The notes below the pieces were generated by a model. That model searched no databases. It had not been told where the DNA came from and saw nothing but the letters and a program-made list of their open reading frames with translations. Positions 1 through 64,000 of a stretch of DNA of 64,000 bases are shown here, one piece after another. Position 1 is the stretch's first letter; every line of letters begins with the position of its first letter. The position numbers were made by a program, and so were the translations under genes. The stretch comes from a virus. Its lineage: Duplodnaviria; Caudoviricetes. The stretch spans positions 1-64,000 of the IMG/VR virus record IMGVR_UViG_3300045391_005708. The stretch is one strand, 5' to 3'.

Positions 1-2
1 AG

Positions 3-92
3 GCCGAGTCCAAGTTCAACCGCGCGTACCTGCAGCGCGACGACCTGATCCAGGGCGCAGTCGCCCTCGCCCGGGAGGTCGCCACTGCCTGA
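3..92 (+). CDS. 3' end of a gene truncated by the window edge (..AESKFNRAYLQRDDLIQGAVALAREVATA*)
   Basis: Open frame from base 3 to TGA at 90-92, followed by a GC hairpin. Confidence 0.55.
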   Translation, partial: AESKFNRAYLQRDDLIQGAVALAREVATA

Positions 93-98
93 CCAGAC

Positions 99-138
99 CC
101 CGGCGGGGCGGGTGCCCGAGACTCCCCGCCCCGCCGGG
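99..138 (+). terminator. GC-rich hairpin, putative terminator
   Basis: Perfect 14-bp inverted repeat CCCGGCGGGGCGGG (99-112) / CCCGCCCCGCCGGG (125-138) just after a stop codon; no U-tract. Confidence 0.55.
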
Positions 139-185
139 CCCCGCACCGAAACCGACGCAAGACCTCAACCAGGAAACGAGGAGCC

Positions 186-713
186 ATGAGCAACATCGGA
201 CGCCCCCGGACCGGCCTCAAGCCGTGCCCGCACTGCAAGAGCAAGGACCGCGACAGCAACGGCCAGTGCCACTGCCGCAACGTCCTCTACCGTGCCCTGC
301 GCGGGGCCTCGAAGGCCACCGCGGCCAAGGCCAAGGCCCACTACGACGCGGCCCTGAGCCGCTTCAAGGGCAAGGTCGACCGGGCCCTGGCCGACACCCG
401 CGAGGAGTACCCCTCGCTGGCCGCCAAGGTCCGCAAGGCGCCCGCCAAGGCCCCCAAGCCCGGCAAGGGCAAGGCCCGCAAGGCCGCCGAGGCGTCCGCC
501 GACGTGGCGGCGCGCACCAAGCAGGCCGAGCGCGAGGCGGCCGCCGAGGCCCAGGCCGCGGCGCCCGTGGAGCACGCGGTCAAGCCGGTCGTCGACGACT
601 CGTTCGACGGCGACAAGTACGAGTGCCTGTGCGGCTTCCAGGGCAAGAACAGCCTGCCCTCGATCCGCGCGCACGTGGCCCGCGAGAAGAAGGCGGCCGA
701 GCAGGCAGCCTGA
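186..713 (+). CDS. Lys/Ala-rich protein with N- and C-terminal Cys/His motifs (possible Zn-binding DNA-binding protein)
   Basis: GAGGAG RBS before ATG; CPHC..CHC at the N-terminus, KAPAKAPKPGKGKARK core, YECLCG...RAH at the C-terminus. Confidence 0.7.
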   Translation: MSNIGRPRTGLKPCPHCKSKDRDSNGQCHCRNVLYRALRGASKATAAKAKAHYDAALSRFKGKVDRALADTREEYPSLAAKVRKAPAKAPKPGKGKARKAAEASADVAARTKQAEREAAAEAQAAAPVEHAVKPVVDDSFDGDKYECLCGFQGKNSLPSIRAHVAREKKAAEQAA

Positions 714-717
714 GACG

Positions 718-770
718 TCCGCGCCCCGGCACCCCCGAGCGGGCATCCCCCGCCCGCGCCGGGGCGCGGA
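718..770 (+). terminator. Hairpin after gene 186-713
   Basis: 13-bp inverted repeat TCCGCGCCCCGGC (718-730) / GCCGGGGCGCGGA (758-770). Confidence 0.5.
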
Positions 771-808
771 CCCCGGGCCGCCCGCTCGGACGAGCGCGAG
801 CGAGAGAT

Positions 809-818
809 GAGGAAACCG
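809..818 (+). promoter_or_regulatory. Start-associated motif GAGGAAACCG (RBS)
   Basis: Exact 10-mer, 2 nt before ATG 821. Confidence 0.75.
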
Positions 819-820
819 AC

Positions 821-1651
821 ATGAGCGAGAAGATCGAGAAGGTCCTGGTCGACCCGGCCACGGCCGCGGCCTGGCTGAAGAAGGTGCCAGAGCACCAGAG
901 GAACGTGAGGGCCGCCGTCGCGGCCCTGTACGCCAAGGACATGAGTGAGGGGACGTGGCTGTGCAGCCAGGCCCACTCGCCCCTGGCCTTCAACGAGCGC
1001 GGCGAGATGATCCAGGGCCAGCACCGGCTGAGGGGCGTCGCCCTGTCCGGCACGAGCCAGTGGTTCTACGTGGTCCGCGGGGTCACGGACGCCGTGACCG
1101 CCACCCTGGACAACGGGATCAAGCGGTCCGGCGGCGACGTGCTCACCCTGGCGGGCTACCTCAACGGCTCCCAGATCGCGACCATCGCAGGCACCTACCA
1201 CTGGTACCTCAACGACTTCGCCGGGGACTCCGGCAAGATGCTGACCAGCGCCGAGTTGCTGGACTTCGTGGCCGCCCACAACGGGATGCTGCAGGAGGCC
1301 CGCCAGGTGGGGAACCGGGCGAGGCGCGCGTTCCGCGGGTCGGAGTCCGCCATCGCCACCGCCTCGTTCGCCGTCGCGCTGACCACGGGCGACCCCTTCG
1401 CCCCCGCCCCGTTCGACGAGGTGCTGGTGACCGGGGTCGCCACCACGCACGGCCACCCCGCGGCCCTCCTCCGGCAGCGGCTGGAGCGCATGGACCGGGA
1501 CAAGTCCGGCAACCGGGGGAGGTCCATCCGCACGGACACGGTGCGCCTGTACCTGTTCGCGTGGAACCTCTACACCAAGGGCGAGACGCGGCAGACCCTC
1601 GCCGTCCCGAAGACCACGCCCAAGATCCTGCGCAAGGAGAGCCTGACATGA
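821..1651 (+). CDS. ParB/DGQHR-like N-terminal domain protein
   Basis: MSEKIEKVLVDPATAAAWL..QRNVR..Y.KDM..G.W...PLAF...G.MIQGQHRL; C-terminal part of ORF 224..1651. Confidence 0.75.
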   Translation: MSEKIEKVLVDPATAAAWLKKVPEHQRNVRAAVAALYAKDMSEGTWLCSQAHSPLAFNERGEMIQGQHRLRGVALSGTSQWFYVVRGVTDAVTATLDNGIKRSGGDVLTLAGYLNGSQIATIAGTYHWYLNDFAGDSGKMLTSAELLDFVAAHNGMLQEARQVGNRARRAFRGSESAIATASFAVALTTGDPFAPAPFDEVLVTGVATTHGHPAALLRQRLERMDRDKSGNRGRSIRTDTVRLYLFAWNLYTKGETRQTLAVPKTTPKILRKESLT

Positions 1652-2124
1652 GACGCACCGCCGCCCTGGCGCTGGCGCTGGCCCTGGCCCTGGCCCCGGC
1701 CGCCCCCGCGGGGGCCGACACGTCCTACGTGGGCCCGGGCCGCTGCGACCCCCGGGGCACCACCAACTACTACGTCCACCTGGGCGACCCGATCGACCCC
1801 GAGGAGATCCTCGACTCGCCGTACGTGTTCCGGGAGAACAAGTGCGAGGTGAACGGGTTCAGGCTCTACAAGAGCGTGTCCAACACCAGGGGCGAGGCCC
1901 GGTTCGCGCGCAGGTTCCTGCGTGAAGACACGGCGCACTCGAAGGCGCCGGTCGTCTACTGCCGGTCGGCCCGGGACCACGCCTACTTCCTGGACCTCGC
2001 GTTCTACTGGGGCCTGTTCGGCGTCAAGCACCGGAACCGGGCCGAGAAGGCGCGGTACGCGCCCTGGGCGCGAGCATACGCCAGGCGCCACGGGTGCCAC
2101 CTGTTCGTCCCGAGGTCGTCGTGA
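1648..2124 (+). CDS. Secreted hypothetical protein (signal peptide)
   Basis: MRRTAALALALALALAPAAPAGA signal peptide; ATGA overlap with the previous stop. Confidence 0.7.
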   Translation: MRRTAALALALALALAPAAPAGADTSYVGPGRCDPRGTTNYYVHLGDPIDPEEILDSPYVFRENKCEVNGFRLYKSVSNTRGEARFARRFLREDTAHSKAPVVYCRSARDHAYFLDLAFYWGLFGVKHRNRAEKARYAPWARAYARRHGCHLFVPRSS

Positions 2125-2372
2125 TCTGGGTCCTGTTCTTCGCCCTGCCCCTCGGGTTCGGGTTCCTGGCCGCGAAGAACAACCCGACGATGGTCCCCGT
2201 GGCCGTGACGGCGGGCCTCGCGCTCTGGTTCGTGGTCGCCGCGTTCGCCTGGATCGGCGGCGCCGCCAGCACCAACCACTGCCGCGAGTACGGCTACCCG
2301 TCCCTCAACGACACGCAGGAGGGCAAGCCCTGCCCCGACGCCGACCTCCGGTACTTCATCCACCACCACTGA
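2121..2372 (+). CDS. Small membrane protein
   Basis: GTGA overlap; two hydrophobic segments. Confidence 0.65.
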   Translation: MIWVLFFALPLGFGFLAAKNNPTMVPVAVTAGLALWFVVAAFAWIGGAASTNHCREYGYPSLNDTQEGKPCPDADLRYFIHHH

Positions 2373-2384
2373 GAGGGGACCGAC

Positions 2385-2825
2385 ATGCTGAGAGCGAGAG
2401 GCTGGCCGCCGCCCTGGGAGTTCGACAACGGGGCCTACCTGCCCACGCACCGCGACGAGCGGCCCGCCGAGGTCGACCGCCTGCTGTGCATGGGCCTCAC
2501 GATGACCATCGACCAGGGGACCTGGTGGAAGACCGGGGAGGGCGAGTGGCTGTGGCTGCCGGAGATGTCCAGGCGGTACAAGGCCAACGTCAGGGCGTTC
2601 CTGCTCCGGCGGGCGCCCCGCCTGGAGTTCTCCTGGGCGCTCCGGCACTTCGCCGGGGACGAGCACACGGGCGACATGGCCAGCGTCGGCCTGGAGCAGG
2701 CGATGCACGAGCACGACGACTGGGTGCGCCGGGTCGGCTACGAGCAGTGGCTCCGCGAGCGACCCCTGCTCCGCGAACTAACCTACCAGATCGAGAGCGC
2801 GGCGTACGATGGCCCGCGAGACTAG
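2385..2825 (+). CDS. Hypothetical phage protein
   Basis: GAGAGGGG RBS before ATG; 146 aa with plausible composition. Confidence 0.7.
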   Translation: MLRARGWPPPWEFDNGAYLPTHRDERPAEVDRLLCMGLTMTIDQGTWWKTGEGEWLWLPEMSRRYKANVRAFLLRRAPRLEFSWALRHFAGDEHTGDMASVGLEQAMHEHDDWVRRVGYEQWLRERPLLRELTYQIESAAYDGPRD

Positions 2826-3090
2826 CGTCGAGAGGCGCCTGGTCGAGAAGGTCCGCGAGGCGGGCGGGCAGTGCTACAAGTGGCCGCCCACCCCGACCGC
2901 GGGGGTGCCGGACAGGATCGTGTTCCTCAACGGCACCGTCTACGTGGTGGAGACCAAGACGGACGGCGGGGAGGTCCGGCCGATCCAGAGGGTCAGGCAC
3001 GCCGAGATCAACGCGGCGGGGGTCGAGGTACACCTGCTGTGGGACCGCGCCCAGGTGGACGCCTGGGTCGCAGAGAGGACAGAGAGATGA
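2809..3090 (+). CDS. VRR-NUC domain nuclease
   Basis: E..VE..LV..V...GG.CYKW....AGVPDRIVFL.G....VETKT.GG..RP.Q, the typical VRR-NUC PD..ExK pattern. Confidence 0.9.
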   Translation: MARETSVERRLVEKVREAGGQCYKWPPTPTAGVPDRIVFLNGTVYVVETKTDGGEVRPIQRVRHAEINAAGVEVHLLWDRAQVDAWVAERTER

Positions 3091-3290
3091 CCGAGCAGTC
3101 AGCGTTCCGGCTGGCCAACGCCCTGATCTTCGCCGCCCTGGTGGCGGGGGTCGTCCTGGTGACGGTGCTCGACGTGACGACGGCCCGCCGGGTCGTCGCC
3201 TACGCCGTGATCCTCGTAGCCTGGGTGGTGGCCATGTCGATGAACACCGTCGACCACGACAAGGCGGACCAGCAGCAGCCGACGCCCTGA
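3087..3290 (+). CDS. Small membrane protein
   Basis: ATGA overlap; two TM segments. Confidence 0.65.
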   Translation: MTEQSAFRLANALIFAALVAGVVLVTVLDVTTARRVVAYAVILVAWVVAMSMNTVDHDKADQQQPTP

Positions 3291-3300
3291 CGGCGGGCGC

Positions 3301-3308
3301 GGTATGAT
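3301..3308 (+). promoter_or_regulatory. Putative -10 box GG-TATGAT
   Basis: Intergenic GGTATGAT upstream of the exonuclease/SSB operon; the motif recurs across the genome. Confidence 0.55.
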
Positions 3309-3348
3309 CGCTGGCGAATGTCCAGCGATGCAAGAGATGGTACCGAGA

Positions 3349-3358
3349 GAGGAAACCG
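3349..3358 (+). promoter_or_regulatory. Start-associated motif GAGGAAACCG (RBS)
   Basis: Exact 10-mer, 4 nt before ATG 3363. Confidence 0.75.
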
Positions 3359-3362
3359 TCGC

Positions 3363-3773
3363 ATGAAGATCGAGATCGACACGGACACCCCGCTGTCCGA
3401 CGAGGACAAGGGCGTGCTCCGGGCGCTCCTGGGCGAAGCCGCCCCGGCCCCCGCGCCCGCCAAGAAGGCGGCCGCGGCACCGGCCAAGAAGGCGGCCGCC
3501 AAGAAGGCCGCCGCGCCCGAGCCCCCGGCGACCGTGGCCGCCCAGGACGAGCCCGCGGAGGCCGAGCCGGAGGCCGAGCCGGAGGACGACGGGTTCGAGG
3601 CCCTCAGGAGCGAGGCCCACGCGCTGACCAGCGACCTGCTGGCCGAGAAGCGCCGCGACGTGGTGGTCGGCGCCCTGGCCGAGGTCGGCTACCCGGCCGC
3701 GAGCAAGATCGACGACCCGGAGAAGTTGCGGGTCTACGTGGACCTGCTGAAGGCAGCCGACTCCGGCTCGTGA
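3363..3773 (+). CDS. Hypothetical protein with AKKAAA linker (replication module)
   Basis: MKIEIDTD start after the RBS motif; Ala/Lys/Pro linker and helical C-terminus; directly upstream of the DUF2800 gene. Confidence 0.75.
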   Translation: MKIEIDTDTPLSDEDKGVLRALLGEAAPAPAPAKKAAAAPAKKAAAKKAAAPEPPATVAAQDEPAEAEPEAEPEDDGFEALRSEAHALTSDLLAEKRRDVVVGALAEVGYPAASKIDDPEKLRVYVDLLKAADSGS

Positions 3774-4960
3774 GCGACCACGGCCGGGCGCACGCCCACC
3801 TGTCCCCCTCGTCCGCGGAGCGCTGGCTCGCCTGCCCCGGGTCCGTCAGGCTGTCCGACAGCCTGGAGCGGTCCGACGACAGCGGCAGCGTCTTCGCGGA
3901 GGAGGGGACCAGGGCACACACGCTGGCCTACCTGGAGGCGTCCAGGGCGTTCGACCTCATGGACGAGCGCGACTACCTGACGCACAAGGCCGCCTGGCTC
4001 CGGCAGGCCGAGGCCCACGGCGACGACGTGGAGGAGATGGAGGAGGGCGCCCGGGAGTACGTCACCGTGCTCCAGGACATCCACTCCGACCTGGCCGAGG
4101 ACGGCCCCGTGCAGGTGCTCCTGGAGCGCCGCGTGGACCCGGCCGTGCCCGGCTCCTGGGGCACCGCCGACGCGATCCTGGTCGGCATCCGGCGCATCGC
4201 CGTGGTCGACTACAAGTTCGGCAGGGGCGTGGTGGTCGAGGTCGAGCGGAACCCGCAGGTGATGCTGTACGGCCTGGGCGCCCTCGAACTCATGGACCTG
4301 CTGGGGACCATCGAGGACGTGGACCTGGTGGTCGTGCAGCCGCGGGCGGGCGGGATCTCGCGGTGGAGCCTGTCGGCCGACGACCTGAAGGGCTGGCGAG
4401 AGACTGTGGTCCTGCCGGTCGTGGCCGAGACGAGCATGCCGGAGGCCCGCCTGGTGCCCGGCGACGCGCAGTGCCGGTGGTGCCCGGCGGCCGGGGTCTG
4501 CAAGGCCCGCGCGGCCTGGGTGACGCGCCGCGACTTCGGCGACCCGGACCTGATGGACGAGGACGACCTGGCCGACGCCGTGCGGCGGCTCAAGGAGATC
4601 CGCGACTGGTGCAACGCCGTCGAGGCCGAGGCGTTGAGGCAGGCGTACTCGTACGGCGCGCGGCTGCCGGGCCTGAAGGTCGTGATGTCCGGCGGCAAGC
4701 GGACCATCAAGGACAAGGCGGCCGCGATCGACCGCCTGGTGGCGGCGGGGTTCAGCCGCTCCAAGGTGGCCCGCGAGGACACGCAGACCCTGAGCGCCCT
4801 GGAGCGCCTGGTCGGCGCCGAGCGCCTGGTGGCGGTCCTGGGGGACCTCCTGGTGCGCAGCCCGGGCTCGCCGAGCCTGGTGCCCGAGGACGACCGCCGG
4901 GAGGCCGTGACCAGCCTCTCCCAGGCGGAGACAGACTTCCGGGAGGACCCGGAGGAGTGA
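3770..4960 (+). CDS. DUF2800 / Cas4-like PD-(D/E)XK exonuclease
   Basis: HAHLSPSSAERWLACPGS, GT.AH, WGTADA, VVDYKFG.G, NPQ.MLYGLGA, QCRWCPA. Confidence 0.9.
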   Translation: MSDHGRAHAHLSPSSAERWLACPGSVRLSDSLERSDDSGSVFAEEGTRAHTLAYLEASRAFDLMDERDYLTHKAAWLRQAEAHGDDVEEMEEGAREYVTVLQDIHSDLAEDGPVQVLLERRVDPAVPGSWGTADAILVGIRRIAVVDYKFGRGVVVEVERNPQVMLYGLGALELMDLLGTIEDVDLVVVQPRAGGISRWSLSADDLKGWRETVVLPVVAETSMPEARLVPGDAQCRWCPAAGVCKARAAWVTRRDFGDPDLMDEDDLADAVRRLKEIRDWCNAVEAEALRQAYSYGARLPGLKVVMSGGKRTIKDKAAAIDRLVAAGFSRSKVAREDTQTLSALERLVGAERLVAVLGDLLVRSPGSPSLVPEDDRREAVTSLSQAETDFREDPEE

Positions 4961-4985
4961 TGGACAGAGATAGAGAGGTTCAGAG

Positions 4986-5576
4986 ATGAGCGACGACGAC
5001 CTGAGGATGACGACCGGCAAGGTCCGGCTGTCCTTCCCCTTCCTCTTCAAGCCGCGCAGGCGCGAGGGGCAGGACCCGAAGTACAGCGTCATGCTCCTGA
5101 TCGACAAGGGCGACGAGAAGACGATCAAGACGCTGCGGCGCCTGGAGGCGAAGTGCCTCAAGGACAACGCGGCCAGCCTGTTCGGCATCAAGTCCGGCGA
5201 GCCCAAGTTGGGCCAGCGGGGCCTGGCGCCGTCCATCATCAAGGACGGCGACGAGGACGGCACGGCGGAGGACTACCCGGAGCGCGCGGGGTGCTACTAC
5301 ATGACCGTGAACGCGACCGAGGACTTCCCGCCGAAGATCGTGGACCGCAACGTGGAGCCCATCATCGACCAGAGCGAGGTCTACAGCGGGGTCCACGCCC
5401 GGGTGTCCCTCCAGGCGTTCGCGTACAAGCGCGACGAGAAGAAGGGCATCTCGTTCGGCCTGGGCAACGTCCAGGTCTACACGGGCGAGGGCGAGTCGCT
5501 GGGCGGCGGCGGCCGCAAGGCCGAGGACGACTTCGAGGCGATCCCCGACGAGGGCGGCGACGAGTCCCTGCTGTGA
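4986..5576 (+). CDS. DUF2815 family single-stranded DNA-binding protein
   Basis: VRLSFPFLF.P, KYS..LLIDK, IKDGD, VYSG..ARV, GISFGLGNVQ, acidic tail. Confidence 0.9.
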   Translation: MSDDDLRMTTGKVRLSFPFLFKPRRREGQDPKYSVMLLIDKGDEKTIKTLRRLEAKCLKDNAASLFGIKSGEPKLGQRGLAPSIIKDGDEDGTAEDYPERAGCYYMTVNATEDFPPKIVDRNVEPIIDQSEVYSGVHARVSLQAFAYKRDEKKGISFGLGNVQVYTGEGESLGGGGRKAEDDFEAIPDEGGDESLL

Positions 5577-5608
5577 GCAGTACCCGGTAGCGCGGCCCGC
5601 GGCAGGCG

Positions 5609-5617
5609 TGCTATCAT
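5609..5617 (+). promoter_or_regulatory. Extended -10 promoter TG-c-TATCAT
   Basis: TGnTATCAT in the intergenic gap; implies a start near 5624. Confidence 0.6.
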
Positions 5618-5623
5618 TGGGGG

Positions 5624-5679
5624 CAAGCGCCGCGCGCGGCCGGGTGGTTTCGGTTTCCTCCCCGCCCGCGCGGCGCTTG
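5624..5679 (+). ncRNA. Candidate hairpin sRNA or 5' leader with anti-GAGGAAACCG loop
   Basis: 13-bp perfect stem CAAGCGCCGCGCG (5624-5636) / CGCGCGGCGCTTG (5667-5679); loop contains CGGTTTCCTC (5651-5660). Confidence 0.5.
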
Positions 5680-5708
5680 TCTCCCCCCGAACCGAGAGGA
5701 GAGACGCC

Positions 5709-5966
5709 GTGGCCGTGCAGTACGTTCGAGTAGAGGTCGAGGAGGGCCGGGCCTACACCTACACGTGGGACGGCGACCGGCCCCTGGGGCGGGGCGACCG
5801 GGTGGTCCTGCCCGGCAACATCGTCCACGACCGGGAGTTCGAGGGTACGGTGCTCCGCACCCTGACCGACGAGCAGGTGGCCGACGACGGGTACAAGGGC
5901 GAGTACAAGGGCGTGCTCCGGCGCGCCGAGCCCGTCCTGGCGCCCGAGGACGCGGACTTGCTGTGA
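5709..5966 (+). CDS. Hypothetical protein
   Basis: GAGAGGAG RBS, GTG start, 85 aa. Confidence 0.7.
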   Translation: MAVQYVRVEVEEGRAYTYTWDGDRPLGRGDRVVLPGNIVHDREFEGTVLRTLTDEQVADDGYKGEYKGVLRRAEPVLAPEDADLL

Positions 5967-6286
5967 GCAGCGCCGCGCCTCACGAGGACTGCCACCGCTG
6001 CGGGGGTCCAAACGTCGTGTGGTTCGCGCCGTCACCGCTGTGGAATCTCGTGATGCGCGGCAACGACATCAACGGGGACGCCCTGTACGACGACCTGGTG
6101 TGCGTGCCTTGCTTCATCGCCCTGGCGGAGGAGGCGGGAGTCTCCGGGAAGTGGCGGCTGAGCGTCGACCCCGAGCCGGACGGCCTGGTCAAGGTGACGC
6201 CGAGCGGACGGGTCTGGGACGAGGAGAAGAACCTCTGGCGCGAGCCCGAGGCCGCGCCGCACCCGGACACGATGATCGGACGCTGA
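5963..6286 (+). CDS. Hypothetical protein (CxxC..CxxC)
   Basis: GTGA overlap; DCHRCGG...CVPCF. Confidence 0.65.
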   Translation: MSSAAPHEDCHRCGGPNVVWFAPSPLWNLVMRGNDINGDALYDDLVCVPCFIALAEEAGVSGKWRLSVDPEPDGLVKVTPSGRVWDEEKNLWREPEAAPHPDTMIGR

Positions 6287-6287
6287 C

Positions 6288-8471
6288 GTGCCTGTCCTGG
6301 ACATCGACATCGAGACGTACTCCGAGGTCGAACTCAAGAAGGCGAACGTCTACGCCTACGTAGAGGACCCGTCGTTCCAGATCATCATGTGCGGGTGGTC
6401 CCTCGACGGCTCGCCCGTCGAGGTCTGGGACTCGTACGAGGAGTTCCAGGACCGGCTGAGGGAGATCCCCGGCCTGTGGGACCCGGACGTGACCAAAGTC
6501 GCCCACAACGCGGGCTTCGAGCGGGTGTGCTTCAGCGCCTACGCCGGGCTGCCGGTGGGCGAGTACCTGCCGCCCGAGCACTGGTTCGACACCGCCGCCC
6601 TGGCGGCCCAGAAGGGCCTGCCCCGGAGCCTGGACTCCCTGGCCCGCGCCGTCAGGGTCGACCCCAAGGACAGCGCGGGCACGAGGCTGATCAACCTGTT
6701 CAGCAAGCCGTACCGCGGCCGCCGCGTGATGCCCGAGGAGAGGCCCGATGAGTGGGCCGACTTCCGCCGGTACTGCGGTCAGGACGTGAGCACCATGCAG
6801 CAGGCCCGGCCCATGCTGAAGGGGTGGCCCAGGGACGGCTTCGAGCGCCGCGTGTGGAACCTGGACCAGCGCATCAACGACCGCGGCATGAGGGTCGACC
6901 TGGACCTGGCCAGCAAGGCCCGGGCGCTGGCCCACGCGAACACGGAGGACCTGTCCCGCCGCGTGACCCGCGACACCGGGATCGAGAACCCGAACAGCAC
7001 CGCGCAGATGCTGGAGTGGCTGCGGGACAACGGCTGCCCCGGGATGCCGAACCTCCGGGCCACGACCGTCTCCGAGTACTTGGAGATGTCGTCCACTCCC
7101 CCCGCGGCCCGCGCCGTGCTGGAGGCCCGGGAGGAACTGGCGCTGGTCGCGCACCGCAAGTTCGAGGCCGCCCTGCGCGGGGCGTCCTCGGACGGCCGCC
7201 TGCGCGGCCAGTTCGTGTACCACGGCGCACACACCGGCCGCTGGGCGGCCAAGGGCGTCCAGGTGCACAACATGCCCCGCCTCGCCTTCACCAACGAGGT
7301 CACGGGCGACTACGACGAGGACTGGGAGGAGTGCGCCCTCCGGGCGATCCTGGCCGGTCTGCCCCAGAGCCAGGAGAACCTGAAGCGGGCCGTGCGGCCG
7401 CTGTTCACCGGCCCCATCGCCACGAGCGACTTCAGCGCGATCGAGGCCCGCGTGCTGGCCTGGCTGGCCGGTGAGGGCTGGGTCGCCGAGGCGTTCAGGC
7501 GCGACGAGGACATCTACGTCACGACGGCCGAGCGCATGGGCGGCATGACCAGGCAGCAGGGCAAGATCGCGGTCCTGGCCTCCGGCTACCAGGGCAGCGC
7601 GGGCACGTACCGCAAGATGGGCTACGGCGGCCGCCGCTGCCCGTGCGACGTCAAGGTGCAGAAGGCCGTCGTCGTGGCGGACGGACCCAACGCTGGCAAG
7701 TGGATCCCCGAGGACAACAGGTTCGACGCTGGCAAGGTGATCGCGGAGATGCCGGACGACGGCCTCGGCGACGTGTGCCAGGAGGCGTTCCAGGAGCACC
7801 TGGGACGCATCGAGCGCAAGGCCAAGCGCGAGGGCTGGACCCTGGCCGAGCAGCGGGCCACCATCGCGACCGACCTCGCCGAGCACACGGCCGAGCGGCG
7901 CCGGTCCGGCGGGACGCACAGGTGCGACACGCAGATCATGGAGGTAGTCAACGCCTGGCGGGCCGCCAACGAGAACATCGTGGCGTTCTGGTACGACCTC
8001 CAGAAGAAGTTCTGGACCGGGGGCCGGGTCGGCGAGCACCTGTCCGTCGAGGTCCACGGCTCGTGGCGAGTCATCGTCCTGCCGTCCAGGCGGCGCCTCA
8101 TGTACCGGAACGTCAAGCGGTACAAGAAGACCAAGGTCGTGGACGAGGAGACGGGCGAGAAGGCGGAGCGCTGGGTCCTGGAGTACACCACCGGGGTCGG
8201 CAAGCCGGAGGAGACGTACGGCGGCAAGTTGGCCGAGAACGTCACCCAGGCCGTCGCCAGGGACATGCTGGCCGACGCGATGCTCCGCCTGGAGGACGAG
8301 GGCTATCTCCTGGTCGGGCACGTCCACGACGAGGCTATCGCCGACGCCGACGACCTCGACCAGGAGCGACTGAACAGGATGCGGCAGATCATGAGGACCC
8401 CGCCGGAGTGGGCGGCCGACATGCCGATGGACGCGAGCATCGCCGTCCTGAAGCGCTACAGGAAGGACTGA
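6288..8471 (+). CDS. polA: Phage DNA polymerase, family A, with 3'-5' exonuclease
   Basis: ExoI DIETYS, ExoII AHNAGFER, ExoIII YCGQD; motif A DFSAIEARV, motif B RQQGKIAVLASGY, motif C HVHDE. Confidence 0.95.
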   Translation: MPVLDIDIETYSEVELKKANVYAYVEDPSFQIIMCGWSLDGSPVEVWDSYEEFQDRLREIPGLWDPDVTKVAHNAGFERVCFSAYAGLPVGEYLPPEHWFDTAALAAQKGLPRSLDSLARAVRVDPKDSAGTRLINLFSKPYRGRRVMPEERPDEWADFRRYCGQDVSTMQQARPMLKGWPRDGFERRVWNLDQRINDRGMRVDLDLASKARALAHANTEDLSRRVTRDTGIENPNSTAQMLEWLRDNGCPGMPNLRATTVSEYLEMSSTPPAARAVLEAREELALVAHRKFEAALRGASSDGRLRGQFVYHGAHTGRWAAKGVQVHNMPRLAFTNEVTGDYDEDWEECALRAILAGLPQSQENLKRAVRPLFTGPIATSDFSAIEARVLAWLAGEGWVAEAFRRDEDIYVTTAERMGGMTRQQGKIAVLASGYQGSAGTYRKMGYGGRRCPCDVKVQKAVVVADGPNAGKWIPEDNRFDAGKVIAEMPDDGLGDVCQEAFQEHLGRIERKAKREGWTLAEQRATIATDLAEHTAERRRSGGTHRCDTQIMEVVNAWRAANENIVAFWYDLQKKFWTGGRVGEHLSVEVHGSWRVIVLPSRRRLMYRNVKRYKKTKVVDEETGEKAERWVLEYTTGVGKPEETYGGKLAENVTQAVARDMLADAMLRLEDEGYLLVGHVHDEAIADADDLDQERLNRMRQIMRTPPEWAADMPMDASIAVLKRYRKD

Positions 8472-8476
8472 GCAGG

Positions 8477-8758
8477 ATGGACGTGATCGAGCAACTGCGG
8501 CAGCGGGGCGGCGCCCGCGTCTCCGTGGGAGGCACCGCGCACGACGTGCGCGTCGAGATGCTGAGGCGCGACCCGGACGACCCGCTGAGCGACGAGCCCG
8601 TGCTGAGCCTGGAGAGCGCGGCGCTCCTCCTCGCCGCCAACTCCACGGTGACCTGCCGGTTCTGGCTGTGCCGCCTCGTCGGCCACAGGGCGTTCAAGGC
8701 CACCGACCGGCCGAAGACCTACTTCCGCTGCGAGCGGACCACGAGGGAGATCCCGTGA
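8477..8758 (+). CDS. Hypothetical protein
   Basis: AGGA RBS and ATG; fills the gap; GTGA overlap with the next gene. Confidence 0.6.
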   Translation: MDVIEQLRQRGGARVSVGGTAHDVRVEMLRRDPDDPLSDEPVLSLESAALLLAANSTVTCRFWLCRLVGHRAFKATDRPKTYFRCERTTREIP

Positions 8759-9831
8759 AGCGCGTACTGCTGACCGGCGCCGGGGGGTTCGTCGGGTCCC
8801 ACGCCCTGAGGCACCTGCTGGCCAAGACGGACTGGGAGGTCGTCGCGCCCGTGACCTTCCAGCACAAGGGCCTGGCCGACCGGATCCGCCTGGCGATGGA
8901 CGACATGCCGGACGCCGCGCACCGCGTCGACGTGGTGCGCTGCGACCTGGCGGCGGGCTCCGTCAGCCTCGTCACGGACGAGCGGTTCGGGGACATCGAC
9001 TACGTGATCAACTTCGCGAGCGAGAGCCACGTGGACCGGAGCATCACGCACCCCGGCCCGTTCATCCAGAACAACGTGGCCCTCGTCACCAACCTGCTGG
9101 ACTGGGCGCGGTGGCGGCAGGACGTCGGCCGCGGCCCGGCGGCGGTCGTGCAGATCTCCACCGACGAGGTCTACGGCCCGGCGGCCCCGGGCACCGCGCA
9201 CGAGGAGTGGCGGGACCTGCACCTGCCCAGCAACCCGTACAGCGCCAGCAAGGCCGCCCAGGAGGACATCGCCTTCGCCTACTGGCGGACGTACGACCTG
9301 CCCCTGGTCCTCACCAACACCATGAACATCATCGGGGAGACGCAGGACGCCGAGAAGTTCGTGCCCCTGGTCATCCGCAGGGTGCTGGCCGGGGAGAGGG
9401 TCACCCTGCACGCGTCGAAGGACGGCGAGCCCGGCAGCCGGTTCTACCTCCACGCCCGCAACCAGGCGGACGGCGTGCTGCACGTCCTCAACTGGGTGGC
9501 CCGCTCGCTGGACAGGGGGTTCGTCAACGCCCCGGACATCGAGGAGAGCCTGCGCTACAGCCACGGCGGCTCGCGGCCGTACCGCTTCCACATCGTCGGC
9601 GAGCAGGAGGTCGACAACCTGACGATGGCGAGGAACATCGCGCGGTTCGTCGGCCGCGACCTGGACTACGACCTGGCGGACTTCCACTCGTCGCGACCCG
9701 GCCACGACCTGCGCTACGCCTTGGACGGCAGGAAGATGGGCGAGATCGGGTGGGAGCCCCCGATCCCCCTGTGGAGCAGCCTGGCCAAGACCGTGGGGTG
9801 GACGCTGGAGCACCCGGAGTGGCTGAAGTGA
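8755..9831 (+). CDS. dTDP-glucose 4,6-dehydratase-like NAD-dependent epimerase/dehydratase (RmlB-like)
   Basis: LLTGAGGFVGSH, FASESHVDRSI, STDEVYG, PSNPYSASK, RPGHDLRYALD. Confidence 0.92.
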   Translation: MKRVLLTGAGGFVGSHALRHLLAKTDWEVVAPVTFQHKGLADRIRLAMDDMPDAAHRVDVVRCDLAAGSVSLVTDERFGDIDYVINFASESHVDRSITHPGPFIQNNVALVTNLLDWARWRQDVGRGPAAVVQISTDEVYGPAAPGTAHEEWRDLHLPSNPYSASKAAQEDIAFAYWRTYDLPLVLTNTMNIIGETQDAEKFVPLVIRRVLAGERVTLHASKDGEPGSRFYLHARNQADGVLHVLNWVARSLDRGFVNAPDIEESLRYSHGGSRPYRFHIVGEQEVDNLTMARNIARFVGRDLDYDLADFHSSRPGHDLRYALDGRKMGEIGWEPPIPLWSSLAKTVGWTLEHPEWLK

Positions 9832-9850
9832 GCGCGGCCCTCCCGGCCCG

Positions 9851-9859
9851 GGGTATGAT
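9851..9859 (+). promoter_or_regulatory. Putative -10 box GGG-TATGAT
   Basis: Intergenic, upstream of whiB. Confidence 0.5.
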
Positions 9860-9888
9860 CGGCCAAAACCGACGCCCGGAGGCCCCCC

Positions 9889-10146
9889 TTGAACCAGGCC
9901 GCGACCGCCCCGTGGAGGCACACGGAGCAGGTCCTCGAATGCACGAACAAGTCGCCCCTGTTCTTCCCTCCCGACTACACCCAGACCTTCGCCGGGGACA
10001 TCGCCCGCGCCAGGGCGCTCTGCCGGGCGTGCCCCCTGCAGCCCGCCTGCCTGGAGTGGGCCCTGTCCCAGACGGGGCTGGAGGGGGTCTGGGGCGGCAC
10101 GACCCCCGCGGACCGGCGCCGCATCAGGCGCCAGCGGGCGGCGTGA
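9889..10146 (+). CDS. whiB: WhiB family transcription factor
   Basis: C....LFFP......A..LCRACPLQPACLEWAL....GVWGGTT..RR; GGAGG RBS and TTG start. Confidence 0.9.
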   Translation: MNQAATAPWRHTEQVLECTNKSPLFFPPDYTQTFAGDIARARALCRACPLQPACLEWALSQTGLEGVWGGTTPADRRRIRRQRAA

Positions 10147-10147
10147 C

Positions 10148-11017
10148 GTGGAGGTACTGACCTACCCGCTCCGGCGGAGGATCGACTGGTCCAAGCCACC
10201 CCCGGCCACGAGGCGCTGCTCGTCGGACCTCATCTGCGGCGACGGCCGCCGGTTCACCGGCTCGTTCAGGACCGTGTGCCACATGGCCTGGCTGTTCGAG
10301 GAACTGGCCAGGGACCACCCCGGCGCGACCCTCCACGTGATCCAGCCGCCCTACCACGTCGGCTGGCCCCCGAGCGCGGGCACGCACGACAAGGACGCGT
10401 GCAGCGACGTGTGGATCTTCGGCCTGGAGCCGCGGGTCGCCGAGCGGTGGCTGAGGGCGCACGGCTTCTGGTGCTGGTGGAGGCACACCGGCACCTGGGC
10501 GGACCCCCCGGACTGGCACCACCACGGATTCACCGCCCCGGCGGACGGCCACCACTTCGCCGTCCCGGTCGGCGTCTACGTCGACGGCGGGCTGTCCACC
10601 CAGGGCCGCATCGTCGCCTCCTCGCAGATCCAGGACGCGCACAACCGCGCGCAGGGCCTGTCCGGCCTGCACGCCCCCGGCTGCGACCCGGCCCCGTGGC
10701 CGCCGGAGCCCTACCCCCGCTTCAACCTCGCCGCGTACGTCAAGCACAAGGAGCAGGAGACGATGGAGTACAAGGACTGGAGCGACGCCTCCAAGCGGCA
10801 GTTCGCCGCGGACGTGGCCAAGGTCGTCGCGGCCGGGAACCAGGACCTCCTGGCCACCCAGGTCAGCGTGCGGACCAACGACAACACCGCCTTCACCAAG
10901 GTCACGCTGAAGCAGGCGTGGGCGCGGGCCGCCAACGCCGTCCCGTTCCTGCGCGACAAGACCACCGACCTGAAGGACCTCATCAAGAAGTCCGACCAAG
11001 ACAACGCGACGCCGTGA
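10148..11017 (+). CDS. Putative endolysin, M15-like Zn peptidase domain
   Basis: IQPPY..SAGTHDKDACSD...GF..W.R...W..H.H resembles the SxGTH..D..H pattern of actinophage lysins. Confidence 0.6.
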   Translation: MEVLTYPLRRRIDWSKPPPATRRCSSDLICGDGRRFTGSFRTVCHMAWLFEELARDHPGATLHVIQPPYHVGWPPSAGTHDKDACSDVWIFGLEPRVAERWLRAHGFWCWWRHTGTWADPPDWHHHGFTAPADGHHFAVPVGVYVDGGLSTQGRIVASSQIQDAHNRAQGLSGLHAPGCDPAPWPPEPYPRFNLAAYVKHKEQETMEYKDWSDASKRQFAADVAKVVAAGNQDLLATQVSVRTNDNTAFTKVTLKQAWARAANAVPFLRDKTTDLKDLIKKSDQDNATP

Positions 11018-12075
11018 GGGTCGCGGTCGTCCCCGCCGACAAGGGCGGGTGCGGGTACTACCGCCTGATCTGGCCAGCCCAGGCGGTCGCCCTGGCGCGC
11101 CCGGACTGGGAGGTCGCGATCTACGAGCCCGCGACCGTGCAGGCGGGGTTCGAGCAGGGCACGGACAGGTTCGTCGGCGTGCGCGGCCTGGAGGTCCCGG
11201 ACGTGCTGGTCATGCAGCGCACCGGGTCGATGGGCCAGTTCCACGTGGCCCGCTGGGCGCGCGAGCAGGGCGCCGCGACCGTGATCGACTTCGACGACGC
11301 GATGTGGTGCATCGACAGGGACAACTACGCCTGGTCCTCGTGGAACGGCGGGGGCGACGGCAAGCAGCACTGGAGGACGTGCGACGCGGCCGCCCGGGAG
11401 GCGGACCTGGTGACCGTCACGACCGACTACCTGGCGAGGCACTACGGCAAGCAGCACGCCCGGACCGAGGTCATCCCGAACTTCGTCCCCCAGGCGGCGC
11501 TCGAACTCCCGCACGCGGAGCGCGAGGACGACGCCTTCTACGCGGGCTGGTCGGGCTTCACCAGGACGCACCCGGGCGACTGCAAGGTCAGCGCGCCCGC
11601 GGCCCTCGCCGTGAAGGACAACGGCGGCAAGGTGATGGGCATCACCGACCCGGAGGGCATCGCCGAGGAGTGGGGCGTCGACCTCGACCGCTCCCTGCCT
11701 CCGCAGCGGTTCGGCCCGCCCTACTACACCGCGCTGAGCAACCTGGACCTCATGCTGGTCGGCCTGACGGACACCCCGTTCAACAGGGCCAAGAGCACCC
11801 TGAAGGTCCTGGAGGCCGCGGCGATGGGCGCGCCGAGCGTCGCGCCGGACAACCCGCCGCACCGGCTCCTGAGGCGCGAGGGCTTCCCGGTCACGCTGGC
11901 CAGCACCCCCTCCGAGTGGTACGAGGCGGGCAAGCGGTTCGCGGCCGACCCGGCGTACGCCCGGGACATGCGGTTCCAGACCGCGGCCGCCGCGACCGGC
12001 TACACCATCGAGGGCAACGCCGAGCGCTGGGCTCAGGCGTGGGAGCGGGCCTGGCGCCGGAGGCAACTCACGTGA
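11014..12075 (+). CDS. Glycosyltransferase (GT-B fold, GT4-like)
   Basis: GGCGYYRLIWP, VIDFDD, ADLVTVTT..LA, IPNFVP, FNRAKSTLKVLEAAAMGAP. Confidence 0.85.
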   Translation: MRVAVVPADKGGCGYYRLIWPAQAVALARPDWEVAIYEPATVQAGFEQGTDRFVGVRGLEVPDVLVMQRTGSMGQFHVARWAREQGAATVIDFDDAMWCIDRDNYAWSSWNGGGDGKQHWRTCDAAAREADLVTVTTDYLARHYGKQHARTEVIPNFVPQAALELPHAEREDDAFYAGWSGFTRTHPGDCKVSAPAALAVKDNGGKVMGITDPEGIAEEWGVDLDRSLPPQRFGPPYYTALSNLDLMLVGLTDTPFNRAKSTLKVLEAAAMGAPSVAPDNPPHRLLRREGFPVTLASTPSEWYEAGKRFAADPAYARDMRFQTAAAATGYTIEGNAERWAQAWERAWRRRQLT

Positions 12076-12680
12076 GGGGCGCCGCCGCGGTCGTCTGCAC
12101 CCACGACCGGCCCAGGGACTACGCGGACTGCGTGGCGGCGATCGCGCCCCAGGTGGACCTGCTCGTGGTCGTCGCGCACGGCGAGCCCGAGTACGCCTGG
12201 GAGGCGTTCCGCGACCGGCCCGCGTGGCTGGCGGTGGCCATGATCCCCTACTACGCCGAGGTCCCGAACATCTCGACCATGTGGAACATGGGGCTCTCCA
12301 ACGCGCACAACTACTTCCAGAGCAACTACGACGTGGCGGTCCTCAACGACGACGCGATCGTGCCGGACGACTGGTTCGGCCGCGTCACCGCGGCGATGCG
12401 CGACAAGGGGGCGGCCGCGGGCTGCGTGCTCCGGCCGTGGGACGACCGCATGGCGGGCTACGCGTTCGTCCTCGACGGCGACAGGGGCCTGCGCCTGGAC
12501 GAGCAGTTCCGGTGGTGGTACGGCGACACGGACCTCCAGCGCCAGGCCGAGGCCGCGGGCGGCGTCGCCTTCGCGCACGGGCGGGACGTGGAGCACCGGC
12601 ACCCGGACAGCACGACGGTCGGGGTCCTGGCCGAGGTCGCGGCGGAAGACCGCCTGCGCTACGAGAGGAAGTGGGGATGA
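12072..12680 (+). CDS. Glycosyltransferase (GT-A fold, GT2-like)
   Basis: VVCTHDRP, WNMG, VAVLNDD, RLDEQFRWWYGDTD, VEH. Confidence 0.8.
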   Translation: MRGAAAVVCTHDRPRDYADCVAAIAPQVDLLVVVAHGEPEYAWEAFRDRPAWLAVAMIPYYAEVPNISTMWNMGLSNAHNYFQSNYDVAVLNDDAIVPDDWFGRVTAAMRDKGAAAGCVLRPWDDRMAGYAFVLDGDRGLRLDEQFRWWYGDTDLQRQAEAAGGVAFAHGRDVEHRHPDSTTVGVLAEVAAEDRLRYERKWG

Positions 12681-13345
12681 CGACAGAGGAGACCCGGTAC
12701 GTGGCCTACCGCGACGACCTGCTGGCGCCGGAGAACTGGCGCGCCGACCCGTTCCCGCACGCCGTCGTCGACGGCCTGTGGAACGACGACCTCCTGGAGG
12801 CCGCCCGCCGGGAGTTCCCGGAGCCGGACAGCATGTCCTGGAAGACTTACGCCGACCCCGAGGAGCGGGGCAAGAAGGCGATCGACGATCCGGGCTGGTG
12901 GGGACCGGCCGTCACGGAGTTCTTCCGGCACGCCAACGGCCTCGCCCAGGCGCTCACCGCCATGACGGGGATCGCGGACCTGACGAGCGACCCGCTGGGC
13001 GGGGGCATGCACGAGACGGGCGAGGGCGGCCGCCTGGGCATGCACGTCGACTTCAACTACCACCCGGACGGCCGCGTCCGACGCTTGAACCTCCTCACGT
13101 ACCTCAACCACACCTGGCACTGCGACTGGGGCGGCTGCCTCTACCTGGGCGCCGACCGCGGGGTCGCGGTCGAGCCGCGGTGGAACCGCACCGTGCTGTT
13201 CGAGTGCGGCAACGCCTCCTGGCACGGGCACCCGGACCCGGTGACGGACGGCCACCTGAGGCGGAGCCTGGCCACGTACTACTACACCCCGCCGGGGTCC
13301 GTCGACCTGGGCGAGGCCCACACGACCATCTACAGGCGCGACTGA
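12677..13345 (+). CDS. 2OG-Fe(II) oxygenase (prolyl-hydroxylase-like)
   Basis: PFPHAVVD, GGGMH..G..L.MHVDFN (HxD), RRLNLL.YLN, WHGHP (distal His), RRSLA.YYY (2OG Arg). Confidence 0.88.
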   Translation: MTTEETRYVAYRDDLLAPENWRADPFPHAVVDGLWNDDLLEAARREFPEPDSMSWKTYADPEERGKKAIDDPGWWGPAVTEFFRHANGLAQALTAMTGIADLTSDPLGGGMHETGEGGRLGMHVDFNYHPDGRVRRLNLLTYLNHTWHCDWGGCLYLGADRGVAVEPRWNRTVLFECGNASWHGHPDPVTDGHLRRSLATYYYTPPGSVDLGEAHTTIYRRD

Positions 13346-13346
13346 C

Positions 13347-13841
13347 GTGCACCCGGAGGCGCACGAGGGCTTCGGCCTGATGCTGGAGGCGAGCGGCACG
13401 ACGGTCGGCCCCGGCGCGACCGTCCTGGACGTCGGGGGGCAGCACGTCAACGGCTCCGTCCACGACCTGCTCGGGGGCGCGCGGGTGACCACCCTGGACC
13501 TGGAGAACGCCGACATCGTGGCCGACGCGAGGCTGTGGCGCCCGGACCGGCTGTACGACATCGTGATGGCCACCGAGGTCTTCGAGCACGTCGCCGAGTG
13601 GCGGGACGTGCTGGACACGATGCGCGCGGCGCTGGCCCCGGACGGCGTGCTACTGGCCACGTGCGCCAGCACGGACAGGCCGGTGCACGGCGCGACCGGC
13701 GCGCCCCTGCCCGCGGACGGCGAGCACTACGCGAACGTGAACCCGACCGACCTGAAGGTCGCCCTGGAGGCCCGGTTCTCCGAGAGCGAGGTCCACTACC
13801 GCTACCCGCCGGGCGACGCCTACTGCTGGGCGCGGCCGTGA
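13347..13841 (+). CDS. Class I SAM-dependent methyltransferase
   Basis: VLDVGGQHVNG, LD..ADIVADA, YDIV..TEVFEH, L.PDG.L. Confidence 0.85.
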   Translation: MHPEAHEGFGLMLEASGTTVGPGATVLDVGGQHVNGSVHDLLGGARVTTLDLENADIVADARLWRPDRLYDIVMATEVFEHVAEWRDVLDTMRAALAPDGVLLATCASTDRPVHGATGAPLPADGEHYANVNPTDLKVALEARFSESEVHYRYPPGDAYCWARP

Positions 13842-14416
13842 GGCTCCAGCGGGTCGGCGAGGTGTCCGGCACCGACAAGGCGCACCCGCACACCTACCTG
13901 CCGCACTACGAGGACGAGATCTCCCGGCTGGACCGGCCGGGCGGCGGGGTCCTCCTCGAACTCGGCGTGCTGGACGGCGCGTCGACCGCCATGTGGCGGC
14001 GCTGGCTGCCCCCCTCCTGGGTCGTGATCGGCCTGGACATCGAGCACAAGGAGCCCGTGGCCGGGACCCTGTTCGTCCACGGCCCCCAGGACGACCCGGC
14101 GGCCGTCCAGGCGGCGGCCGACCTGGCGCCGGGAGGCCTGACCGTGGTGGTGGACGACGCCTCGCACGAGAGCGAGAAGACGATCCGGTCGTTCGAGTTG
14201 CTGTGGCCGCACCTGCAGCCCGGCGGCCTGTACTTCGTCGAGGACCTGCGCACGTCGTACCACCTGCTCTGGAACGACTACCCGGGGCCGACGATCATGG
14301 AGCACCTGAAGGGCCTGGCCGACAGGGTGCACGACGAGGGGAGCGAGTACGCGTGCGTGAAGATCTGGCCCGGCCTGGGCCTCGTGCAGAAGGCGACCCC
14401 TACGACTGGGGGCTGA
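13838..14416 (+). CDS. Class I SAM-dependent methyltransferase (sugar O-methyltransferase-like)
   Basis: GTDK..H.Y..HY, LLELGV..GAS..MW..W, GLDI, VVDDASH, L.PGG.Y.VED. Confidence 0.85.
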   Translation: MRLQRVGEVSGTDKAHPHTYLPHYEDEISRLDRPGGGVLLELGVLDGASTAMWRRWLPPSWVVIGLDIEHKEPVAGTLFVHGPQDDPAAVQAAADLAPGGLTVVVDDASHESEKTIRSFELLWPHLQPGGLYFVEDLRTSYHLLWNDYPGPTIMEHLKGLADRVHDEGSEYACVKIWPGLGLVQKATPTTGG

Positions 14417-14513
14417 CCCCGGAGGCGCTGTTCCGGGTCAAGGAGGGCTTCTCGGTCAGCGTGGGGTTAGCATTGACCCCGGCGCTGGAGTCGAACCTGA
14501 GGGAGGCCGGGCC

Positions 14514-15230
14514 GTGGCCAAGCGAGTCGAGTTGATCCCGAGCAGCGACCCGCGGCTGGGCCGCCACGTCGACCACGACGAGCGGAGCCGGTCGTTCGCC
14601 CTCGTGGCGGGCGTGGACAGGTCGGCCTGGGTCGACAGGCGGGTGCGGGTCTACGACCCGTCGCCCAACCCCAACCAGACGGTCGGCAACTGCACCGTGT
14701 GCGCCAAGGCCGTGCAACTCAACGCGGCCGGGAACCGGCTGGCGGGCGTCCGGCTGAGCATGGGGTGGGCGATGCTGGCCTACGGGTGGGAGACGGCCCA
14801 CGACGAGTTCCCCGGCCAGTACCCGCCCGACGACACGGGCTCGTCCGGGCTCGCCGCGTGCAAGACCGCGCAGCACCTCGGCGCCGGGGGCCAGTACCAG
14901 TGGATCTTCGGGGGCGCCGACGAGGTGGTCGCGAACGTCATGACCGGCAAGGTGGTCAACGTCGGGACCGCCTGGTACGACGACATGTTCACCGGCTGGA
15001 GGTCCTACTACGGCCTGCCGGTGGTCCGGCCGGGCGGGGGCGTCGCGGGCGGCCACGAGTGGGCCGTGCGGGGCTACAGCGTGAGCAGCGACCGCGTGCT
15101 GGCCCGGTGCTGGTGGGGCGAGCCGGACGGCAGCCTCGACGTGCACAAGGACTTCTGGGTCGCCCGCGGGGACCTGGAGGACCTGCTGCAGGACCAGGGC
15201 GACGCCCACTGGCAGATGAGGGCCGGGTGA
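14514..15230 (+). CDS. Papain-like cysteine peptidase
   Basis: NQ..GNCT (oxyanion Gln and catalytic Cys), DTGSS, GGHEW (His), RCWWG in place of the usual NSWG. Confidence 0.65.
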   Translation: MAKRVELIPSSDPRLGRHVDHDERSRSFALVAGVDRSAWVDRRVRVYDPSPNPNQTVGNCTVCAKAVQLNAAGNRLAGVRLSMGWAMLAYGWETAHDEFPGQYPPDDTGSSGLAACKTAQHLGAGGQYQWIFGGADEVVANVMTGKVVNVGTAWYDDMFTGWRSYYGLPVVRPGGGVAGGHEWAVRGYSVSSDRVLARCWWGEPDGSLDVHKDFWVARGDLEDLLQDQGDAHWQMRAG

Positions 15231-15811
15231 TCACGACGGTCACGCCGTCGATCCCCGTCCGCGGGGACCACGGCGGCATGCTGGAGCGGGCCCTGGCCAG
15301 CATCCGGGCGCAGACCCTCCCGCCGAGCGAGGTGGTCGTGGAGTTCGACGAGTTCCGGCAGGGCGCGGCGGCGACCCGGCAGCGCGGCCTGGAGAAGGTC
15401 GCTACCGACTGGGTGGCCTTCCTGGACGACGACGACGAGATGAAGCCCTGGCACCTGGAGACGCTGGCACGCGCGGCCGAGGAGTCCGGCGCCGACTACG
15501 TGTACTCCTGGTACGAGGTCAGCGGCGGCCTCGACCCCATGTGGCAGTTCTTCGGCCAGCCCTGGGACGACGCGGCCCCGCACCAGACGACCATCACGAC
15601 CCTGGTGAGGACCGACCTCGCGCAGTCAGTGGGCTTCGGCGGCGAGCCCGAGCCGGACCCGAACGGGGGCGGGGCCTACGTCTCCGGCGAGGACTACCGC
15701 TTCACGCTGGGCTGCCTGGCCGCGGGCGCCAGGATCCTCCACGTGCCCCAGGTCACCTGGATCTGGCACCACCACGGGGCCAACACGAGCGGCCTGCCCG
15801 ACCGCTGGTGA
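15227..15811 (+). CDS. Glycosyltransferase family 2
   Basis: LERALASIRAQT, GAAATR..GL..V.TDWVAFLDDDD, W.WHHHG.NTSG. Confidence 0.88.
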   Translation: MITTVTPSIPVRGDHGGMLERALASIRAQTLPPSEVVVEFDEFRQGAAATRQRGLEKVATDWVAFLDDDDEMKPWHLETLARAAEESGADYVYSWYEVSGGLDPMWQFFGQPWDDAAPHQTTITTLVRTDLAQSVGFGGEPEPDPNGGGAYVSGEDYRFTLGCLAAGARILHVPQVTWIWHHHGANTSGLPDRW

Positions 15812-15829
15812 AGCGGTTCCGCTGTTCCG

Positions 15830-15858
15830 CTGCGTCCTGCTTCCGCACGTGGTACGAT
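15830..15858 (+). promoter_or_regulatory. Putative promoter CTGCGT-17-TACGAT for the sortase operon
   Basis: 17-bp spacing; resembles TTGCGT-17-TATGCT at 17600; GAGGAAACC follows at 15903-15911. Confidence 0.5.
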
Positions 15859-15917
15859 CCAACCGCCGGTCCGTCCGTGGGGACGGGCGCAACCGGCGAC
15901 GAGAGGAAACCCTGGAA

Positions 15918-16982
15918 ATGAGACGCATCTTCGCGACCGCCCTGGCGGCCGCCCTGGTGTCGCTCGGTCTGGTGGCCGCGACCCAGGTCGCGGCGTCGGC
16001 GCACACCCCTCAGGTGAGCGCGGACTGCCAGGGCCTGCACGTGGCCCTGAGCAACTACCGGACCGGCGAGGCCGGTCCGAACGTCTGGTACAACTGGTCC
16101 CCGAACAAGGACCAGGGGTCGTTCGACGGCCCGCCCGACTGGCCGACCGACGCGCGCGGCACCTGGCACGAGCACGACAACAATGGAGGCCCCGAGCAGG
16201 GGACGTTCGGGACGTTCTCGACCTCGGACGGCAACGGCCGGGCCTCGTGGTTCCACCGGGAGCACGGCGAGGCGGCCGGGACGAACCACGTCACGGTCGT
16301 CGTGGACGGCGCGGCCGTGACGGACGAGGACTTCACCGGCTCGTTCAGCCAGGACTACCCCTGGGACGACACCGAGGGCCACACCTTCACGGTCACCGTG
16401 ACGGCGTGGGACGACCCGACCGGCGAGAAGGGCTACACCTTCACCGAGTCCGGCAGCCAGGACGCCTGCGCCCAGCCTCCGGGCGAGGCCAGCGCGACCG
16501 TCGACCTGGACACGGCCGCCGACTGCGACTCGTCCAGCACGGTCACCGACACGGCCGAGCACGCGGCGCTGACCTCCAACGGCGGCGTCCTGGACGAGTC
16601 CGTGGGCGACCACGTGGCGACGTTCACGGCCGACGCGGGCTTCGCCTTCGACGGCCAGCCGACCCTCGACGTGCCGTACACGATCGAGGCCGCGACCGGC
16701 GGCTGCACCCCGCCGCCCTGCCAGGGCGACGGCTGCAACCCGCCGCCTCCCCCGGGCTGCACGCAGCACTGCAGCCCCGCGCCCCCGCCGCACGGCAACC
16801 CGCCGCCGAAGCACCCGGCCTCGCCGGGCACGCCGACCGTGGTGGACGCCGGGCTCCCTGCGGGCGGGCGGCACGACGACCGGGGCGGCCTCCTGGCCCT
16901 CCTGGGCGCGTGCCTGGGCGGCGTCCTCGCGGCCACCGGCCTCACCCTGGCGCACCAGCGCCGCGTGAAGGCGGGCCGCTGA
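15918..16982 (+). CDS. Cell-surface protein, putative sortase substrate
   Basis: Signal peptide (MRRIFATALAAALVSLGLVAATQVAASA), beta-rich domains, Pro/Cys linker, TPTVVDAGLPAGG, C-terminal TM helix and basic tail RRVKAGR. Confidence 0.8.
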   Translation: MRRIFATALAAALVSLGLVAATQVAASAHTPQVSADCQGLHVALSNYRTGEAGPNVWYNWSPNKDQGSFDGPPDWPTDARGTWHEHDNNGGPEQGTFGTFSTSDGNGRASWFHREHGEAAGTNHVTVVVDGAAVTDEDFTGSFSQDYPWDDTEGHTFTVTVTAWDDPTGEKGYTFTESGSQDACAQPPGEASATVDLDTAADCDSSSTVTDTAEHAALTSNGGVLDESVGDHVATFTADAGFAFDGQPTLDVPYTIEAATGGCTPPPCQGDGCNPPPPPGCTQHCSPAPPPHGNPPPKHPASPGTPTVVDAGLPAGGRHDDRGGLLALLGACLGGVLAATGLTLAHQRRVKAGR

Positions 16983-16983
16983 G

Positions 16984-17568
16984 GTGGGGCGCCTGCCCGG
17001 TCTCCTCGTCGCCCTCGGGCTGGCTGTCGCGCTGACGACCGCCCTCCCCTGGCTCGTGGACGGCCCCGGGCGGGCGCCCTCCGAGGCGCCTGCGGCCGCG
17101 CCCCCGTCGCGGCCGCAGGCGCCGACCTCCCGGCCGCAGGGCGGCCCGACCATCTCCCCGTCCAGCCGCCCCCCGGAGCGGCTGAGGCTGTGGCACTACG
17201 ACGCCCCCGTGGTGCCCGTCCGGCCGGTCGGCGGCGTGCTCACGCCCCCGGCCGACGCCTCCGTGCTGGGCTGGTGGGGCCGACCGGCCTGCGCCCGGCG
17301 CGGCGCCACGCTCCTGACCGGCCACACGGTCGCGGGGACCGGCGGCGAGTTCGGCGACCTGGCCGACGTTCCCCTCGGCGCGAGGGCCGACGTGTCCGGC
17401 TGCCCCTACCGCGTGGCCAGCGTCCGGCAGGTCCCCTTCTCGGGCTGGCGCCCGGGCCTGCTGGCCCCGACCGGCCCGCCCCGCCTCGTGCTCGTCACGT
17501 GCTCCGGCTACCGGGGCGGCGGCGTGTACACGCGGAGCACCGTCGTCGTGCTCCGGCCCGCCGCCTGA
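16984..17568 (+). CDS. Class F sortase
   Basis: N-terminal TM anchor, P-rich linker, L.PP.D...GWW, ATLLTGHT (His), F.DL, RLVLVTCSG (Cys), YTRSTVV. Confidence 0.88.
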   Translation: MGRLPGLLVALGLAVALTTALPWLVDGPGRAPSEAPAAAPPSRPQAPTSRPQGGPTISPSSRPPERLRLWHYDAPVVPVRPVGGVLTPPADASVLGWWGRPACARRGATLLTGHTVAGTGGEFGDLADVPLGARADVSGCPYRVASVRQVPFSGWRPGLLAPTGPPRLVLVTCSGYRGGGVYTRSTVVVLRPAA

Positions 17569-17599
17569 CCCGGGCGGACGGGAAAACCTCGCCAAAGAC

Positions 17600-17628
17600 T
17601 TGCGTTTCTGACCTGGACGTGTTATGCT
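17600..17628 (+). promoter_or_regulatory. Housekeeping-sigma-type promoter TTGCGT-17-TATGCT
   Basis: Canonical spacing in an AT-richer intergenic stretch; GAGGAAACCG RBS at 17649-17658. Confidence 0.65.
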
Positions 17629-17658
17629 TCTGCCAACAGCACGACCGAGAGGAAACCG

Positions 17659-17898
17659 ATGAACGAGAACCTGACCTCGCCCCGCTTCCCCCTCAAGGGG
17701 CAGCCCGTGGGCCGCAACCTGTACCCCGTCTACGACGGCGACGCCCTCCTGGGCTTCGTCGTGAGCCGCGGCCGCATGTGGACCCACGTCGCGGTTGCCG
17801 ACCCGGCCGACGTGCCGCAGTCGTACGACCTCGTCTTCTCCGCGCCGACCAAGCGCGCGGCGATGACCAACCTGTCCTCCGCCACCAAGAACGCCTGA
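17659..17898 (+). CDS. Hypothetical protein
   Basis: GAGGAAACCG immediately before ATG. Confidence 0.75.
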   Translation: MNENLTSPRFPLKGQPVGRNLYPVYDGDALLGFVVSRGRMWTHVAVADPADVPQSYDLVFSAPTKRAAMTNLSSATKNA

Positions 17899-17910
17899 GA
17901 GGAAACCGAG

Positions 17911-18720
17911 ATGCCCAGAGTCAACACCGTCGACCGAGCCCGCCAGCGCTACGCGATGGTCCCGAAGACCGACGAGGAGGGCAACGCCCTCTACACCGAG
18001 CAGACCAAGAAGGGCAAGACCTTCCGCCGCGCGCTGACCGTGCAGGACCGGACCCGGCCCCTGCCGAACCTCCGGTGCGACTTCCCCGGCTGCGCGATCG
18101 ACGGCGGGGAGATCCTGGTCGGCAAGCCGTATAAGTTCATCACGGTCCGGCCCGGCGGCCGCGGCTCCGTGCAGAAGAACCGGCACCCCGAGCACCCGTC
18201 CTGGCAGCCCTGGGAGTACAGCAACAGCGTGCGCGCCGAGGCCGCCCGCCTGGTGCACGACATGGGGGAGACGGTCAACTCGTACGAGTTCACCGCCGAG
18301 GAGGACTTCGACAGCCTGCGCGACGAGTTGGCCGAGCAGGCCCAGGCGTTCCTGGACGAGCGCGAGGAGGCCGTGGACAACATGCCCGAGGGGCTCCAGG
18401 ACGGCTCCGAGGCGGCCGAGTACCGCGACTCCGCCGAGGAGTGGGTCCAGGAGATCGAGAACGCCGACAGCCCCGACGAGGAGTACCACGCCGAGTGCGA
18501 GGACTGCGAGGAGGGCAAGGTCGAGTGCGACAGCGACTTCCACGACGGCACTGACCAGGGCGAGGAGCAGTGCCCGGAGTGCGGCGGGACCGACACCAAC
18601 CCCGAGGACGTGGACTGCGCGTCCTGCGACGGCACCGGCCGGACCGAGGAAGTGAACGAGGACTGGGCCGAGGCCGCCCGCGAGGCGCTGCAGGAGGCGG
18701 TCGACTCCCTCCAGATCTGA
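17911..18720 (+). CDS. Acidic hypothetical protein with DnaJ-like CxxCxGxG Zn-finger repeats
   Basis: GAGGAAACCG at 17899-17908; CEDCEEG, CPECGGT, CASCDGTG. Confidence 0.75.
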   Translation: MPRVNTVDRARQRYAMVPKTDEEGNALYTEQTKKGKTFRRALTVQDRTRPLPNLRCDFPGCAIDGGEILVGKPYKFITVRPGGRGSVQKNRHPEHPSWQPWEYSNSVRAEAARLVHDMGETVNSYEFTAEEDFDSLRDELAEQAQAFLDEREEAVDNMPEGLQDGSEAAEYRDSAEEWVQEIENADSPDEEYHAECEDCEEGKVECDSDFHDGTDQGEEQCPECGGTDTNPEDVDCASCDGTGRTEEVNEDWAEAAREALQEAVDSLQI

Positions 18721-18728
18721 CCCTCGAC

Positions 18729-18760
18729 GAGGCCCCCGGAGCGACCGCTCCGGGGGCCTC
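18729..18760. terminator. Bidirectional terminator-like hairpin where the two arms converge
   Basis: Perfect 14-bp stem GAGGCCCCCGGAGC / GCTCCGGGGGCCTC with a 4-nt loop. Confidence 0.75.
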
Positions 18761-18913
18761 TAAAGTTCAGCTGTACTCACTCCGAGAGTGGCCCAGAAAC
18801 GTACCGCTCTCCGACGCAGGGTCCAAACGACACCGGGGTATCGCCCCCGCCCCCGCGTCCGGGAGGGCCTAGGCCCTGCGCGACCCTGGTACCGTCCTGG
18901 CCCGGCCGTGGGC

Positions 18914-19138
18914 CTACGGTCGGCCTGTGAGCCGGAGCCGCGCCAGGGCGACCAGGAGGACGACCAGGACGGGCACCAGGACGGACAGCCACGCCTCGTG
19001 CCACCACCCCCAGGCCAGGAGCGCGCCCGCGGCCGAGCAGGCGGCCATGCCCACCCGCCAGGCGACCTCCGCCCAGCAGGTCGGGTCGGACAGGGCCTGC
19101 CTCCAGCCCTGGAACTCAGTCGAGACGCTTCGCCACAT
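18914..19138 (-). CDS. Membrane protein
   Basis: Two TM segments; last gene of the - arm. Confidence 0.6.
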   Translation of the reverse strand: MWRSVSTEFQGWRQALSDPTCWAEVAWRVGMAACSAAGALLAWGWWHEAWLSVLVPVLVVLLVALARLRLTGRP

Positions 19139-19454
19139 GGCCCACCACGTAGTTCCCCCCGAAGGCGGCCGCCAGGAAGCGCCACCAGTCCGCCGCGTCG
19201 CCGGGGCCGCCCGCCAGGAGCAGGAGGGCCAGCCCGGCCAGGCCGACCCAGAAGCCGACGCAGAACGGGCACTCCAGGCCGTCGAGGTACCTGGACCACC
19301 CGGGCATGTCCTGCGGCCCGCGCCGGTACGCCCGCTTGTTGAGGGGGAGTTGGATCCACAACTTCCCCGGGATCAGGTCCGATGTCACGAGCCTGGACAC
19401 GCGCAGCGTCGCGAGGAGCCACAGGCCCGCGTCGAGCCACCACCAACCGTTCAC
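19116..19454 (-). CDS. DUF1360-like membrane protein
   Basis: LAT.RVSRLVTSD.I....R/L...CPFC.GFWV motif. Confidence 0.75.
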   Translation of the reverse strand: MNGWWWLDAGLWLLATLRVSRLVTSDLIPGKLWIQLPLNKRAYRRGPQDMPGWSRYLDGLECPFCVGFWVGLAGLALLLLAGGPGDAADWWRFLAAAFGGNYVVGHVAKRLD

Positions 19455-19465
19455 TTTCCCACCTT

Positions 19466-19888
19466 TCAGTCCCGCCAGGGCGGGGTCCGCTTGTTGATCC
19501 AGAAGGGCCACTTCAGCGCGAGGACCATGCAGCCCAGGCGCACGTACACGCTCCACCAAGAGGCCCCGACCGGGCGGTCCGGGCTGGGGTCGGCGCCCGG
19601 CAGGTAGCCGGAGAGTTGGAGGCCGATGACCGCGCCGACGAGCAGGAGGGCGCACACGGCGAGCGCGAGCGCGTGGACGAGCGCGGTGCACTCCCTCCAG
19701 GTGGTCATGAGCCGGTAGACCAGGCCGCCGAGGGCGACCCCTCCGTAGGCCGACGACACCAGGCGCGGGTCGGCCCCGGCCAGGTAGAGTTCCACGGTCA
19801 GCGCCACGCCCGCCGCGCAGAGGGCGAAGAACGACAGGCTGAGGGGGCGCCCGCGGTGCCGCTCCAGCCGCTCCAGCCACCGCGGCAC
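19466..19888 (-). CDS. Multi-TM membrane protein
   Basis: Four hydrophobic segments. Confidence 0.65.
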   Translation of the reverse strand: MPRWLERLERHRGRPLSLSFFALCAAGVALTVELYLAGADPRLVSSAYGGVALGGLVYRLMTTWRECTALVHALALAVCALLLVGAVIGLQLSGYLPGADPSPDRPVGASWWSVYVRLGCMVLALKWPFWINKRTPPWRD

Positions 19889-19889
19889 G

Positions 19890-20375
19890 TCAGCAGTCCA
19901 GCCGCGGGTAGTCGCCGCTGTCGGCCAGGTGCTGGGAGCGGGCCTCGACCCTGCGCAGGTGCCTCGTCGCGGCGTCGTACGCGGTGAGCGCCTTCTCGAA
20001 CTCGGGCAGCAGGGAGTCCTGGAACGCCTGGTCCTGGGGGTGCGCGATCGCCTTGACGAACACGCCGAGCACGTCGTCCACCGCGGCGTCGTGGGCCTTC
20101 TTGGCCTCGTCCAGCCTGCCGCGCTGCTCCACCCGGTCGCGGGTGACCTCGGTGAACTTCTCGGCCCACGCGTTGAGGCACGCGGCCCGGGCCGTCGTGG
20201 CGGCCGCCAGCGCCTTGGCGGTGTCCGCCGCGCCGGTCGCCTTCTTGTTCGCCTCGTGGCCCTGGAGGCCGATGATGATCACGATCACCGACGCGACGAT
20301 CACGACGGAGGAGAGGAGGAGCCGGAGGCGCGCGACCTCCTGGGCCGCGTCCCTCTCAGTCTCGGTCTGGCTCAC
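19890..20375 (-). CDS. Membrane-anchored helical protein (lysis-cassette associated)
   Basis: Single N-terminal TM followed by a coiled-coil-like region. Confidence 0.65.
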   Translation of the reverse strand: MSQTETERDAAQEVARLRLLLSSVVIVASVIVIIIGLQGHEANKKATGAADTAKALAAATTARAACLNAWAEKFTEVTRDRVEQRGRLDEAKKAHDAAVDDVLGVFVKAIAHPQDQAFQDSLLPEFEKALTAYDAATRHLRRVEARSQHLADSGDYPRLDC

Positions 20376-20508
20376 TGTGCCGCCCTCCCGGTCCGCACTC
20401 CAGGACCTTCCTGTCGTGCCAGTCCCTCCAGGAGAATCCTACCCAGAGGCCCACGGGGACGCCCACCAGGAAGCCGAGCAGGTTGAACGCGACCGACTCG
20501 AAGCACAC
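20356..20508 (-). CDS. Small membrane protein (50 aa, not in the ORF track)
   Basis: GTG-CFESVAFNLLGFLVGVPVGLWVGFSWRDW...*; fills the gap between neighbours. Confidence 0.5.
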   Translation of the reverse strand: MCFESVAFNLLGFLVGVPVGLWVGFSWRDWHDRKVLECGPGGRHSEPDRD

Positions 20509-20511
20509 CGC

Positions 20512-20742
20512 TCACGCACCGCCCCCTTCTCCCCGGTCGTCATCTCCGCCGCGCTTCCGCCGGAGCAGTTCGTCCACCCCGGCGTAGGCGCCCAGCAGTC
20601 CCCCCAGGATCACGCTGGTCGGGTAGCCGTCTGGCCCCACGATGACGATATTGTACCCGAGGAGGAAGAGGAGGCCGAGCACGACGACGGTCGTGACCCA
20701 GGGGTGCAGCCCGCCGCTGCCCCGGTGCCGCATCTGCACCAC
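20512..20742 (-). CDS. Two-TM membrane protein (holin-like)
   Basis: Two TM helices and a charged tail. Confidence 0.65.
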   Translation of the reverse strand: MVQMRHRGSGGLHPWVTTVVVLGLLFLLGYNIVIVGPDGYPTSVILGGLLGAYAGVDELLRRKRGGDDDRGEGGGA

Positions 20743-20791
20743 GGCCCCGGCCTCCTCTCCTCGTGTGCCGCAAAGTCTACCGCCCCGGGGC

Positions 20792-21562
20792 TCAGCGGCG
20801 CCGGTGCCGGGGCGCCCTGACCTCGAAGGAGCCCTCGCACAGGAAGTGGTCGGAGGCGAGCGCGAACTCGCTGTCGTCCAGGACGTCGAAGGACGCGCCG
20901 CGCACGCGGCCGTCCCCGTTGTAGGAGGCGATCACGTCGATCGACCCGTGGCCGGTGTCCTGCCAGTCGCCGAGTTCGTCGGCGAGGCTGGTGAACGGGG
21001 CGCCCAGGAACGTGTCGAACTCCCGGTCGGGGATGTTCTGGTCGCCGCCGTAGAAGCACAGGTCGGTGCCGCGGCCGAACTCCCGGCCGACCTCCCCGAC
21101 CTTGGCCGCGATTCGCGTGTTGTCGCGGAGGAACCTCCGGTGCGCGGCGTCCCCGCCGGGTCGGCCCTCGGTCAGGTAGTGGCTCACGAGGACGGTGAGG
21201 TCGCTCTGCACGAGTGGCGAGTGGCCGGTCACGCGCAGGACGCCGCGGTCGGCGAACCGCCCGGCCACGCCGTCCACTACCTTGTACCACTCCTCCTCCA
21301 CCGGGCCCTCGAACAGGTCCCGGCGGTGGCAGACCCACACGTCGCCCGCGCGGCCCTTGCGGAACCGCAGGCCGTGGTCCTGGTCGACCGTCGCGAGGGC
21401 CTTCCCGAGGACGGACTGGGGTCCCGCCTCGGTGCCGGTGAGCCACCGCCAGCCGCGCTTCTCGGCGCGGGCGGCCAGGCGCTTCGCGTCGGCGGTCTGC
21501 TGGGGCTGGGTGTCCGAGAACTGGCCGGACGAGTGGGCCACGTCCAGGCGGACGGCGGTCAC
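20792..21562 (-). CDS. Endonuclease/exonuclease/phosphatase (EEP) superfamily protein
   Basis: GTE, VSHY, GGDQN, IDVI, SDH catalytic motifs; GTGA overlap with the holin stop. Confidence 0.75.
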   Translation of the reverse strand: MTAVRLDVAHSSGQFSDTQPQQTADAKRLAARAEKRGWRWLTGTEAGPQSVLGKALATVDQDHGLRFRKGRAGDVWVCHRRDLFEGPVEEEWYKVVDGVAGRFADRGVLRVTGHSPLVQSDLTVLVSHYLTEGRPGGDAAHRRFLRDNTRIAAKVGEVGREFGRGTDLCFYGGDQNIPDREFDTFLGAPFTSLADELGDWQDTGHGSIDVIASYNGDGRVRGASFDVLDDSEFALASDHFLCEGSFEVRAPRHRRR

Positions 21563-21801
21563 CCGGCGCCCCCGACGTGCTCCAGGCCCTTGGCCTTGTT
21601 GCGGGTCAGGTGCACGGGGACGCCGACCAGGCCGGAGCCGACGATGCCCGCGACGACCCACTCGCCGAACTCCTTGAGGCTCGTGCCGCCGTCGTCAGCG
21701 ATCCACGACCCGAGTACGAGGACCACGAAGGTCAGCGCCGCGGCGACGTACGCCTTGGTGCTGGTCTGCGGGGTGCCCGGGGCGGGGCTGGGTGTGCTCA
21801 T
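21559..21801 (-). CDS. Putative holin
   Basis: KAYVAA..T....L...D.G.SL.E......G...G..V....N pattern of actinophage holins; follows the last tail gene; RBS GAGGAAACC abuts ATG. Confidence 0.7.
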   Translation of the reverse strand: MSTPSPAPGTPQTSTKAYVAAALTFVVLVLGSWIADDGGTSLKEFGEWVVAGIVGSGLVGVPVHLTRNKAKGLEHVGGAG

Positions 21802-21840
21802 GGTTTCCTCCTGCTGGGGGCGTCTCTGTCGGGTCCCATT

Positions 21841-24762
21841 CTACGCCTTGACGATCACGTTCACGGCCATGAAGCCGTGGTAGTTCAGGTTCGCGCCGCC
21901 GACGCCGGACGAGGCGGTGTCCCCTCCGTGCGCGTGGCTGCCCAGCACGTCCCCGCTGATGTCGGTGACGCGGGTCGCGCTGCCGGTCGCGGCCGTGTTG
22001 GTCGCCTTGGTCTGGGACAGCGTGTTGGGGGAGATGGTGTGGGTGTGGGTGTGCTGCAGGCGGCTCGTGTCGGCTGCCCCCGAGGGGTGGCCGCCCGAGT
22101 TGCTGGTCTCGTAGGCGCCGATGGACCCGGCGGCGGTCGGGTCCCCGGTCACGACGCCGATGGGGAAGCGGCCCCGGAAGTCCGGGAGGTTGAAGGTAGT
22201 GCTGCCGTCCCCGCCGCCGAACAACTTGCCGAGCCCGACCGCGCTGAACAGTTGGGCGTACGTCGTCCTGGACACGGCCGAGCCGTCGCAGAGCAGCCAC
22301 CCGCTCGGGAGCACGTTGCCGCCGTAGAACGCGAGGGTGCCGGGCGCCACCAGGCTGTCGGCCCTCGCCGCCCCGGCGCCGTCGAAGAACGTCATGGGGA
22401 CGGTCGGCTCCGCCGACCGCATGGCCGTGGACTGCAGCGACGAGGGCGCCACGCCGGAGGGGAACGGCGTGCCCGCGTTCGGGCTGCCCGCCGTGAGGCC
22501 GGACAGGTCTGCGAGGGTGGCGGACCACGTGGAGGGCGAGAACAGTCGGTAGCCCGCCCACGAGGCGCCGCCCGTGGTCGAGCAGTACAGCCTCACGCTG
22601 TCGGCCTTGTCCGTGTGCCCGGGGTTGGTGTCGGTCGCGTCCGGCGGGGGCGGGACGGTCAGGACGAGGTACGTCCTCGCGGGCCAGGTGACCGCGTTGG
22701 ACGGCCCGGCCGCCGTCTCGTGCTTGCCGCCCGTGGCGTTCTCGTCCGCCCAGGCGTGCTCCGCCGTCAGCGTCGCCTGCGCGGTGCTCAGGCCGTGCTT
22801 GTAGAGGCGGCCGTTCCTGGCCAGGCCCGCCATGCGCCCGTTGGTCGCGTCGAAGGCGACGCCGCTCATGACGTTGTTGGCGGCCCGGGGGAAGTCCTGG
22901 GTGGCGTTCCGGGTCGGGTTGGTGGACGAGCCCGCGGGCAGCGACCACGCGAGGACGTTGTTGTTGCCGCTGACCTGGGTGTTCCTCAGCGCCACGTAGA
23001 TCCGGCTGGTGCCCGTGCCGTCCGCGCCGATCCAGGCGCCGCCGATCCCCGTGCGGCCGCCCGGGTTCGTGATCAGGGTGCGGTCCGTGCCGGTCTGCGC
23101 GGACAGGTCCGGGAGGAACCAGCGCAGCAGGAGGTCCGTGGTGCCGACCTGCCAGAACATGCCGAGGCGGTTGTTCACCGTGTCGAACGCGATCCTCGGC
23201 TCGTAGCCGCTGAAGGCGGTCGGCCCGCCGATCCTCCACTCGCTCAACTTGTTGAACGACGAGCCGCCGCCCGCCCCGTTCTGGATGCGGTAGATGTACC
23301 AGTCGCCGCCCCGGTCGTAGTCCTGGCCGAGGAGGTAGTAGCAGTTCCCGACCGGGTCCGTCGCGATGCCGCCGTGCGCCTCGAAGTTCTGCTGCCACGC
23401 CTTGCTCGCGCCGTTGCGGGCCTCGATCAGGAAGCCGGTGCCGCTCGACGCGTCCCGGTGGACGTTGAGGATGACCGAGCCGGACGCGCCGTTCGACAGG
23501 CCGGACAGGCCCCAGAGGGTGCCCGCGATGACGAACCAGTTGGCGTCGTCGATCTGGGGCGCCATGCCCGCGAAGTAGAACGAGCGGTCCGAGCCGTCCG
23601 TGTAGAGCCCGGTCTGGTAGTTCAGCCAGGTCGTGCTGATGCCCGGCTTGCTGTTCGGCGCCTGGACCCCGTTCGAGAGTTGGATCGCGCCGTAGATCGT
23701 GCCGCCGCCCTTGATGGTCAGGTTCCCGTCGACCTCCAGGGTGTTGGCCACCACGTCCGCCGTGATGGAGATGGCCGACCCGTCCGCGGGGATCCTCAGC
23801 GCGGCGCCTCCGAGGACCTGGATGCCGGTGTTCGAGTCGATGGTGATGTTGTCGCCGACCTGGATCGACCCGAGGAGGGCGAAGCCCGCGACCAGTTGGG
23901 CCGCGACCACGGTGTCGATGTTCTCCAGGTTGAGGGCGCCGGTCACGGTCGGCGAGGGGGCGGGCGCGTAGCCCAGGGAGTTGTGCGCGTACGTCGCGAC
24001 GAAGTACGTCGTGTTGGGCACGAGGGACGTGCCGTCCGGCAGGTGGTCCACGACGGTCACCTGGCTGGACGTGTCCACGAACAGCGTGGAGGCGTCTCCG
24101 GGAGTGGGGACGTAGGTCGGGCCGTGGACGCCGCCGACCGCCGTGTCGTCCTGCCAGACGTGGATCTCGCGCGTGGCGGCCTCGTCGATCGGGAGCGCCG
24201 CGGTCTGCACGACCAGGCTTGCGTTCGTGCCGGTGACGGAGATGATCGCCGGGCTGCCCGCGGGGACGCTGGTCGGGGTCAGGATGGTGCTGAGGTCCGG
24301 CGGCACGTAGGACGACTGGGGGATCAGCATCTCGGCCCCGGGGATGTCCTCGATGCCGGACAGGTCGTCGTACAGGTCGACGGGGATCGGGGGCTCGTAC
24401 GCCCTCTCCTCCAGGAAGCCGCGGTCGTGGAACGTCACCGGGACCTCGATCGGCTCCTCCGCGTTGGGGAGCAGGACCTCCGCCCACCACTCTTGGGCGG
24501 GGGAGCCGCCCGCGTCCGGCACGAGGGGCGTGGCCACGTCGTACGCGGCCGCCAGGGTCCCGGCCAGGGTGACGACGTTCGTCGTGTAGTCCACGGCGTT
24601 GACGCCCATCGGGACGGCGCCGTCGAGCCAGATGGTGTCGCCGGGGGAGATGTCCGAGGCGTCCAGGGCCGTGACGGAGGACGCGCCGGACGGGGCCGCG
24701 GCGCTCGTCTCGGTGCCGACCCAGTGCGCCCTGACCTCGGTGAGGAGGCCGTTCTCAGCCAC
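21841..24762 (-). CDS. Minor tail / receptor-binding protein with C-terminal tail-collar domain
   Basis: 973 aa, beta-rich; PSGWLLCDGSAVSRTTYAQLF...GDGSTTFNLPDFRGRFPIG collar motif. Confidence 0.85.
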   Translation of the reverse strand: MAENGLLTEVRAHWVGTETSAAAPSGASSVTALDASDISPGDTIWLDGAVPMGVNAVDYTTNVVTLAGTLAAAYDVATPLVPDAGGSPAQEWWAEVLLPNAEEPIEVPVTFHDRGFLEERAYEPPIPVDLYDDLSGIEDIPGAEMLIPQSSYVPPDLSTILTPTSVPAGSPAIISVTGTNASLVVQTAALPIDEAATREIHVWQDDTAVGGVHGPTYVPTPGDASTLFVDTSSQVTVVDHLPDGTSLVPNTTYFVATYAHNSLGYAPAPSPTVTGALNLENIDTVVAAQLVAGFALLGSIQVGDNITIDSNTGIQVLGGAALRIPADGSAISITADVVANTLEVDGNLTIKGGGTIYGAIQLSNGVQAPNSKPGISTTWLNYQTGLYTDGSDRSFYFAGMAPQIDDANWFVIAGTLWGLSGLSNGASGSVILNVHRDASSGTGFLIEARNGASKAWQQNFEAHGGIATDPVGNCYYLLGQDYDRGGDWYIYRIQNGAGGGSSFNKLSEWRIGGPTAFSGYEPRIAFDTVNNRLGMFWQVGTTDLLLRWFLPDLSAQTGTDRTLITNPGGRTGIGGAWIGADGTGTSRIYVALRNTQVSGNNNVLAWSLPAGSSTNPTRNATQDFPRAANNVMSGVAFDATNGRMAGLARNGRLYKHGLSTAQATLTAEHAWADENATGGKHETAAGPSNAVTWPARTYLVLTVPPPPDATDTNPGHTDKADSVRLYCSTTGGASWAGYRLFSPSTWSATLADLSGLTAGSPNAGTPFPSGVAPSSLQSTAMRSAEPTVPMTFFDGAGAARADSLVAPGTLAFYGGNVLPSGWLLCDGSAVSRTTYAQLFSAVGLGKLFGGGDGSTTFNLPDFRGRFPIGVVTGDPTAAGSIGAYETSNSGGHPSGAADTSRLQHTHTHTISPNTLSQTKATNTAATGSATRVTDISGDVLGSHAHGGDTASSGVGGANLNYHGFMAVNVIVKA

Positions 24763-25975
24763 GGTGGTTCCCCTTCTTCTCGTGCTTCTTCTGCTTGGGG
24801 TGCTTGACTTTGATGGTGTGCCTCAACTTGACCCTCTTGCGCCGGACGACGACGGGCCTGCTGACCCACCTGTGGGCGCCGACCGTGGCCTCCCCGCCGG
24901 TCGTCAGCGGGATCGAGCCCTCGTCCCAGGGGATCGACCCGATGTCGTTGGGCATGACCAGGTGGTCGTGGTTGTCCAGGTGGAGCGGCGGCACGATGCT
25001 GTACGACTGGTCGTACCTGATGTCGCTCACGCTCTTGAGTTCCTGGACCACCCGGTCGTCTACCTGCTTCTTGCTCTTGAGGCTGTCGTCCTCCAGGACG
25101 AGGGGCAGGAACCGCGGCGCGCCGTTGCGCGAGAGGCTGGACGGGGAGAGGTCGTGGCGCCCGGGCAGTTGCGCGGTCCCCTCCCACGTCTCGGTGATCT
25201 TCTTCTTGGTCCGCTTCGAGGTCACCTTGACGTAGTTGCCGAACTCCGTGAAGTCCGTCTGGCCCTGGGGCAGTTCGAACAGGTCCCTCACCTGGTACCG
25301 CGCCCGGTGCGCGTGCAGGTGCTCGCCGACGATCCAGCCGTCGCTCTTGACCTCCAGGCGCCAGTTGAGTTCCTTGCGCGCGATGCGCTGGGCGACCGGC
25401 CAACTCCAGATGCTCGGGTCCTTCATCCCGACCGTGTACGCCCGCTTGAGCCTCTTGTCGCTCCTGGGGATGCGGTAGTGCCGCTCCCCCGTGTTGCGGA
25501 GGATGTCGACGAGCACGTCGGACGCCCTCGCGCCCTTCTTGTACGTCTTCTCGTGGACGCCGTGGTTGGCCAGGAGACTCTTGTCGGCCAGTTCGAGGCC
25601 GAGTTCCGCGCCGCTCCGGGAGGCCGAGGTGGGCACGCCGACGAACGGGGTCGCGGTGACGTGCTGGGACAGGTCCGGCACCCAGACGCGGTGCCGGACC
25701 TTCAGCAGGCGGTTGACCCAGATGACGCCCCGGTCGTCGTACGCGAACTTGTGGCCGAAGGACAGCGCCCTCTCCGGGTCGGAGAAGGTCAGCGAGGCGG
25801 TGCGGTCGGGGCCGTCGTCGTCGTGCAGGTCGACCTGGCCGTCGAGCAGGGGGATCTTGTACAGCGGGCGCTCCTCCAGGTTGCACACGTCCACCCACAC
25901 GTCGAAGTCGTGGTCGCCCTGGATGAACCTGTTGTACACCGGCAACTGGCTCCGGTTGAGGTTGAGGTCCTGCAT
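24755..25975 (-). CDS. Minor tail protein (hub/Tal-like)
   Basis: Position after the TMP and Dit-like gene; 406 aa. Confidence 0.7.
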   Translation of the reverse strand: MQDLNLNRSQLPVYNRFIQGDHDFDVWVDVCNLEERPLYKIPLLDGQVDLHDDDGPDRTASLTFSDPERALSFGHKFAYDDRGVIWVNRLLKVRHRVWVPDLSQHVTATPFVGVPTSASRSGAELGLELADKSLLANHGVHEKTYKKGARASDVLVDILRNTGERHYRIPRSDKRLKRAYTVGMKDPSIWSWPVAQRIARKELNWRLEVKSDGWIVGEHLHAHRARYQVRDLFELPQGQTDFTEFGNYVKVTSKRTKKKITETWEGTAQLPGRHDLSPSSLSRNGAPRFLPLVLEDDSLKSKKQVDDRVVQELKSVSDIRYDQSYSIVPPLHLDNHDHLVMPNDIGSIPWDEGSIPLTTGGEATVGAHRWVSRPVVVRRKRVKLRHTIKVKHPKQKKHEKKGNHRG

Positions 25976-25976
25976 C

Positions 25977-27797
25977 TCAGGGGTCCAGCCTCTCCCACCA
26001 GTTGAGCGTGAACTGCGTGCGCTCCTGGGACAGTTGCTCGGAGTAGAACGAGTCCTGGGGGCTGTAGTCGCCGAGGATGACCGAGTAGTTGTTGATCCCG
26101 AACACGAGGCGGTAGCGGTCCTGCTGCGCGCCCTCGACCCAGCCCTGCAGCCGGTCGGCCTCCGCGTCCAGGGCGACGCCCGTGACCGTGCCCGCCTTGG
26201 TCGTCCTGGTCAGCCTGCGCCTGACCGGCTCCACGACGAGGCCGTTGGTGACGGGCACGTGCAGCACGCTGTTCTCGGCGACGACCTCCTCGTTCGACGG
26301 CGCGTCGCCCAGGCCCCAGACCTCGACCTTGGTGCCGTCCCGGGGGTTGAGGAGGTAGCAGCCCCCGTCGAACGGCCGGGCGGTCACGGTCCCCGCCCCG
26401 GCCGGGTTGCCGCCGACGTACGTGACGACCTTCCAGGTGTGCTGGCGCCGCAGGTCGGCCGTGTAGTCGGGGATGGTGAAGGCGCCGCCGACGAAGAACT
26501 TGGTGCCCTCCGCGCCCTTCAGCACGGGGTCGTTCTCCAGGTCCCACAGGGGGACCTTCACGCCGTCCCGGAGGAGGCTCACGGTGTCCGGCGTGCCCGC
26601 GCCGCGGGTGCCGGTGATCGTCACGACGCCGTTGACGACGTTGACGGCGAGGCCCGAGATGCCGGACACGGCGCTGCTCTCCACCGTCTGCCAGGAGGTC
26701 TTCAGGACGACGTGCGTGGGGGCGTTGGCGCCGCCCGCCCGCGTCACGCTGTCGTCCCGGACGTAGAGCCGGTTGCTGCCGGAGCCGCCGGGCACCTTCA
26801 CGCCCCTGCTGGGCGTCCAGGCCCGCGTCGCGGGCTCGTCCTGCCACCCGTTGCTGTCGTCGATCACCCTGTCGGAGGCGTTGTTTATCTCAGCCTTCCA
26901 CCCGGTCTGGGACACCGGCCCGGTCACGGTCCAGGTGAGCGGCGGCGTGCCGTCGACCTGGTTGGAGCCGTCGACGGGGTTGGTGATGGTGACGACGGGC
27001 AGGGGCCGGTAGGTGTAGGAGGCCCAGTCGCTGTACGCGCTCGTGCCGGAGGGGTTGGTCACCCTGGCCCGCCAGGAGAGCGTGGTCACGCCGGACACCG
27101 GGGTCGGCGAGCCCGCGGCCTGGACGTAGTAGCCCTGCGTGGCTGCGGTCGAGCCCGTGTCGAAGGCGACCGAGGACCCGCCGTCCGTGCTGAACTGGAC
27201 CTGGAAGGCGGACATGTCGTCCGGCCCGTCGAAGGTGAGGTCCGGCTTGGGGACCGACACCGCGCCGCCGGACGGCCGGAGGCTGCCCGGCGGGTCGGGG
27301 ACGACGACGTACGTGACGACGAGGACCGGCCTGAGGTCCGCCGCGGACGAGCCGCTGAGGAAGAAGTCGGCGTTCTGGTTGACCTTCAGGGCGAGGCCGG
27401 TCGTCACCCTGGTGGCCACCCAGGCCGTGAGGCTCGCGCCAGAGATGGAGAACAGCGCGCCCGCCGCGGGGTTGACCACGGTCGCGCTGGCCAGCGTGGT
27501 GCCGGTCGGGGTCGGGCGGTTCGACCAGCGCACGCCGGAGCCCCAGTTGCCGTCGGGGTTCGCGCCAGCCGAGACGGTGACGCTGCCGACGAACGCCTTG
27601 CCCGCGTATACCCTCAACTCCGCGGACTGCACCACGGCGTCGTCGGGGATCGCCTTCATGGAGCCCCGCACGAGCGCCCACTTCTCGTCCGAGCCGGTCG
27701 CGTCGTTCAGCGGCACCTGGGCGGGCGCCCCGAACTTCTTGTCCGGCTTGGGCTGCCGGACGCTGTACATGGTGAGGGGGATGTTCTTGACGGTCAC
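25977..27797 (-). CDS. Minor tail protein (Dit-like, with carbohydrate-binding/Ig-like inserts)
   Basis: Directly after the TMP; SAELRVY beta-sandwich and FN3-like segments. Confidence 0.7.
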   Translation of the reverse strand: MTVKNIPLTMYSVRQPKPDKKFGAPAQVPLNDATGSDEKWALVRGSMKAIPDDAVVQSAELRVYAGKAFVGSVTVSAGANPDGNWGSGVRWSNRPTPTGTTLASATVVNPAAGALFSISGASLTAWVATRVTTGLALKVNQNADFFLSGSSAADLRPVLVVTYVVVPDPPGSLRPSGGAVSVPKPDLTFDGPDDMSAFQVQFSTDGGSSVAFDTGSTAATQGYYVQAAGSPTPVSGVTTLSWRARVTNPSGTSAYSDWASYTYRPLPVVTITNPVDGSNQVDGTPPLTWTVTGPVSQTGWKAEINNASDRVIDDSNGWQDEPATRAWTPSRGVKVPGGSGSNRLYVRDDSVTRAGGANAPTHVVLKTSWQTVESSAVSGISGLAVNVVNGVVTITGTRGAGTPDTVSLLRDGVKVPLWDLENDPVLKGAEGTKFFVGGAFTIPDYTADLRRQHTWKVVTYVGGNPAGAGTVTARPFDGGCYLLNPRDGTKVEVWGLGDAPSNEEVVAENSVLHVPVTNGLVVEPVRRRLTRTTKAGTVTGVALDAEADRLQGWVEGAQQDRYRLVFGINNYSVILGDYSPQDSFYSEQLSQERTQFTLNWWERLDP

Positions 27798-27800
27798 GGG

Positions 27801-30455
27801 TCACCCCACCAGGCTGTCGTAGGCTTCGATGCGCTCGTCCAGGTACGCGTCGAACTCGCGGCTGCCGACGCGCAGGACGAGCCGCCTCGGGCCGCGCTGC
27901 GTCTCGCGCGGCCGGTCGGCCGCCCTGGTCTTGCTGGCGTTGTCGACCCGGCTGTCGCGCGGCAGGTAGACCGTCTCGGGGCCGTGCTCCCCGACGCGGG
28001 CCACGCCGTCCCAGGGCATCTTGCCGCCGGTCGCGAACCCGGGGATCGTGAAGCCGACGTGCTTGCCGAGGACGGAGAACGAGAAGTCGCGCGGCAGGCC
28101 GATGATGTTGTTGATCGCGCTCTTGAGTTGGGCGGCGAGGTCGCCGAGGCCGTGGCCCAGCGCCCGCACGCCCTCCTTGATGCCCTCCACGATCTTCCTG
28201 CCGAGGGTCTTCCCTACGTTGAGGAAGCGTCCCCCCAGTTGCAGGAGGTTGCCGATGAGGTTGGTCACCAGGGTCGCCACCTCGCGGGCGCCCCCGCGCA
28301 CCGCGCCCACGATCGCCTTCCAGGCCCCCCTCACGGTCTTGACCACCCCGCCGAACACGCGGCTGAAGACCGCGCGGGCGGCCTGCAGTTCGGTGCCGAT
28401 GACGCTCTTGATGAACCTCGCCCCGGCGCCGACCACGGCGCGGATGACCCGGATCGCCACCTGCACGACCTTCATGCTGGCCTTGAAGGATACCTCGAAC
28501 ACCTTCCGGTAGACGGCGAGGTACTTCTCGACCACCTTGGCGACGACCGTGAGGACGGGGCGGATGAAGGGCTCCAACTTGGAGAACACGAACTTGACGG
28601 CCTTCCAGATGCCGCCCGTCACCTTCTCCGCGAGCCTCAGCATGGGGCCGAACCACTTGCTGAACGCCTTGCCCGCCACCTCGCTGCCGCCGGAGATCGC
28701 CTTGCCGACCAACTTCATGGTCGGGCCGACGAACTTGCCGATCGTCTCGAAGACGGGGATCAACTTCTGGCTGATGTACTCGGCCAGCCTGACGATGGGG
28801 GCGAGGAACTTCCCCACGAACGGGATCGCCTTGACGATCGCCCCGCCCCAGTTGGTGAAGGCGAGGATCATGAACGCGATGATCGGGGCGAACTTCTTGA
28901 GGACCGGGCCGAGGACGTTCGAGATGACGGCCACGACCGGCGTGATCACCTGGGCGATGGTCCCGAGCATGGAGATCGACTGGGTGATGATCTGCCCGAC
29001 GACGGCGAGGACGCCGCCGAGCAGGGGCTTGAGGGCCGTGAACAGCGCGGCGAACTTGGGTCCGTTCTCGGAGAAGGACTTGCCGATGTCCTTCAGCACC
29101 GGGGCGAGGGCGTCCTGGAAGACGTGGACGAGGCTGACGACGATCGGGGCGATGCCCTCGAAGACCGACAGGTAGCCGCTGGCGATGTTCGGGTTGAACA
29201 GGGGCAGCAGGACCTTGCCGATCTTGCCGAGGTCGCGGGCCAGTTGCCCGCTGACCTTGATGCCCTTCTTGGCCCACTCCGCGATCGCGTTCTTGGTCGA
29301 CGCCTTGCCGGTGAAGTCCGCGAGGCGCCCGGTCAGCCGGTCGAAGACCTTCAGCAGGGCGTCGCCGGGCTTGGTCGCGGCGCCGAAGACGTTGTGCAGC
29401 ACCTTGCCGAGGTTTACGACGATGTGCGCCAGGTGGGTCGCGCTCTTGAACGCCCGGTCCATGAACGCCTGGATGCCCTTCTGCCCCTTGGCGGAGGAGG
29501 CCCAGCGGCTGAAGTTCTTGGCGAGGTTGACGATCGTGCCGGACAGCCTGTTGCCCGCGGGCTGCAGGGCGTGGAGCAGGTGGAGGACCCCGTTCAGGGC
29601 GGGCACCGCGGCCTTGCTGAGCGTGCCGAGGATGCGGTTGTTGCCCTTCATGTCGGCGTTCAGGACCTTGAGGAACCGGCTGCTCTGCCCGTACCGGAGC
29701 ACGCTCTTGAACAGGTCGTTGAACACGCGGCCGGTCCCGGCCAGGCGGGCCTGGAGCACCGGCAGGACCTTGTGCGCGGTGTCGGTGATGTCCCTGTTGA
29801 GGCCCCGGAAGACGGCCTGCTGGAGGGCTCCCTTGACCTTGTTCCACGAGCCGCCGAGGGCCGTGACGGCCTTGGCCGCCGCCCGCGCGTTGGGGGAGAG
29901 GGACGCGAGGGCCTTCTCGTCCCCGCCGACCGCCTTGGTGAAGCCTGAGAAGGCCAACTTCCCGACCAGGAGCGCGCTCTTGACCGACAGCAGGACGGGG
30001 GCGAAGGCGGCCCAGACCCCGGACGCCTGCGCGACCGCCCCGGTCAGCGCCGTGGCCGCCCCCGCGAGGGCCGAGAGCCCGCTCGTGATGAACGGGATCG
30101 CGGCGCCGATCGCGGGCAACTTGAGGCCGGACAGGCCGCCGAAGGACTCCCTGATCGACTTGCCCACGTCGCCGAACGACGTGCTGCTCATCTTCTTGCG
30201 GAAGTTGCCGATGAAGCCGCTGGCCGCCCTGGTCCCCTCGGCCTTGAAGGCGGAGAGGAACGAGTCGCCCCTGCCGATCCGCTTGCGGAAGCCCTTGACG
30301 AACCCGCCCCCGGCCTTGTCGCCGGACCTGTCGCCCAGGCGCTCGGACTCCTTCTCCGCCTTGGGCGACGCGCCCTTGATCGCCTCCGTCGTCTCCGGCT
30401 CGATGTTGTCGCCGTTGACGTGGAGGTCGACGTAGGCGTCGGCGATGCTAGGCAC
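27801..30455 (-). CDS. Tape measure protein
   Basis: 884 aa; IADAYVDL start; amphipathic Ala/Gly/Lys helical repeats; follows the tail chaperones. Confidence 0.9.
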   Translation of the reverse strand: MPSIADAYVDLHVNGDNIEPETTEAIKGASPKAEKESERLGDRSGDKAGGGFVKGFRKRIGRGDSFLSAFKAEGTRAASGFIGNFRKKMSSTSFGDVGKSIRESFGGLSGLKLPAIGAAIPFITSGLSALAGAATALTGAVAQASGVWAAFAPVLLSVKSALLVGKLAFSGFTKAVGGDEKALASLSPNARAAAKAVTALGGSWNKVKGALQQAVFRGLNRDITDTAHKVLPVLQARLAGTGRVFNDLFKSVLRYGQSSRFLKVLNADMKGNNRILGTLSKAAVPALNGVLHLLHALQPAGNRLSGTIVNLAKNFSRWASSAKGQKGIQAFMDRAFKSATHLAHIVVNLGKVLHNVFGAATKPGDALLKVFDRLTGRLADFTGKASTKNAIAEWAKKGIKVSGQLARDLGKIGKVLLPLFNPNIASGYLSVFEGIAPIVVSLVHVFQDALAPVLKDIGKSFSENGPKFAALFTALKPLLGGVLAVVGQIITQSISMLGTIAQVITPVVAVISNVLGPVLKKFAPIIAFMILAFTNWGGAIVKAIPFVGKFLAPIVRLAEYISQKLIPVFETIGKFVGPTMKLVGKAISGGSEVAGKAFSKWFGPMLRLAEKVTGGIWKAVKFVFSKLEPFIRPVLTVVAKVVEKYLAVYRKVFEVSFKASMKVVQVAIRVIRAVVGAGARFIKSVIGTELQAARAVFSRVFGGVVKTVRGAWKAIVGAVRGGAREVATLVTNLIGNLLQLGGRFLNVGKTLGRKIVEGIKEGVRALGHGLGDLAAQLKSAINNIIGLPRDFSFSVLGKHVGFTIPGFATGGKMPWDGVARVGEHGPETVYLPRDSRVDNASKTRAADRPRETQRGPRRLVLRVGSREFDAYLDERIEAYDSLVG

Positions 30456-30776
30456 CGGGCACCGCCGCGTCGCCCTTCAACTGCGCCGCGAACAGCGCGA
30501 GGGACCTCTCCTCGTTGTCCTTGGACCACGGGCTGTCGGGCCGCGCCGCCTGCCGGAGCCTCTTGCCGGGGCGGGAGTCGGGCAGGTTCAACTTGGTGTC
30601 GAACTTGCGCCGGTCCTTGTCCTCCGCGTTCTCCGTGGCCCAGAAGTACAGCAGGTTGAGGAAGCGGTCGATGGGGAGCCTCATCGGGTCCACTCCTCTC
30701 GCCGCGGCCCAGCCGTCATAGTCGGTCCAGTTGTTCCTAGCGAGCGAGACTAGCCTGCTCGCTACGTGGTAGGGCG
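30448..30776 (-). CDS. Tail assembly chaperone, frameshifted C-terminal part
   Basis: Frame open back to about 30780: PYHVASRLVSLARNNWTDYDGWAAARGVDPMRLPIDRFLNLLYFW; lies in the -1 frame relative to the upstream chaperone. Confidence 0.7.
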
Positions 30777-31073
30777 TCCGCTGACTTCCTCCACGATCCC
30801 CTCTACGATGTCCTCCAGGTCCTCGAAGTCCAGGTCGTCCTCGTCGTCCCTGAGGCGGGCGAGCAGGTGCTCACGGTCCTCCTCGGACAGGCCCTCGTCC
30901 AGCCACCCGAAGAACGCCTTGGCGGCGTCGAGGTCGTTGTCGCTGTCCAGCATGGGGACGACCATCTTGGCCGTCTTCGGGGGCTTGAACTCGTACGTGT
31001 GCTTGTCGCCCTCGATGTCGAACGACACCGGGGAGCGGTCGCGCTTGCGCGCCTTGAAGGAGAGGTCAGACAC
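30762..31073 (-). CDS. Tail assembly chaperone
   Basis: Acidic 103-aa protein ending EEVSGRPTT*, upstream of the TMP. Confidence 0.8.
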   Translation of the reverse strand: MSDLSFKARKRDRSPVSFDIEGDKHTYEFKPPKTAKMVVPMLDSDNDLDAAKAFFGWLDEGLSEEDREHLLARLRDDEDDLDFEDLEDIVEGIVEEVSGRPTT

Positions 31074-31242
31074 CTGCGCCCTCGCTCTCGCGCTGGGCGG
31101 CCGCCCAGCCCTCGTCCGGCATCGGCGCCGGTGTCGGCTCGGGGGACCCCACGCCGTCCTGGAAGAACCCCCTCGCCTGCTGTTGCTCGACCGTCTCCGC
31201 GGGCCGCTGCCGCGCGGTGTTGGACCCACCACAGTTGCACAT
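31066..31242 (-). CDS. Small MCNCGG-start protein (58 aa)
   Basis: ATG TGC AAC TGT GGT GGG; AGAAGGAGG RBS; GGTAGAAT -10 at 31268-31275. Confidence 0.65.
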   Translation of the reverse strand: MCNCGGSNTARQRPAETVEQQQARGFFQDGVGSPEPTPAPMPDEGWAAAQRESEGAGV

Positions 31243-31278
31243 GGCAACCTCCTTCTCGTCGCGCTCGATTCTACCGTC

Positions 31279-31683
31279 TCAGGGCAGGAAGTCGGCGGCC
31301 GTGACCTCCGCTATCGCGTTGCCGAGGAAGTGCACGGCGGGCACCCCGCGCGTGCTGTAGGTCGCGACCCAGCGGCCACCCTTGGTCCTGAAGACCAGGA
31401 GCGGGGCGCGCCGGGCGTAGATCGGGCCGGTGCCGAGTTCCTGGTAGATCGCGTAGAACACCTTCGAGCCGATCCTGAACACGAGCCGGTAGGGCCCGTC
31501 CGCGGTCTGCTCCTCGCTGACGACGCTGTTCCGCATGAGGCCCTTGTCGACGGTCGCGCCCTTCTTGGCCCGGTCGCGCACGCGCCCGGCGGCCCGCGCC
31601 GACGCCCGGTGGATCTGCCCCTCGGGGGCCATCATCCTCGCCAGTTCGGCCCGGTGGAAGACGACGCGCCTGATCCCGGGCAC
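31279..31683 (-). CDS. HK97 gp10-like tail completion protein
   Basis: RVRDRAK...VDKG.MRNS, GS.V.YA.YQELGT, V.G.....FL. Confidence 0.75.
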   Translation of the reverse strand: MPGIRRVVFHRAELARMMAPEGQIHRASARAAGRVRDRAKKGATVDKGLMRNSVVSEEQTADGPYRLVFRIGSKVFYAIYQELGTGPIYARRAPLLVFRTKGGRWVATYSTRGVPAVHFLGNAIAEVTAADFLP

Positions 31684-31686
31684 GGC

Positions 31687-32169
31687 TCAGGCCAGCATCA
31701 GGACGTTGCCGCTGAACGTCCACTCGAAGCCCGCGCAGCCGCCCTCCGGCCCCTGCGGGGCGCCCTGCTCCAGGCGGAGCGAGCGGCTGAAGAAGTGCGT
31801 CCCGTCCCACCCGTGCGCCACGAGGGCGTCGAAGGCGGCCTGGGCGTCGCCCGTGATCTGGAGCGTGTCGGAGGTCTGCTCCTCGGCGGTCGGCGGGTCG
31901 CCGTCCCCCTCCAGCACGTGCACACACTTGACCCACCCCACGGCCGCCCGGATCTGGACGTGGGTGAGGCAGGGCACCTTGTCCTTGCTGTACTTGGGGA
32001 CCAGGCTCACCAGGCGCGCCCAGAGGGTGCCGCCGCTCTCGCAGCAGTTGTCCCAGACGGCCGTGTTGCCGGGCTGGAGGCTGACCTGCCCGGCCCCGGG
32101 GTCGATGCCCACGGCCGGGGCGACGGCGGCCAGCGCGGACTGGAGGACGGGCCCCACCCGGTCAGCCAC
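31687..32169 (-). CDS. Tail terminator-like protein
   Basis: Position; WDNCCE.G.LWARL, GPEGGCAG.EW. Confidence 0.6.
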   Translation of the reverse strand: MADRVGPVLQSALAAVAPAVGIDPGAGQVSLQPGNTAVWDNCCESGGTLWARLVSLVPKYSKDKVPCLTHVQIRAAVGWVKCVHVLEGDGDPPTAEEQTSDTLQITGDAQAAFDALVAHGWDGTHFFSRSLRLEQGAPQGPEGGCAGFEWTFSGNVLMLA

Positions 32170-33247
32170 GGGGGACCCTCGTGGTGCGGAGGTCCGGGCT
32201 GGCGACGCTGAAGCCGATGTCGGGCTTGTTGACGCTGGCCACCCAGGCGTCCACGACCCAGACCCCGGTCTTGCCCTTGTCGAGGTCGTCGAAGGTGTCG
32301 AGCATCATGGAGATCGACACGCCAGCCCTGGTGACGGACTGCACGCGGGTCGGCAGTTCGCAGCCCTTGGAACCGGTGAACGCCTTGGCGAGTTCGAGAG
32401 CCAACTTCCCGGCGGCGAGTTGCCCGCCCGCGGGCACGGGGTCGCCGACGCGGATGGTCACGCCCCACGTCCCGGCCGCGCCCAGGCGCTTGCTCATGTC
32501 CTGGCACGTCGGCCAGGTGCCGCCGTCCGTGCGGGTGAGGTACCGGGAGTTGAACAGTTGGTAGGCGGAGGGGTCGAGGACCACCCCGTCGACCTGGACC
32601 TCCGCGACCTCCCACACGGGCTTCTCGAACGCGAGCGACTGGTTGGCCTCGCACCCGCACTGGTCGCCGCAGCCCCCGCCGCAGCCGATGTTGAACCACT
32701 GGCCCCTCACCAGGGCCGGGTAGAACGGGCGGCCGACCGGCCAGGGCGGCGAGCCCGAGGTGCCGTAGTAGGTGCTCACCCAGCCCGTGCAGTCCTGGCG
32801 GCACGGGCGGATCGTGGCCTCGCACAGGCCGAAGCGGCGCCCGGTCCAGCGCCACAGCAACTCCGCCGCCATGTCCTCGTATACGGCCATGCCGGACGGG
32901 GCGACCGGGAACTCGGCGTCCTCGGGGTAGACCACGGGCCACTCGCACGCGGAGAGCGCGCCGGAGGGCTCCTCGTCCCGGATCACCAGTTCGAGGAACG
33001 CGTCCTCCTGGCGGCCCTGGTCGGTCGTCACGTGGTTGGTGACGGTGTAGGTCCTGGAGTCGGTGCCGCCGCCGAGGAAGACGGTGACCACGGTGTCCGT
33101 GCTGGACTGCGACGTGACGGCGAGGGTGCCGTCGTCCGGGGCGACCGCGACCGTGAAGGACGTGATCTTCTCGCCCGGCTGGAGGAAGCCCGCCGCCCAG
33201 TCGAACTTGTAGTCGAGGACCGCCTGCGGGTCCTTGCTCATCTTCAT
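32162..33247 (-). CDS. Head-to-tail adaptor fused to an N-terminal fibre-adaptor (KDP..LDY.FDW) domain
   Basis: First ~90 aa: KDPQAVLDYKFDW...YTVTNHVTT.QGR; remainder: A.ELLW.WTGRRFG.C...RPC...LP.RV.SVTR.GVS. Confidence 0.75.
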   Translation of the reverse strand: MKMSKDPQAVLDYKFDWAAGFLQPGEKITSFTVAVAPDDGTLAVTSQSSTDTVVTVFLGGGTDSRTYTVTNHVTTDQGRQEDAFLELVIRDEEPSGALSACEWPVVYPEDAEFPVAPSGMAVYEDMAAELLWRWTGRRFGLCEATIRPCRQDCTGWVSTYYGTSGSPPWPVGRPFYPALVRGQWFNIGCGGGCGDQCGCEANQSLAFEKPVWEVAEVQVDGVVLDPSAYQLFNSRYLTRTDGGTWPTCQDMSKRLGAAGTWGVTIRVGDPVPAGGQLAAGKLALELAKAFTGSKGCELPTRVQSVTRAGVSISMMLDTFDDLDKGKTGVWVVDAWVASVNKPDIGFSVASPDLRTTRVPRG

Positions 33248-33255
33248 GGCGCTTC

Positions 33256-34776
33256 CTATTCTACCGGCACGGCGCGGTCGTCGCGGCCCACGCGGACCGT
33301 CCTGTCGGCCCCCAGGACGGCCACCAGGCGGGCCGCGGCGGGCTCGGTGGACCCCGGGGCCACGGTCCTGTCGTCCGGCCCCACGCGGACCACCCTGGGG
33401 CCGACCAGGGGCGTCACCACGCGGCCCGGCGGGGTGACCGGGGCCACGGTCCCGGCGGTGTCCAGGGCGGGGGCGCTGTCGGCCTGGTGGCGCGTCAGGG
33501 CCAGCAGGCGGGCCAGCAGGTCGGTCCCCCCGGCCGCGTCCACCTGCGCCCTGGCCCGGGCGGCCGCCCAGGCGGCCGAGTCCGCGGCGGGCGCGGCGTC
33601 GCCGGACGCCCGCGACCGGCCGACCGCCCTGGCCCCGGAGTCGGCCGCGGGGGCGCTCTCCGCGGCCGACCTGGCCCTGGCCGTGCCCCGGGCCTGGCCG
33701 TCCGCCGCTGGGGCGCCGTCGGCCGTGCCCCGGGCCTTGGCCGCCTGCCTGGCGGTGGAGTCGCTGGCCGGGGCGCTGTCGGACGTGCTCCGGGAGAGCA
33801 CGTGCCCCGTGCTGGACGCGTCGCTGTCCGCCGCGGGGGCGCTGTCGGAGGCGGACCTGGCGAGGGACTGCGCGCCCCTGGCGGCCACGTCGGACGCGGG
33901 GGCGCTGTCGGACAGGGGCCGCGGGTGGGCGGCGCTCCGGGCGGAGGCGTCCGCGCCGCCGGACGCGTCGCTCCCCAGGCGGCCGAGGCCCTTGACCCAG
34001 GTGGGCGAGGTCTCGGTGGCGGGCGCGCTGTCGGACTGCGCGCGGGCCTTGGCGGCCTGCCTGGCGGGGGAGTCCGCCGCCGGGGCGGACTCGGACGTGC
34101 TCCTGGCGAGCGGCTGGGCGGCCCTGGCCGTCGCGTCGAACGCGGGGGCGCCGTCGGACTGCAGCCTGCCTTGGCCCTTGAGGTACGCGTTCGAGTCCGC
34201 CGCCGGGGCGCTCTCGCTCCCCGGCCTCGGGTGGCCCGCGGCCCGGGCGTCGGCGTCGGACGCCGGGGCGCTGTCGGCCGCCGACCTGGACCGGCTGCCC
34301 GCGGCCGCGGTGCCGTCGGCCGCCGGGGCGCTGTCGGAGGCCGACCTGGCGAGGGCCTGCGCGGCCCGCGCGGTCGCGTCGGAGGCCGGGGCGCTGTCGG
34401 ACTGCGACCGCCCGACGCCCCGCTGGTACGCGAGGGCGTCGGAGGCGGGCGCGCTGTCCGACCCCGCCCGTGGGTGCCCGGCCGCCCTGGCCTGGCTGTC
34501 GGACGCGGGCGCGCTGTCGGACTGGCTTCTGGCGAGGGGCTGGGCGGCCCGCGCCGTCGCGTCGGAGGCGGGCGCGCTGTCGCCCTCCGCCCTCGGGTGC
34601 CCGGCCGCGCGGGCGTCGGCGTCGGAGGCCGGGGCGCCGTCGGAGGTCGCTCTGGCGAGGGCCTGGGCCAGCCTGGCCACGGCGTCCGAGGCCCCCGCCG
34701 AGTCGGACGTGCCCCTGGACAGGCTGGTCCCTCCCGCGACGCGCGGCGGGTTCCCGGCGGAGTAGAGGTACGACAT
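33256..34776 (-). CDS. Repetitive Ala/Ser fibre-like virion protein
   Basis: About 21 copies of an SDSAPASD-type core at a 20-21 aa period; C-terminal VxV...DRTV motifs. Confidence 0.7.
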   Translation of the reverse strand: MSYLYSAGNPPRVAGGTSLSRGTSDSAGASDAVARLAQALARATSDGAPASDADARAAGHPRAEGDSAPASDATARAAQPLARSQSDSAPASDSQARAAGHPRAGSDSAPASDALAYQRGVGRSQSDSAPASDATARAAQALARSASDSAPAADGTAAAGSRSRSAADSAPASDADARAAGHPRPGSESAPAADSNAYLKGQGRLQSDGAPAFDATARAAQPLARSTSESAPAADSPARQAAKARAQSDSAPATETSPTWVKGLGRLGSDASGGADASARSAAHPRPLSDSAPASDVAARGAQSLARSASDSAPAADSDASSTGHVLSRSTSDSAPASDSTARQAAKARGTADGAPAADGQARGTARARSAAESAPAADSGARAVGRSRASGDAAPAADSAAWAAARARAQVDAAGGTDLLARLLALTRHQADSAPALDTAGTVAPVTPPGRVVTPLVGPRVVRVGPDDRTVAPGSTEPAAARLVAVLGADRTVRVGRDDRAVPVE

Positions 34777-34782
34777 CGGCCT

Positions 34783-35115
34783 TTAGTCCAGGCTCTGGAC
34801 GGCCCAGTCGAGGTTCCGCGTCGACCCGGCGGTCTGCTTGATCTGGAACTGCACCCCCTGGGCCGACGCGATCGGGATGCTCAGGAAGTACGGGTCGGAC
34901 TGCGGCCCCGCGAACGTGAGGCTGTAGACGTTCTTGAACGAGGAGGTCGAGAGCACCTTGCTCTGGAGGAACACGTCGAGCACGTCGCCCGCCGCCAGGT
35001 TGGTCAGGTCGAGGTAGAGGACGTACGTCTTCCCGGTCGCCGTCGGGGTGGCGAGGGTGTGGGTGGTCCCGACCGTGGTGGTCTGCGTGCCGGAGTTGGT
35101 CTGGGCTACGGTCAT
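34783..35115 (-). CDS. Small beta-rich virion protein
   Basis: 110 aa, Thr-rich, within the structural operon. Confidence 0.65.
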   Translation of the reverse strand: MTVAQTNSGTQTTTVGTTHTLATPTATGKTYVLYLDLTNLAAGDVLDVFLQSKVLSTSSFKNVYSLTFAGPQSDPYFLSIPIASAQGVQFQIKQTAGSTRNLDWAVQSLD

Positions 35116-35125
35116 CCTGGGCTCC

Positions 35126-35926
35126 TCATGCGAAGGCGTACGCGGCGACCTGCGGGACGGACGCAGCGGCGGTGGAGGTCGAGTCGAACCGGGCCGCGAT
35201 CCTGGTCCCGGCGGGGAGGTTGCAGGGCACGGGGAACATGCACGGGTTGATGTTCTCCGTGCCCAACTGCTCCCACCGGGCGTTCGCGACGAGGGGCTGC
35301 TCCTGGCCCGACGGGCCGTAGCCGATGTCGACCCCGCCCTTCGCGGCGGCGATGTTGGAGCCGAGGGTCCCCATCGCCCAGCAGATGACCGAGGTGTCCC
35401 TCGTCAGCCCGGCGGACAACTGCACCCACCCGGTCTTGGTCCCGGCCACGGAGGGCGTCGGCAGGGTCGTGCCGCCCGAGGTCGCGGTGCTCACGCCCAG
35501 GGCCTCGCACCACTGGCAGGCGTCGGCCTGGACCGCGCACGGCAGGAGGTTCACCTTGACGGGGAACGCCTTCGAGGCGACCGCCGACTGGATGCGGACC
35601 GCCACCCGGCTCCCGGCCGGGACGAACATCGGGCACATGAACATGCTGCCGTGCTGCCAGGCGCCCATCACGATGTTCGGGACGACCACCTGCTCCGCCC
35701 CGGCCGCCCCGACCCCCACGTCCATGAGGGTGCCGGTGTTGGTGGCCGAGACGAACACGTCGTCGGGCTGCACGACCAGCCACCCGGAGTCGGTCACCGT
35801 CGAGGCGAACACCTGCGACCAGGCGCCCTTGGTGTTGGCCGCGGCGTTCGCGGTGACCGTGACCGACCCCGTGGTCACCGAGTCCCCCGCCAGGTTGGCG
35901 CCGCGCTGGACGTTCTGGATCGGCAC
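35126..35926 (-). CDS. Virion protein with two internal ~130-aa repeats
   Basis: ANTKGAWSQV / AGTKTGWVQL and GVGAAGAEQVVV / GYGPSGQEQPLV duplicated. Confidence 0.65.
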   Translation of the reverse strand: MPIQNVQRGANLAGDSVTTGSVTVTANAAANTKGAWSQVFASTVTDSGWLVVQPDDVFVSATNTGTLMDVGVGAAGAEQVVVPNIVMGAWQHGSMFMCPMFVPAGSRVAVRIQSAVASKAFPVKVNLLPCAVQADACQWCEALGVSTATSGGTTLPTPSVAGTKTGWVQLSAGLTRDTSVICWAMGTLGSNIAAAKGGVDIGYGPSGQEQPLVANARWEQLGTENINPCMFPVPCNLPAGTRIAARFDSTSTAAASVPQVAAYAFA

Positions 35927-35939
35927 GGCGGGTCCCTCC

Positions 35940-36914
35940 TCAGTTGGCTACGGTGAAGGGTACCACCTGGACGGAGGAGTGCGTGGACAGGTTGTTGGTG
36001 CCGCCCTCGGGCTTGGTCCCGCAGTTGTTCCCCGCCGTCCCGTCGCACGGCGAGTCGGACCGGAGGAACAACTTGTGCGGGCCGTTGGACAGGGTGGTGG
36101 TGTCGATGGTGACCGTGCCCTTGTACGGCCCCGCCCGGTCGAGCAGCACCGTCCCCTGGTCGACCGGGACCGCGTGGAAGTGCGGGTCGAGGGAGGCGAA
36201 GACGCGCGTCACGTCCGTGCCGCCCGCCCCGGGGTGGAGGTTCACGGTCGGCGTCCACACGCCGGAGACGGTGGCCGGGAGCGGCGACAGGAACTCGGCC
36301 TCCTCGTACAGCGACCCCTGGTACCACGACGACCCGGCTATCCGCAGCGGGCTGATCGCGTTCTTGACCGGGCGCCCGCCGCCGTTGGCGAGTTGCAGCG
36401 GCCACGCCGCGCCCGCGAACTGCTTGGTGCCGCCGTCGCCGGGGTGGGTGACGATCGCGGCGGGCCGGTAGTTCACGAACCCGTCCGTGGTGGAGACGGT
36501 GGTGTTCAGGTCGACCGGGATCGTCCACGTGCACTGGTCCGGGCTGGCCGGGCAGTGCTGGGCGGCGGTCTGGCCGACCTTGACCGAGACGACCTGGTGG
36601 TTCTGGCCGTTGCCGTCGAGGAGGTGGATCCGGACGTTCTGGAGCAGGCCGGGGTTCTCGTGGAGTTGGACCACGAAGTCGAAGTGGACCGTCCCGCCCA
36701 CCGGCTGGCCGAGCGGGAAGCAGATGCCCATGTGGACGTGGCCGAAGTCCTCGGTGCCGGAGACGGTGGGGCGCCACCAGTCCTGCGCCTCCAGGAACAC
36801 GCGCGGCTGGGCGTAGCCCGCGCACGTGAGAGGGTCCGGGGCCGCCTGGGCCGGGACCGGGATCGCGAGGACCCCGGCCAGCAGGGCGAGGGCGGCGAGG
36901 GCGCGCCGGTTCAC
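35940..36914 (-). CDS. Signal-peptide-bearing protein inside the structural operon
   Basis: VNRRALAALALLAGVLAIPVPAQA signal peptide; beta-sandwich/Ig-like body; GTGA overlap. Confidence 0.7.
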   Translation of the reverse strand: MNRRALAALALLAGVLAIPVPAQAAPDPLTCAGYAQPRVFLEAQDWWRPTVSGTEDFGHVHMGICFPLGQPVGGTVHFDFVVQLHENPGLLQNVRIHLLDGNGQNHQVVSVKVGQTAAQHCPASPDQCTWTIPVDLNTTVSTTDGFVNYRPAAIVTHPGDGGTKQFAGAAWPLQLANGGGRPVKNAISPLRIAGSSWYQGSLYEEAEFLSPLPATVSGVWTPTVNLHPGAGGTDVTRVFASLDPHFHAVPVDQGTVLLDRAGPYKGTVTIDTTTLSNGPHKLFLRSDSPCDGTAGNNCGTKPEGGTNNLSTHSSVQVVPFTVAN

Positions 36915-37819
36915 ATCGTCACCGTGTCGGTCAGCGTCAAGTTGTCGCCGGACGCCGAGAGGGTGGCGGTCGGGCTGACCAGGGTCTCGAAGACCATGTT
37001 GCCCACCGAGGCCGCGTCGAAGATCCCGCGCTTGCCGATGGTCACGGGCAGGCTGTCGGAGCCGTTGGCGGTGAAGACGGTCGTGATGGTGTACGAGGCC
37101 GCGCCGGTCGTGTGAGCCGGGGTGCCCGCCTTGCGGACCAGGCCGCCGCCGCCTGTGACGATCTCGCCGGTCAGGGTGGTGTCTCCCGCGGCCGGGGCGG
37201 TGACGTTGGCCGTGAGGGCGACCCACTTGCCGACCGCCGTCGCGCTGGCGGACCCCGCCATCTGGTTGTACTGGAAGTCGTTGCCCGCGTTGGTCTTCAG
37301 GAGCAGCATCGCCAGTCGGCAGAGGGCCGGGACCAGGAGCATGAAGGCCAGGAGGGTCGGGAGGAACGTCGCGGGGTTGTCCGAGCCGCCGCCGCCGCCG
37401 CCGCCGCCGCCCTTGGCCTCCTCGGGCCGGTACCCGTAGTGGGCCTCCTTGGGCCACTCGACCGCGGGGTGCCCCTCGGGCTCCTCCAGGTCGCGGACCT
37501 CGATGCCGCCGAACGCCTCGGCCAGGACCGCGGCCAGGGCCTCGGAGTCGCTGGCCACCCAGGCGGGCTTGGCCGTCTTGTGGATCGCCTCGCGGACGAC
37601 GGTGCTGCCGTCCGGCGCCACCTGCTCGCCCTCCACGCCGACCGCGTGGTAGGCCCAGACGCCCTGGGGGTCCAGGACGGTCTTGATCATGTCGGTCAGG
37701 GGCGTGCCCGGCGGGAAGTCGACCACCGTGGCGCGCTTCCCCTTGGGCAGCGCCTCGTACGTCGCGCCGTGGTCGACGCTGTGGATCGCGTGGCGGTTGC
37801 CCAGCACCACTCGGGTCAT
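36911..37819 (-). CDS. Two-domain structural protein (Gly-run linker, fibre-base-like C-terminus)
   Basis: 302 aa after the major tail gene; GGGGGGGG linker; VALT.....P..GDTTL.GEI. Confidence 0.65.
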   Translation of the reverse strand: MTRVVLGNRHAIHSVDHGATYEALPKGKRATVVDFPPGTPLTDMIKTVLDPQGVWAYHAVGVEGEQVAPDGSTVVREAIHKTAKPAWVASDSEALAAVLAEAFGGIEVRDLEEPEGHPAVEWPKEAHYGYRPEEAKGGGGGGGGGSDNPATFLPTLLAFMLLVPALCRLAMLLLKTNAGNDFQYNQMAGSASATAVGKWVALTANVTAPAAGDTTLTGEIVTGGGGLVRKAGTPAHTTGAASYTITTVFTANGSDSLPVTIGKRGIFDAASVGNMVFETLVSPTATLSASGDNLTLTDTVTM

Positions 37820-37854
37820 GGCTGGATCTCCTCTGTCTCGTTACTCTGTTCCAG

Positions 37855-37888
37855 GCCCGGGTCCCCAAGGTGGGTAGGGGACCCGGGC
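37855..37888 (-). terminator. Hairpin after the major tail gene
   Basis: 12-bp stem GCCCGGGTCCCC / GGGGACCCGGGC. Confidence 0.55.
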
Positions 37889-37896
37889 GAGGTCTG

Positions 37897-38589
37897 TCAT
37901 GGGGCGAACGCCCGGCACCCGCACGCCGCGGCGGGCGGCGCCACCCCGGTCTGGAGGATCAGCAGGGGCTCGGTCGGCAAGATCGCCTCGGGCAACTTGA
38001 CCGCCGTCCCGGCCGCGTTGTTCCAGACGTTGTGGACGCCGAAGCCCCAGGCGTTGCCGGACACGGTGTAGGCGCCGGTCATCGAGAACGACACGGCGTT
38101 CTCGCTGTCGACCGTGAGGTCGCCCAGCACGCCCGCGTTGACGCACGGGAGGGTGAGCAGGCCGCTGGCCTCGACCCAGCCCAGGCCGGTCGGCGCCGCG
38201 CTGGCGATGCCGGTCCAGACCTCCAGGCCGAATCGGTTGGTCACGGTGCCCTCGTAGGCCGTGGCCCCGATGACGTTGCCGAGCCCGTCGCCGAACGCCG
38301 TCATGTTGGTCATGAAGGACAGCAGGTCGGGGTCGACGCCGCAGAACTCCATCTCCAGCGTGAACCGCTTGAAGGAGTCCGGCGCCTTCACGTTGACGCA
38401 CAGGGCGCCCGACGCCTTCTTGACGATGACCTCGACGCCGTCCTCTACCTCGCTGGACAGCGACAGGCTGATGAACCCGTCCGTGACGATCTCGGCGCAG
38501 GACCCACCCGTGACGGGGCGGCACAGCGAGTCCATCTGGGACACGCGGATGCGCTTGCCGAAGATCGGCGTGAAGCACTGCGTAGCCAT
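37897..38589 (-). CDS. Major tail protein
   Basis: G..IRV..MD...P.......TDGFISL.....E.G.E...K.A.G..C. Confidence 0.8.
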   Translation of the reverse strand: MATQCFTPIFGKRIRVSQMDSLCRPVTGGSCAEIVTDGFISLSLSSEVEDGVEVIVKKASGALCVNVKAPDSFKRFTLEMEFCGVDPDLLSFMTNMTAFGDGLGNVIGATAYEGTVTNRFGLEVWTGIASAAPTGLGWVEASGLLTLPCVNAGVLGDLTVDSENAVSFSMTGAYTVSGNAWGFGVHNVWNNAAGTAVKLPEAILPTEPLLILQTGVAPPAAACGCRAFAP

Positions 38590-38608
38590 TCCTACTTCCT
38601 CTCCTCGG

Positions 38609-39436
38609 TCATGCGATCTTCATCCTGACGGCCGCGACCCCACACGGGTCGAAGGCGACCACGTAGTCGCGGTTCGCGACTGCGTACAGGTCGTTGTGGC
38701 TGTAGTCGAAGCCCCCGGCGGAGACCTCGTTCTGCGCCGACCCGGTGTAGACCTCGCCCCGGTAGCCGAACATGGCCGGGGACGCGAAGGCCCACGTCTC
38801 GCCCGGGGTCGGCTGGGCGCCGCCCGGCGAGGTCTTGGGGTAGCCGCCGCCCGCCGAGACGGGGGTGCCGATGTTGGTGAACAGGCGCGCGCCCCTGGCC
38901 TCGATCGCCCCGTTGGAGGACGAGAGGCTGGCCGCGCCGCGGTCCAGGTGGAGGACGCCGAGGCTGCCGTAGTTCCGGCCGAGCCAGTCCTCCAGGGCGG
39001 CCAGCGCGTAGGCCGGGGCCAGGGAACCCGACGCGGGGGTGATGTCGGTCGCCTGGGCGGCCATGCGCTGCCAGGCCATGTACTCCGCCTGGCCCTGCTC
39101 GCGGCCGAGCAGGTGGGCGACGGCCCTCTCCTGGCCCATCGCCAGGCGCTGCCCGCCCGCGGGGGTGCCGCAGCGGTACGCGCCCTGGACCGTGAACCGC
39201 TCCGCCGAGCCGGTGCCCGGGGGAGCGGCGTACTTCTGCTGGAAGCCCTGCATCTTGACGCAGTCGGGGTCGTCGATCGCCGAGGCGGGCTGGCACGTGA
39301 CCGGCTCCCACTCGACCCCGTTCGCCCAGTGCGGGTCGGTGCTGTCCCGCCAGTCGACCACGGTGAACAGCCCGAAGGGGAGGGGCTGGCGCGGCGCGCC
39401 CTCGACCACCAACGGGGGCCCGTACCCACCTGCCAT
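38609..39436 (-). CDS. Major capsid pentamer-type protein
   Basis: P....P.GLF......HW.NGVEW..C, ends AN.DYVV.FDPC; follows the hexamer-type MCP. Confidence 0.7.
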   Translation of the reverse strand: MAGGYGPPLVVEGAPRQPLPFGLFTVVDWRDSTDPHWANGVEWEPVTCQPASAIDDPDCVKMQGFQQKYAAPPGTGSAERFTVQGAYRCGTPAGGQRLAMGQERAVAHLLGREQGQAEYMAWQRMAAQATDITPASGSLAPAYALAALEDWLGRNYGSLGVLHLDRGAASLSSSNGAIEARGARLFTNIGTPVSAGGGYPKTSPGGAQPTPGETWAFASPAMFGYRGEVYTGSAQNEVSAGGFDYSHNDLYAVANRDYVVAFDPCGVAAVRMKIA

Positions 39437-39476
39437 GTCCTCTGCCCTCTCGCTCTCTAGTGCCTTGGTCGGCGTG

Positions 39477-39521
39477 CCCCGGGGCGGGGGCGGGAAGGCT
39501 CACACCCTCCCCGCCCCGGGG
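39477..39521 (-). terminator. Hairpin after the major capsid gene
   Basis: 13-bp stem CCCCGGGGCGGGG / CCCCGCCCCGGGG. Confidence 0.55.
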
Positions 39522-39527
39522 TCCGGC

Positions 39528-41291
39528 TCAGGAACCGGCGCCGGTCGCGGTGCCGTTCCGGAGGATGTCGACGCCGATGTGCGTCGAGCCGTCCGGGTTG
39601 AGGCCCACGTTGACGACACGGGAGTCGTTCATCCGCTTGGCCACGAGGAACGGGTCCTCGGTGAACAGCGCGGTGAAGTCGTTCGTGCCGAGGAGGACCG
39701 AGTCGTAGATGTTCTCGAACATGATGCTGTCCGTGACACCCTGGACGAAGGTCCCGGCCGCGTAGAGCAGGAAGGACACGCCGGTCGGCGCGGCGGTGAA
39801 GCCGGACGCCGGGGTGGTGGCGATGTCCTGCCAGTCGACCACGTACTGCGGGTTGACGTTGCGCTGGGCGAACCAGCCGCTGATGCGGGCGTCGGACACG
39901 TCGAGGAGGTCGACGCCGGACCGGCGGGCGAGGTCCATGCGGAGGACGCCCTTCACCCAGTTCGGCAGCACGATCTCCAGCGTCTTGTCGTCCGCGGTGC
40001 GGTTGATCGCCCGGTAGTGCATGGCCTGCAGGTCGATTGCGCTGAGGAGCGGCGCGACGGCCCCGGCCTGGGCGGCGGGCATGGTCACGGCGGTGGACTG
40101 GGTGACCATGCTGTTGATCACCGACGCGCTCTTGCGGTGCGCGTGGGCGTTCAGCGTCTTGGCCACGTAGTCCTCGATGACCTCCGGGTAGCCCCTCTGC
40201 TGGAGCAGGCCCGCGCCGATCGCGACGCCGCAGTAGCCCAGCCGGACCTCCTGGAAGCCCGGGCAGGGGACGCGGGTCACGGGCTTGGTGCCGCCGCCCG
40301 CGCCGTTGTAGTTGCCCGCCTGGTCCTGGGCCTCGGTGTAGCAGAAGCCGGTCGAGGCGAAGACCGCCGAGTAGTCCGGGCCGATGGTGAACCGGATGCC
40401 GCCGCGGTTGATCTGGATCTCGGGGATCGAGACCAGGTTCTCCGCCTCGGTGATGTTCACCAGGTCGTACACGGTCTGGGACGGGGCGCACCAGCCGCCG
40501 GAGGCCACGAGGCTCCCGCCGGGCAGGTTCCTCTCGTCCGTCGCGTACTTCATGGCGTCGGCCGGGTCCTCGTCCTTGACGACGGCGCGCTCGTCGAACT
40601 CGCGCGGGATGCGGGCGATGGTGAACCGCTCCGACTCCCGCACGCCGCGGGCGCGGGCGCCCTCGTACGAGGAGGCGTTGAAGCCGTTCAGGCGGCTGTT
40701 GATCGCCTTGGCCATGTCCATCGTCGTCATCTTGTCGCCGACGTTGTAGCCCATCGCGCCCTGGGCCGCGAGGGCGACCGACGTGGGCCTGTCGCCCTCG
40801 TCCTCCGCCTCCGGCGCGGGGCGCTGGCTGGCCAGCGCGCCCAGGTCGATCTGGATCGGCGCGCGCCGCTTCGACAGCGAGGACGTGTCCGCCGCGTCGG
40901 CGTCGCCGCCCTCCTTGTCGGGCTCCACGCCCTCGGCCTGGGGCTCGTCGCCGTCCGGCTCCGAGTCGGCGCCGTCGCCGTCGCCGGTCGGGTCGTCCTC
41001 GGTCCCGGTCTGGGCCGAGAGCACCTTGTCGGCGATCTCCTTGGCGCGGTTGCTGCGGGACAGGGCGGCCGCGTCGCGGTTCCCGGCCTCGCCGCGGAGG
41101 GCGTCGATCCCCTCCGCCAGGGCGGCCATCGCGTCCAGGGCCTCGTCGGACGGCGCGGAGCCGTCCTCCGGCTGCATCGCCTGGAAGGCGGTGACGGCCT
41201 GGTCGTGGAGGGCCTGCAGGTCCTCGTCGGAGAGCCCGGTCAGGTCCTCCGGGATCTCGATCTTGTTGTCCTTGGTCTGCGAGCGAGGCAT
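39528..41291 (-). CDS. Major capsid (hexamer-type) protein with N-terminal scaffold-like extension
   Basis: Acidic helical N-terminus; SLVASGGWCAPSQTVYDL; P.I.I.RGGIRF. Confidence 0.88.
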   Translation of the reverse strand: MPRSQTKDNKIEIPEDLTGLSDEDLQALHDQAVTAFQAMQPEDGSAPSDEALDAMAALAEGIDALRGEAGNRDAAALSRSNRAKEIADKVLSAQTGTEDDPTGDGDGADSEPDGDEPQAEGVEPDKEGGDADAADTSSLSKRRAPIQIDLGALASQRPAPEAEDEGDRPTSVALAAQGAMGYNVGDKMTTMDMAKAINSRLNGFNASSYEGARARGVRESERFTIARIPREFDERAVVKDEDPADAMKYATDERNLPGGSLVASGGWCAPSQTVYDLVNITEAENLVSIPEIQINRGGIRFTIGPDYSAVFASTGFCYTEAQDQAGNYNGAGGGTKPVTRVPCPGFQEVRLGYCGVAIGAGLLQQRGYPEVIEDYVAKTLNAHAHRKSASVINSMVTQSTAVTMPAAQAGAVAPLLSAIDLQAMHYRAINRTADDKTLEIVLPNWVKGVLRMDLARRSGVDLLDVSDARISGWFAQRNVNPQYVVDWQDIATTPASGFTAAPTGVSFLLYAAGTFVQGVTDSIMFENIYDSVLLGTNDFTALFTEDPFLVAKRMNDSRVVNVGLNPDGSTHIGVDILRNGTATGAGS

Positions 41292-41327
41292 CGCTGGTGT
41301 CCTCTCGAAGTCAGCCTCACGTGGCAG

Positions 41328-41372
41328 CCCGGCACATACACCAGCGGCTCTGTCTGTTCCGTATCATACCCC
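41328..41372 (-). promoter_or_regulatory. GGGG-TATGAT promoter plus conserved 22-nt leader element (MCP)
   Basis: + strand CCCGGCACATACACCAGCGGCT at 41328-41349, identical to 44969-44990; ATCATACCCC at 41363-41372. Confidence 0.7.
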
Positions 41373-44300
41373 GGCCGCGGCCGAGGCCCTGCGCGCGAAC
41401 CTGCCGGTCCGCAGCCCGCGCCGCCCGAGCCACTGCCGCACGTACATGCGGGTGGCGAACGGCGGGGGCTCGGTGGAGCCCTGGAGGCTCTGCTCCAGCG
41501 CCCCCAGGTGGTTGAACATGTCGTCCAGCGCCGTGCCGACCGCGTTGGCCGCCTCGTCGCTGAACTCGCCGTTGTCGGCGGCCGCCATGAGAGTGCCCTC
41601 CAGGTTGGTGAGCCCGCTCTTGGCGGAGTCCAGGTCCCGCTTGTCGTAGTTGCCCTCGTCGACCCCGGAGGTCAGGGCGTCCAGGGCGTCCCTGAAGTTG
41701 CCCAGGTCCTGCCCGATCTTGTCGGAGGTCGTCGGGTCGACCTCGCCCTCCGTCGCGTCCATGAGCGTCTGCTCCAACTTGGACGCGGTGTCGGAGGACT
41801 GCCTGGCCAGCCTCTGCTGCTGGCTTCCCTCGCCCGGCGGGTTGGCGTCGACCGGGGGCGGCCCGGGCCTGCTCGGGGGAGACTCCCCGGCCGCGGGCGG
41901 CAGGCCCCCGCCCTGGCCGCGGGCGTCGGCCACGGCCCTCGACGCGGGGGTGCCCTTGGAGATCGCGGACGACGCCGCCTTCCTCTCCTCGGGGCTCATG
42001 CTCTCCCACTCCGCCTGGCTCACGCCGTCCGGCGCCTTCCCGGCGTCGGCCGCCCCGCCGCCGCCGGGCGCCGCCTCGGCCGGGGCGTCGCCGACGCCCT
42101 TGACGTAGATGTCGTTGTCGCCCCCGCCGAGCATCGTCTCCGGGTCGTCCAGGCCGTCGCCGACCTTGTAGGGGAACGTGTTCTCGTCCAGGCCGGGGCC
42201 GATCTCGGTGATGCGCCACCCGCCCTCGGCCGACGAGTCCTTGACGAAGTTGACGTTCAGGGGTTCCTGGCCGGTGACGACCTCCGTGCCCTCGGGCAGC
42301 GCGTTCAGGACCGCCTGGGCCTGGTCGTCGTGGTTCTGACTGTCGCCCGCCATCTCGTTGGGGTCCTGGACCCATCCGGTCTTGACCACGTGGTCCGCCA
42401 CGGCGGGGTCGAGCCCCGCCTTCCCCAGCGCGTCCGCCAGGCCCGGGCCCGAGTCGGGGGTCTTGGGCGCGTCGCCGCCGGAGATGCCGTGCTCCAGAGC
42501 GTCGATGAGTCCCTGGGCCGCCTCCCGGTCCTTCGGGTTGGTGAGGTACCCGGCCGCGTTCTTGAGTCGGCTGACGGCCTCCTGGCGCACCTGGTCCGAG
42601 GTCTTGCCTCCTTCGGGGCCGAGGGCGCGCTCGTTGGACACGTCGGCCAGGATGTCCTCGAACGGCTGGGGGTCCACGCTCGGGGAGAGGTCGTCGTCGA
42701 TGAGCGTCTGGAGCCCGCCCTCGACCTCCCCGACCCCCATGTCGTACTGGTTCTCGTCCTCCCCCGTGCCCTTGGGCGCGTCGCCGACGACGCCCTTGTC
42801 GCCGCCGCCCACGTCCCCGGCGTCCTTGCCCGCCGGTCCCTCCGCGTCGGCGCCGGGCAGGTCGCCGCCCGGGCCGCCGATGTCCCCCTGGCCCAGGAGG
42901 GACAGGTCGCTGTTCTTCACGGTGTCGACGGCGCCCCGCGCGGAGTCCAACTTGGCCCCGATGTCCGAGGCCGTCTTCTCGTCCAGGGCGCCGCTGTCGG
43001 CGAGGTCCTGGAGTTGGGCCTCGGTCTTCGACAGGGCCTCGTCGGCCGCGTTGGCGGCCGCCTTGGCGGCGTTTCCGTCGCCCCCGCGGAGCGAGTCGGA
43101 GGCGTCCTCTGCGGCCGTGACCGCGTCCTCGACGGACGACCCGATCGCGGACGCCTTGTCGCTGTCGACGCTGGCCGAGTCGAACGCGCTCATGAGGGCG
43201 GACTCCAGGTCCTTGACCCCCGAGTCGGGCATGTCGACCCACTGCCCGGCGTCGGGGTTGCCCTTCGGCACGCGCCACTGGTCGGGGTTGTAGGCGAGGG
43301 TCCCGAGGCCCCTCACGTACTCCCGGGTGCGGCGGACCTTGGCCCACGCCGCGGCCCGCTCCACCCGCGCCGCCAGGGCGGCCGCAGCCTCGCGGCGGTC
43401 CATCTCGCGGAAGCGCTCGCGCAGGGCGAGCAGGGAGTCCTCGTCCGAGAGGTCGACGGTCGTCCTGACCGGCGCCATGACCATGCCGCTGGCCACCAGG
43501 CTCTCGATCCCGCCGGACGCGACCAGGGCGCGGGTGCGGGGCACGGGGAAGCCCGGCACGTTGACGCACAGGGCGCCGACGAGTTCGAGGCGGCCCTGGA
43601 CCTTGCGCCAGTCGCCCGAGACGGGGGCGGCCCGGAGCGCCACCAGGTCGGCGTCCGGCCGGGCCGCCCCCGCGACCCAGATGCCGTGGGAGTCCTCACC
43701 GGCCACCACGTCGGCCCCGGCCAGGCCGGTGTGCTCGTAGTGGTAGATCGCGTCGGTGCTCGACAGCCGCTGGCCCGCGTGCAGGGTGTTCATGGTGATC
43801 TTGCCGGTCGCGACCTCGCCCTTGTCGGTGCGGGTCAGGCCGGTGCGGAAGTACGCGTAGTTGCTGGGCGAGGACGGCGGGCTCGTGCAGACGCCGTGGC
43901 CCTCCGGGCTGGCGATGTGGCACGTGCCCCAGAGGGCGATGTGGCCGTACACCCGGCCGTCGTCCTCCACGGTGAGGCCGGTCGGCTCGCCCAGGCCCGG
44001 GTTGGCGAACCACTCCCTGCGGGGGAGCGCCGGGGCGGCGCTGGCCGTCAGGCCGAAGTCCTCGGACTCCGCGGCGGTCGCGTGGGCGCGGGCCTTCTTC
44101 TCCTCCCACTCGGCCACGTCGGAGCACGCCTGGGCGCGGCTGGCCGCGTTGACCTGCTGGACCCCGGGGAAGTTCACGTCGCCGGTCGCGCACATCTTCT
44201 TGACGACGTTGACGGAGGTCGCGATCGCGTGGCTCTCGTCCATGCCCTTCTCCATCAGGTGCTTGTGGATGCGCTTGATGTAGCCGGGCAGGCCGCCCAC

Positions 44301-44942
44301 GTCCTCGACCCAGTTGAACTCGTCGCTGGCCAGCGTGTCCACGTCATAGAGGTCCAGGTCGAACTGCTCCGGCTGGCTCGTGGCGATGCGGGCTCCCTCG
44401 AACGCCGGGATCGCGACCTGGGTGGCGGCGCGGACGCGGCCCTCCAGGATCTTCATGCTCATGTTGCCGGGCTCGTCCGGCTCCTCGACGAGGATGTCGT
44501 CCAGGTCCATCGACACGCCGGGGGTCAGGTCCTCGTCCACCTGGCGGTACGCCTCGCGGCCGTACTCGCTGCCCAGGTCGCTGGAGCCGGAGCCCCAGAT
44601 GACCGTGGCGTCCTTGAACGACTCGGGCATCGGGTCCTTGCCGTTCCTGGCCAGGCGCTCGTTGGCCTCGTCGTAGTCGATGCGCTCGATGTCCTCGACC
44701 TTGCCGACGACGACGGCGCCGTCGTGGGCGCCCACGTCCTTCTCGACCCAGCGCAGCGGGATCGGCAGGGAGTCCCAGCGCAGCGCGCCCTTCTCGATGT
44801 ACCGGCCGTCGCCGGTCGCCATGCCCTCCAGGCCGATCGGCCCCTCCCAGTGCGCCTTCTGGGTGCCGGTCGTCTCGGGCACCACGTCGGCGTCCGCCGC
44901 CGCGAGGCGGCCGTGCTGGCAGGGCAGGCACTCCGTGGTCAT
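41364..44942 (-). CDS. Capsid maturation protease with large C-terminal extension
   Basis: N-terminal prohead protease (TGDGR, GAHDGA, GVSMDLDD, GRVRAAT.V.IPAF); further conserved domains; ~640-aa acidic tail. Confidence 0.8.
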   Translation of the reverse strand: MTTECLPCQHGRLAAADADVVPETTGTQKAHWEGPIGLEGMATGDGRYIEKGALRWDSLPIPLRWVEKDVGAHDGAVVVGKVEDIERIDYDEANERLARNGKDPMPESFKDATVIWGSGSSDLGSEYGREAYRQVDEDLTPGVSMDLDDILVEEPDEPGNMSMKILEGRVRAATQVAIPAFEGARIATSQPEQFDLDLYDVDTLASDEFNWVEDVGGLPGYIKRIHKHLMEKGMDESHAIATSVNVVKKMCATGDVNFPGVQQVNAASRAQACSDVAEWEEKKARAHATAAESEDFGLTASAAPALPRREWFANPGLGEPTGLTVEDDGRVYGHIALWGTCHIASPEGHGVCTSPPSSPSNYAYFRTGLTRTDKGEVATGKITMNTLHAGQRLSSTDAIYHYEHTGLAGADVVAGEDSHGIWVAGAARPDADLVALRAAPVSGDWRKVQGRLELVGALCVNVPGFPVPRTRALVASGGIESLVASGMVMAPVRTTVDLSDEDSLLALRERFREMDRREAAAALAARVERAAAWAKVRRTREYVRGLGTLAYNPDQWRVPKGNPDAGQWVDMPDSGVKDLESALMSAFDSASVDSDKASAIGSSVEDAVTAAEDASDSLRGGDGNAAKAAANAADEALSKTEAQLQDLADSGALDEKTASDIGAKLDSARGAVDTVKNSDLSLLGQGDIGGPGGDLPGADAEGPAGKDAGDVGGGDKGVVGDAPKGTGEDENQYDMGVGEVEGGLQTLIDDDLSPSVDPQPFEDILADVSNERALGPEGGKTSDQVRQEAVSRLKNAAGYLTNPKDREAAQGLIDALEHGISGGDAPKTPDSGPGLADALGKAGLDPAVADHVVKTGWVQDPNEMAGDSQNHDDQAQAVLNALPEGTEVVTGQEPLNVNFVKDSSAEGGWRITEIGPGLDENTFPYKVGDGLDDPETMLGGGDNDIYVKGVGDAPAEAAPGGGGAADAGKAPDGVSQAEWESMSPEERKAASSAISKGTPASRAVADARGQGGGLPPAAGESPPSRPGPPPVDANPPGEGSQQQRLARQSSDTASKLEQTLMDATEGEVDPTTSDKIGQDLGNFRDALDALTSGVDEGNYDKRDLDSAKSGLTNLEGTLMAAADNGEFSDEAANAVGTALDDMFNHLGALEQSLQGSTEPPPFATRMYVRQWLGRRGLRTGRFARRASAAAGV

Positions 44943-44968
44943 GTGCGGGGTCCTCTCGTCGCAGGAGG

Positions 44969-45008
44969 CCCGGCACATACACCAGCGGCTACGCGCCCAT
45001 CATACCCC
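44969..45008 (-). promoter_or_regulatory. GGGG-TATGAT promoter plus conserved 22-nt leader element (protease)
   Basis: Second copy of the 22-mer; ATCATACCCC at 44999-45008. Confidence 0.7.
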
Positions 45009-45022
45009 TCGGGGGCTTCCGG

Positions 45023-45253
45023 TCAGGAGCCGACGTCCTCTGTCTGGTACAGGTGCTGCAGGAAGTCGCTCGGCGTACCGGCGTCGTCCCACTGAAGGTC
45101 CACCTGCCCCCCGCGGTCCGCGATGTCCCGCATCTCCTGGACCAGGGTGTCGTAGAGGGCGCCCTCCTCGTCGCCCTGGACGACGGCCTCCTTGGGCTTG
45201 CCGAGTGAGGCCGCCCGGGCCAGCGCGTCCACCCTGTCGGTCGCCACGGTCAC
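45023..45253 (-). CDS. Small acidic protein (76 aa), candidate zeta antitoxin
   Basis: GTGA overlap with the stop of the zeta-domain gene. Confidence 0.6.
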   Translation of the reverse strand: MTVATDRVDALARAASLGKPKEAVVQGDEEGALYDTLVQEMRDIADRGGQVDLQWDDAGTPSDFLQHLYQTEDVGS

Positions 45254-48009
45254 TTCCCTCTCCCTTCCCCCAGCGCCCTGAAGGCGTCGTACTTGGCCTG
45301 GTCCGCCACGACCAGCCTCCCCCCGACGTTTCGCGCGAGGAGCGTCGGCGGCTTGGTCGTGGTGTCGTACAGTTCGAAGCCGTCGAAGCGCGGCGCGAGG
45401 TCCGGCACGATGCTGGCCACCGACCTGTGCGTCTCCTCCAGGTAGGCGGGCGGGATGAACCTCCCCGTCTTCTCGCCCCTGGCCTGCGCCCTGGCGAGCG
45501 CCTCCTCGATCGGCACGGTCGCGTAGATCCCGCGCGTCGTGTAGCCAGCCTCCCGCGCCTCGTCCAACTTCCCGCCCATCTTCTCGGCCGAGTGGTCCCC
45601 GGTCCCGTCCAGCACCACGTCCAGGCCTCGCGCGATCGCGGCCTGCCGGAGCCGCATCGCGATCATGGACGACTCCTCGTGCACGTAGGCCGCCGCGCCC
45701 GGGTCCTTGCGGGCCAGGCCCTCCTGGTACTCGGGGATGTCGCCCTTGATGTCGTCGGCGTTGATGAAGACGGCGCTCTCCGGCGAGGGGAAGTTCCCCG
45801 GGTCGGAGTTGACGATCGTGCTCTTCCCGGCCGCCGGGCCGCCGCCCATGAAGGTGAAGGTCTTCTCGCCGGAGGGGTTGGGGCGCACGTCCCCGAGGTA
45901 CTTGGCGACGATCCTGTCGTGCAGGGCCTGTCGCTCCGGGGAGAGGTGGCCGTCCGGGGTGATGTACTTGGCGACGGACCAGGCCGGGTCGACCTCGCCC
46001 AGGTGGACCCGCGACCCGACGTCCCCCTCGCCCCCGGCGCCCACGTCCCCGCGCGAGTCCGCGCCCGGGTCGTACAGGGTCCAGTCGGCGTCGGCCAGGC
46101 TCTCCAGGTCGTCCGCGGCCTGGGTGCCGCGCAGGGCGTCGGCGGCCGCGCGGAGCGGCGCCGGGTCGTCGCCGGGCTCCCACGATGCCGCGGCGTCGGC
46201 CACGTCCTCGGGCAGGTCCAGGCCGCCGACGATCTTGCCCGGGCTGTCGACCCAGCGGCCGGACAGGCCGCCGTTGCCCTTGGGGACGCGGAGTTCGCCC
46301 TCCCACGGCGCGCCGGAGGCCGCCACGGAGTCCGGCTGTCCGGTCAAGGGGAACTCGTGGCGCTCGTCGCCCCACCACAGCGCGACCGCGTCGAACGGGA
46401 TGGCCACCACGTCCTGCGCGGCCTCCAGGTCCTCGTCGGCCAGGCCGGGCTCTTCGTCGCTGCCCCGGTAGCCGACCGTCACGTGGGGCGTGTACTCGGG
46501 GTACTTCGTGGCGCCGGAGTCCTGGTACATGCTGTCCAGTTCGCTGTCCACGCTGTCGCCCCCGCCCAGGGCCTCGAACAGGGCCTGGAGTTCCGGGCTG
46601 TCCAGCATCCAGACCTGCGCGCCGGAGTCGCCCAGGGGCTCGACGCCCCTGACGGTCGCCGCGAACGGCGGGGTGGACCCGGCCACGACCCTGGCGCAGT
46701 CGAGGAACAGCGCCTTGCTGGACAGCATCCGCTGGCCGTCCTCGCTGGCGGACGGCTCGCCGAAGTACGCCAGGGTCGCGTGCTTCTCCTCGGGTCCGAT
46801 GTAGTGGACCACGGCGTCGTCGTGGGGGATCGCCGCGAACATGATCGAGGGGTCCTCCGGGTCCGCGCTCGCCCCGCTGGCCAGCGTCTCCGTCCCGGCG
46901 GCCGCGTTCTCCAGGCCCTTGATCGCGTCCTGCAGTTGCCTCCTCTGCCCGGGCTCCATCTTGTCGGCCCAGCCGTCCAGGAGCCCCTTGACGCTGTTGA
47001 TGACGCTCTTGACGAGGGCCGCGTCTCCCCCGCCCCCGCCGCCCCCGCCGGGCTGCCCGGCCCCGGCCGGGGACGACGGGGAGCCCCTGCCCGGCGCGGC
47101 CTTCTTGGCCGCCGGGCCGCCCTGCTTGCCTCCCCCGCTGCCGCCCTTGTGTCCCCCGCCGCCGTGGTGCGGCGCCGCGGCCTGGCCGTTGATGAACGCC
47201 TCGGCGTTCTTCTTGATCTTCTCCATGAGGGCCTGGACCTGCGGGCCGGAGAGGTCGGCCATGAGCGGCCCGAGCGCCTTGAGGATGCCCTCCATGAGCC
47301 GCTGCACGCGCTGGGCCTTGCTCAACTTCGGGGGCTTCTTCGCGGGGGCCGCCGGGGCCTTCTTGGCCGGTGCCTTCTTGCCCGCTCCGCCGCCCGAGCC
47401 CTTGGGGATGAATCGCCCGCCCTTCGGCGTCCCGGCGTCGCCGCGCGGGTGGGCGCTCTCGTCCCAGTTCGGGTCGCCGGTCTTGGTCGGCTTCATCCTG
47501 GTCGGGTAGCCCGGCCCCCGGCCCTTCTTGGCCGGGGGGCTGGCCTCGGGGGCCGGGGGTCGGGCCGTCTCGGGGTCGCCGGGCCGCGAGACGAGCGCCT
47601 CGGGGGCGAACAGCCGGAGGAGCGCGTCCTCCTCGCTACCGGCGAAGATGTCGACCAGGGCGGCCAGGTCCTCCTCGTCGTCCGCCTGGTCGTCCAGGTC
47701 CGCGTCGCTGCCGGGGAACCTCGCCCCGACGTACTCGTCCGCCAGCGGGCCGTCCGGCACCGCCCAGGGGTCCTCCCCCTCGCGGACGGCCAGGGCGTTG
47801 CCCCTGATGTCGGGGGCCGCGTCGTCCGTGTACCACACGAGCCAGATCCCCAGGAACGTGTTGGGGACCAGGCTCGACGCCTGGACCGTCAGGCCCTCCG
47901 TGCCGCGCTGCCCGTCCAGCCACCCCTGGGCCTTCGCGACCGCGGCCTCGGGCGCCATGAGCGGCGCCTGCTGGGCCGGGTCGTCCACCATGAGTTCGTC
48001 GAGGTCCAT
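45250..48009 (-). CDS. Multidomain head-associated protein: unknown N-terminal domain, 2H phosphoesterase, zeta-toxin kinase
   Basis: HATL and HVTV 2H motifs (46340-46845); MGGGPAAGKST, INADDIK, VHEES, VLDGT, R..R...GR.IP (zeta, 45270-45960). Confidence 0.85.
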   Translation of the reverse strand: MDLDELMVDDPAQQAPLMAPEAAVAKAQGWLDGQRGTEGLTVQASSLVPNTFLGIWLVWYTDDAAPDIRGNALAVREGEDPWAVPDGPLADEYVGARFPGSDADLDDQADDEEDLAALVDIFAGSEEDALLRLFAPEALVSRPGDPETARPPAPEASPPAKKGRGPGYPTRMKPTKTGDPNWDESAHPRGDAGTPKGGRFIPKGSGGGAGKKAPAKKAPAAPAKKPPKLSKAQRVQRLMEGILKALGPLMADLSGPQVQALMEKIKKNAEAFINGQAAAPHHGGGGHKGGSGGGKQGGPAAKKAAPGRGSPSSPAGAGQPGGGGGGGGDAALVKSVINSVKGLLDGWADKMEPGQRRQLQDAIKGLENAAAGTETLASGASADPEDPSIMFAAIPHDDAVVHYIGPEEKHATLAYFGEPSASEDGQRMLSSKALFLDCARVVAGSTPPFAATVRGVEPLGDSGAQVWMLDSPELQALFEALGGGDSVDSELDSMYQDSGATKYPEYTPHVTVGYRGSDEEPGLADEDLEAAQDVVAIPFDAVALWWGDERHEFPLTGQPDSVAASGAPWEGELRVPKGNGGLSGRWVDSPGKIVGGLDLPEDVADAAASWEPGDDPAPLRAAADALRGTQAADDLESLADADWTLYDPGADSRGDVGAGGEGDVGSRVHLGEVDPAWSVAKYITPDGHLSPERQALHDRIVAKYLGDVRPNPSGEKTFTFMGGGPAAGKSTIVNSDPGNFPSPESAVFINADDIKGDIPEYQEGLARKDPGAAAYVHEESSMIAMRLRQAAIARGLDVVLDGTGDHSAEKMGGKLDEAREAGYTTRGIYATVPIEEALARAQARGEKTGRFIPPAYLEETHRSVASIVPDLAPRFDGFELYDTTTKPPTLLARNVGGRLVVADQAKYDAFRALGEGRGK

Positions 48010-51000
48010 CACTTCAGCCTGTTCTCGTCCCGGGGCAGGACCGGCGCGCTCGTCCCGACCTGCCTGAACTTCTCCCACTCCGGGTGCGTCTTCAGGTGGG
48101 TCAGCGCCTTGGCGGCCTCGGTGTACTCCGCCGACGCCGCGGCCCGGGCCTCGCTTAGCCGCACCCACTCCGGGTCGTCGGTCCGCGGGGTGAGGGGCTC
48201 CCCGGGCAGGCGGCTGTTGTACAGCGCCGTCTCTCGCTTCCTCATCGCCTCGTACAGTTTGTTGCTCCTGACGGCCGCCTCGCGGCGGCGCGCCTTGGCG
48301 GCCGCCAGGGCCTTGCCGAAGTCCGGGTCCAGGCCGTTCACGTCCTGGGTGAACGACGGCGGGGACAGCATGGCCTCCACGTCCTTGGCCAGCGGCTTGT
48401 CGTCGAGGCGCATCAACTCGACGCTCCGCCACCCCATGTCGCCCCAGTAGTCGCCCTCCGGCGGGGGCTGGACGACGGCGCCGGTCTGGGCGTCGTAGAA
48501 GGTGACCGAGCCGTCCTCGTTCCGCTCCCAGTTCCAGATGTGGCCGCTGCTCCGGCCGGTCCAGTCGGCGTCGATCGTGCCGCGGCTGCCCGGCGGGTAG
48601 CGGTCGACGGTCGGGGTCGTCCGGCCGTCGTCAGGGCCGAAGTCCTTCTGCGTCAGCGCGGCGACGACCCGCTCGTACTTCCCCTTGGCCCTCGTGCCCT
48701 TGGGGATCTCGACGCGCTCGCTGCTCGTCCAGGTGACCCCGCGGAACCAGACGCCGTACGCGCCGCGCGGGTTGCGGCCGTGGTCGGCGCGCTTGGGGTG
48801 CACGTCGAGGCCCCGGCGGCGCAGTTCGTACGCGGCGCTGGCCAGCACGCAGTTGTGGTTCTTCTGCCCGGCCTGCTCGCGCACGGTGTAGAACTGGCCG
48901 ACAGCCGCGATCACCTCCTCGGGGTGGGTGGACTCCGGCGGCAGCCCGCCGTACCGGCCCGCCAGGTCGGCGTGCACGTCGGACTCCGCCTGCATCGTCA
49001 GGCGCTGCATCACGGCGTCCAACTCGTCCTTCTTGGCCATGAGGGCGCGGCCGACCGGGGTCTGCTCGGCGCCCGTGAACCGCAGGCTGCGGAGGGCGGA
49101 GCCCCACTTGTTGAGGTCGGAGTTCATCGCCGCGGCCGACATGTCCATGAGGAGCGGGGCCTGGCTGTAGACCCAGCCCTCGCCGACTGTCTCCCGGCCG
49201 GGGTGGTACCGCTGCCAGATCGCCAGGTCCGTGATCGCCGCGGACAGGTCCTCCGGCCTCTTCGCGGACAGCGCCCGGTTCAGGTGCCGCTCCCCCTCGC
49301 CGTCCAGTTGCCACTCGTCCGGCTTGAAGAGGCTGTCCTCCCACGCCTGCCGCACGTCGATCAGGGCCTCGCTGGTGTCCGGCCAGGGCTTCGGCATCAA
49401 CTTCGCCGCCACCTTGGCCTTCATCATCGCGTCGTGGAACTTGCCCTCGTCGTTGTACTTCAGGCCGAGGAGCGCGCTGTTCAGCAGGCCGGGCATGACG
49501 CGGTACTGCTCCTCCTGCTCCGGCGTCAGCGTGGCCTGGTTGCCCTCCGTGGAGTAGTACGTCCGCTCGGCGTGGACGCGCTCGACCAACTGCCTCAGCG
49601 CCGCCCGCGCCGCCTCCCGCCGGGCCGCCCCGGGCTGCCCCTCCGTCGACGGCAGGACGGCGTTCAGCGCGTCGACGTAGCGCGCGTGGGGGCCGGGCGG
49701 GGCCTTCGGGGGCAGGGTGGCCCCGGCGTACTTAACGGCGTACGCGGGCACGTCCTCCTGGGCCAGGTAAGGCGGCCAGTAGCCCAGGCCGTCCTTGAAG
49801 TGGTAGGCGCCCCCGACGCTGTTGCAGTAGAGGCCCAGGCTCTCCACGTCCATCGGGCTGTCGAGGAGGATCACGGGGTCGATCTCGACGTTGCCCGTGT
49901 CCTCGTTGCGGAACACGCCCAGGTGGAACTTCTGGTACGGCAGGACCTCGGCGAAGTCGGCCTTGGCCTTGTCCATCGCGTTGGCGACCTCCACGTCCGA
50001 GGACCCGATGGGCACGGTGACCGTCTCGACGCCGGGGCTCTTGGCCGTGATCGCGTACTTCAGGGCGTACTCGTCGCTCTCGGGGTCGACGACCTCGCCC
50101 GTGTGCGCGTCGATGGTGACGCCGCCCCACTCCTCCTTGACGGCCCTGGCGGCCTTGGCCTTCAGCAGGCCCCAGCCGCCGCCCTCCAGGCCGGTCGCCG
50201 GGGACTGGTTGTCCATGAGGTCCTGGAACTGCGCGGCCCCCTGCCGGTACAGGTCCTCGTACGTCGCCAGGTCCACCGCGCGGGTGCGCGGCGTGTCGGG
50301 GTTGCTCAGCCGGTCGCGCGTCATGGGGACCGGCGGGAAGTCGACCTCGGGCGGCACGTCCGGCATGGTGTCCGGCGTCGGCGTCTCGTCGATGTCCGGG
50401 TTGTCTTCTCCCAGGGGCGGCGGGTCCTCGCCTCCGGGCTCCTCCAGGGCGGCCTTCAAGCCGTCCACGTCCCACCCGTAGAAGGCGCTCCCCAGCCCCT
50501 CGGGGTCCTCGACGATCCCCTTGCGCCGCGTCCACCACGGCGCCGAGGCCGGGGTGGGCTCCACGTACAGGGCGACCCCGTCGCCCAGGGCCTTGCGCTG
50601 CGCCGCCTCCAGGAGCCTGGCCCCGGCCCCCTTCTGGAGGGACCCCAGGTAGTCCAGCACGTAGTAGGCGGGGTTCCCGTCCTCGTCGGTCTCGTGCTTG
50701 ACCAGCCCGGCGGCCCCGCGGAGGTTCCCGCCGTCGTCCAGGTCGGCGACGACCGTGGCGGCGTCCCCGAAGTCCCTGGCGGCCTCCAGGGCGCGGCGGG
50801 TGAACTCCGCGCGGTCGTCCTCGCCCTCGACCGTGGCGGCGAGGCGGGCCGCCTCCGCCGCGTCGACCTCCCGGGGGCCGGGACCGGCGTTCGACGGGTC
50901 GTCCTCGGGCGCGTCCGGCGCGACCTGCTTCAGGGTCCCGTCCTTCTCGAAGCCGTGCACGTCCAGGTCGACCTCGGCGTTCTTCTGGGCCTGCACGTTC

Positions 51001-53150
51001 ACCCAGTCCGCGAACTCCTGGTTGCTGATGCCGGGCACGGGCTGGTAGACGGTCTGCCGGTCGTGGGCGCCCGGCCCCTTGGTCGCGTAGCCGAGTTCGA
51101 CGGCGTAGTCCAGGGCGTTGGTCTGGGCGTCCTCCACGATCAGCGCGGGGGTCTTCCCGTCCTCGCCCTGCGTCCTGGTGTCGTCCCCCAGCCCTCCCAG
51201 GTACTCCTCCGCGGCCTGCGCCTCGTCGGCCGTGGGTGCCCTGAAGCCCTCGGGACCCCTGCCCGGCTCGTCGGGGTGCCGGTCGAGCTCCGAGGGGGCG
51301 TCCGCGGGCGCCTTGCGCTGGAAGATCCTGAGGCTCTTGGCCGAGTACGCGGCGTTGGTCTTCCCGCCGCCGGGCTGGCGGCCCAGGCTGTACGTCCACT
51401 CCCCCGCGCCGTCCGGGCTCGCGGCGGTGACGTACCACCACGTCCGCGCCTGCCCCTTGCCCACGATGTCCCCGACCTGGAGGGGAGGCTCGCCGTCCGC
51501 CGGGCGGGCGGGGCTGTAGCGCACGTCCATGCCGGGTTCGAGCCCGGTGGTGTGCGCGTCCAGGCCCTCGTTCCACGCCTGCTTCTTGGTGAGGTCGGAC
51601 TCCTGCTCCTGCGTGAGGTCCAGCCCGGCGTCGCGGTCGGACCGGGCCTGGAGTTCCGCCAGGTACGCGGCCCGCCTGCGGCGCATGGTCGGGGACGGCG
51701 CGGTGTGGTGGGAGTTGATCGCCTCGACGGCCTTCAGCAGTTCGCCGGAGGGCCCCTGCACCAGGGGGTCCTCGCCGACGGGGATGTCTCCGGGGAGGGC
51801 GCCGTCCCAGCGGTTCTTCCGCACGCGGCCCGCGGGCGCCGCCCCCACGTCGCTGGAGCCGTCGAACAGCGTCCAGTCCGTGTCGGCGTACTCGTGGATG
51901 CCGTCCGCCGCCTCGCGCAGGGCGTCGGCCACGCTGGGGTCCGCCGACGACGCCGCGTCCAGGGCCTCGGCGGCCGCGCGGAAGGCGGGAGTCTCTCCCT
52001 CGTACGCCTCGCGGTCGTCGGGGTCGATGCCGTCCAGGGCGTCCCGCGCCTCCGCCACCGCCGCCTTGGCCGGGTCCTCGCCAGGCAGGCCAGCGAGCAG
52101 TTGGTCGAGGTCGTCCAGGTGCTTCCAGGGGGTGAAGGTCCACCGGCCGGAGCGGTCGCCGTTCCCCCTGGGGATGCGCAGTTGGTCGCGCCACGACTCG
52201 CTGGCGAAGGCCGTCGCGGCCGCCGCCAGGGCGTTGTAGTCGGACTCGCGCGCCCCGACCACGGTGCACCGGCAGTTGACCGTCTCCCAGGGCGGCGCGG
52301 ACGGGTCGCCGGGCATCATCAGGAGGGACTGGCCGACCTTGAACGGCCGACCCAGCGGCACGACCTGGCCGTCCGCGTGCCGGTGCGTCTCGCGGGTCCT
52401 GGGGTCCTCGGTGGCCACCCACTCCTTGTAGGCCACGCCCTCCTGCGCGAGCGCCGCGAGCGCGCCGCTGTTCCAGGCGGCCGTCGACTCAGTGCGGGCG
52501 ATGCGCGTGGCCCGGGCCTTCCAGTAGCCCTCGTCCGCCCTGATCCTGTCGACCGCCTCGGCCCGCAGGGCCTGCCAGACCTTGACCTCCGGGTCGTGCC
52601 TGTGCGCGTGCGTCCTGGCCGGGGTGCCGGTCGGCCCGAGCGGGTCCAGGATCCTGTCGATCTGGTCCTCGGCGTACCGCCTCTGCCGCTCCCAGTACCG
52701 CTTGCTGGGCTCCCACCTCAGGCGCTCCGCGATGTCCCGCGCGGCCTGCTCCGTGGACCAGCCGCCGAGGGCCGCGTGGCTCTGGGAGGTCCGCACCTGG
52801 TCGAACGCCTCCTGGGGGATCTCGGGCAGCGCGTCGCGGCTCAGGCGGTCGCGGACGGCCGCCAGGTGGAAGGCCATCGCGTCGGCGCGCGGGCTGACCT
52901 TCCTCTCCCCTCCCCAGGTGGTCGAGAACGCGTCCTCCCAGGTGCGGCGGATCTCCTCGACCACGCTGTCCCTGGTGGAGTCGGTCCACCAGCCCAGCAT
53001 GACGCCGAGGGCCAGGACCGGCTGCGCCTGGTCGGCGCGCCCGGCGCGGACCGCCGCGAGCACGGCGTCCAGGACCTTCCTCAGGAAGGACCGCGTGTCC
53101 TCCTCGACGACCCTCGCCAGGGCCGCCTCGGCGGCGTCACGCCCGTCCAC
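48009..53150 (-). CDS. MuF-like minor head protein with GNAT-like and C-terminal papain-fold toxin domains (1713 aa)
   Basis: RATRIARTES, KEWVAT.D.RTR.TH..ADGQ, LMMPGDP, ETVNCRC (MuF); LDYLGS..KGAG..LL (GNAT-like); NCVLAS..YELRRRG / GHIWNW / FYDAQTG (Tox-PL). Confidence 0.85.
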   Translation of the reverse strand: MDGRDAAEAALARVVEEDTRSFLRKVLDAVLAAVRAGRADQAQPVLALGVMLGWWTDSTRDSVVEEIRRTWEDAFSTTWGGERKVSPRADAMAFHLAAVRDRLSRDALPEIPQEAFDQVRTSQSHAALGGWSTEQAARDIAERLRWEPSKRYWERQRRYAEDQIDRILDPLGPTGTPARTHAHRHDPEVKVWQALRAEAVDRIRADEGYWKARATRIARTESTAAWNSGALAALAQEGVAYKEWVATEDPRTRETHRHADGQVVPLGRPFKVGQSLLMMPGDPSAPPWETVNCRCTVVGARESDYNALAAAATAFASESWRDQLRIPRGNGDRSGRWTFTPWKHLDDLDQLLAGLPGEDPAKAAVAEARDALDGIDPDDREAYEGETPAFRAAAEALDAASSADPSVADALREAADGIHEYADTDWTLFDGSSDVGAAPAGRVRKNRWDGALPGDIPVGEDPLVQGPSGELLKAVEAINSHHTAPSPTMRRRRAAYLAELQARSDRDAGLDLTQEQESDLTKKQAWNEGLDAHTTGLEPGMDVRYSPARPADGEPPLQVGDIVGKGQARTWWYVTAASPDGAGEWTYSLGRQPGGGKTNAAYSAKSLRIFQRKAPADAPSELDRHPDEPGRGPEGFRAPTADEAQAAEEYLGGLGDDTRTQGEDGKTPALIVEDAQTNALDYAVELGYATKGPGAHDRQTVYQPVPGISNQEFADWVNVQAQKNAEVDLDVHGFEKDGTLKQVAPDAPEDDPSNAGPGPREVDAAEAARLAATVEGEDDRAEFTRRALEAARDFGDAATVVADLDDGGNLRGAAGLVKHETDEDGNPAYYVLDYLGSLQKGAGARLLEAAQRKALGDGVALYVEPTPASAPWWTRRKGIVEDPEGLGSAFYGWDVDGLKAALEEPGGEDPPPLGEDNPDIDETPTPDTMPDVPPEVDFPPVPMTRDRLSNPDTPRTRAVDLATYEDLYRQGAAQFQDLMDNQSPATGLEGGGWGLLKAKAARAVKEEWGGVTIDAHTGEVVDPESDEYALKYAITAKSPGVETVTVPIGSSDVEVANAMDKAKADFAEVLPYQKFHLGVFRNEDTGNVEIDPVILLDSPMDVESLGLYCNSVGGAYHFKDGLGYWPPYLAQEDVPAYAVKYAGATLPPKAPPGPHARYVDALNAVLPSTEGQPGAARREAARAALRQLVERVHAERTYYSTEGNQATLTPEQEEQYRVMPGLLNSALLGLKYNDEGKFHDAMMKAKVAAKLMPKPWPDTSEALIDVRQAWEDSLFKPDEWQLDGEGERHLNRALSAKRPEDLSAAITDLAIWQRYHPGRETVGEGWVYSQAPLLMDMSAAAMNSDLNKWGSALRSLRFTGAEQTPVGRALMAKKDELDAVMQRLTMQAESDVHADLAGRYGGLPPESTHPEEVIAAVGQFYTVREQAGQKNHNCVLASAAYELRRRGLDVHPKRADHGRNPRGAYGVWFRGVTWTSSERVEIPKGTRAKGKYERVVAALTQKDFGPDDGRTTPTVDRYPPGSRGTIDADWTGRSSGHIWNWERNEDGSVTFYDAQTGAVVQPPPEGDYWGDMGWRSVELMRLDDKPLAKDVEAMLSPPSFTQDVNGLDPDFGKALAAAKARRREAAVRSNKLYEAMRKRETALYNSRLPGEPLTPRTDDPEWVRLSEARAAASAEYTEAAKALTHLKTHPEWEKFRQVGTSAPVLPRDENRLK

Positions 53151-53541
53151 TGGCCTGCTCCGCGAGCCGGGCGGCCAGGACCTCGAACTCGTGCGGCTTG
53201 GCCGCGCGCACGACCTCGCGGACGTAGGAGTCCAGCGTCGCCGCGAGGTCGTGGTCCGCGACGCTGCAGCACCCGTGGTCGGACACGAGCCGCGGCAGCG
53301 TGGCCCACGCCCCGGCCAGCGCCGCGTCCAGGGCGGCCGCCGCCTCCTGGGGGAAGACCTCGTGCGCCTCGTGGTACCCCTTGCCGGACGCGCGCAGTTG
53401 CCCGAAGTACCTGCCGTTGGCCCGCGCCACGCGCTTGCCGACGAGTTCGAGGGCCCGGATCACGGCGATGTCGCACGCGGCCGCGAGCACCCGCATGTCC
53501 GCCCCGCCCTGGGCCTCGGCCTTCTCCCTGACGGTGCTCAC
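53137..53541 (-). CDS. Hypothetical protein between portal and MuF
   Basis: GTGA overlap with the portal stop; helical, ~134 aa. Confidence 0.65.
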   Translation of the reverse strand: MSTVREKAEAQGGADMRVLAAACDIAVIRALELVGKRVARANGRYFGQLRASGKGYHEAHEVFPQEAAAALDAALAGAWATLPRLVSDHGCCSVADHDLAATLDSYVREVVRAAKPHEFEVLAARLAEQASGRA

Positions 53542-55220
53542 ACGGGGCTCCCCGCCTGGGGCGCGCCCTCCCCGGCCGCGGACGCGGCGGGCGGGGACGC
53601 CCCGTTGGTGGACGGCGGGGCGGGCGTCGGGCTGAAGCCGCGGGCGGGCTCCAGCGTGCCGGGCTCCCGGGCGGACTGCAGCGGCCCGCCCGGGCCGGTC
53701 TGCGGGGTCTTGTCGAACAGGGCCAGGACGTAGGACACGATCTCCGGCATGTTGTCGATGAGTTGCGGGTTGGCCGACGCGATCTGGAGGGCCGTCTTGA
53801 CCGCGACCTCGCGAGCGTCCGGCGCGTCCTCCTCGTCGAAGTTCCCCGCCCCGCGCAGGGCCGCGTCGGAGATGGCCCCGACCTGGTGGAGGGCCGACGC
53901 GTCCTCCAGCCGGTTCGGGCGCTGCACCAGGCCGGACGTGTCGAACTTGACCTCGTAGGACTCCCAGTCCTTGTCGCCCATCTGCCGCTTGATCGGCCGG
54001 TAGAAGCCGGTCGTCAGCGCGTCGGCCAGCAGGCCCAGGCGGGGGTCGATGTGGGCGGACACCACCTCGTCCCGGACCAGCCACATGCCCCAGTGGTTCG
54101 CGTCGCCCATGCCGGACAGGAGTTCCGGCGGCGCGTCCAGGCCGAGGCCCAGGCGCCTGACGTTGCCCTCCAGGAGTTCGGCGCTGTGCTCGTCGAACGG
54201 GGTGCTGAAGGAGTCGAAGCGGATCTTGGAGATCGCGTCCCCGGGGGCGCCCATCAGCAGGGGCACGAACGCGGCCGCGTTCGAGCGGTCCTCCATCGGG
54301 AGGATCATCGCCGCCATGATCGCGTTGAGGACCGGGTTGTCGGAGAACTGCTGCTCCGCCTGGTTGCCGGGGACCTTGGCCGAGTTGAGGATGTCGTTCG
54401 GGAGCCAGTAGACGCCCGCCCCGGCCAGGCGGCTGTCGATCTGCGAGGACTGGTGCTCGGTCAGGCCGACCAGGGTGCGCAGCACCGGCAGGGCGCGGCG
54501 GACGGGGCTGTCCGCGCGCTCCCAGCGGGCCGGGTGCGGGTCCCAGACCTTCTCCACGTACACCTCGTCGGTGTCGTACTCCTCGCCCGCGACCTCGGTC
54601 TTCTTCTTCTTGCGCCTGACCTCCAGCGACGAGTAGACCTGCCAGCGCGTGTTCCCGCCGGTCGTGCCGCCGTCCGCCTCGTCCTCGTCCGGCTCCTCGC
54701 CGTGCGGGCTCAGGCCCTCCAGGGACGGCGCCGCCAACTGGAGCCGGTCGCTCGTCCGGTCGCTCGGGCGCCTGACCGGCAGGCCGCACAGGAAGCACGC
54801 GCCCGCGACGTACACGTTGAGGAACATGCGCTCGACCATCTGCCCCGTGACCAGGGCCAGGATCGGGTCCTCGTCCTCCGAGTTGTCGACCCGCTCGCCG
54901 TCCCGCTCGACGTACATCACGGCCTGGGCCGCGCGGCCGGAGAGCGCGTTGGCGACGTAGGCCATCTCCGGCACCTGGTCGTACATGGCCCAGCACTCCT
55001 CCTGCCAGGCCAGGTCGCCGTCGTCGTCCCGGCGCCGGTCGCGGCGCCTGTCCTCGCGGCTCGTGACGCGGGTCGCGGCCGCGGTCAGCACGCGCACCCC
55101 GACGCCCTCCTGCCAGTCCCCCGCCTCGCGGTCCGCGCTCGTCGGCCCGCCGTACGACCAGGCCGAGGGCTGGGCGACGGTCACGCGGGCGCCGCGGCGG
55201 CGCTCGAACCAGGTGGGCAC
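53538..55220 (-). CDS. Portal protein
   Basis: After terminase; WQEECW.MYD.VPE..YVAN; RLGLGLD.PPE.L.GMG.ANHW..W. Confidence 0.85.
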   Translation of the reverse strand: MPTWFERRRGARVTVAQPSAWSYGGPTSADREAGDWQEGVGVRVLTAAATRVTSREDRRRDRRRDDDGDLAWQEECWAMYDQVPEMAYVANALSGRAAQAVMYVERDGERVDNSEDEDPILALVTGQMVERMFLNVYVAGACFLCGLPVRRPSDRTSDRLQLAAPSLEGLSPHGEEPDEDEADGGTTGGNTRWQVYSSLEVRRKKKKTEVAGEEYDTDEVYVEKVWDPHPARWERADSPVRRALPVLRTLVGLTEHQSSQIDSRLAGAGVYWLPNDILNSAKVPGNQAEQQFSDNPVLNAIMAAMILPMEDRSNAAAFVPLLMGAPGDAISKIRFDSFSTPFDEHSAELLEGNVRRLGLGLDAPPELLSGMGDANHWGMWLVRDEVVSAHIDPRLGLLADALTTGFYRPIKRQMGDKDWESYEVKFDTSGLVQRPNRLEDASALHQVGAISDAALRGAGNFDEEDAPDAREVAVKTALQIASANPQLIDNMPEIVSYVLALFDKTPQTGPGGPLQSAREPGTLEPARGFSPTPAPPSTNGASPPAASAAGEGAPQAGSPV

Positions 55221-55225
55221 GGGCC

Positions 55226-55381
55226 CTATTCTAGGCCCTCGGTCAGCGCGTGGGCGAGCGCCTGATCGACGTCCGCGGGTTCCGTCTCGACCCCGTGGAC
55301 GGGGCAGATCATGTCCTCTTCGACGCGCGCCATGTGGCCACGGGGGCAGACCCCGACGCGGAGGGTGGCTGAGCCGAACAC
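55226..55381 (-). CDS. Small Zn-ribbon-like protein (51 aa)
   Basis: CPRGH...CPVHG; GTG about 7 nt downstream of GGTAGAAT. Confidence 0.5.
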   Translation of the reverse strand: MFGSATLRVGVCPRGHMARVEEDMICPVHGVETEPADVDQALAHALTEGLE

Positions 55382-55437
55382 CCTCTGATTCTACCTAGAC
55401 CTCGGTCCAGACCCCGCGCGCTCGACGTAGCCGTACG

Positions 55438-57048
55438 TCACCGCCGCCCCCGCCCCGCGTAGTCCCGGCGCCGCCCGGCCGTCGCCTGGCGCCCGCCCGT
55501 GTACGCCGCCCGGGCCACGGTGAGCCCCGTCGGGCTCAGGACCGTGGTCGGCCCGCTGGCCAGCAGGCGCCGGAGGGCCTGGGTGGTCGCGTCCACCTGG
55601 TCGTCGTGGGCGGCCGAGGGGAAGCCCTTGTGCTCCGCGAGGAAGTCGGCGACCCACTCGGCCGACGCGGGGACGGCGACGTTCCCGGCCTCCACGGTAG
55701 GCGCGACGGACCGCGCCCGGGCCTCCTTGCTCTCGGTCGGGTTGACCGGGATCACGCCGGGGATCTCCGAGGTCAGCACGTCGACGACGGCGGTGCCGTT
55801 CGCCTTGTCCTCGACCAGGTGCTCGTGCACCCCGTCCGGCACCCACTCCTGGCAGGTGGCCACGAACCGCTTGAACTCGGCCAGCGTCTCCGTGAACGTC
55901 ATGCGCCGCCTGACCTGCCGGAGCAGGTACCGCGACGACCCGGACGCGCCCCACAGTTGGCCGACCACGTAGTCGCTGTCGTCGGTCTTCTTGAAGGCCA
56001 TGTCCCAACTGGTCAGCACGCGCTCGAAGGACTCCGGCAGCCGCACGAGGTTCGGCGGCGCGCCCTCCGGCAGGGGCTCGCGGGTCCAGAACCGCCACCA
56101 GTCGTTCGAGAAGACCGCTCCGCTCGCGGGCTGCGGGTCCTGCTGGTACTGGGCGGCCCACTGGTACGAGCCGACCGCCTGCCTGATGTCGGCCCAGCGC
56201 TCCAGCGCCCCCGCGGCGTCCTCGACCACGATCGGGCTCAGCAGGGGCTCGCCGGGCGAGCGGCCGAGGCTGTCGACCGGCCCCTCCTCGTCCGGCCCGC
56301 GGTCCACCGCGACCGCCGGGAACGAGATGACCTCGAACTGCGCCGGGTCGCCGTCGTACTCCGGGCTCAGCAGGCGGCCGATGAAGTCGTCCTCGTGCCA
56401 GCGCGTGCCGATCGCCAGGACCAGGCTCGGGGGGTGCAGCCGGTTGCGCGCGTCGCCGGTCCACCAGTCCCACACGAAGTCGCGCATCGCCTTGCTGTGC
56501 GCGTCGGCGAAGCCCTTCACCACGTCGTCGAGGATCATGACCTTCGCGCCCCGGCCGACGATCGACTCCCGGATGGACCGGGACAGGAACACGCCGCCCT
56601 CGGTCGTCTCCCACTCCTTCGCCGCCCCCGCGTCGCGCGCGATCTCGACGCCGAGGCCTTCCCCGCGGTCCTCCACCAGGCGCCGCACGGCCCGGCCCCA
56701 GCCGGAGGCCAGGGACGGGTCGTGGGACAGGTTCATGAACTCCCAGCCCGGGTGCCGGTGCAGGCACCAGGTCGGGAAGTAGACCGTCCCGAGGGTGCTC
56801 TTGCCGGTCCGGGGCGGCATCGACACCGTGACCCAGGCGGACCGCCCGGACTCCACCCGCGCGACGGCCGCCGCCAGCCGGTCGGACAGGTACCTCAGGT
56901 GGTCCCGGACGACGTAGCCCGGCTCCAGGTGCAGGGCCAGGTCGGCGGGGGTCCGCCACGTCTGGGAGTCGCCGAGGCGCCGGAACACGTCGGCCTGCAG
57001 GTCCGCGATCCAGTCGGCCCCGCCGGTCCAGGGGAGGGCGGCGCTCAC
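55438..57048 (-). CDS. terL: Terminase large subunit
   Basis: Walker A MPPRTGKST, Walker B MILDD, IGTRWHEDD.IGRL, nuclease SWDMAF..DSDY and HDDQVDA. Confidence 0.93.
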   Translation of the reverse strand: MSAALPWTGGADWIADLQADVFRRLGDSQTWRTPADLALHLEPGYVVRDHLRYLSDRLAAAVARVESGRSAWVTVSMPPRTGKSTLGTVYFPTWCLHRHPGWEFMNLSHDPSLASGWGRAVRRLVEDRGEGLGVEIARDAGAAKEWETTEGGVFLSRSIRESIVGRGAKVMILDDVVKGFADAHSKAMRDFVWDWWTGDARNRLHPPSLVLAIGTRWHEDDFIGRLLSPEYDGDPAQFEVISFPAVAVDRGPDEEGPVDSLGRSPGEPLLSPIVVEDAAGALERWADIRQAVGSYQWAAQYQQDPQPASGAVFSNDWWRFWTREPLPEGAPPNLVRLPESFERVLTSWDMAFKKTDDSDYVVGQLWGASGSSRYLLRQVRRRMTFTETLAEFKRFVATCQEWVPDGVHEHLVEDKANGTAVVDVLTSEIPGVIPVNPTESKEARARSVAPTVEAGNVAVPASAEWVADFLAEHKGFPSAAHDDQVDATTQALRRLLASGPTTVLSPTGLTVARAAYTGGRQATAGRRRDYAGRGRR

Positions 57049-57491
57049 GCCACCTCGTCCCCGACCCAGCGCAGGACCCCGCGGCGGCGGACCCACCGGC
57101 CGCCGGTCAGGGCGTGCGGCGCCCCGGGGCGCCTGCCCCCGCGCCGCCTCGACAGGCCCAGCCTCCTGGCCTGGTAGGACACCGACCCCGGGTGCCGGAA
57201 GCCGTGCAGGGCGGCCATCTCCGCCAGCGTGACGCCCGCGGCCCAGTCGGCCTCGAACGCCGCGACCTGCTCGGGGGTCGCCAGGACCGGCGGCCGCCCG
57301 CCCCGGGGCAGCACGCGGGCGCGCCGCGGCTCCAGCCCCAGGCGCCGGGCGGCCTTGGCGGGCCCGCTCTCGCCCGCCCAGCCGAACCAGGCGGCCAGGT
57401 CCCGCAGGGACACCCCGGCCTCCCAGTGCCGCCTGAAGGAGTCCTCGTCCTCCCGGGTCCGCAGCACCCACGACGCGCCCACGGCCGTCAC
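57045..57491 (-). CDS. Tandem helix-turn-helix protein
   Basis: Two repeats of W..GV.L...A..FG......A.RLGL..R. Confidence 0.7.
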   Translation of the reverse strand: MTAVGASWVLRTREDEDSFRRHWEAGVSLRDLAAWFGWAGESGPAKAARRLGLEPRRARVLPRGGRPPVLATPEQVAAFEADWAAGVTLAEMAALHGFRHPGSVSYQARRLGLSRRRGGRRPGAPHALTGGRWVRRRGVLRWVGDEVA

Positions 57492-57727
57492 CCCTCCCCG
57501 CCGTCGTCCCGGTCGGCCTCCCAGTACTCCAGGCCGCGGTAGGTCTGCGCTGGCCTCCGCCGCCTGGCCGTCAGCGCGGCCGGGGGCCGCGGCCCGACGC
57601 GCAGGGCCTCGAAGTGGACCTCCGTGTCGGCGTCGTCGAGTTCCACCTCCAGGCCCTCGACCAGGGCCGGGAGGGCGTACCTCCGCGCCCGGGGGGCGGC
57701 CGCGACGAAGACCCTCACGGACCCCAT
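57488..57727 (-). CDS. Hypothetical protein
   Basis: ATG start; GTGA overlap downstream. Confidence 0.45.
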   Translation of the reverse strand: MGSVRVFVAAAPRARRYALPALVEGLEVELDDADTEVHFEALRVGPRPPAALTARRRRPAQTYRGLEYWEADRDDGGEG

Positions 57728-57899
57728 TCTCACGCGCCGCCGTCGGCCCGGGGACCCGGCGCCGGGTCCCCGGCGGCCGCCGCGGGGCGGTTCCACACCT
57801 CGTCGCCACCGTCTTGCGAGGTCCACGAGCCGACGCACGCGCCGGTCAGGTGGGGGCCGTGCGCGGACACCCCCCAGGTCGGCGGGTCACCCTCGCCGG

Positions 57900-58295
57900 T
57901 CACGGCCGCGTGTCCCGCTCGACGGCCGCGACGACGGCCAGGCCCAGCGCCAGGAGGAAGAACACCCCGCCCGCCCACGACCAGCCCCCGTCCAGGCCCA
58001 GCAGGCACAGGAACACCACGAGGAAGCACGCGGCCGCGCCGCCCAGCCCCTCGTCGAGGTCCCGGCGCGCCCGCGGCCGGACGACCGGCCGCGCGCCCGG
58101 CGGCGGGTCGCCCCGGTGCCACGAGGCGCCGCAGGGCTCGCAGATCCAGGCGACGACCTCCCCGGTCGCGCGCAGTTCGACGGCCGTCGCGTCGCGACCG
58201 CAGTGCGCGGGCGCCCGGGGGTCGCGCCCCGGGGGCGGGCCGTCCGCGGGCCACCCGCGCAACTCCCGGAGCCGGGCGCGCGACGCGGCGCTCAC
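57900..58295 (-). CDS. Zn-ribbon plus membrane protein
   Basis: HCG...CEPC and two C-terminal TM helices. Confidence 0.5.
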   Translation of the reverse strand: MSAASRARLRELRGWPADGPPPGRDPRAPAHCGRDATAVELRATGEVVAWICEPCGASWHRGDPPPGARPVVRPRARRDLDEGLGGAAACFLVVFLCLLGLDGGWSWAGGVFFLLALGLAVVAAVERDTRP

Positions 58296-58561
58296 GGCCG
58301 GGCCTCCCCGCACCACGAGCACCGGCCGGGCTCCGCGACGCTGGCCACGTGCGCCCGCTCCAGGCCGACGACCCCGCCGCGCACGGCGCAGCGCCCCGAG
58401 GACCGCGGTGAACGTGTGCTCGAAGCGGGTCTGCACCGCCTGCGGCTGGCCCGGTCCGGCCGCCCGGACGGCGGGCGCGGCAGGAGCCCCAGCAGGGCCG
58501 CAGTGCCCAGGACAGCAAGGGAAGCCAGTGCCGGGGTCAGGGCCGTGAGCGCGGGCCACAC
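58292..58561 (-). CDS. Hypothetical protein
   Basis: Hydrophobic N-terminus, CSWC at the C-terminus; abuts neighbours. Confidence 0.4.
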   Translation of the reverse strand: MWPALTALTPALASLAVLGTAALLGLLPRPPSGRPDRASRRRCRPASSTRSPRSSGRCAVRGGVVGLERAHVASVAEPGRCSWCGEARP

Positions 58562-58562
58562 C

Positions 58563-58952
58563 TCAGTCCGCCGGGACCCAGGCCGAGACGACGCGGCGCA
58601 CGGGGCGCGCCTCCGTGCCGTCCCGGCGGCCGTTGACGATGCCGCTCAGCGTCCGCGCGTCCTCCAGCGTCTCGCAGGGCTGGACGCCCTCCGCCCACTC
58701 GCCGGGCTTGCCCGCGACCGGCGCCCGCAGGCCCGCCGCGACCTCCTGGCCCAGCGGGACGCCCGCGTGCAGCAACTCCGCCGCCGCGCGCGCCGCGCCG
58801 TGGTCCGCCGCGCCGGAGACGTGGGCCACGGCCGACGCCCAGGTGTCGGCGTCCACCAGGAAGTCGCCCTCGTCCGGCCCCAGGTCGACACGCACGCCGC
58901 CGTCCGCGGCCCGCTCGAACGACAGCCCGTCCCTCGCCTTGAATCCGCCCAT
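58563..58952 (-). CDS. Hypothetical protein
   Basis: GGAGAG RBS, ATG, 129 aa. Confidence 0.6.
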   Translation of the reverse strand: MGGFKARDGLSFERAADGGVRVDLGPDEGDFLVDADTWASAVAHVSGAADHGAARAAAELLHAGVPLGQEVAAGLRAPVAGKPGEWAEGVQPCETLEDARTLSGIVNGRRDGTEARPVRRVVSAWVPAD

Positions 58953-58968
58953 CGTCTCTCCGCCTCTC

Positions 58969-59541
58969 TCACAGGAGGGCCGCGTCCTCGGTGGACAGGC
59001 CCTCGTCGAACCGCTCGCCCCCCGGCGGCAGCGCCGCGGGGGTCCGCGCCGCGGAGGACCGCAGCGCCTCGAAGAACGCCGCCGCGATCTCCCTCTTGTC
59101 GTCCGGCCCCAGGCCGGGCCGGTCCAGCGCCGCGACCAGGGCCGAGCCCATCAGCGCGACCTTGGACCGCTCGACCTCGACCAACTGGCCGGAGATCATG
59201 TCGGCGAAGTCCAGGCCGAGCAGGCGCGCCCGGCGCTCCAGCACCTTCAGCGCGACCTCGACCGCCCGGGCGTCGCCCGCCAGGGCCCTGTCCCAGATCC
59301 CGTCCTGCAGGGTGTCCAGGCGCTCCTCCTCGACGCGGATCGCCTCCGCGCGGAGGAAGCCCGCGTTCTCGTCCTTGGCGACCGCGCGCCGCCAGATCCG
59401 GTCGGCGTTGCGGAAGCCGAACTCCCGCTCGATCCGCCGGAACGACCAGCCGCGGATCTTGTGCTCGCAGACGATCTGCTCCTTGCGCAGCGCCTCGGCC
59501 TCCTCGGCGGCCGACAGGATGCGGGCGGGCCGGTCGGTCAC
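58969..59541 (-). CDS. HTH protein, probable terminase small subunit
   Basis: GWSFRRI, RLD.L...IW..AL.GD..AV...LKVLERRARLLGLD. Confidence 0.7.
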   Translation of the reverse strand: MTDRPARILSAAEEAEALRKEQIVCEHKIRGWSFRRIEREFGFRNADRIWRRAVAKDENAGFLRAEAIRVEEERLDTLQDGIWDRALAGDARAVEVALKVLERRARLLGLDFADMISGQLVEVERSKVALMGSALVAALDRPGLGPDDKREIAAAFFEALRSSAARTPAALPPGGERFDEGLSTEDAALL

Positions 59542-59897
59542 TCCCCCTCCGCGGCCGCGAGCAGCGCCGTGTGCCAGCGGACGAACTCGGCCCCGCCGTC
59601 CGCGCCGGGGTTCTCCAGGCGCGTCCGGTGGGTCAGGACCAGGTGGAGCCACGTCGCGCGCCCGATCCGGTCGGACGGCATGCCCGGGTCGCCCGGGCAG
59701 GGGAAGCCGTCCCGCCAGCCGCGGCAGCGCTCGGGCGCCGCCGTCCCGCCGTGGAGCGGGCACCAGTCAGCCCGGGCGCCGTCGCCGTGCAGGGCGTGCG
59801 AGAACGGGTTCCGCCAGGCCCGGCCCGCCCGGAGGCGGTCGAACTCGTCCGCCACCCGGGACAGGGCCCGGTCCCCTGACCGCGCGTCCTGGCTCAC
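59538..59897 (-). CDS. Hypothetical protein (Cys/His-containing)
   Basis: GTGA overlaps at both ends. Confidence 0.55.
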   Translation of the reverse strand: MSQDARSGDRALSRVADEFDRLRAGRAWRNPFSHALHGDGARADWCPLHGGTAAPERCRGWRDGFPCPGDPGMPSDRIGRATWLHLVLTHRTRLENPGADGGAEFVRWHTALLAAAEGE

Positions 59898-60154
59898 TCC
59901 GCGGCCGCCTTCACCGCGCCGATCAGCCCGGCCACGCCGTTCCGCGGGATCCACAGGTCGGGGTGCGTCTCCCAGTCCTGGGCGACCTCCAGCACGCGGG
60001 CCAGCGCCAGGGCGTCCGGGTCCTCCCCGGCCGCGACCGTCTCCGCGACCGTCGTGTCGGGGTTCTCGGCCGCGTACGCCGCCGACACCACCCGGCCGGT
60101 GACGGCCGAGCGGAACAGGGTCCGCGCCCCGTCAGACGAGGGCGTCGTCGTCAC
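59894..60154 (-). CDS. Hypothetical protein
   Basis: FRSAVTGRVVSAAYAAENPDTTVAE motif. Confidence 0.55.
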   Translation of the reverse strand: MTTTPSSDGARTLFRSAVTGRVVSAAYAAENPDTTVAETVAAGEDPDALALARVLEVAQDWETHPDLWIPRNGVAGLIGAVKAAAE

Positions 60155-60434
60155 TGGTGTCGACCTTCTCGCGCAGCGCGGCCGCGCGCCGCGCCCGCTC
60201 CGCCTCGTCCTCGTCCGCGCCGTGGACCGTCGCGTCGATCCCCTGGTTGTTCTGCTCCAGGTACGGGCTCTCCGACGCGAAGACGTGGCGCCGCTGGGCG
60301 TCGGCCAGCGCCAGGCGCGCCCTGTCCGCGTCCTTGGCCGTCTTCTCGGCGCGGGCCCTGGCCTTCTCCAGGACCCGGACCGCCAGGTCCAACTCCTCCG
60401 CCGCCAACTGCTCCTTGCTCTTGCGCTCCGCCAC
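60132..60434 (-). CDS. Coiled-coil hypothetical protein
   Basis: GGAGG RBS; GGTAGGAT -10 at 60487-60494. Confidence 0.6.
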   Translation of the reverse strand: MAERKSKEQLAAEELDLAVRVLEKARARAEKTAKDADRARLALADAQRRHVFASESPYLEQNNQGIDATVHGADEDEAERARRAAALREKVDTSDDDALV

Positions 60435-60682
60435 GCTCGTCCCACCTCCGGGTCGCGCCGCGGCCGTGCGCCGCGGGGTCCCGCCCATCCTACCGCGCCG
60501 CGGCCCGCCGGGCGGCGCCGTGCTGTACCGCCGTCCGGCGCGCCCGCGACCCGCGCCGACCCGGGGCGAGGGTCTGTCTGCAGCCCGGCCGGGCGGCGGC
60601 GCCGCCTGGCGGCGAGGGCACCCGCGCAGGCCCGGCCGCCGGGCGGTGCAGTCTCGGTCTGCACCGGCCGGGCCCCGGGGTG

Positions 60683-60965
60683 GAGAAGTTGAAGTTTCGG
60701 CCCTATTTGTTGGCCCCCCAAGTTTTCCCCCCTCCCCGACCCCACCCCGACCCACCTCAGACCTTCCTCCGACGAATCTTCAACTTCTTCAACCCAGAGG
60801 TCGAAAAGTACCCCTGACCTGGGCCTTTGTAGGTTGAAGTTTCGCCCGGAGAACCTCAACCTGGGTGGCCCGGGTGGCCCTTCCCGCCCCCTGCCGCGCG
60901 GCGCCCCCGGCGAAACCGCCGCCCGGCGGCCCCGGCCCGCCCCCGCCGGTTCCGCCACCCGAAAC
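60683..60965. repeat. Non-coding cluster of direct and inverted GTTGAAG/GTTTCG repeats (candidate ori or packaging site)
   Basis: GTTGAAGTTTCG at 60688 and 60833; AGAAGTTGAAG 60684 inverted with CTTCAACTTCT 60778; CGAAAC near 60911 and 60960; AT-richer than flanks. Confidence 0.5.
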
Positions 60966-61004
60966 TCCACCCGCCGCGCGGCGTTTCCGGGCCGCCGCCG
61001 CGCG

Positions 61005-61232
61005 TCACGTCAGGCGCCTGTCCCGGCGCCCCATCCGGGGCCACCCGCCGTCGTCGGCGTGCTCCCGGCGGCACCGCAGGCAGACGCCGACCAGGTGCGT
61101 CGCCGGGGCGCCGCAGCCGGGGCACCTGTGCTCGTCGGCGTCGCACCGCGGGCAGCACCGCGGGCAGCCGTGCGCCGGGGACTCCCGGCAGGGCTCGTCC
61201 GGCGCGTCCGGCCGGTCGGGGACCGGCCTCAC
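61005..61232 (-). CDS. Cys-rich small protein (75 aa)
   Basis: CPRCCPRC..CPGC..CLRC; GTGA overlap with the primase stop. Confidence 0.5.
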   Translation of the reverse strand: MRPVPDRPDAPDEPCRESPAHGCPRCCPRCDADEHRCPGCGAPATHLVGVCLRCRREHADDGGWPRMGRRDRRLT

Positions 61233-63502
61233 TCGTCCTCCCACTCCCGCAGCCGCAGCCCGCGGAAGCCGTCGACCCCCTTGCGCCGCGCGCGCACGAG
61301 GCCGCCGACCTGGGCGAGCCGGGCGAAGAACTTGTGCTTCCCGAGTTTCGACTCGCCGTCCTCGGCCAGCAGGTACGCCGTCCACAGCGCCGAGTTGCGC
61401 GTCCAGGCGTCGGCGTCGAACTCGGCGTGGTCGGCCAGCCAGCGCCGCACGCTGTCGCCGCTCCGGCCCATCTCGACGCGGGCCTGGAGCACGCTCTCCG
61501 GCTCCTCGAACCGGCCGCGGGCCATGAGCACCCGCAGGGCCTCGACCGCCCGGGCGAGCACGCCGCGCACCTCCGCGGGGTCCAGCAGGCGGTCCGTCAG
61601 GCCCGCGTCCTCCCGGCCGTAGAACGAGTGCGGGAACGGGACGACGATCCACCGCGAGAAGAACGCCTCCGAGGAGTCGTTGACGCCGAACAGGGCGTTC
61701 GCCGAGAACACCGGCACCGCCCAGGGCGTGAACGAGAACGGCTGGCCGTACTTCCGGTCGGCCGACAGCCGGTCGCCGCCGGTCAGGCCCTTGACCAGCG
61801 CCGGGCGCTCCATGAACGAGGCGTCGATGTCGCCCGCGATGTTGGCCTGGGCGCCGTAGACCTCCGCCGTCTTGAACTTGTCCTCCGCGAGGGCGTGCAG
61901 GTCGACGTTCGAGACGTTCGCGTCGCCGAGCAGCGCCTGGACCACCCGGAGCAGCGTCCCCTTGCCGTTCCGGCCCTTCTCGCCCCAGAGCAAGACCGAC
62001 TTGTGCAGCGGGTTGCCCATCAGCACGAGGTACCCCAGGACCTCCCAGACGAACCCCACCGCGTCGTCGGGCAGGACCTCCTGGAGGAACCTGTCGAACC
62101 GCGGGCACCGCGCGCCGGGGTCGTACTCGTGGGGCAACTGCACCGTGGACAGGAACGACGGGTCGTGGGGCTCCACGAGGCCGGTCCGCCAGCGGACCAT
62201 CCCGTTGAGGCAGTTGACGTACTCGGGGTGCGTCGGCTCCCGGGTCAGCCGCGGCGTGTCCGGGCTGTCCCTCAGGAACTCGGTCGTCGTGTTCCTCTTG
62301 GCCTGCGTCCAGGCGTCGCCGAAGATCACCGTGACCGCCCCGGCCACGTCGGCCTCGCCGTCGCGCCAGACGCCGCCGCGGTACGTCAGCAGGCGCCGGT
62401 CCAGGGCGTCCACGCCGACCGGCATCGCGGCGGCCAGGTGGCGGGCCAGGGGCTCGACGGACAGGCCCCCGCCCTGGCGCGTCCACCGCGCGGGGGAGTA
62501 GGAGAACAGGTCCCGCACGTCCGCCGACGCCGGGGGCGGGGCCAGGGGCAGCGGGGCGAAGTCGTCGGCCGCCTCCGCCTCCAGGGCGACGCTGGGCCAG
62601 CCGCCGCCGTCCTCCTCGGCGTACTCCAGCGCGTGCCTGCTGACCTCCTCGTGCTCCCGGCGCGTCCACGGGTCCGGCCCGGGCGCGGCGCAGGCCGCCT
62701 CCCAGGTCAGGTCGTGGACCTCGGCCTCGTCCAGGCAGCCGCCGAGGGCCAGGCGGAACAGCGTCGGCAGCCAGGCCATGAGGGCGTTGTTCCGGCCGCC
62801 GTAGCCCTCGGAGTTCTCCGCGACCTCCCGGCACGCCTTCTTCAGGATCGAGAACGCCTTGTCCCTCTGCCGGTCGGACGGCTCGCCGTCGACCGGCTCC
62901 AGGTCCGTCCTGTCCTCCCGGGCCGCCCGCACCCTGGCCGTGACGCCCAGGTCGTCGGCCCGCGCCAGCCACTCGTCGGCGGGGAGCGGCCGCCGGGAGT
63001 CCGTCTCGCCCCACCTGTACGGCGTCCCGTCCGCGGGCTCGCTTGCCAGGAACATCATCCGCGAGGGCTGGGCGCAGGTCCGGTCGAACTGCCCCGGCCC
63101 CAGGGCCTCCACCAGCGCCAGCGTGACCCGCTGGGCCTCCTCGCCGGTCACGTCCCGGTCCAGGGGCAGGTGGACCCGGTACCGCGGCTCCGCCCCCGTG
63201 TGGCTGTTCGTCGTGTGCCAGCACAGCGCGTGGTCGCCCAGGAGCACCTCCAGGTCTTCCGGGAACCACGGGTCGGCCCTGTCCGCGTCCAGGTAGACGA
63301 CCGACCGGCTCCTGACGAACTCGTCCGCCTTGCGCGTGCCCTCCAGCAGGCCGCCGAAGACGCCGCCGCAGTCCTTGCGCTGCCCCGGCGTGGTCAGCCG
63401 CACCGCGGCCTTGTACTCCGCCCAGGACAGGCCCTTCGGCAGCCACTCCTCGCTCGTCCGCGCGGGCGCCTTGGCCAGGCAGACGTGCAGCCGCCTGCTC
63501 AC
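61229..63502 (-). CDS. Primase-helicase (prim-pol-like N-terminus, D5/P4-family SF3 helicase C-terminus)
   Basis: YLDAD, HTTNSHT..PRYRV.LPL; NCLNG, GEKGRNGKGT, VKGLTGGD. Confidence 0.9.
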   Translation of the reverse strand: MSRRLHVCLAKAPARTSEEWLPKGLSWAEYKAAVRLTTPGQRKDCGGVFGGLLEGTRKADEFVRSRSVVYLDADRADPWFPEDLEVLLGDHALCWHTTNSHTGAEPRYRVHLPLDRDVTGEEAQRVTLALVEALGPGQFDRTCAQPSRMMFLASEPADGTPYRWGETDSRRPLPADEWLARADDLGVTARVRAAREDRTDLEPVDGEPSDRQRDKAFSILKKACREVAENSEGYGGRNNALMAWLPTLFRLALGGCLDEAEVHDLTWEAACAAPGPDPWTRREHEEVSRHALEYAEEDGGGWPSVALEAEAADDFAPLPLAPPPASADVRDLFSYSPARWTRQGGGLSVEPLARHLAAAMPVGVDALDRRLLTYRGGVWRDGEADVAGAVTVIFGDAWTQAKRNTTTEFLRDSPDTPRLTREPTHPEYVNCLNGMVRWRTGLVEPHDPSFLSTVQLPHEYDPGARCPRFDRFLQEVLPDDAVGFVWEVLGYLVLMGNPLHKSVLLWGEKGRNGKGTLLRVVQALLGDANVSNVDLHALAEDKFKTAEVYGAQANIAGDIDASFMERPALVKGLTGGDRLSADRKYGQPFSFTPWAVPVFSANALFGVNDSSEAFFSRWIVVPFPHSFYGREDAGLTDRLLDPAEVRGVLARAVEALRVLMARGRFEEPESVLQARVEMGRSGDSVRRWLADHAEFDADAWTRNSALWTAYLLAEDGESKLGKHKFFARLAQVGGLVRARRKGVDGFRGLRLREWEDE

Positions 63503-63801
63503 GCGACGGCCTGGAGGTCGTTGGTGGCCTTGTCCCAGGCGGCGCGGTCCCACGACTCGACCGGCGACAGGCCGACGTGCAGCGTGCCGTCCAGCAGGTA
63601 GGCCCGCCGGAGGTCCGGCACCACGGTCACGAAGAACGTGCCGCCCTCCAGCACCAGGAAGGTCGGATCGCCGCCCCCGCGCGGGTCGTACACGGCCTCC
63701 CACCCCGCGTGGTGGAAGAACGCGGCCCACTTCGCTTCGAGCCTGCTCCTGTACTTGACGCCGCGGTAGCGCACGGTCGTCTCCGCCTGTGGGGTCGGCA
63801 A
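63499..63801 (-). CDS. PD-(D/E)XK-like protein, possibly degenerate
   Basis: YRGVKYRSRLEAKWAAFF..GW..VYDP; PTF where PDF is usual. Confidence 0.55.
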   Translation of the reverse strand: MPTPQAETTVRYRGVKYRSRLEAKWAAFFHHAGWEAVYDPRGGGDPTFLVLEGGTFFVTVVPDLRRAYLLDGTLHVGLSPVESWDRAAWDKATNDLQAVA

Positions 63802-63930
63802 GGCCGGTCATCCTCTCCGAGGTCGTGTCGCCGCGCGTCTCCCGGTCGTCGGGGTCGGCCGCGGGCCGGACCGCCCGATCCTACCGCCGCCGGGCGCCGG
63901 GCGGGGCGGCTTGCTGGTTCCCCCTGCGGG

Positions 63931-63959
63931 TTGCTTCCGCACCCGGCAGGGGGTATGAT
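63931..63959 (+). promoter_or_regulatory. Promoter TTGCTT-17-TATGAT, divergent from GGTAGGAT at 63878-63885
   Basis: Canonical spacing; followed by GAGGAAACCG (63983-63992) and ATG 63993 of a gene that leaves the window. Confidence 0.65.
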
Positions 63960-64000
63960 GGGTCCCGACCGGGCACCACCGAGAGGAAACCGATGACGGA

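What the first reader, a model, noticed from the sequence alone, without database searches (positions are those of the whole stretch)
5609..5679. Candidate phage sRNA whose loop is antisense to the shared RBS motif (one RNA, many targets)
Seen: an extended -10 (TGcTATCAT) places the start at about 5624, exactly where a perfect 13-bp stem begins. The apical C/U-rich loop carries CGGTTTCCTC (5651-5660), the exact complement of GAGGAAACCG. No minus-strand start codon follows this copy at RBS distance, so it is not itself an RBS. Inference: a ~56-nt RNA, free or as the 5' leader of the polA operon, occludes the RBS of the ParB-like, exonuclease/SSB-operon, sortase-substrate, 17659, 17911, 63993 and holin genes. 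This would act as an early-to-middle translational switch and possibly a lysis timer. I know of no described system of this form in actinophages.
Basis: partly seen in the sequence, partly recalled or inferred. Interest (0 to 1): 0.85.

Follow-up and report, generated by a model that had tools for sequence, protein, structure and literature searches.

The report
Phage leader hairpin with anti-RBS loop
Just before its DNA-polymerase genes, this uncultured high-GC phage and at least 14 relatives carry a promoter followed by an RNA hairpin; the hairpin's loop mirrors the 13-letter ribosome-binding tag these phages place before many genes, so it most likely holds translation down by RNA pairing, usually on its own message and perhaps on others.

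Summary
A perfect 13-bp stem (5624-5636 / 5667-5679) follows a TGn-extended -10 (5609-5617). Its loop carries TCGGTTTCCTC (5650-5660), the complement of an RBS word found 11 times on the + strand of the 80.8-kb genome and only here on the - strand.

The element is not chance. Fourteen related metagenomic phages keep the same promoter and hairpin at the same place, between the Gp2.5-like SSB gene and the polA operon. The stem covaries and the loop's 3' half is conserved.

The relatives change the reading. In 10 of 15 phages the RBS of the next gene on the same transcript is itself the module. It pairs with the loop over 9-15 contiguous bp in nine of them. There is one compensatory change (L273) and two G.U-compatible changes (L158). 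The best-documented partner is therefore in cis.

In this window the own RBS has diverged, and only 8 bp remain in a shifted register. Yet the loop's 3' half is 16/17 identical to L159, against 64-72% background. This keeps a trans role on the 11 module RBSs open (about 0.3).

No terminator follows the stem, so a discrete sRNA is unproven. There is no Rfam match. The closest analogues are P1 c4 RNA, 6C-type C-rich-loop sRNAs and cluster K SAS. This scan has noted similar anti-RBS hairpins on other phage DNA.

The parts
4986..5576 (+). Gp2.5-like ssDNA-binding protein gene, the last gene of the upstream operon
   Evidence: Pfam PF10991, E 2.5e-44. Its homologues anchor the element in the relatives.
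5577..5608 (+). Spacer after the SSB stop codon. It corresponds to a strong small hairpin in relatives that abuts the -10; the hairpin is weak in this phage.
   Evidence: Folds.
5609..5617 (+). Extended -10 promoter element TGC-TATCAT. The predicted start is at 5623-5625.
   Evidence: TA..AT is invariant in 12 aligned leaders. TGn is present in 13 of 15 hairpin leaders. The start position is inferred from standard spacing and is not mapped.
5624..5636 (+). 5' arm of the 13-bp stem
   Evidence: Covariation: 5 of 12 stem pairs show double changes, 98.6% of cells are paired, and the score exceeds 500/500 shuffles.
5637..5666 (+). 30-nt loop. Its 5' half carries the conserved GGGU, which pairs weakly with the CCU/CCC of the 3' half.
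5650..5660 (+). Anti-RBS word UCGGUUUCCUC, complementary to GAGGAAACCGA. The seed UCGGUUU lies in the apical loop 5648-5656.
   Evidence: It is 16/17 identical to L159 over 5650-5666, against 64-72% background.
5667..5679 (+). 3' arm of the stem
5680..5689 (+). Pyrimidine tract UCUCCCCCCG, a second anti-SD that pairs locally with the SD of the next ORF. It is not a U-tract terminator tail.
   Evidence: MFE fold. An equivalent tract complementary to the local SD is present in every relative.
5689..5705 (+). Own RBS region GAACCGAGAGGAGAGAC. The SD is GAGAGGAGAG, which is not the module. GAACCGAG can still pair with loop UUCGGUUU (8 bp including 2 G.U).
5709..5966 (+). First ORF of the replication operon, 85 aa of unknown function. 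Homologues start MQYVRVEV, so the in-frame GTG at 5715 is an alternative start. polA follows at 6288-8471.
809..818 (+). RBS module copy before the gene at 821
3349..3358 (+). RBS module copy before the first gene (3363) of the DUF2800-nuclease/SSB operon, with a promoter-like -10 upstream
17649..17658 (+). RBS module copy before the gene at 17659. It lies downstream of a TTGCGT...GTGTTATGCT promoter-like site.
17899..17908 (+). RBS module copy before the gene at 17911; it overlaps the upstream stop codon
63983..63992 (+). RBS module copy before the DUF4406 gene at 63993. Six further copies lie beyond the window, at genome positions 68691, 69364, 70909, 74642, 75466 and 79742.

Best explanation
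The element is the 5' leader of the replication operon (small ORF, then polA). It belongs to an uncatalogued RNA family of uncultured high-GC actinophage-like viruses.

A host-type extended -10 promoter starts transcription at the foot of a GC-rich hairpin, so the RNA begins with a protected stem. The hairpin displays, half in its apical loop, the complement of the group's standard 13-nt RBS module GAGAGGAAACCGA.

Across the family this loop pairs with the RBS of the first ORF on the same transcript, in a pseudoknot-type long-range helix of 9-15 bp. A second pyrimidine tract directly 3' of the stem forms a small local hairpin with the same SD. Together they hold down translation of the first ORF and, through coupling, probably of the polymerase genes behind it.

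In this phage the own RBS has changed to GAGAGGAGAGAC. The 3' tract now covers it, and only 8 bp of loop pairing remain in a shifted register. The loop still matches 11 of the 13 module positions.

Shown: the anatomy, the conservation, the stem covariation, and loop-to-own-RBS complementarity with one compensatory change.

Inferred: the start site, that pairing happens in RNA, that it represses translation, and what relieves it.
For: - Same promoter-hairpin at the same locus in 14 relatives whose SSB is 48-78% identical and whose GC is 61-73%.
- The -10 TA..AT is invariant.
- Stem covariation: 5 of 12 pairs carry double changes, and the score exceeds 500/500 shuffles and all slid controls.
- G.U pairs occur on the + strand only.
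- Contiguous loop:own-RBS helices: L125 15 bp, L154 14 bp; L128, L131, L158 and L273 13 bp; L272 11 bp; L157 and L160 9 bp.
- Duplex z-scores against shuffled loops are -2.8 to -4.4 in eight of the ten phages whose own RBS is the module.
- L273 shows a compensatory change: loop T to A together with own-RBS A to T at module position 13, while its other module copy keeps A.
- L158 has two A to G changes in its own RBS, both opposite loop U. This works in RNA but not in DNA.
- In L124 the loop and the own RBS both carry a 1-nt insertion at the same place.
- Where the own RBS is not the module, 3 of 5 loops are degraded: L121, L123 and L270.
- No terminator tail follows the stem.
Against: - In this window the loop:own-RBS pairing is weak: 8 bp with 2 G.U, and the duplex is no better than shuffled loops (z 0.1).
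- The loop's 3' half is nonetheless 16/17 identical between this phage and L159, which also lacks a module RBS in cis. Flanks are 46-72% identical. Something other than the own RBS therefore constrains the loop here.
- A cis-only role does not explain why the 13-nt module is kept letter-perfect before about a dozen unrelated genes per genome, although only GAGG can pair with 16S rRNA. That pairing estimate comes from my own knowledge of the actinobacterial 16S 3' end.
- A 13-bp helix between a hairpin loop and a site 9-16 nt past a 13-18-bp stem is sterically demanding and was not modelled.
- No transcript data exist.
Confidence: 0.45

Rival explanations
1. Trans-acting (or cis-plus-trans, c4-like) riboregulator. 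The hairpin RNA, either as the stable 5' end of the operon mRNA or as a processed fragment, is the reader of the RBS module. Its free seed UCGGUUU nucleates on AAACCGA, and the helix then spreads over GAGG. This occludes the RBS of the 11 module-bearing genes of this phage, most of which are promoter-proximal early genes. In relatives its own downstream gene is simply one of the targets.
For: - There are 11 exact targets and a single antisense copy per genome. The 77.8-kb relative shows 8 forward and 2 reverse copies, one reverse copy being the loop.
- The seed costs 0.01 kcal/mol to open, duplexes are -19 to -23, and net energy is about -6 to -15 kcal/mol.
- The loop's 3' half is conserved 16/17 between two phages that lack a module RBS in cis.
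- The module is kept letter-perfect before unrelated genes across phages of 61-73% GC, beyond what the SD needs.
- Loci with an intact loop have several modules, whereas loci with degraded loops or no hairpin have few or none.
- Cluster K1 mycobacteriophages independently show their single reverse SAS in a hairpin loop.
Against: - There is no terminator or defined 3' end, so no discrete sRNA is indicated.
- Nothing shows loop and distant modules changing together. Variant loops in L121, L124 and L270 are not matched by the other module copies.
- The one compensatory change tracks the cis RBS and not the trans copy.
- In phages whose own RBS is the module, intramolecular pairing should outcompete trans pairing.
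- The module-versus-loop co-occurrence rests on short contigs.
Confidence: 0.3
2. Protein-binding operator or RNase processing/stability element. The nearly invariant stem sequence (AGCGCCGCGCGG) and the loop would be recognised by a phage or host protein: a translational repressor, an autoregulator encoded in the operon, or RNase III. The resemblance of the loop to an anti-RBS would then be ancestral or incidental.
For: - Six of 12 stem pairs never vary across 12 leaders despite 61-73% GC genomes, and GGGU and UCGG in the loop are invariant. This is more sequence conservation than pairing alone needs.
- The element sits at the 5' end of an operon of small unknown proteins and a polymerase. 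This recalls the T4 gp32 and gp43 operators, a comparison from my own knowledge.
Against: - It does not explain the 13-nt perfect complementarity to the own RBS in most relatives.
- It does not explain the compensatory and wobble-compatible changes.
- No candidate RNA-binding domain was found in the neighbouring small proteins.
Confidence: 0.13
3. Intrinsic terminator or attenuator that ends the SSB operon, or a DNA-level hairpin or cruciform such as a replication-origin element between the SSB and polymerase genes.
For: - A GC-rich stem follows a stop codon.
- The element lies between replication genes.
- One relative (L128) has a UUCUUCUUCUUC tail.
Against: - A conserved promoter -10 lies between the stop codon and the stem.
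- The tool's terminator scan finds nothing here.
- Tails are C-rich rather than U-rich.
- G.U pairs and A-to-G changes opposite U fit RNA of the + strand and do not fit DNA.
- The arms lose their own palindromy but keep arm-to-arm pairing in L124, L160, L272 and L273.
Confidence: 0.07

Closest known systems
c4 antisense RNA of phages P1/P7 (immI operon; Rfam RF01695)
   Same: A structured RNA encoded at the head of an operon. Its loops pair with the RBS region of a gene further down the same transcript and block its translation, and it can also act in trans. The operon order c4-icd-ant and the C4 binding site are described in PMC8198154, citing Citron and Schuster 1990.
   Different: - No sequence or structure match to RF01695.
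- One loop here, against two recognition loops in c4.
- c4 is cut out by processing to a defined 77-nt RNA (my own knowledge). No processing signal is evident here.
- c4 controls an antirepressor for immunity, whereas this element heads a replication operon.
- The target word here is reused at about 11 genes.
Start-associated sequences (SAS) of cluster K mycobacteriophages (Pope et al. 2011, PMC3203893)
   Same: The RBS module behaves like an SAS.
- It is a 13-nt asymmetric word 0-7 nt before start codons.
- It occurs about 8-11 times per genome and almost always in one orientation.
- It is conserved across related phages in front of unrelated genes, and it extends beyond the SD.
- There is one reverse copy not tied to a gene start.
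- SAS function is still called unknown in 2024-2025 (PMC11373665, PMC12699233).
   Different: - The word differs: GAGAGGAAACCGA against GGGATAGGAGCCC.
- The phage group is different.
- No ESAS inverted repeats were seen.
- Here the reverse copy is shown to lie in a conserved hairpin loop that pairs with an adjacent forward copy. That has not been described for SAS.
6C/B11 sRNA of Actinobacteria (RF01066) and C-rich-loop sRNAs such as S. aureus RNAIII
   Same: Hairpin loops rich in C and U pair with G-rich SD regions of several mRNAs without a chaperone in high-GC Gram-positives (PMC6486639).
   Different: - No Rfam match.
- The element is phage-encoded.
- It has a single hairpin without a terminator.
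- Complementarity is 11-13 nt to a private RBS tag, not a short CCCC:GGGG contact.
RBS-sequestering leader structures and pseudoknots (E. coli rpsO/S15 operator, T4 gene 32 leader; own knowledge)
   Same: An intramolecular helix covers the SD of the first cistron.
   Different: - Those elements are protein-operated autoregulatory sites.
- Here the helix joins a hairpin loop to the whole RBS plus spacer over 13 nt.
- No effector is known.

Membership tests
Cis-acting RBS-sequestering leader (loop:SD long-range pairing) | The anti-SD and the SD lie on one transcript, with no terminator between them | tested here: met
   A conserved -10 lies 7 nt before the stem. No U-tract follows the stem. The ORF starts 30 nt after the stem. 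This is shown at sequence level only; the transcript has not been observed.
Cis-acting RBS-sequestering leader (loop:SD long-range pairing) | Complementarity covers the gene's own SD | tested here: inconclusive
   Relatives show 9-15 contiguous bp in 9 phages. This window shows only 8 bp including 2 G.U, in a shifted register that touches the 5' edge of the SD.
Cis-acting RBS-sequestering leader (loop:SD long-range pairing) | The two strands covary | tested here: met
   - L273 has a double change at module position 13.
- L158 has two A-to-G changes opposite U.
- L124 has matched 1-nt insertions.

These are few events, so the support is modest.
Trans-acting antisense sRNA with anti-SD loop (6C/RNAIII type) | A discrete small transcript with its own promoter and terminator | tested here: not met
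   The promoter-like -10 is conserved, but no intrinsic terminator follows the stem in any of the 15 leaders.
Trans-acting antisense sRNA with anti-SD loop (6C/RNAIII type) | An accessible loop complementary to the RBS of several mRNAs | tested here: met
   There are 11 exact 10-11-nt targets. The seed opens at 0.01 kcal/mol, and net energy is -6 to -15 kcal/mol.
Trans-acting antisense sRNA with anti-SD loop (6C/RNAIII type) | Match to the Rfam model RF01066 | tested here: not met
   The only hits up to E = 10 are two miRNA-precursor models and the Whalefall-1 sRNA model, all far below their gathering scores.
P1/P7 c4 antisense RNA (RF01695) | Encoded upstream of its target in the same operon | tested here: met
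   In phages whose own RBS is the module, the loop lies 35-45 nt upstream of the complementary RBS.
P1/P7 c4 antisense RNA (RF01695) | Rfam model match and the two-loop a'/b' architecture | tested here: not met
   No Rfam hit. The element has a single recognition loop.
P1/P7 c4 antisense RNA (RF01695) | Processed to a defined small RNA | not testable with these tools
   Needs RNA end mapping.
Start-associated sequence (SAS)-type RBS module | A 13-nt asymmetric word just upstream of many start codons, in one orientation, conserved before unrelated genes across related phages | tested here: met
Start-associated sequence (SAS)-type RBS module | The consensus GGGATAGGAGCCC of cluster K | tested here: not met
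   The module here is GAGAGGAAACCGA. It is an analogue and not a homologue.
Intrinsic terminator | A GC-rich stem immediately followed by a U-tract | tested here: not met
   The tail is UCUCCCCCCG, and the site is not reported by the terminator scan.

The most novel reading that the evidence does not exclude
The hairpin RNA is the missing reader of a start-associated RBS tag. On this reading, phages that stamp a private 13-nt word on the RBS of a set of early genes also encode one hairpin displaying the exact anti-word, and this RNA tunes translation of the whole tagged gene set in trans, as well as its own operon in cis. The same design seems to have arisen independently in cluster K1 mycobacteriophages. 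There the single reverse SAS sits in the 10-nt apical loop of a conserved intergenic hairpin. That would give the SAS puzzle, open since 2011, a testable answer in a culturable system.
Probability: 0.28. Interest if true: 0.85.

Novelty: new variant of a known kind. Interest (0 to 1): 0.6.

Why it matters
Actinophage genomes are known to carry conserved start-associated RBS words whose purpose has been unknown since 2011. This work shows a second, unrelated phage group with such a word. It also shows that the only antisense copy is a conserved, promoter-driven hairpin loop that pairs with an RBS, certainly with its own in most members.

This gives a concrete RNA-RNA mechanism to test for control of a phage replication operon, and possibly of a whole class of early genes. 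It also defines an RNA family absent from Rfam.

The parallel in cluster K1 mycobacteriophages could be tested directly in Mycobacterium smegmatis with existing phages and RNA-seq data.

If the role turns out to be cis only, the element is a tidy but ordinary example of RBS sequestration in a leader.

Tried and rejected
- **Close phage relatives in GenBank phages.** Megablast of 4900-6400 found nothing. tblastn with the SSB found only hits below 45% identity.
- **IMG/VR searches.** A scan with the SSB protein or a profile found one true relative, the 77.8-kb contig. A scan for the 14-mer CCGAGAGGAAACCG gave 117+ single chance hits and no multi-copy locus. A scan for the stem pattern gave 86 GC-rich hairpins, none with the loop word.
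- **Bacterial and archaeal genomes.** A scan for loop-word...module gave 120+ hits, but all are plain hairpins formed by the inverted 10-mer. None has the enclosing GC stem, so no prophage relatives and no host clue were obtained.
- **Rfam.** Nothing relevant at E up to 10.
- **Neighbouring proteins.** Pfam and PHROGs on the small neighbouring proteins gave no RNA-binding or other informative domain.
- **Whole-record search of metagenome relatives.** Most records are not held.
- **RNAduplex of the whole loop against downstream sequence.** G-rich:C-rich background pairing inflates the score, so it was used only as z-scores and backed by contiguous-helix counts.
- **Readings rejected.** A minus-strand RBS is rejected because no start codon follows. 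Two palindromic DNA operators in the arms are rejected because palindromy is lost in L124, L160, L272 and L273 while arm-to-arm pairing is kept. A terminator is rejected because there is no U-tract and a promoter sits in between.

Full report
**What the window is.** The window is bases 1-64000 of an 80,758-bp IMG/VR virus record with direct terminal repeats. Its GC content is 72.5%. No close relative exists among GenBank phages. Relatives carry WhiB, sortase and LysM genes, which fits an actinobacterial host. The host itself is unknown.

**The observation.**
- The finding lies in the 132-nt gap between a Gp2.5-like SSB gene (4986-5576, PF10991) and an 85-aa ORF (5709-5966). That ORF heads a run of small ORFs and a family A DNA polymerase gene at 6288-8471.
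- The sequence shows TGC-TATCAT at 5609-5617, then a perfect 13-bp stem (5624-5636 with 5667-5679), then a 30-nt loop.
- The loop contains TCGGTTTCCTC at 5650-5660.
- The complement GAGGAAACCG occurs 6 times in the window, against 0.06 expected and none of 100 shuffles. In the whole genome there are 11 copies on the + strand and 1 on the - strand, the last being the loop.
- Every + copy ends 0-7 nt before a start codon.
- Most + copies are the end of a conserved word ACCGAGAGGAAACCGA.
- Eight lie 35-45 nt downstream of a promoter-like -10; six of those also carry a TTGC -35 of the type TTGCATTT-N17-GTGTTATGATGG.
- No start codon follows the minus-strand copy.

**It is a conserved element.**
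- SSB homologues from metagenomes and their contigs gave 14 distinct relatives. Their SSB identity is 48-78% and their GC content 61-73%.
- All have the same arrangement after the SSB stop codon:
  - a small hairpin;
  - an extended -10, with TA..AT invariant in 12 aligned leaders and TGn in 13 of 15;
  - about 7 nt of spacer;
  - a 10-16-bp GC stem;
  - a 27-43-nt loop;
  - a pyrimidine tract;
  - an RBS and a start codon.
- The stem covaries. Five of its 12 pairs show double changes and 98.6% of cells are paired. The covariation score exceeds all 500 shuffles and all slid controls.
- G.U pairs in the lower stem and in the inner loop helix fit folding of the + strand RNA.
- Several relatives (L124, L160, L272, L273) lose the internal palindromy of each arm but keep arm-to-arm pairing. 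This argues against two DNA operator sites.
- Rfam has no matching family.

**What the loop pairs with.**
- The 3' half of the loop is conserved as (G)UCGGUUUCCUCUCC. This is the exact complement of the 13-nt word GAGAGGAAACCGA.
- All these phages use that word as an RBS for many genes: 8 copies in 20 kb of L125, 6 in L128, 3 exact copies plus variants in L131, and 8 forward copies in the whole 77.8-kb relative.
- In 10 of the 15 phages, the RBS of the very next gene, 35-45 nt downstream on the same predicted transcript, is that word.
- Contiguous loop:own-RBS helices:

| Phage | Helix length |
|---|---|
| L125 | 15 bp |
| L154 | 14 bp |
| L128, L131, L158, L273 | 13 bp |
| L272 | 11 bp |
| L157, L160 | 9 bp, with a 1-nt indel |
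| L124 | 7+6 bp |

- Three kinds of change support real pairing in cis:
  - L273 has loop ACGG instead of UCGG, and its own RBS ends CCGU instead of CCGA. Its other module copy keeps CCGA.
  - L158 has two A-to-G changes in its own RBS, both opposite a loop U.
  - In L124 both partners carry a 1-nt insertion at the same position.
- These events are few, so the support is real but modest.
- Every leader also has a pyrimidine tract directly after the stem that can form a small local hairpin with the same SD. The SD therefore has two potential masks.

**This phage is an atypical member.**
- In five phages (this window, L159, L123, L121, L270) the own RBS is not the module.
- Here it is GAGAGGAGAGAC, which pairs with the tract GUCUCCCCCC.
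- The loop keeps only an 8-bp, two-G.U match to GAACCGAG at 5689-5696. The loop:downstream duplex is no better than for shuffled loops (z 0.1).
- In three of the five phages the loop word is degraded: L121 has 3 nt replaced, L123 has CCUC changed to GCUC, and L270 has a 2-nt insertion. This suggests relaxed constraint once the cis partner is gone.
- This window and L159 tell another story:

| Region compared | Identity |
|---|---|
| SSB 3' end | 71% |
| Promoter region | 64% |
| Downstream ORF | 72% |
| 5' half of the loop | 6/13 |
| Tail and RBS | 15/29 |
| Both stem arms | 26/26 |
| 3' half of the loop | 16/17 |

- At about 70% background identity, 16/17 has a probability of roughly 0.02. 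This is my own binomial estimate. The anti-module word is therefore under selection in two phages that lack a module RBS in cis.

**Could it act in trans?**
- Pairing is thermodynamically feasible. The seed UCGGUUU lies in the apical loop and costs 0.01 kcal/mol to open, while the full 11-nt site costs 5.1.
- Duplexes with the 11 sites are -19 to -23 kcal/mol and target opening costs 2.7-8.9. The net is about -6 to -15 kcal/mol.
- The module is kept letter-perfect in front of unrelated genes across the group, although only GAGG can pair with the 16S 3' end (my own knowledge). Something else must read the rest of the word, and the loop is the only complementary sequence in the genome.
- Loci with an intact loop have several module copies. 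Loci with degraded loops or no hairpin have few or none. The contigs are short, so this is weak.
- Against a trans role:
  - No terminator follows the stem.
  - Variant loops are not matched by distant module copies.
  - The one compensatory change follows the cis RBS.
- I therefore rank a cis translational attenuator leader first (0.45) and a c4-like cis-plus-trans regulator second (0.30).
- A protein operator or processing site is third (0.13). The unusually invariant stem sequence is its main support.
- A terminator or DNA-level role is last (0.07).

**The target genes.** The module precedes the following genes:
- 821, phrog_5931, unknown function;
- 3363, first gene of the DUF2800-nuclease/SSB operon;
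- 17659 and 17911;
- 63993, a DUF4406 protein.

Beyond the window it also precedes 68707, 69376 (a 23-aa Cys-rich peptide), 70921, 74654 (hydrophobic, signal-peptide-like N-terminus), 75479 and 79755 (DUF932). No holin was recognised, so the lysis-timer idea has no support.

**Comparison with known systems.**
- The RBS word behaves like the start-associated sequences of cluster K mycobacteriophages (PMC3203893). Their function is still described as unknown (PMC11373665, PMC12699233).
- That paper notes a single reverse SAS in the K1 phages. I found that in Anaya this copy lies in a 385-bp intergenic region. RNAfold places CCUCCUAUCC in the 10-nt apical loop of a strong hairpin (z -4.0).
- The reverse copy is kept in Peanam and SgtBeansprout. 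Other subclusters have a CUUCCCUUCCC-type loop at the same hairpin.
- Mechanistically, the nearest described system is the c4 RNA of P1/P7, which is encoded ahead of its target RBS in the same operon (PMC8198154). The C-rich-loop sRNA 6C of Actinobacteria is also close (PMC6486639). Neither Rfam model matches.
- Earlier notes of this scan report anti-RBS hairpins in other phage groups. I treated those notes as leads only.

**Verdict.** This is a real, conserved, uncatalogued phage leader RNA with an anti-RBS loop. Cis pairing is the documented role in relatives.

Noticed in passing
L260 34800-34960 (Mycobacterium phage Anaya JF704106, record about 59,800-59,960): The single reverse-oriented SAS of cluster K1 phages (GGCCTCCTATCCC) lies in the 10-nt apical loop of a strong hairpin. 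The hairpin sits in a 385-bp intergenic region, downstream of a conserved promoter-like TTGGCG...TTTTAGACT and a first hairpin. The reverse copy is kept in Peanam and SgtBeansprout. Amgine, Krueger and Bryler have a CUUCCCUUCCC-type loop at the same hairpin. The region has blastn matches in 182 cluster K records, 150 of them over at least 80% of its length. I found no mention of this in the SAS papers I read.
   Followed up: partly
window 17590-17660; genome 68620-68710, 70840-70925, 74575-74660, 75395-75480, 79670-79760 (L394): A family of near-identical promoter-leader cassettes: TTGCATTT-N17-GTGTTATGATGG, then a 35-45-nt leader with a small hairpin, ending in ACCGAGAGGAAACCGA and a start codon. 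They stand before unrelated genes and are concentrated in the last 12 kb of the genome.
   Followed up: partly
genome 69376-69444 (L394 6376-6444): A 23-codon ORF with a perfect module RBS encodes a Cys-rich peptide with a CxxC...CxxC pattern. It may be a real mini-protein.
   Followed up: no
window 5709-5717: Homologues of the 85-aa ORF begin MQYVRVEV or MTQYV. The in-frame GTG at 5715 is therefore an alternative start to the GTG at 5709, although the SD spacing favours 5709.
   Followed up: partly
L274, L276, L281 and about 20 further loci (Bryobacterales MAG OZ252030.1): The inverted 10-mer pair CGGTTTCCTC...GAGGAAACCG, with a fixed 38-nt span, recurs many times in one Bryobacterales chromosome. 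This looks like a REP-like repeated hairpin element and is unrelated to the phage element.
   Followed up: no
L269 1139-1296: One SSB relative has a different, longer leader hairpin (16-bp stem GGCGCGAGCCGGATGC) at the same locus. Its loop also carries a pyrimidine-rich run, CUCCUUCUCUU. A C/U-rich loop at this position may therefore be more general than the exact word.
   Followed up: no
window 21801-21810 (-) and 15903-15912 (+): These are one-mismatch module copies (GAGGAAACCA and GAGGAAACCC). Both are at RBS distance from start codons, one on the minus strand behind a TAGAAT -10-like site. The tag is thus also used for a leftward gene.
   Followed up: no

What the first reader, a model, noticed from the sequence alone, without database searches (positions are those of the whole stretch)
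15830..17568. Phage-encoded class F sortase with its own cell-wall substrate
Seen: a two-gene unit with its own promoter. The first gene encodes a Sec signal, beta-rich domains, a Pro/Cys stalk, a sorting-like signal TPTVVDAGLPAGG (16830-16868), a TM helix and a basic tail. The second gene, 1 nt downstream, is a sortase with His and Cys catalytic motifs. Established: class F sortases occur beside their substrates in Actinobacteria. Inference: the phage covalently displays a protein on the infected or lysogenic host wall, for receptor masking, superinfection exclusion or adhesion, possibly glycosylated by the adjacent cluster. A complete sortase system in a phage early arm is unusual.
Basis: partly seen in the sequence, partly recalled or inferred. 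Interest (0 to 1): 0.8.

Follow-up and report, generated by a model that had tools for sequence, protein, structure and literature searches.

The report
Phage sortase with its own substrate
A complete, apparently non-integrating soil actinobacterial phage carries a divergent class-F-like sortase and, just upstream, the one secreted protein built for it, probably to staple that protein to the infected cell's wall through an unusual PTxVDAG tag instead of LPXTG.

Summary
At 15918-16982 lies a 354-aa secreted protein: signal peptide, two Ig-like beta domains, a Pro/Cys stalk, PTVVDAGL, a TM helix and a basic tail. One nucleotide downstream (16984-17568) lies a 194-aa membrane-anchored protein with a sortase fold, His114 and Cys173. 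The window is a complete 80.8-kb phage without a recognisable integrase.

The sorting signal is (V)PTx[VI][DNE]AG(L), not LPAGG. That motif ends 94 of 144 distinct upstream ORFs beside related sortases. It is almost absent from other ORFs. The relatives are chromosomal (nearly all named ones Nocardioidaceae) or sit on six other phage or phage-like contig types, two of them CheckV-complete genomes.

In many relatives the substrate stops one residue after the Gly, with no membrane anchor. That argues for ligation rather than shedding.

The enzyme is class-F-like but scores below the curated cut-offs. It is the only one of 72 aligned relatives with Ser in place of the class-F Asn, so its activity is uncertain.

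Wall display is inferred. Lysogenic expression and glycosylation by the neighbouring cluster are not supported.

This scan already noted the cellular VPTAVDAG system and a phage class-F sortase on other DNA. An October 2026 preprint reports SrtB modules in huge gut phages. I class this as a new variant of a known kind.

The parts
15830..15858 (+). Promoter-like element CTGCGT-N17-TACGAT in the 106-nt gap after the GT2 gene
   Evidence: Read from the sequence. It resembles TTGCGT-N17-TATGCT at 17600 and the CTGCG..TGCTTCCGCAC region at 63930. L004 has CTGCGTCCGCACGCGGTATCCT before its substrate gene. The consensus scan did not call it. Function is unverified.
15901..15910 (+). Shared phage RBS tag GAGAGGAAAC, 7 nt before the ATG
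   Evidence: There are 5 copies in the window against 0.06 expected. The only exact copy in the 13.6-kb L004 locus also precedes its substrate gene.
15918..16982 (+). Substrate gene, 354 aa (P0051): secreted, wall-sorted Ig-like protein
   Evidence: ORF and translation. AlphaFold2 model pLDDT 74. Homologues P0052-P0061. No Pfam, NCBIfam or PHROG family.
15918..16001 (+). Sec signal peptide, aa 1-28, ending ASA|H
   Evidence: Sequence. Model helix 2-18.
16002..16685 (+). Beta-rich ectodomain, aa 29-256: two Ig-like sandwiches. The first carries the conserved module W.W/FSPN..GP.DGPP.FP.D.RGTW..GGP.Q..GTF..G..SWFHR (about aa 52-133).
   Evidence: Strands 30-256. Only generic Ig/FnIII matches, Z up to 8.2. 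The module is found in 253 cluster representatives at E<=0.001 and has no Pfam model. Substrates of the phage/END clade share it.
16686..16832 (+). Pro/Cys-rich stalk, aa 257-305
   Evidence: Sequence. pLDDT below 50 and no secondary structure.
16833..16856 (+). Sorting motif PTVVDAGL (Pro306-Leu313). The scissile bond is inferred to be Ala311|Gly312.
   Evidence: The motif is conserved in 94 of 144 upstream ORF tails beside related sortases. It is the only credible copy in the whole 80.8-kb phage. The cleavage site is inferred from LPXT|G and GVDTG.
16857..16982 (+). Spacer PAGGRHDDRGG, hydrophobic helix (aa 325-345), basic tail HQRRVKAGR, and the stop
   Evidence: Sequence. Model helix 324-352. 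Relatives with a tail have 34-50 aa after the Gly (median 43) and a median of 3 Arg/Lys in the last 12 residues.
16984..17568 (+). Class-F-like sortase gene, 194 aa, GTG start 1 nt after the substrate's stop
   Evidence: Pfam Sortase E 2.8e-5. NCBIfam class F is the best and only hit. 50 homologues all carry PF04203. AlphaFold2 pLDDT 84 and the top 50 PDB matches are all sortases.
16996..17055 (+). N-terminal hydrophobic signal-anchor (aa 5-24), followed by a Pro-rich linker to aa 65
   Evidence: Sequence. It is conserved in P0002.
17323..17325 (+). Catalytic His114 (LLTGHTV)
   Evidence: Invariant in 72 of 72 aligned relatives.
17500..17502 (+). Catalytic Cys173 (LVLVTC)
   Evidence: Invariant in 72 of 72.
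17533..17538 (+). Arg184-Ser185. Ser185 occupies the column of SrtA Arg197 and of the class-F Asn.
   Evidence: 71 of 72 relatives have Asn here and the window alone has Ser. The column equivalence comes from the profile alignment to S. aureus SrtA and from the alignment to canonical class F sortases.

Best explanation
Genes 15918-16982 and 16984-17568 form a dedicated sortase-substrate module carried by a virulent-looking phage, probably of Nocardioidaceae.

Proposed sequence of events:
1. Both proteins are made from one message during infection. This is inferred from the promoter-like element, the phage's own RBS tag and the 1-nt gene spacing.
2. Both are exported by Sec.
3. The substrate is held in the membrane by its C-terminal helix and basic tail. 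The sortase is held by its N-terminal anchor.
4. The sortase recognises PTVVDAG. Cys173 attacks the Ala311-Gly312 bond (inferred by analogy with LPXT|G and GVDTG).
5. The acyl-enzyme is resolved by an amine of the wall precursor. In Nocardioides this is expected to be the glycine bridge on LL-diaminopimelate (from knowledge, not tested).
6. The two Ig-like domains end up covalently fixed to the host peptidoglycan on a Pro-rich stalk of about 50 residues.

Shown here: the fold, the His/Cys pair, the substrate architecture, and a strong, specific association between this sortase clade and the motif in both cells and phages.

Inferred: catalysis by this particular copy, the cleavage site, the acceptor, and the purpose. 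The most likely purpose is altering the infected cell's surface, for example to mask receptors against superinfection or against loss of progeny on debris, or to promote adhesion.
For: Sortase fold: model pLDDT 84, and the top 50 Foldseek PDB hits are all sortases at probability 1.0.

Catalytic residues: His114 and Cys173 are invariant in 72 relatives.

Substrate: it has a signal peptide, an ectodomain, a stalk, the motif, a TM helix and a basic tail.

Motif association:
- The motif P[TSN]x[VI]x[AGS]G ends 94 of 144 distinct upstream ORFs next to related sortases.
- Among 1242 other ORFs, 40 carry it, and 38 of those are further motif-bearing ORF tails, nearly all with TM helix and basic tail.
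- Position frequencies are V73 of 95, T83, A59, V/I, D54/N15/E14, A89, G, L57.

Distribution:
- Besides the window, the pair occurs in six other phage or phage-like contig types: L004 (syntenic), L006, L008, L010, L012, L013. Two of them are CheckV-100% genomes.
- It also occurs in ordinary chromosomal contexts, and the named chromosomal records are nearly all Nocardioides or Marmoricola.

Ligation rather than release: at least 14 relatives have substrates that stop one residue after the Gly (...DAGL*) and have no anchor. Removing only Gly-Leu makes sense only for transfer to an acceptor.

Class F link: canonical class F sortases have neighbours that hit the NCBIfam GVDTG sorting-domain model NF058571, so V-D-[TA]-G is the class's kind of signal.

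Integration into the phage:
- The pair is retained at 54-60% identity in syntenic L004.
- The phage's own RBS tag precedes the substrate gene in both.
- There is one sortase and exactly one motif-bearing protein in the whole phage.
Against: - No experiment exists for this clade or for its signal.
- The window's enzyme is the most divergent of its clade. It differs at 13 of 44 strongly conserved columns, including the class-F Asn (Ser185 here, Asn in 71 of 72). It sits on a long branch (0.55 against 0.16 for L004). It may therefore be weakened.
- It scores below the Pfam and NCBIfam cut-offs.
- The substrate tail hits no curated sorting-domain model.
- The cleavage site and the acceptor are analogies.
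- The promoter was not called by the consensus scan.
- Whether a lytic infection leaves time for wall incorporation is unknown.
- The host was not identified directly.
Confidence: 0.66

Rival explanations
1. The module family is real, but this phage's sortase copy is catalytically impaired. The substrate then stays a membrane-tethered surface protein, or is processed by the host's own class-F-like sortases.
For: Ser185 replaces an Asn present in 71 of 72 relatives. 13 of 44 conserved columns differ. The branch is long, and the loop at about aa 146-165, just N-terminal of the Cys-bearing strand, is diverged. Two Nocardioides genomes searched carry 4-5 matches to the class F model each.
Against: His114, Cys173, Arg167 and the GHT/TC motifs are intact. 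The reading frame is open with no frameshift. The catalytic domain models at pLDDT above 90. An Arg sits next to Ser185 and could substitute. The substrate keeps a perfect motif.
Confidence: 0.17
2. The enzyme acts as a sheddase. It cuts the signal to release the ectodomain into the medium, and nothing is attached to the wall.
For: Sortases hydrolyse their substrates slowly when no acceptor is present (general knowledge). No acceptor has been identified here.
Against: In at least 14 relatives the substrate has no membrane anchor and ends one residue after the Gly. Release is then pointless, and only ligation explains the conserved tag and the coupled enzyme.
Confidence: 0.07
3. The pair is a passenger 'moron' copied from a Nocardioidaceae chromosome. 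It has no role in infection and no selection acts on it in the phage.
For: Close relatives of both genes sit in ordinary chromosomal contexts. The window's sortase evolves fast. In several phages the pair sits at junctions typical of accessory genes, beside lysis or tail-fibre genes.
Against: The pair is kept in seven phage or phage-like contig types counting the window, three of them CheckV-complete genomes. Within this lineage it is kept at only 54-60% identity with the catalytic residues and motif intact. It uses the phage's own RBS tag.
Confidence: 0.06
4. The sortase polymerises the substrate into a pilus-like fibre or joins it to another protein, not to peptidoglycan.
For: Among the top structural matches are class C pilus sortases. 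The substrate has Ig-like domains, as pilins do.
Against: No pilin motif (YPK) and no conserved lysine was seen in the substrate or its relatives (by inspection). There is a single substrate gene. Structural matches to class A and E sortases are equally good.
Confidence: 0.04

Closest known systems
Class F sortases (NCBIfam NF033748) paired with 'GVDTG sorting domain' proteins (NCBIfam NF058571); database models without experimental test
   Same: Actinobacterial. The substrate gene lies beside the sortase. The motifs GH... and L.L.TC are present, and the SrtA-Arg column is Asn in the clade (PMC6998099). The signal core is V-[DE]-[TA]-G followed by a spacer, a TM helix and a basic tail.
   Different: The window's clade scores 18-76 bits against the 166-bit cut-off. 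It has GHTVHTGGG where canonical members have GHVDS..GP. Its signal is PTx[VI][DNE]AG with Ala before the Gly, and it does not hit NF058571 even at E<=10. The window copy has Ser, not Asn. It is phage-borne.
Phage-encoded sortase B with adjacent PXTG substrates in gut huge phages (bioRxiv 10.64898/2026.10.24.761521, Oct 2026)
   Same: A phage carries a sortase. [quoted passage not shown] Display on the host surface is the proposed role.
   Different: Those are class B enzymes with a His-Cys-Arg triad in phages above 200 kb of Bacillota from animal guts. This one is class-F-like with a non-LPXTG signal in phages of about 56-83 kb of soil Actinomycetota. Many of its relatives have anchor-less substrates.
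Propionibacterium (Cutibacterium) acnes SrtF, per the reviews read here the first and only class F sortase studied biochemically (Di Girolamo et al. 2019, as cited in PMC8225981 and PMC13251363)
   Same: It is called class F, is actinobacterial, and is a membrane-anchored cysteine transpeptidase.
   Different: It is a housekeeping enzyme reported to use LPXTG like class A. The window's pair is a dedicated two-gene unit with PTVVDAG.
Class E sortases with LAXTG substrates (for example S. coelicolor SrtE1/SrtE2 and the chaplins)
   Same: Wall anchoring in high-GC Gram-positive bacteria. Some relatives of the substrate's N-terminal module carry LAXTG or LPXTG tails.
   Different: A different class (NF033747 gives no hit for the window sortase at E<=0.01; 19.5-27.8 bits for two cellular relatives) and a different signal.
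Phage surface-modifying exclusion proteins such as T5 Llp or the TP-J34 Ltp lipoprotein (from general knowledge; functional analogy only)
   Same: A phage-encoded exported protein placed in the host envelope during infection.
   Different: Those are lipoproteins that act non-covalently. There is no homology, and no exclusion function has been shown here.

Membership tests
Sortase superfamily (Pfam PF04203) | Eight-stranded beta-barrel sortase fold | tested here: met
   AlphaFold2 pLDDT 84.4, catalytic domain above 90. The top 50 Foldseek PDB hits are all sortases at probability 1.0.
Sortase superfamily (Pfam PF04203) | Catalytic His and catalytic Cys in the (T)LxTC motif | tested here: met
   His114 and Cys173 (LVLVTC) are invariant in 72 of 72.
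Sortase superfamily (Pfam PF04203) | Catalytic Arg after the Cys strand (SrtA Arg197) | tested here: not met
   The column is Ser185 in the window and Asn in 71 of 72 relatives. Arg-to-Asn is typical of class F (PMC6998099).
Sortase superfamily (Pfam PF04203) | Score at or above the Pfam gathering threshold | tested here: not met
   24.3 bits against 26.6. All 50 homologues carry a precomputed PF04203 hit.
Class F sortase (NCBIfam NF033748) | Score at or above the curated cut-off of 166 bits | tested here: not met
   18.4 bits for the window. Relatives score 46-76. Canonical members score 175-212.
Class F sortase (NCBIfam NF033748) | Asn in place of the catalytic Arg (Y..N.VV.A) | tested here: not met
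   The clade meets it (71 of 72), but the window has Y-T-R-S-T-VVV.
Class F sortase (NCBIfam NF033748) | Adjacent substrate with a V-D-T-G type signal (NF058571 GVDTG_CTERM) | tested here: inconclusive
   The window has V-D-A-G followed by a TM helix and a basic tail, but gives no hit to NF058571 at E<=10. Neighbours of canonical class F sortases hit it at 15.7-33.6 bits.
LPXTG-type cell-wall sorting signal (TIGR01167) | [quoted passage not shown] | tested here: met
   Sequence and model.
LPXTG-type cell-wall sorting signal (TIGR01167) | LPXTG pentapeptide or a model hit | tested here: not met
   There is no LPXTG. LPAGG is not conserved. No TIGR01167 hit.
Phage sortase-substrate module (bioRxiv 2026 SrtB type) | Sortase of class B with a PXTG substrate immediately upstream in a phage genome | tested here: not met
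   The gene order and the phage origin are met. The class and the motif are not.
Covalent wall anchoring (function) | Cys-dependent cleavage of the signal and linkage to peptidoglycan | not testable with these tools
   This needs biochemistry. See the next steps.

The most novel reading that the evidence does not exclude
Non-integrating phages of Nocardioidaceae use a private class-F-type sortase to ligate a secreted Ig-like protein covalently onto the wall of the cell they are lysing. In most relatives this protein carries no membrane anchor and ends ...PTxIDAG-L. If so, covalent remodelling of the host surface would be a lytic-cycle strategy (exclusion of competitors, or protection of progeny from debris). 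The anchor-less 'motif plus one residue' design would be a second, undescribed way of feeding proteins to sortases.
Probability: 0.3. Interest if true: 0.8.

Novelty: new variant of a known kind. Interest (0 to 1): 0.62.

Why it matters
- Class F sortases have had no assigned function since they were defined (PMC13251363, PMC6998099). A compact phage module with one enzyme and one substrate is about the simplest system in which to test what this class recognises and what it attaches proteins to.
- It extends phage-encoded sortases, reported only in an October 2026 preprint for SrtB in huge gut phages, to another sortase class, another host phylum and ordinary-sized soil phages.
- The PTxVDAG tag is not captured by any curated model, so genome annotation misses these surface proteins.
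- The anchor-less substrates challenge the textbook requirement for a membrane-retention tail.

Tried and rejected
- LPAGG as the sorting motif: rejected. It is absent from the syntenic relative and from all other relatives.
- GTG 15849 as the start of gene 1: ATG 15918 is preferred because it follows the RBS tag and opens directly with the signal peptide.
- Prophage origin of the closest chromosomal copies (L099, L100, L101, L166): rejected. Their neighbours are acyl-CoA dehydrogenase, aldehyde dehydrogenase, PaaX, RibD_C, MEDS/LuxR, NIF3, glutamine synthetase and NAD synthase.
- A frameshift artefact as the cause of the diverged loop at aa 146-165: no alternative frame restores the consensus.
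- Cultured-phage relatives: megablast of 15000-19000 and tblastn of the window sortase, of P0009 and of a canonical class F sortase against 50,697 GenBank phage records all found nothing. PHROGs has no family for either protein.
- Single-sequence PDB search: only spurious low-complexity hits to viral glycoproteins. The profile search found sortases.
- Fold of the substrate: no specific match, only generic Ig/FnIII sandwiches (Foldseek E above 0.001; VIA Z up to 8.2). The Atlas gave Ig-like leads only.
- Integrases: no PF00589 or PF07508 match in the phage.
- A PF04203 search of the phage by the six-frame tool found nothing, which shows how divergent this copy is.
- Literature: searches for sortase with Nocardioides and with actinobacteriophage found nothing relevant.
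- The tree is a quick IQ-TREE run with a midpoint root. I use it only for clustering, not for direction of transfer.
- Unpublished genomes: the tally includes G008, G016, G025, G031 and G037. No claim here rests on them, and their loci L191 and L194 were left out.
Full report
**What is there.**
- The window is the first 64 kb of an 80,758-bp IMG/VR virus record with direct terminal repeats (64 bp) and CheckV completeness 100%.
- It has about 72% G+C and encodes a family A DNA polymerase, tape measure, tail fibre, major head and portal proteins. It is a real phage genome.
- No tyrosine integrase and no large serine recombinase was found in the whole record.

**Gene 1.**
- It most likely starts at ATG 15918, 7 nt after GAGAGGAAAC. 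That tag occurs 5 times in the window against 0.06 expected, each time just before a start codon.
- It encodes 354 aa:
  - a signal peptide (aa 1-28, ASA|H);
  - a beta-rich ectodomain (aa 29-256);
  - a Pro/Cys stalk;
  - PTVVDAGL (16833-16856);
  - an 11-residue spacer;
  - a 21-residue hydrophobic helix;
  - the tail HQRRVKAGR.
- The AlphaFold2 model (pLDDT 74) agrees segment by segment.
- Its ectodomain gives only generic Ig/FnIII-type matches.

**Gene 2.**
- It starts at GTG 16984, 1 nt after the stop of gene 1.
- It has an N-terminal hydrophobic anchor, a Pro-rich linker and a 127-residue domain.
- That domain models at pLDDT above 90. It matches only sortases among the top 50 PDB hits, all at probability 1.0.
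- His114 (LLTGHTV) and Cys173 (LVLVTC) are invariant in an alignment of 72 relatives.

**Which sortase.**
- Sequence models are weak for this copy: Pfam Sortase 24.3 bits (gathering score 26.6) and NCBIfam class F 18.4 bits (cut-off 166).
- Relatives score 46-76 bits, with class F always the best model.
- I aligned it with canonical class F enzymes that pass the cut-off. Loci from genomes flagged unpublished were excluded. The clade shares the Y..N.VV.A signature.
- The Asn lies in the column of S. aureus SrtA Arg197. This agrees with the published statement that class F replaces Arg by Asn (PMC6998099).
- The clade is therefore class-F-like but a distinct subfamily. It has GHTVHTGGG where canonical members have GHVDS..GP.
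- The window's own copy is the outlier. It differs at 13 of 44 strongly conserved columns. It alone has Ser at the Asn column, with Arg184 next to it. It sits on a long branch. No frameshift explains this.

**The signal and its association with the enzyme.**
- The substrate's homologues showed that LPAGG is not conserved. The syntenic relative has VDAGLAGDQGG, while T[VA]VDAGL is conserved.
- I then fetched 80 metagenomic and 80 genomic loci encoding relatives of the sortase.
- The same-strand ORF ending just before the sortase carries P[TSN]x[VI]x[AGS]G in its last 80 residues in 94 of 144 distinct cases.
- Among 1242 other ORFs in those loci, 40 carry it. Of those, 38 are further motif-bearing ORF tails, nearly all motif + TM helix + basic tail, and 2 look spurious.
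- The consensus is V-P-T-A-[VI]-[DNE]-A-G-L.
- No NCBIfam model recognises this tail.
- Canonical class F sortases have neighbours with (G)GV[DEA]TG tails that hit NF058571, the 'GVDTG sorting domain'. V-D-A-G is therefore a variant of the class's catalogued but untested signal.
- By analogy with LPXT|G, the scissile bond is probably Ala|Gly. This is inference.

**Two designs.**
- In 80 of the 94 motif-bearing tails, 34-50 residues follow the motif (spacer, TM helix, basic tail), as in the window.
- In 14 the protein ends one residue after the Gly (...DAGL*), usually overlapping the sortase start. Several more were missed by the strict pattern, for example VAVNAGL*, EVVGGL* and VGVDGGL*.
- In most of these anchor-less pairs the sortase has a lipoprotein signal instead of a signal anchor.
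- Taking only Gly-Leu off a secreted protein makes sense only if the acyl-enzyme is passed to an acceptor. These pairs therefore argue for ligation, not release.
- The substrate's conserved N-terminal module (about aa 52-133) has no Pfam model and occurs in 253 cluster representatives at E<=0.001.
- Of the 149 best hits inspected, 56 have L[PA]xTG tails, 13 have PTxVDAG tails and at least 12 end ...AGL. Many others end ...EEG[LFM] or ...ETGL.

**Phage and cell.**
- Named genomic relatives are nearly all Nocardioides or Marmoricola. With the 72% G+C this points to a Nocardioidaceae host. This is inference.
- In a quick maximum-likelihood tree a 25-row clade (SH-aLRT 92) holds the window, all viral contigs and all anchor-less pairs. 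It sits among cellular sequences.
- Four members of that clade lie in plainly chromosomal contexts. The subfamily is therefore shared between cells and phages.
- Other phage or phage-like contigs with the pair:
  - L004 is syntenic with the window, from the polymerase through the sugar-modifying genes to the pair.
  - L006 is 56.8 kb.
  - L008 has the pair beside tail-fibre genes.
  - Three IMG/VR records carry it. Those of 55.7 and 82.7 kb are CheckV-complete and lack a tyrosine integrase.
- No relative was found in 50,697 GenBank phage records, and PHROGs has no family for either protein.

**Is it used by the phage?**
- The pair is retained between the window and L004 at only 60% (sortase) and 54% (substrate, C-terminal half) identity. 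The motif, His and Cys are intact in both.
- Both substrate genes follow the phage RBS tag and a related upstream element.
- The phage has exactly one credible motif-bearing protein.
- The link to the neighbouring glycosylation genes is seen only in L004. Elsewhere the pair travels alone.

**What is known.**
- Reviews and a 2026 study state that class F roles are unknown and that only P. acnes SrtF, which uses LPXTG, has been characterised.
- Earlier notes of this scan describe three related things on other DNA: the chromosomal VPTAVDAG system of Nocardioides, a phage class F sortase with a tail-less substrate, and the NF058571 link. I re-derived the first independently before reading it, and I tested the NF058571 link.

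**Verdict.**
This is a phage-borne member of a divergent class-F-like sortase subfamily together with its dedicated PTxVDAG substrate.
- It probably fixes an Ig-like protein to the host wall during lytic infection.
- Catalytic competence of this copy, the cleavage site, the acceptor and the purpose are all untested.

Noticed in passing
L008:1020-1913, L010:2487-3857, L012:3465-3869, L017:1259-2356, and L019, L022, L024, L027-L036, L099-L101, L166: Anchor-less sortase substrates end exactly one residue after the motif's Gly (...DAGL*, ...NAGL*, ...KAGL*, ...VGGL*). They often overlap the sortase start, and the sortase in most of these pairs has a lipobox (for example LAATGC, VVSGC, LTACGG).
   Followed up: partly
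P0064-P0207: The substrate's N-terminal module (W.W/FSPN...SWFHR, no Pfam model) forms a family of 253 cluster representatives. Their C-termini carry L[PA]xTG, PTxVDAG, or anchor-less endings such as ...EEGL...EEGF...ETGL and ...QEGM. This suggests one passenger domain served by several sortase classes.
   Followed up: partly
L188:456-1085, L192:533-1330, L195 (minus strand), L199:416-1261: Neighbours of canonical class F sortases end in (N/P)GGV[DEA]TG followed by a TM helix and a basic tail. They hit NCBIfam NF058571 GVDTG_CTERM at 15.7-33.6 bits (cut-off 29).
   Followed up: partly
window 14514-15230 (+): A 238-aa protein between a methyltransferase and the GT2 gene matches PHROG 16701 'peptidase' (E 3e-21) and no Pfam family. 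It is conserved at the same place in L004.
   Followed up: no
window 17911-18720 (+): A 269-aa very acidic protein with C-terminal CxxC pairs. It gives a weak DnaJ CXXCXGXG-type hit (E 0.007) and also follows the GAGAGGAAAC tag.
   Followed up: no
window 3347, 15901, 17647, 17897, 63981: The tag GAGAGGAAAC precedes five start codons on the + strand (0.06 expected by chance).
   Followed up: partly
L010:4689-4997 (-): In the 55.7-kb IMG/VR phage the pair is convergent with an ORF whose C-terminus (GKWGNGDTR...) looks like a lysin wall-binding repeat. In L008 the pair abuts small membrane proteins and tail-fibre genes. In the window it lies about 1.3 kb from the minus-strand lysis cassette.
   Followed up: no
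BFVD hits to model m7d3894e7b050: Two weak structural matches (probability 0.98, E 0.002-0.007) to uncharacterised viral proteins. One is from Streptomyces phage TP1604 (A0A0E3M3L1, 198 aa). These may be unannotated sortase-like proteins in cultured phages. Sequence searches did not confirm them.
   Followed up: no
L012:3465-3869: In the 82.7-kb phage the substrate is only 134 aa: a lipoprotein-type signal, a long (PPTT/PPTS)n repeat and the ending EVVGGL*. This is a nearly passenger-less substrate.
   Followed up: no

Follow-up and report, generated by a model that had tools for sequence, protein, structure and literature searches.

How does a phage that seems to load toxin-like enzymes into its head keep them from acting in the cell that produces it? 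Capsid-borne phage enzymes disarm or poison the next host, and to our knowledge the protection of the producing cell and of the assembling virion from such cargo has hardly been studied. The locus described here offers two testable enzyme-partner pairs. It lies in a window of 64,000 nucleotides, the whole stretch of DNA analysed, whose source record is a complete genome of 80,758 bp with direct terminal repeats. In an original prediction, three overlapping genes, here called A, B and C, had been read as a chain in which a toxin domain of A is neutralised by the N-terminus of B, whose own toxin is in turn neutralised by C.

All three genes are located on the minus strand, and their in-frame GC3 values of 0.94-0.98 support them as genuine genes in the frames originally assigned. 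Gene A comes after the portal gene (53538-55220), beyond which TerL is found at 55438-57048, and A and B are both encoded between the portal and prohead protease genes. The latter is gene D (41364..44978, minus strand), which encodes a prohead protease and scaffold-like protein (phrog_18402, phrog_21470). The phage is a high-GC, uncultured actinobacterial phage. A megablast search against cultured phages returned no close relative, and the nearest capsid proteins, those of Microbacterium phages, share 40-45% identity. Neither a tyrosine nor a serine integrase was found in the complete 80,758-bp genome, and the phage is probably virulent, although lysogeny by another route is conceivable. Because this genome is complete and lacks an integrase, immunity in the sense of lysogen or kin protection is doubtful.

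Gene A (48009..53150, minus strand) encodes a 1713-aa MuF-type polyvalent head protein, assigned from its GC3 frame, its Pfam matches and a match to phrog_2468 (head morphogenesis, E 5e-36). The MuF (SPP1 gp7-like) domain at aa 202-297 (52260..52547, minus strand) is recognised by Phage_Mu_F (PF04233, E 4e-13, 50.5 bits against a cut-off of 29.6) and TIGR01641 (E 7e-8). About 1100 aa without any Pfam or PDB sequence match separate it from a Tox-PL1/Gln_amidase papain-fold domain at aa 1433-1557 (48480..48854, minus strand), which matches PF15644 with E 6.5e-6 and 27.6 bits when the whole protein is searched and with E 4.8e-7 and 31.3 bits for the segment alone, the gathering cut-off being 24.1. 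Its NC-H-DxQ signature is intact, with Cys1434 in the NC pair 1433-1434, His1537, and Asp1553 and Gln1555 in the D-A-Q stretch 1553-1555. Among the aligned homologues, H, D and Q are present in 7/7 and NC in all six that cover this part. A mostly helical, conserved tail of 156 aa follows (48012..48479, minus strand), which has a counterpart of 117-155 aa ending in G.S.P.L in every relative. The predicted papain-fold domain with its C-H-D residues therefore stands, but its placement at the very end of the MuF protein does not.

Gene B (45250..48009, minus strand) begins with an ATG that overlaps the stop codon of A by 1 nt (TGATG) and encodes 919 aa arranged as N-domain, boundary tag, Gly-rich helical linker, 2H phosphoesterase, second tag and kinase. 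This agrees with the anticipated overlapping gene that opens with a domain of about 100 aa and closes with a zeta-type kinase (Zeta_toxin, E 3e-25), and a 944-aa homologue in locus L017 has the identical architecture. Profile searches and synteny mark the N-domain (aa 1 to about 100; 47710..48009, minus strand) as a candidate partner or inhibitor of Tox-PL1. It is under purifying selection (dN/dS 0.27) and rare: only 5 relatives, all N-terminal, were found in 1.84 billion representative proteins, to which a profile search and an IMG/VR scan added more. In 9/9 lineages found (the window together with L017, L009, L010, L011, the L012 group, L015, L022, L110/111 and L112) it opens the gene directly after the PF15644 protein, a gene-neighbour association that upholds the predicted pairing of Tox-PL1 with the N-terminus of B. 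Part of this count represents conserved synteny, because the head modules of all N-domain lineages are related members of a single family. The domain stands alone in four lineages as proteins of 95, 111, 124 and 127 aa, which stop just short of the point equivalent to the first tag of B, and elsewhere it is fused into proteins of 274-297 aa, 528 aa (with 2H) or 919-944 aa (with 2H and kinase).

The proposed resemblance of the N-domain to Imm35 was not borne out. PF15567 gave no match at E<=10, either by hmmscan or when the complete genome was searched in all six frames, so that an identity with Imm35 is rejected at the sequence level. In cultured phages, the slot after MuF-Tox-PL1 is filled by a separate acidic protein of about 100 aa, one of which carries the GenBank label 'Antitoxin, imm35 Domain Protein'. 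Despite this label the slot family has no PF15567 HMM match, and hhalign finds no profile link between it and the N-domain (probability 0.2). Three distinct small acidic families occupy the slot after Tox-PL1. Searches of Pfam (E<=10), PHROGs, NCBIfam and the ESM Atlas returned nothing for the N-domain, for C or for other members of the C family, and no known immunity family could be linked to the N-domain by sequence or profile. It is an uncatalogued candidate partner family, absent from Pfam and PHROGs. Its AF2 model (pLDDT 73.5) consists of one helix and a five-stranded sheet. Foldseek found no significant PDB match for this model or that of C, and the best fold matches of the N-domain, namely PepSY, cystatin-like and colicin M immunity folds, have Z scores of 5-6, the range of common arrangements.

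Weak as they are, these fold matches include inhibitors of papain (cystatins) and PepSY domains and bear on whether Tox-PL1 is a toxin at all. It could instead be a head-module peptidase with a processing role, cleaving cargo polyproteins in assembly or ejection at sites such as those near the boundary tags, the N-domain being a temporary inhibitor or substrate-like regulator and only the kinase and C being toxin-antitoxin-like. Exactly this role was proposed for MuF-Tox-PL1 by Zhang et al. 2012 (PMC3482391), and several features would suit it. The domain is the best-conserved stretch in the C-terminal third of A, with 88% identity against 67-69% in its flanks, and its position and sequence are invariant over deep divergence while 2H and kinase domains shuffle between A and B. 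With a dN/dS of 0.26 it is under purifying selection, and across this clade it is constant rather than polymorphic, a constancy as compatible with a housekeeping function as with that of a toxin. Gene D, however, already supplies a dedicated prohead protease, and mycobacteriophage Hutc2 carries a stand-alone Tox-PL1 with a small downstream gene outside the head module, annotated as 'VIP2-like toxin'. We regard a processing peptidase as unlikely, and continue with Tox-PL1 as a toxin-like enzyme with a candidate silencing partner.

Central to B is a 2H phosphoesterase domain at aa 410-549 (46363..46782, minus strand), which was missing from the original prediction. It matches PF13563 (2_5_RNA_ligase2) with E 3e-9 and 37.4 bits against a cut-off of 27, with an additional weak Acb1 match, and its two HxT motifs can be read from the translation as HATL 410-413 (His410/Thr412) and HVTV 509-512 (His509/Thr511). 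In relatives, the domain is located inside the MuF protein (L012) or in the 528-aa B-like protein (L112). A short boundary motif recurs between the domains of this module. Six-frame regex scanning located it as LRIPRGNGDRSGRW immediately past the MuF domain of A (52140..52178), with variants twice in B and also in D. Those in B are the first tag NWDESAHPRGDAGTPKGGRF (47410..47466) and the second tag LRVPKGNGGLSGRW (46252..46290), the one in D is WRVPKGNPDAGQW (43239-43274), and a DWTLYD box is found in B at 46069-46086, all on the minus strand. The segment of B at the second tag is paralogous to positions 51861-51982 of A, with 74-76% DNA identity. A universal HPR-type boundary tag in the kinase clade was also considered and rejected, the pattern used being present in 9/72 ORFs.

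The kinase domain of B (45253..45990, minus strand) is a zeta/AvrRxo1-like P-loop kinase matched by Zeta_toxin (PF06414) over aa 712-873 with 89.1 bits against a cut-off of 22.3. It features a Walker A motif GGGPAAGKS with Lys729, Asp752, whose aligned position in zeta and AvrRxo1 is the catalytic Asp, and the motifs HEESS (777-781) and LDGTGD (800-805), and the key residues are invariant in 12 clade members. This domain is under purifying selection, with a dN/dS of 0.08. Profile comparison with the PDB gave zeta (E 5.5e-9), AvrRxo1-ORF1 (E 1.4e-7), PezT (E 1.2e-5) and, weakly, Pnkp1 (E 1.4e-4). The alignment of the kinase clade extends over 220 columns with AvrRxo1-ORF1 against 124 with zeta, which means that UDP-GlcNAc is not the sole candidate substrate. 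A zeta-type kinase was thus correctly foreseen, but its assignment as a UDP-GlcNAc kinase does not follow, and we caution that such kinases should not automatically be annotated as acting on UDP-GlcNAc.

The combination of a 2H domain with a polynucleotide-kinase fold, together with the weak Pnkp1 match, would also be compatible with an RNA end-healing pair that, comparable to tRNA ligase, mends RNA cut by host defence nucleases and is no toxin. The two domains nevertheless separate in relatives: L112 has only the 2H domain, L012 has it within the MuF protein, and dozens of loci have the kinase by itself. No ligase is encoded close by. The kinase is moreover far nearer to the toxins zeta and AvrRxo1 and comes with a small partner of its own, and the 2H domains of polyvalent proteins never associate with RNA ligases (Iyer et al., PMC5512222). 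RNA healing is thus an extremely improbable function of B, and a toxin-like kinase with its own partner is the reading retained here.

This partner candidate is gene C (45023..45253, minus strand), identified by HMM searches, hhalign and synteny. It encodes a helical protein of 76 aa with a pI of 4.1 that starts with GTG within a GTGA overlap with the stop codon of B, GGGAGAGGG being located just before the start, in line with the predicted acidic ORF overlapping B. Compared with its 78%-identical homologue it has a dN/dS of 0.22, and its AF2 model is a helical hairpin (pLDDT 75). The C homologue P0008 follows the same kinase. More distant relatives were accessible via the kinase: an IMG/VR scan with the single kinase sequence yielded nothing, while an alignment-based scan found 343 kinase relatives. 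An HMM built solely from IMG/VR ORFs downstream of these kinases, with C excluded, matched C at E 1.1e-7, and hhalign gave 81% probability for C (E 1.2e-5). The C family, absent from Pfam and PHROGs, is an uncatalogued candidate partner family of helical proteins with a core of about 55 aa, most members measuring about 55-95 aa. Counting C-family starts within 260 nt after the kinase and clustering kinases at 70% identity, we find a C-family domain directly after the kinase in 66/80 IMG/VR viral loci and 37/46 kinase clusters, 9/46 clusters having no detectable C-family gene. Only 75/9604 ORFs in those 80 loci match the C-family model. The predicted pairing of kinase and C is thereby corroborated well beyond this phage.

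Two groups of candidates were discarded. None of the small ORFs after the B-like proteins of L010, L011, L012 and L015 is homologous to C, and two of them are the N-terminus of the protease. Strong pentatricopeptide matches of the C-family profile are a repeat artefact in which eight 3-bit matches are summed. At E<=10, the same profile matched neither epsilon nor PezA in the PDB, nor any AvrRxo1-ORF2 (Arc1) chain, with the reservation that short helical proteins may escape sequence methods.

The homologous head modules common to the N-domain lineages suggest that both small proteins could be unrelated head-module constituents kept in place by synteny, with no direct functional pairing. The kinase-C pairing is, however, kept in unrelated contexts with GC contents of 46-72%, in which the kinase is alone, fused to MuF or beside an integrase. 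Among B-like proteins, C occurs only where the kinase does and is absent where the B-like protein of a relative lacks it, and three separate small acidic families share the slot after Tox-PL1. We therefore consider synteny without pairing highly unlikely, and proceed with two probable pairs.

A further question is what the partners do for their enzymes. At least 11 loci have the C-family domain joined to the N-terminal end of the following gene's product, among them a prohead protease, RelA/SpoT and 2H proteins, so that the predicted chained layout, with a partner fused onto the following protein, recurs independently in other phages. Kinase and 2H domains, for their part, turn up repeatedly in fusions with MuF, portal-adjacent or protease proteins. 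The partners might accordingly be loading adaptors or chaperones that tether the enzymes to proteins entering the procapsid, the fusions aiding co-packaging. C-family domains sit N-terminally on the S78_2 prohead protease in L033, L059 and L060, which could point to a loading rather than an inhibitory role, and on other cargo proteins in L037, L094 and L099. Most lineages have the N-domain joined to a cargo-like protein, and Arc1 was at first regarded as a chaperone of AvrRxo1, according to a preprint (bioRxiv 10.1101/2023.12.02.569727). Because most C-family members and the N-domains of four lineages stand alone, these partners would not tether anything by themselves, and overlapping neighbour genes fuse readily, so that the fusions are possibly neutral. 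A purely adaptor function thus seems rather improbable to us.

With moderate confidence, we favour silencing by the partners: the head-cargo module of this complete, probably virulent phage would comprise two cognate enzyme-partner pairs in a chain. Pair 1 would consist of Tox-PL1 near the C-terminus of A and the N-domain opening B, pair 2 of the kinase at the C-terminus of B and C, translationally coupled via the GTGA overlap. Late in infection, each partner may bind its own enzyme during synthesis and hold it silent in the producing cell. Tox-PL1, 2H and kinase would then enter the capsid by means of MuF and the short boundary tags and, once injected, work in the next host. The sequences themselves show the domains, their intact catalytic residues, purifying selection and a strict adjacency of enzyme and partner in many lineages, from which we infer binding, inhibition, packaging and substrates.

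If inhibition is their role, the partners would count as new inhibitors, both small proteins, one directed at a papain-fold enzyme and the other at a zeta/AvrRxo1-type kinase, and the chained fusion layout would show how multi-enzyme cargo stays silent and stoichiometric. The kinase pair in particular is widespread, with its 343 relatives in IMG/VR and a partner in about 80% of sampled clusters. More tentatively, the locus may exemplify a general rule of head-cargo modules, in which every injected toxin-like enzyme is followed by a downstream silencing partner, repeatedly fused to the N-terminus of the next cargo protein or the prohead protease, giving chains of complexes whose members are synthesised and silenced jointly and perhaps also enter the capsid jointly. 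Of the two uncatalogued partner families, one would then be specific to MuF-borne Tox-PL1 and the other to the AvrRxo1/zeta-like phage kinase clade.

Among known systems, MuF polymorphic toxins (PMC3482391, PMC5576092; Bxa-Bsi/BAH, PMC11699363) share with A an N-terminal MuF domain, a C-terminal toxin-type domain and a small gene directly after. Fusions of MuF to Tox-PL1 with its NC-H-DxQ signature have been described (Zhang et al. 2012, PMC3482391), and Imm35 is described as specific to this toxin domain (PMC3482391, PMC5576092, PMC11699363). The N-domain shares with Imm35 this specific genomic association, but not an HMM match. In contrast to these toxins, Tox-PL1 is here non-terminal and not polymorphic within the clade, and the partner encoded after it, which is part of a 919-aa multi-enzyme protein, represents a new family that cannot be recognised as Imm35. 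MuF toxins are furthermore reported as a feature of temperate phages by Jamet et al. 2017 (PMC5576092), whose list contains neither papain-fold nor zeta domains, whereas the phage studied here has no integrase.

Epsilon/zeta and PezAT share the Zeta_toxin match and a small, helical, acidic partner. Their antitoxins are unrelated to C in sequence and are encoded upstream, whereas C lies downstream and has no PezA-type DNA-binding domain, and their setting as plasmid or chromosomal addiction modules differs from a virion module. A closer parallel in gene order is AvrRxo1-Arc1 (PMC5491322, PMC4938570, PMC5087710), which has the zeta-fold kinase with Walker A, catalytic Asp and H-x-E-S-S motif. 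AvrRxo1, an NAD kinase, is bacteriostatic without its small downstream partner Arc1 (PMC5491322, PMC4938570), and this antitoxin gene lies immediately downstream, an unusual order for a toxin-antitoxin system (PMC5491322), just as the small helical partner does here. Arc1 (81-98 aa) and C have no detectable similarity, and AvrRxo1 is a type III effector, whereas the present kinase domain belongs to a protein from a phage head module.

Polyvalent proteins (Iyer et al. 2017, PMC5512222) are likewise large multi-domain proteins encoded among virion genes, and both A (MuF and Tox-PL1) and B (2H and kinase) have this composition and location. Fusions of 2H phosphoesterase and zeta-like kinase to MuF were explicitly reported there, with delivery into the new host together with DNA as the predicted role. 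That study describes no genes whose products would specifically partner or inhibit these domains, no N-terminal fusions of a partner to the next protein and not the boundary motif found here. A phage toxin followed by a small gene is not always a classic toxin-antitoxin system, and on balance we consider it somewhat probable that the locus encodes virion cargo of the polyvalent-protein type with candidate silencing partners, rather than such a system or one of lysogen immunity.

The 64 kb analyzed are the first part of a complete 80,758-bp IMG/VR record with direct terminal repeats and a GC content of about 72 %. Gene calling by GC3 frame analysis together with PHROG and Pfam scans revealed a head module encoded on the minus strand, consisting of the large terminase (55438-57048), the portal (53538-55220), a 134-aa gene, the MuF protein A (48009-53150), protein B (45250-48009), the small ORF C (45023-45253), the prohead protease D with a scaffold-like tail (41364-44978) and the major capsid protein (39528-41291). 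As no tyrosine or serine integrase was found in the whole 80,758-bp genome and the nearest cultured matches of the capsid protein are Microbacterium phages (40-45 % identity), the source is taken to be an uncultured actinobacterial phage that is probably virulent. D probably starts at its second methionine (MTTECLPCQ...), 12 codons 3' of the longest-ORF start (44942-44978); its relatives in loci L010 and L015 start with an MTTECLPCQ-type motif. In the closest relative (L016), C is separated from the prohead protease by a further gene at 3106-4500, encoding 464 aa with BNR_4 (sialidase-like) repeats, which the window lacks.

Protein A comprises 1713 aa, with a Phage_Mu_F domain at aa 202-297 and a papain-fold Gln_amidase/Tox-PL1 domain (PF15644) at aa 1433-1557 (48480-48854). 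The latter carries the published NC-H-DxQ signature of Tox-PL1 (PMC3482391) as Cys1434, His1537, Asp1553 and Gln1555. None of the seven aligned homologues departs from H, D or Q, and the cysteine is invariant in all six covering that part. The original prediction, a papain-fold toxin ending the MuF protein, therefore holds for the domain and its intact signature, but not for its position, as a conserved 156-aa tail follows. For the roughly 1100 residues separating MuF and Tox-PL1 (aa 300-1430, 48861-52253), sequence searches of Pfam, NCBIfam and the PDB gave nothing; this stretch probably holds further uncharacterised cargo domains. Compared to the nearest relative L017, every module measured is under purifying selection, with dN/dS values of 0.26 for Tox-PL1, 0.27 for the N-terminal domain of B, 0.43 for 2H, 0.08 for the kinase and 0.22 for C.

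The start codon (ATG) of B overlaps the stop codon of A by one base. A complete HMMER run of B aa 1-160 against 1.84 billion representative proteins returned only five relatives of its ~100-aa N-domain, all 111-297 aa long and carrying the domain N-terminally; searching with a profile and scanning IMG/VR yielded further ones. In all nine lineages (window/L017, L009, L010, L011, the L012/L020/L021 group, L015, L022, L110/L111 and L112), inspection of the surrounding DNA places a gene opening with the N-domain directly 3' of one encoding PF15644 in the C-terminal part of its product, the two overlapping or being at most ~10 nt apart. Four lineages have stand-alone N-domain proteins (about 95, 111, 124 and 127 aa), which end just short of the point where the fused forms show a W-x3-HPR...G-R-F motif. 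Fused forms add a tag and a Gly-rich helical linker (274-297 aa), a 2H domain in L112 (528 aa), or 2H and kinase in the window and L017 (919-944 aa). In cultured phages with MuF-Tox-PL1 or solo Tox-PL1 (Klausavirus Arthrobacter phages, Microbacterium phage GardenState, mycobacteriophage Hutc2), a different acidic ~100-aa protein occupies the same slot, one of which, KBurrousTX gp6, is annotated in GenBank as "Antitoxin, imm35 Domain Protein". This slot family shows no profile similarity to the N-domain family, and neither matches Pfam Imm35 by HMM, so membership of the N-domain in Imm35, suspected earlier, is not supported. AF2 models the N-domain as one helix lying against a sheet of five strands (pLDDT 73.5). 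Structurally, this model comes closest to PepSY domains, cystatin-fold proteins (among them a cystatin bound to papain) and the colicin M immunity protein, although every match reaches only Z 5-6, a level rated by the tool itself as possibly reflecting a common arrangement. Its position makes a good case for the N-domain as cognate partner of Tox-PL1. Zhang et al. proposed that Tox-PL1 acts as a processing peptidase of the head module, in which case the N-domain would be its regulator; we consider this unlikely.

The C-terminus of the 919-aa protein B is a Zeta_toxin domain (E 3e-25), in line with the predicted layout of N-domain and terminal zeta-type kinase, although a 2H phosphoesterase with both HxT motifs (aa 410-549) had been overlooked. 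The kinase clade has GGGPAxGK (Lys729), Asp752, HEESS, LDGTGD and two arginines as invariants. Its profile matches zeta (1gvn, E 5.5e-9 over 124 columns) and AvrRxo1-ORF1 (4z8q, E 1.4e-7 over 220 columns, with PER..LH and H-x-E-S-S motifs in common), as well as PezT and, weakly, Pnkp1. That 2H and kinase constitute an RNA-healing pair seems barely credible to us.

The acidic 76-aa ORF expected to overlap B was confirmed: C has a pI of 4.1 and a GTG start within a GTGA overlap with the stop codon of B, 5' of which lies the Shine-Dalgarno-like run GGGAGAGGG. Its one close homologue (78 % identity) is found directly 3' of the 944-aa 2H-kinase protein of L017, and no relative with a B-like protein that lacks the kinase has C. 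The kinase domain itself has many relatives at 40-52 % identity, either stand-alone 300-360-aa proteins or MuF fusions. An ORF of 60-81 aa lies immediately 3' of the kinase in all four loci inspected, three of which are head modules, and these ORFs are homologous to one another and to C (hhalign probability 81 %, E 1.2e-5). From 343 kinase relatives in an IMG/VR scan, 80 loci were kept, and a model built only from ORFs 3' of their kinases matches C at E 1.1e-7. In 66 of the 80 loci (37 of 46 clusters at 70 % identity), this model places the start of a C-family domain no more than 260 nt 3' of the kinase, and it matches just 75 of the 9604 ORFs in the 80 loci. Plain synteny as the explanation for the arrangement as a whole, with both partners, is highly improbable to us. 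No Pfam or PHROG model exists for the family, and C is predicted to fold into a helical hairpin with a disordered acidic tail (44-sequence alignment, pLDDT 75). One kinase-partner pair, in L025 (5001-7275), is located away from any head module, beside a tyrosine integrase and a gene resembling an HTH repressor; the pair thus also exists as a prophage-end 'moron'. Mycobacterium phage Phrappuccino (gp57-gp58) encodes, directly after the major head protein, a 1088-aa protein ending in a zeta-like domain; the acidic protein encoded next (90 aa, pI 4.45) gives no alignment to the C family.

In at least 11 of the 80 loci, the C-family domain forms the N-terminus of the next, longer protein, namely an S78_2 prohead protease (L033, L059, L060), a RelA/SpoT-domain protein (L099), a 2H-containing protein of 1187 aa (L037) or a protein of 1405 aa that combines S78_2 with a metallopeptidase-like region (L094). 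The N-domain is joined to B in just this way, so that the daisy chain of the original prediction recurs as a pattern and is no local accident. Partners serving as loading adaptors would be another reading, which we hold to be quite improbable.

A short boundary motif, W-x(2-4)-[HLW]-[PR]-[RVI]-x(3-10)-G-[RKQ]-[WF], is found in A directly after the MuF domain (52140-52178), in B after the N-domain (47410-47466) and before the kinase (46252-46290), and in D after the prohead protease domain (43239-43274). Some stand-alone kinase relatives begin with K-[FY]-[DN]-P-x-Q-P-R-D-x2-G-R-F and a Gly-rich linker. Under the search pattern used, only 9 of 72 kinase ORFs carry the boundary tag. From the tag to a D[AT]DWTL[YF]D box, A and B share a paralogous linker (51861-51982 and 46069-46155, DNA identity 74-76 %), suggesting duplication or exchange of modules between the two cargo genes. 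In the related phage L012 (2534-7996), 2H lies inside the MuF protein (aa 380-496), which also has a weak ParB_N match (aa 908-970), showing that modules move between the MuF protein and the following gene.

We lean towards a model in which A, and probably B, are capsid cargo whose enzymes act once injected into a new host. Since these enzymes would be produced late in infection, when the cell must stay productive until lysis, each would come with its own partner, coupled to it in translation, to bind it and keep it silent. In the new host, the papain-fold domain may cleave or deamidate a host target, the kinase may phosphorylate a nucleotide-sugar or NAD, and 2H may break down nucleotide signals or RNA ends. 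The partners might be shed by staying behind, by cleavage at the tag or by degradation.

Fusions of MuF with Tox-PL1, the pairing of Tox-PL1 with Imm35 and the linkage of 2H and zeta domains to MuF are already published. Within a literature search of limited reach, we found no paper on the N-domain family, on the C family and how tightly it is coupled to a large clade of phage kinases, on partners fused to the following head protein, or on the whole arrangement in an apparently virulent phage; all of these appear to be undescribed. 2H and zeta-like kinases fused to MuF are listed among the polyvalent proteins of phages, for which transport inside the virion has been predicted (PMC5512222); in agreement with this, the domains of B have matches among the head proteins of cyanophage PSS2 as well as those of Microbacterium and Arthrobacter phages. 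AvrRxo1, an NAD kinase with bacteriostatic action when its small partner Arc1 is missing, is "always encoded upstream" of this partner (PMC5491322; PMC4938570). A profile search with the C family gave no similarity to Arc1, epsilon or PezA. The order of kinase followed by partner is that of AvrRxo1-Arc1, whereas the gene order of epsilon/zeta differs from it.
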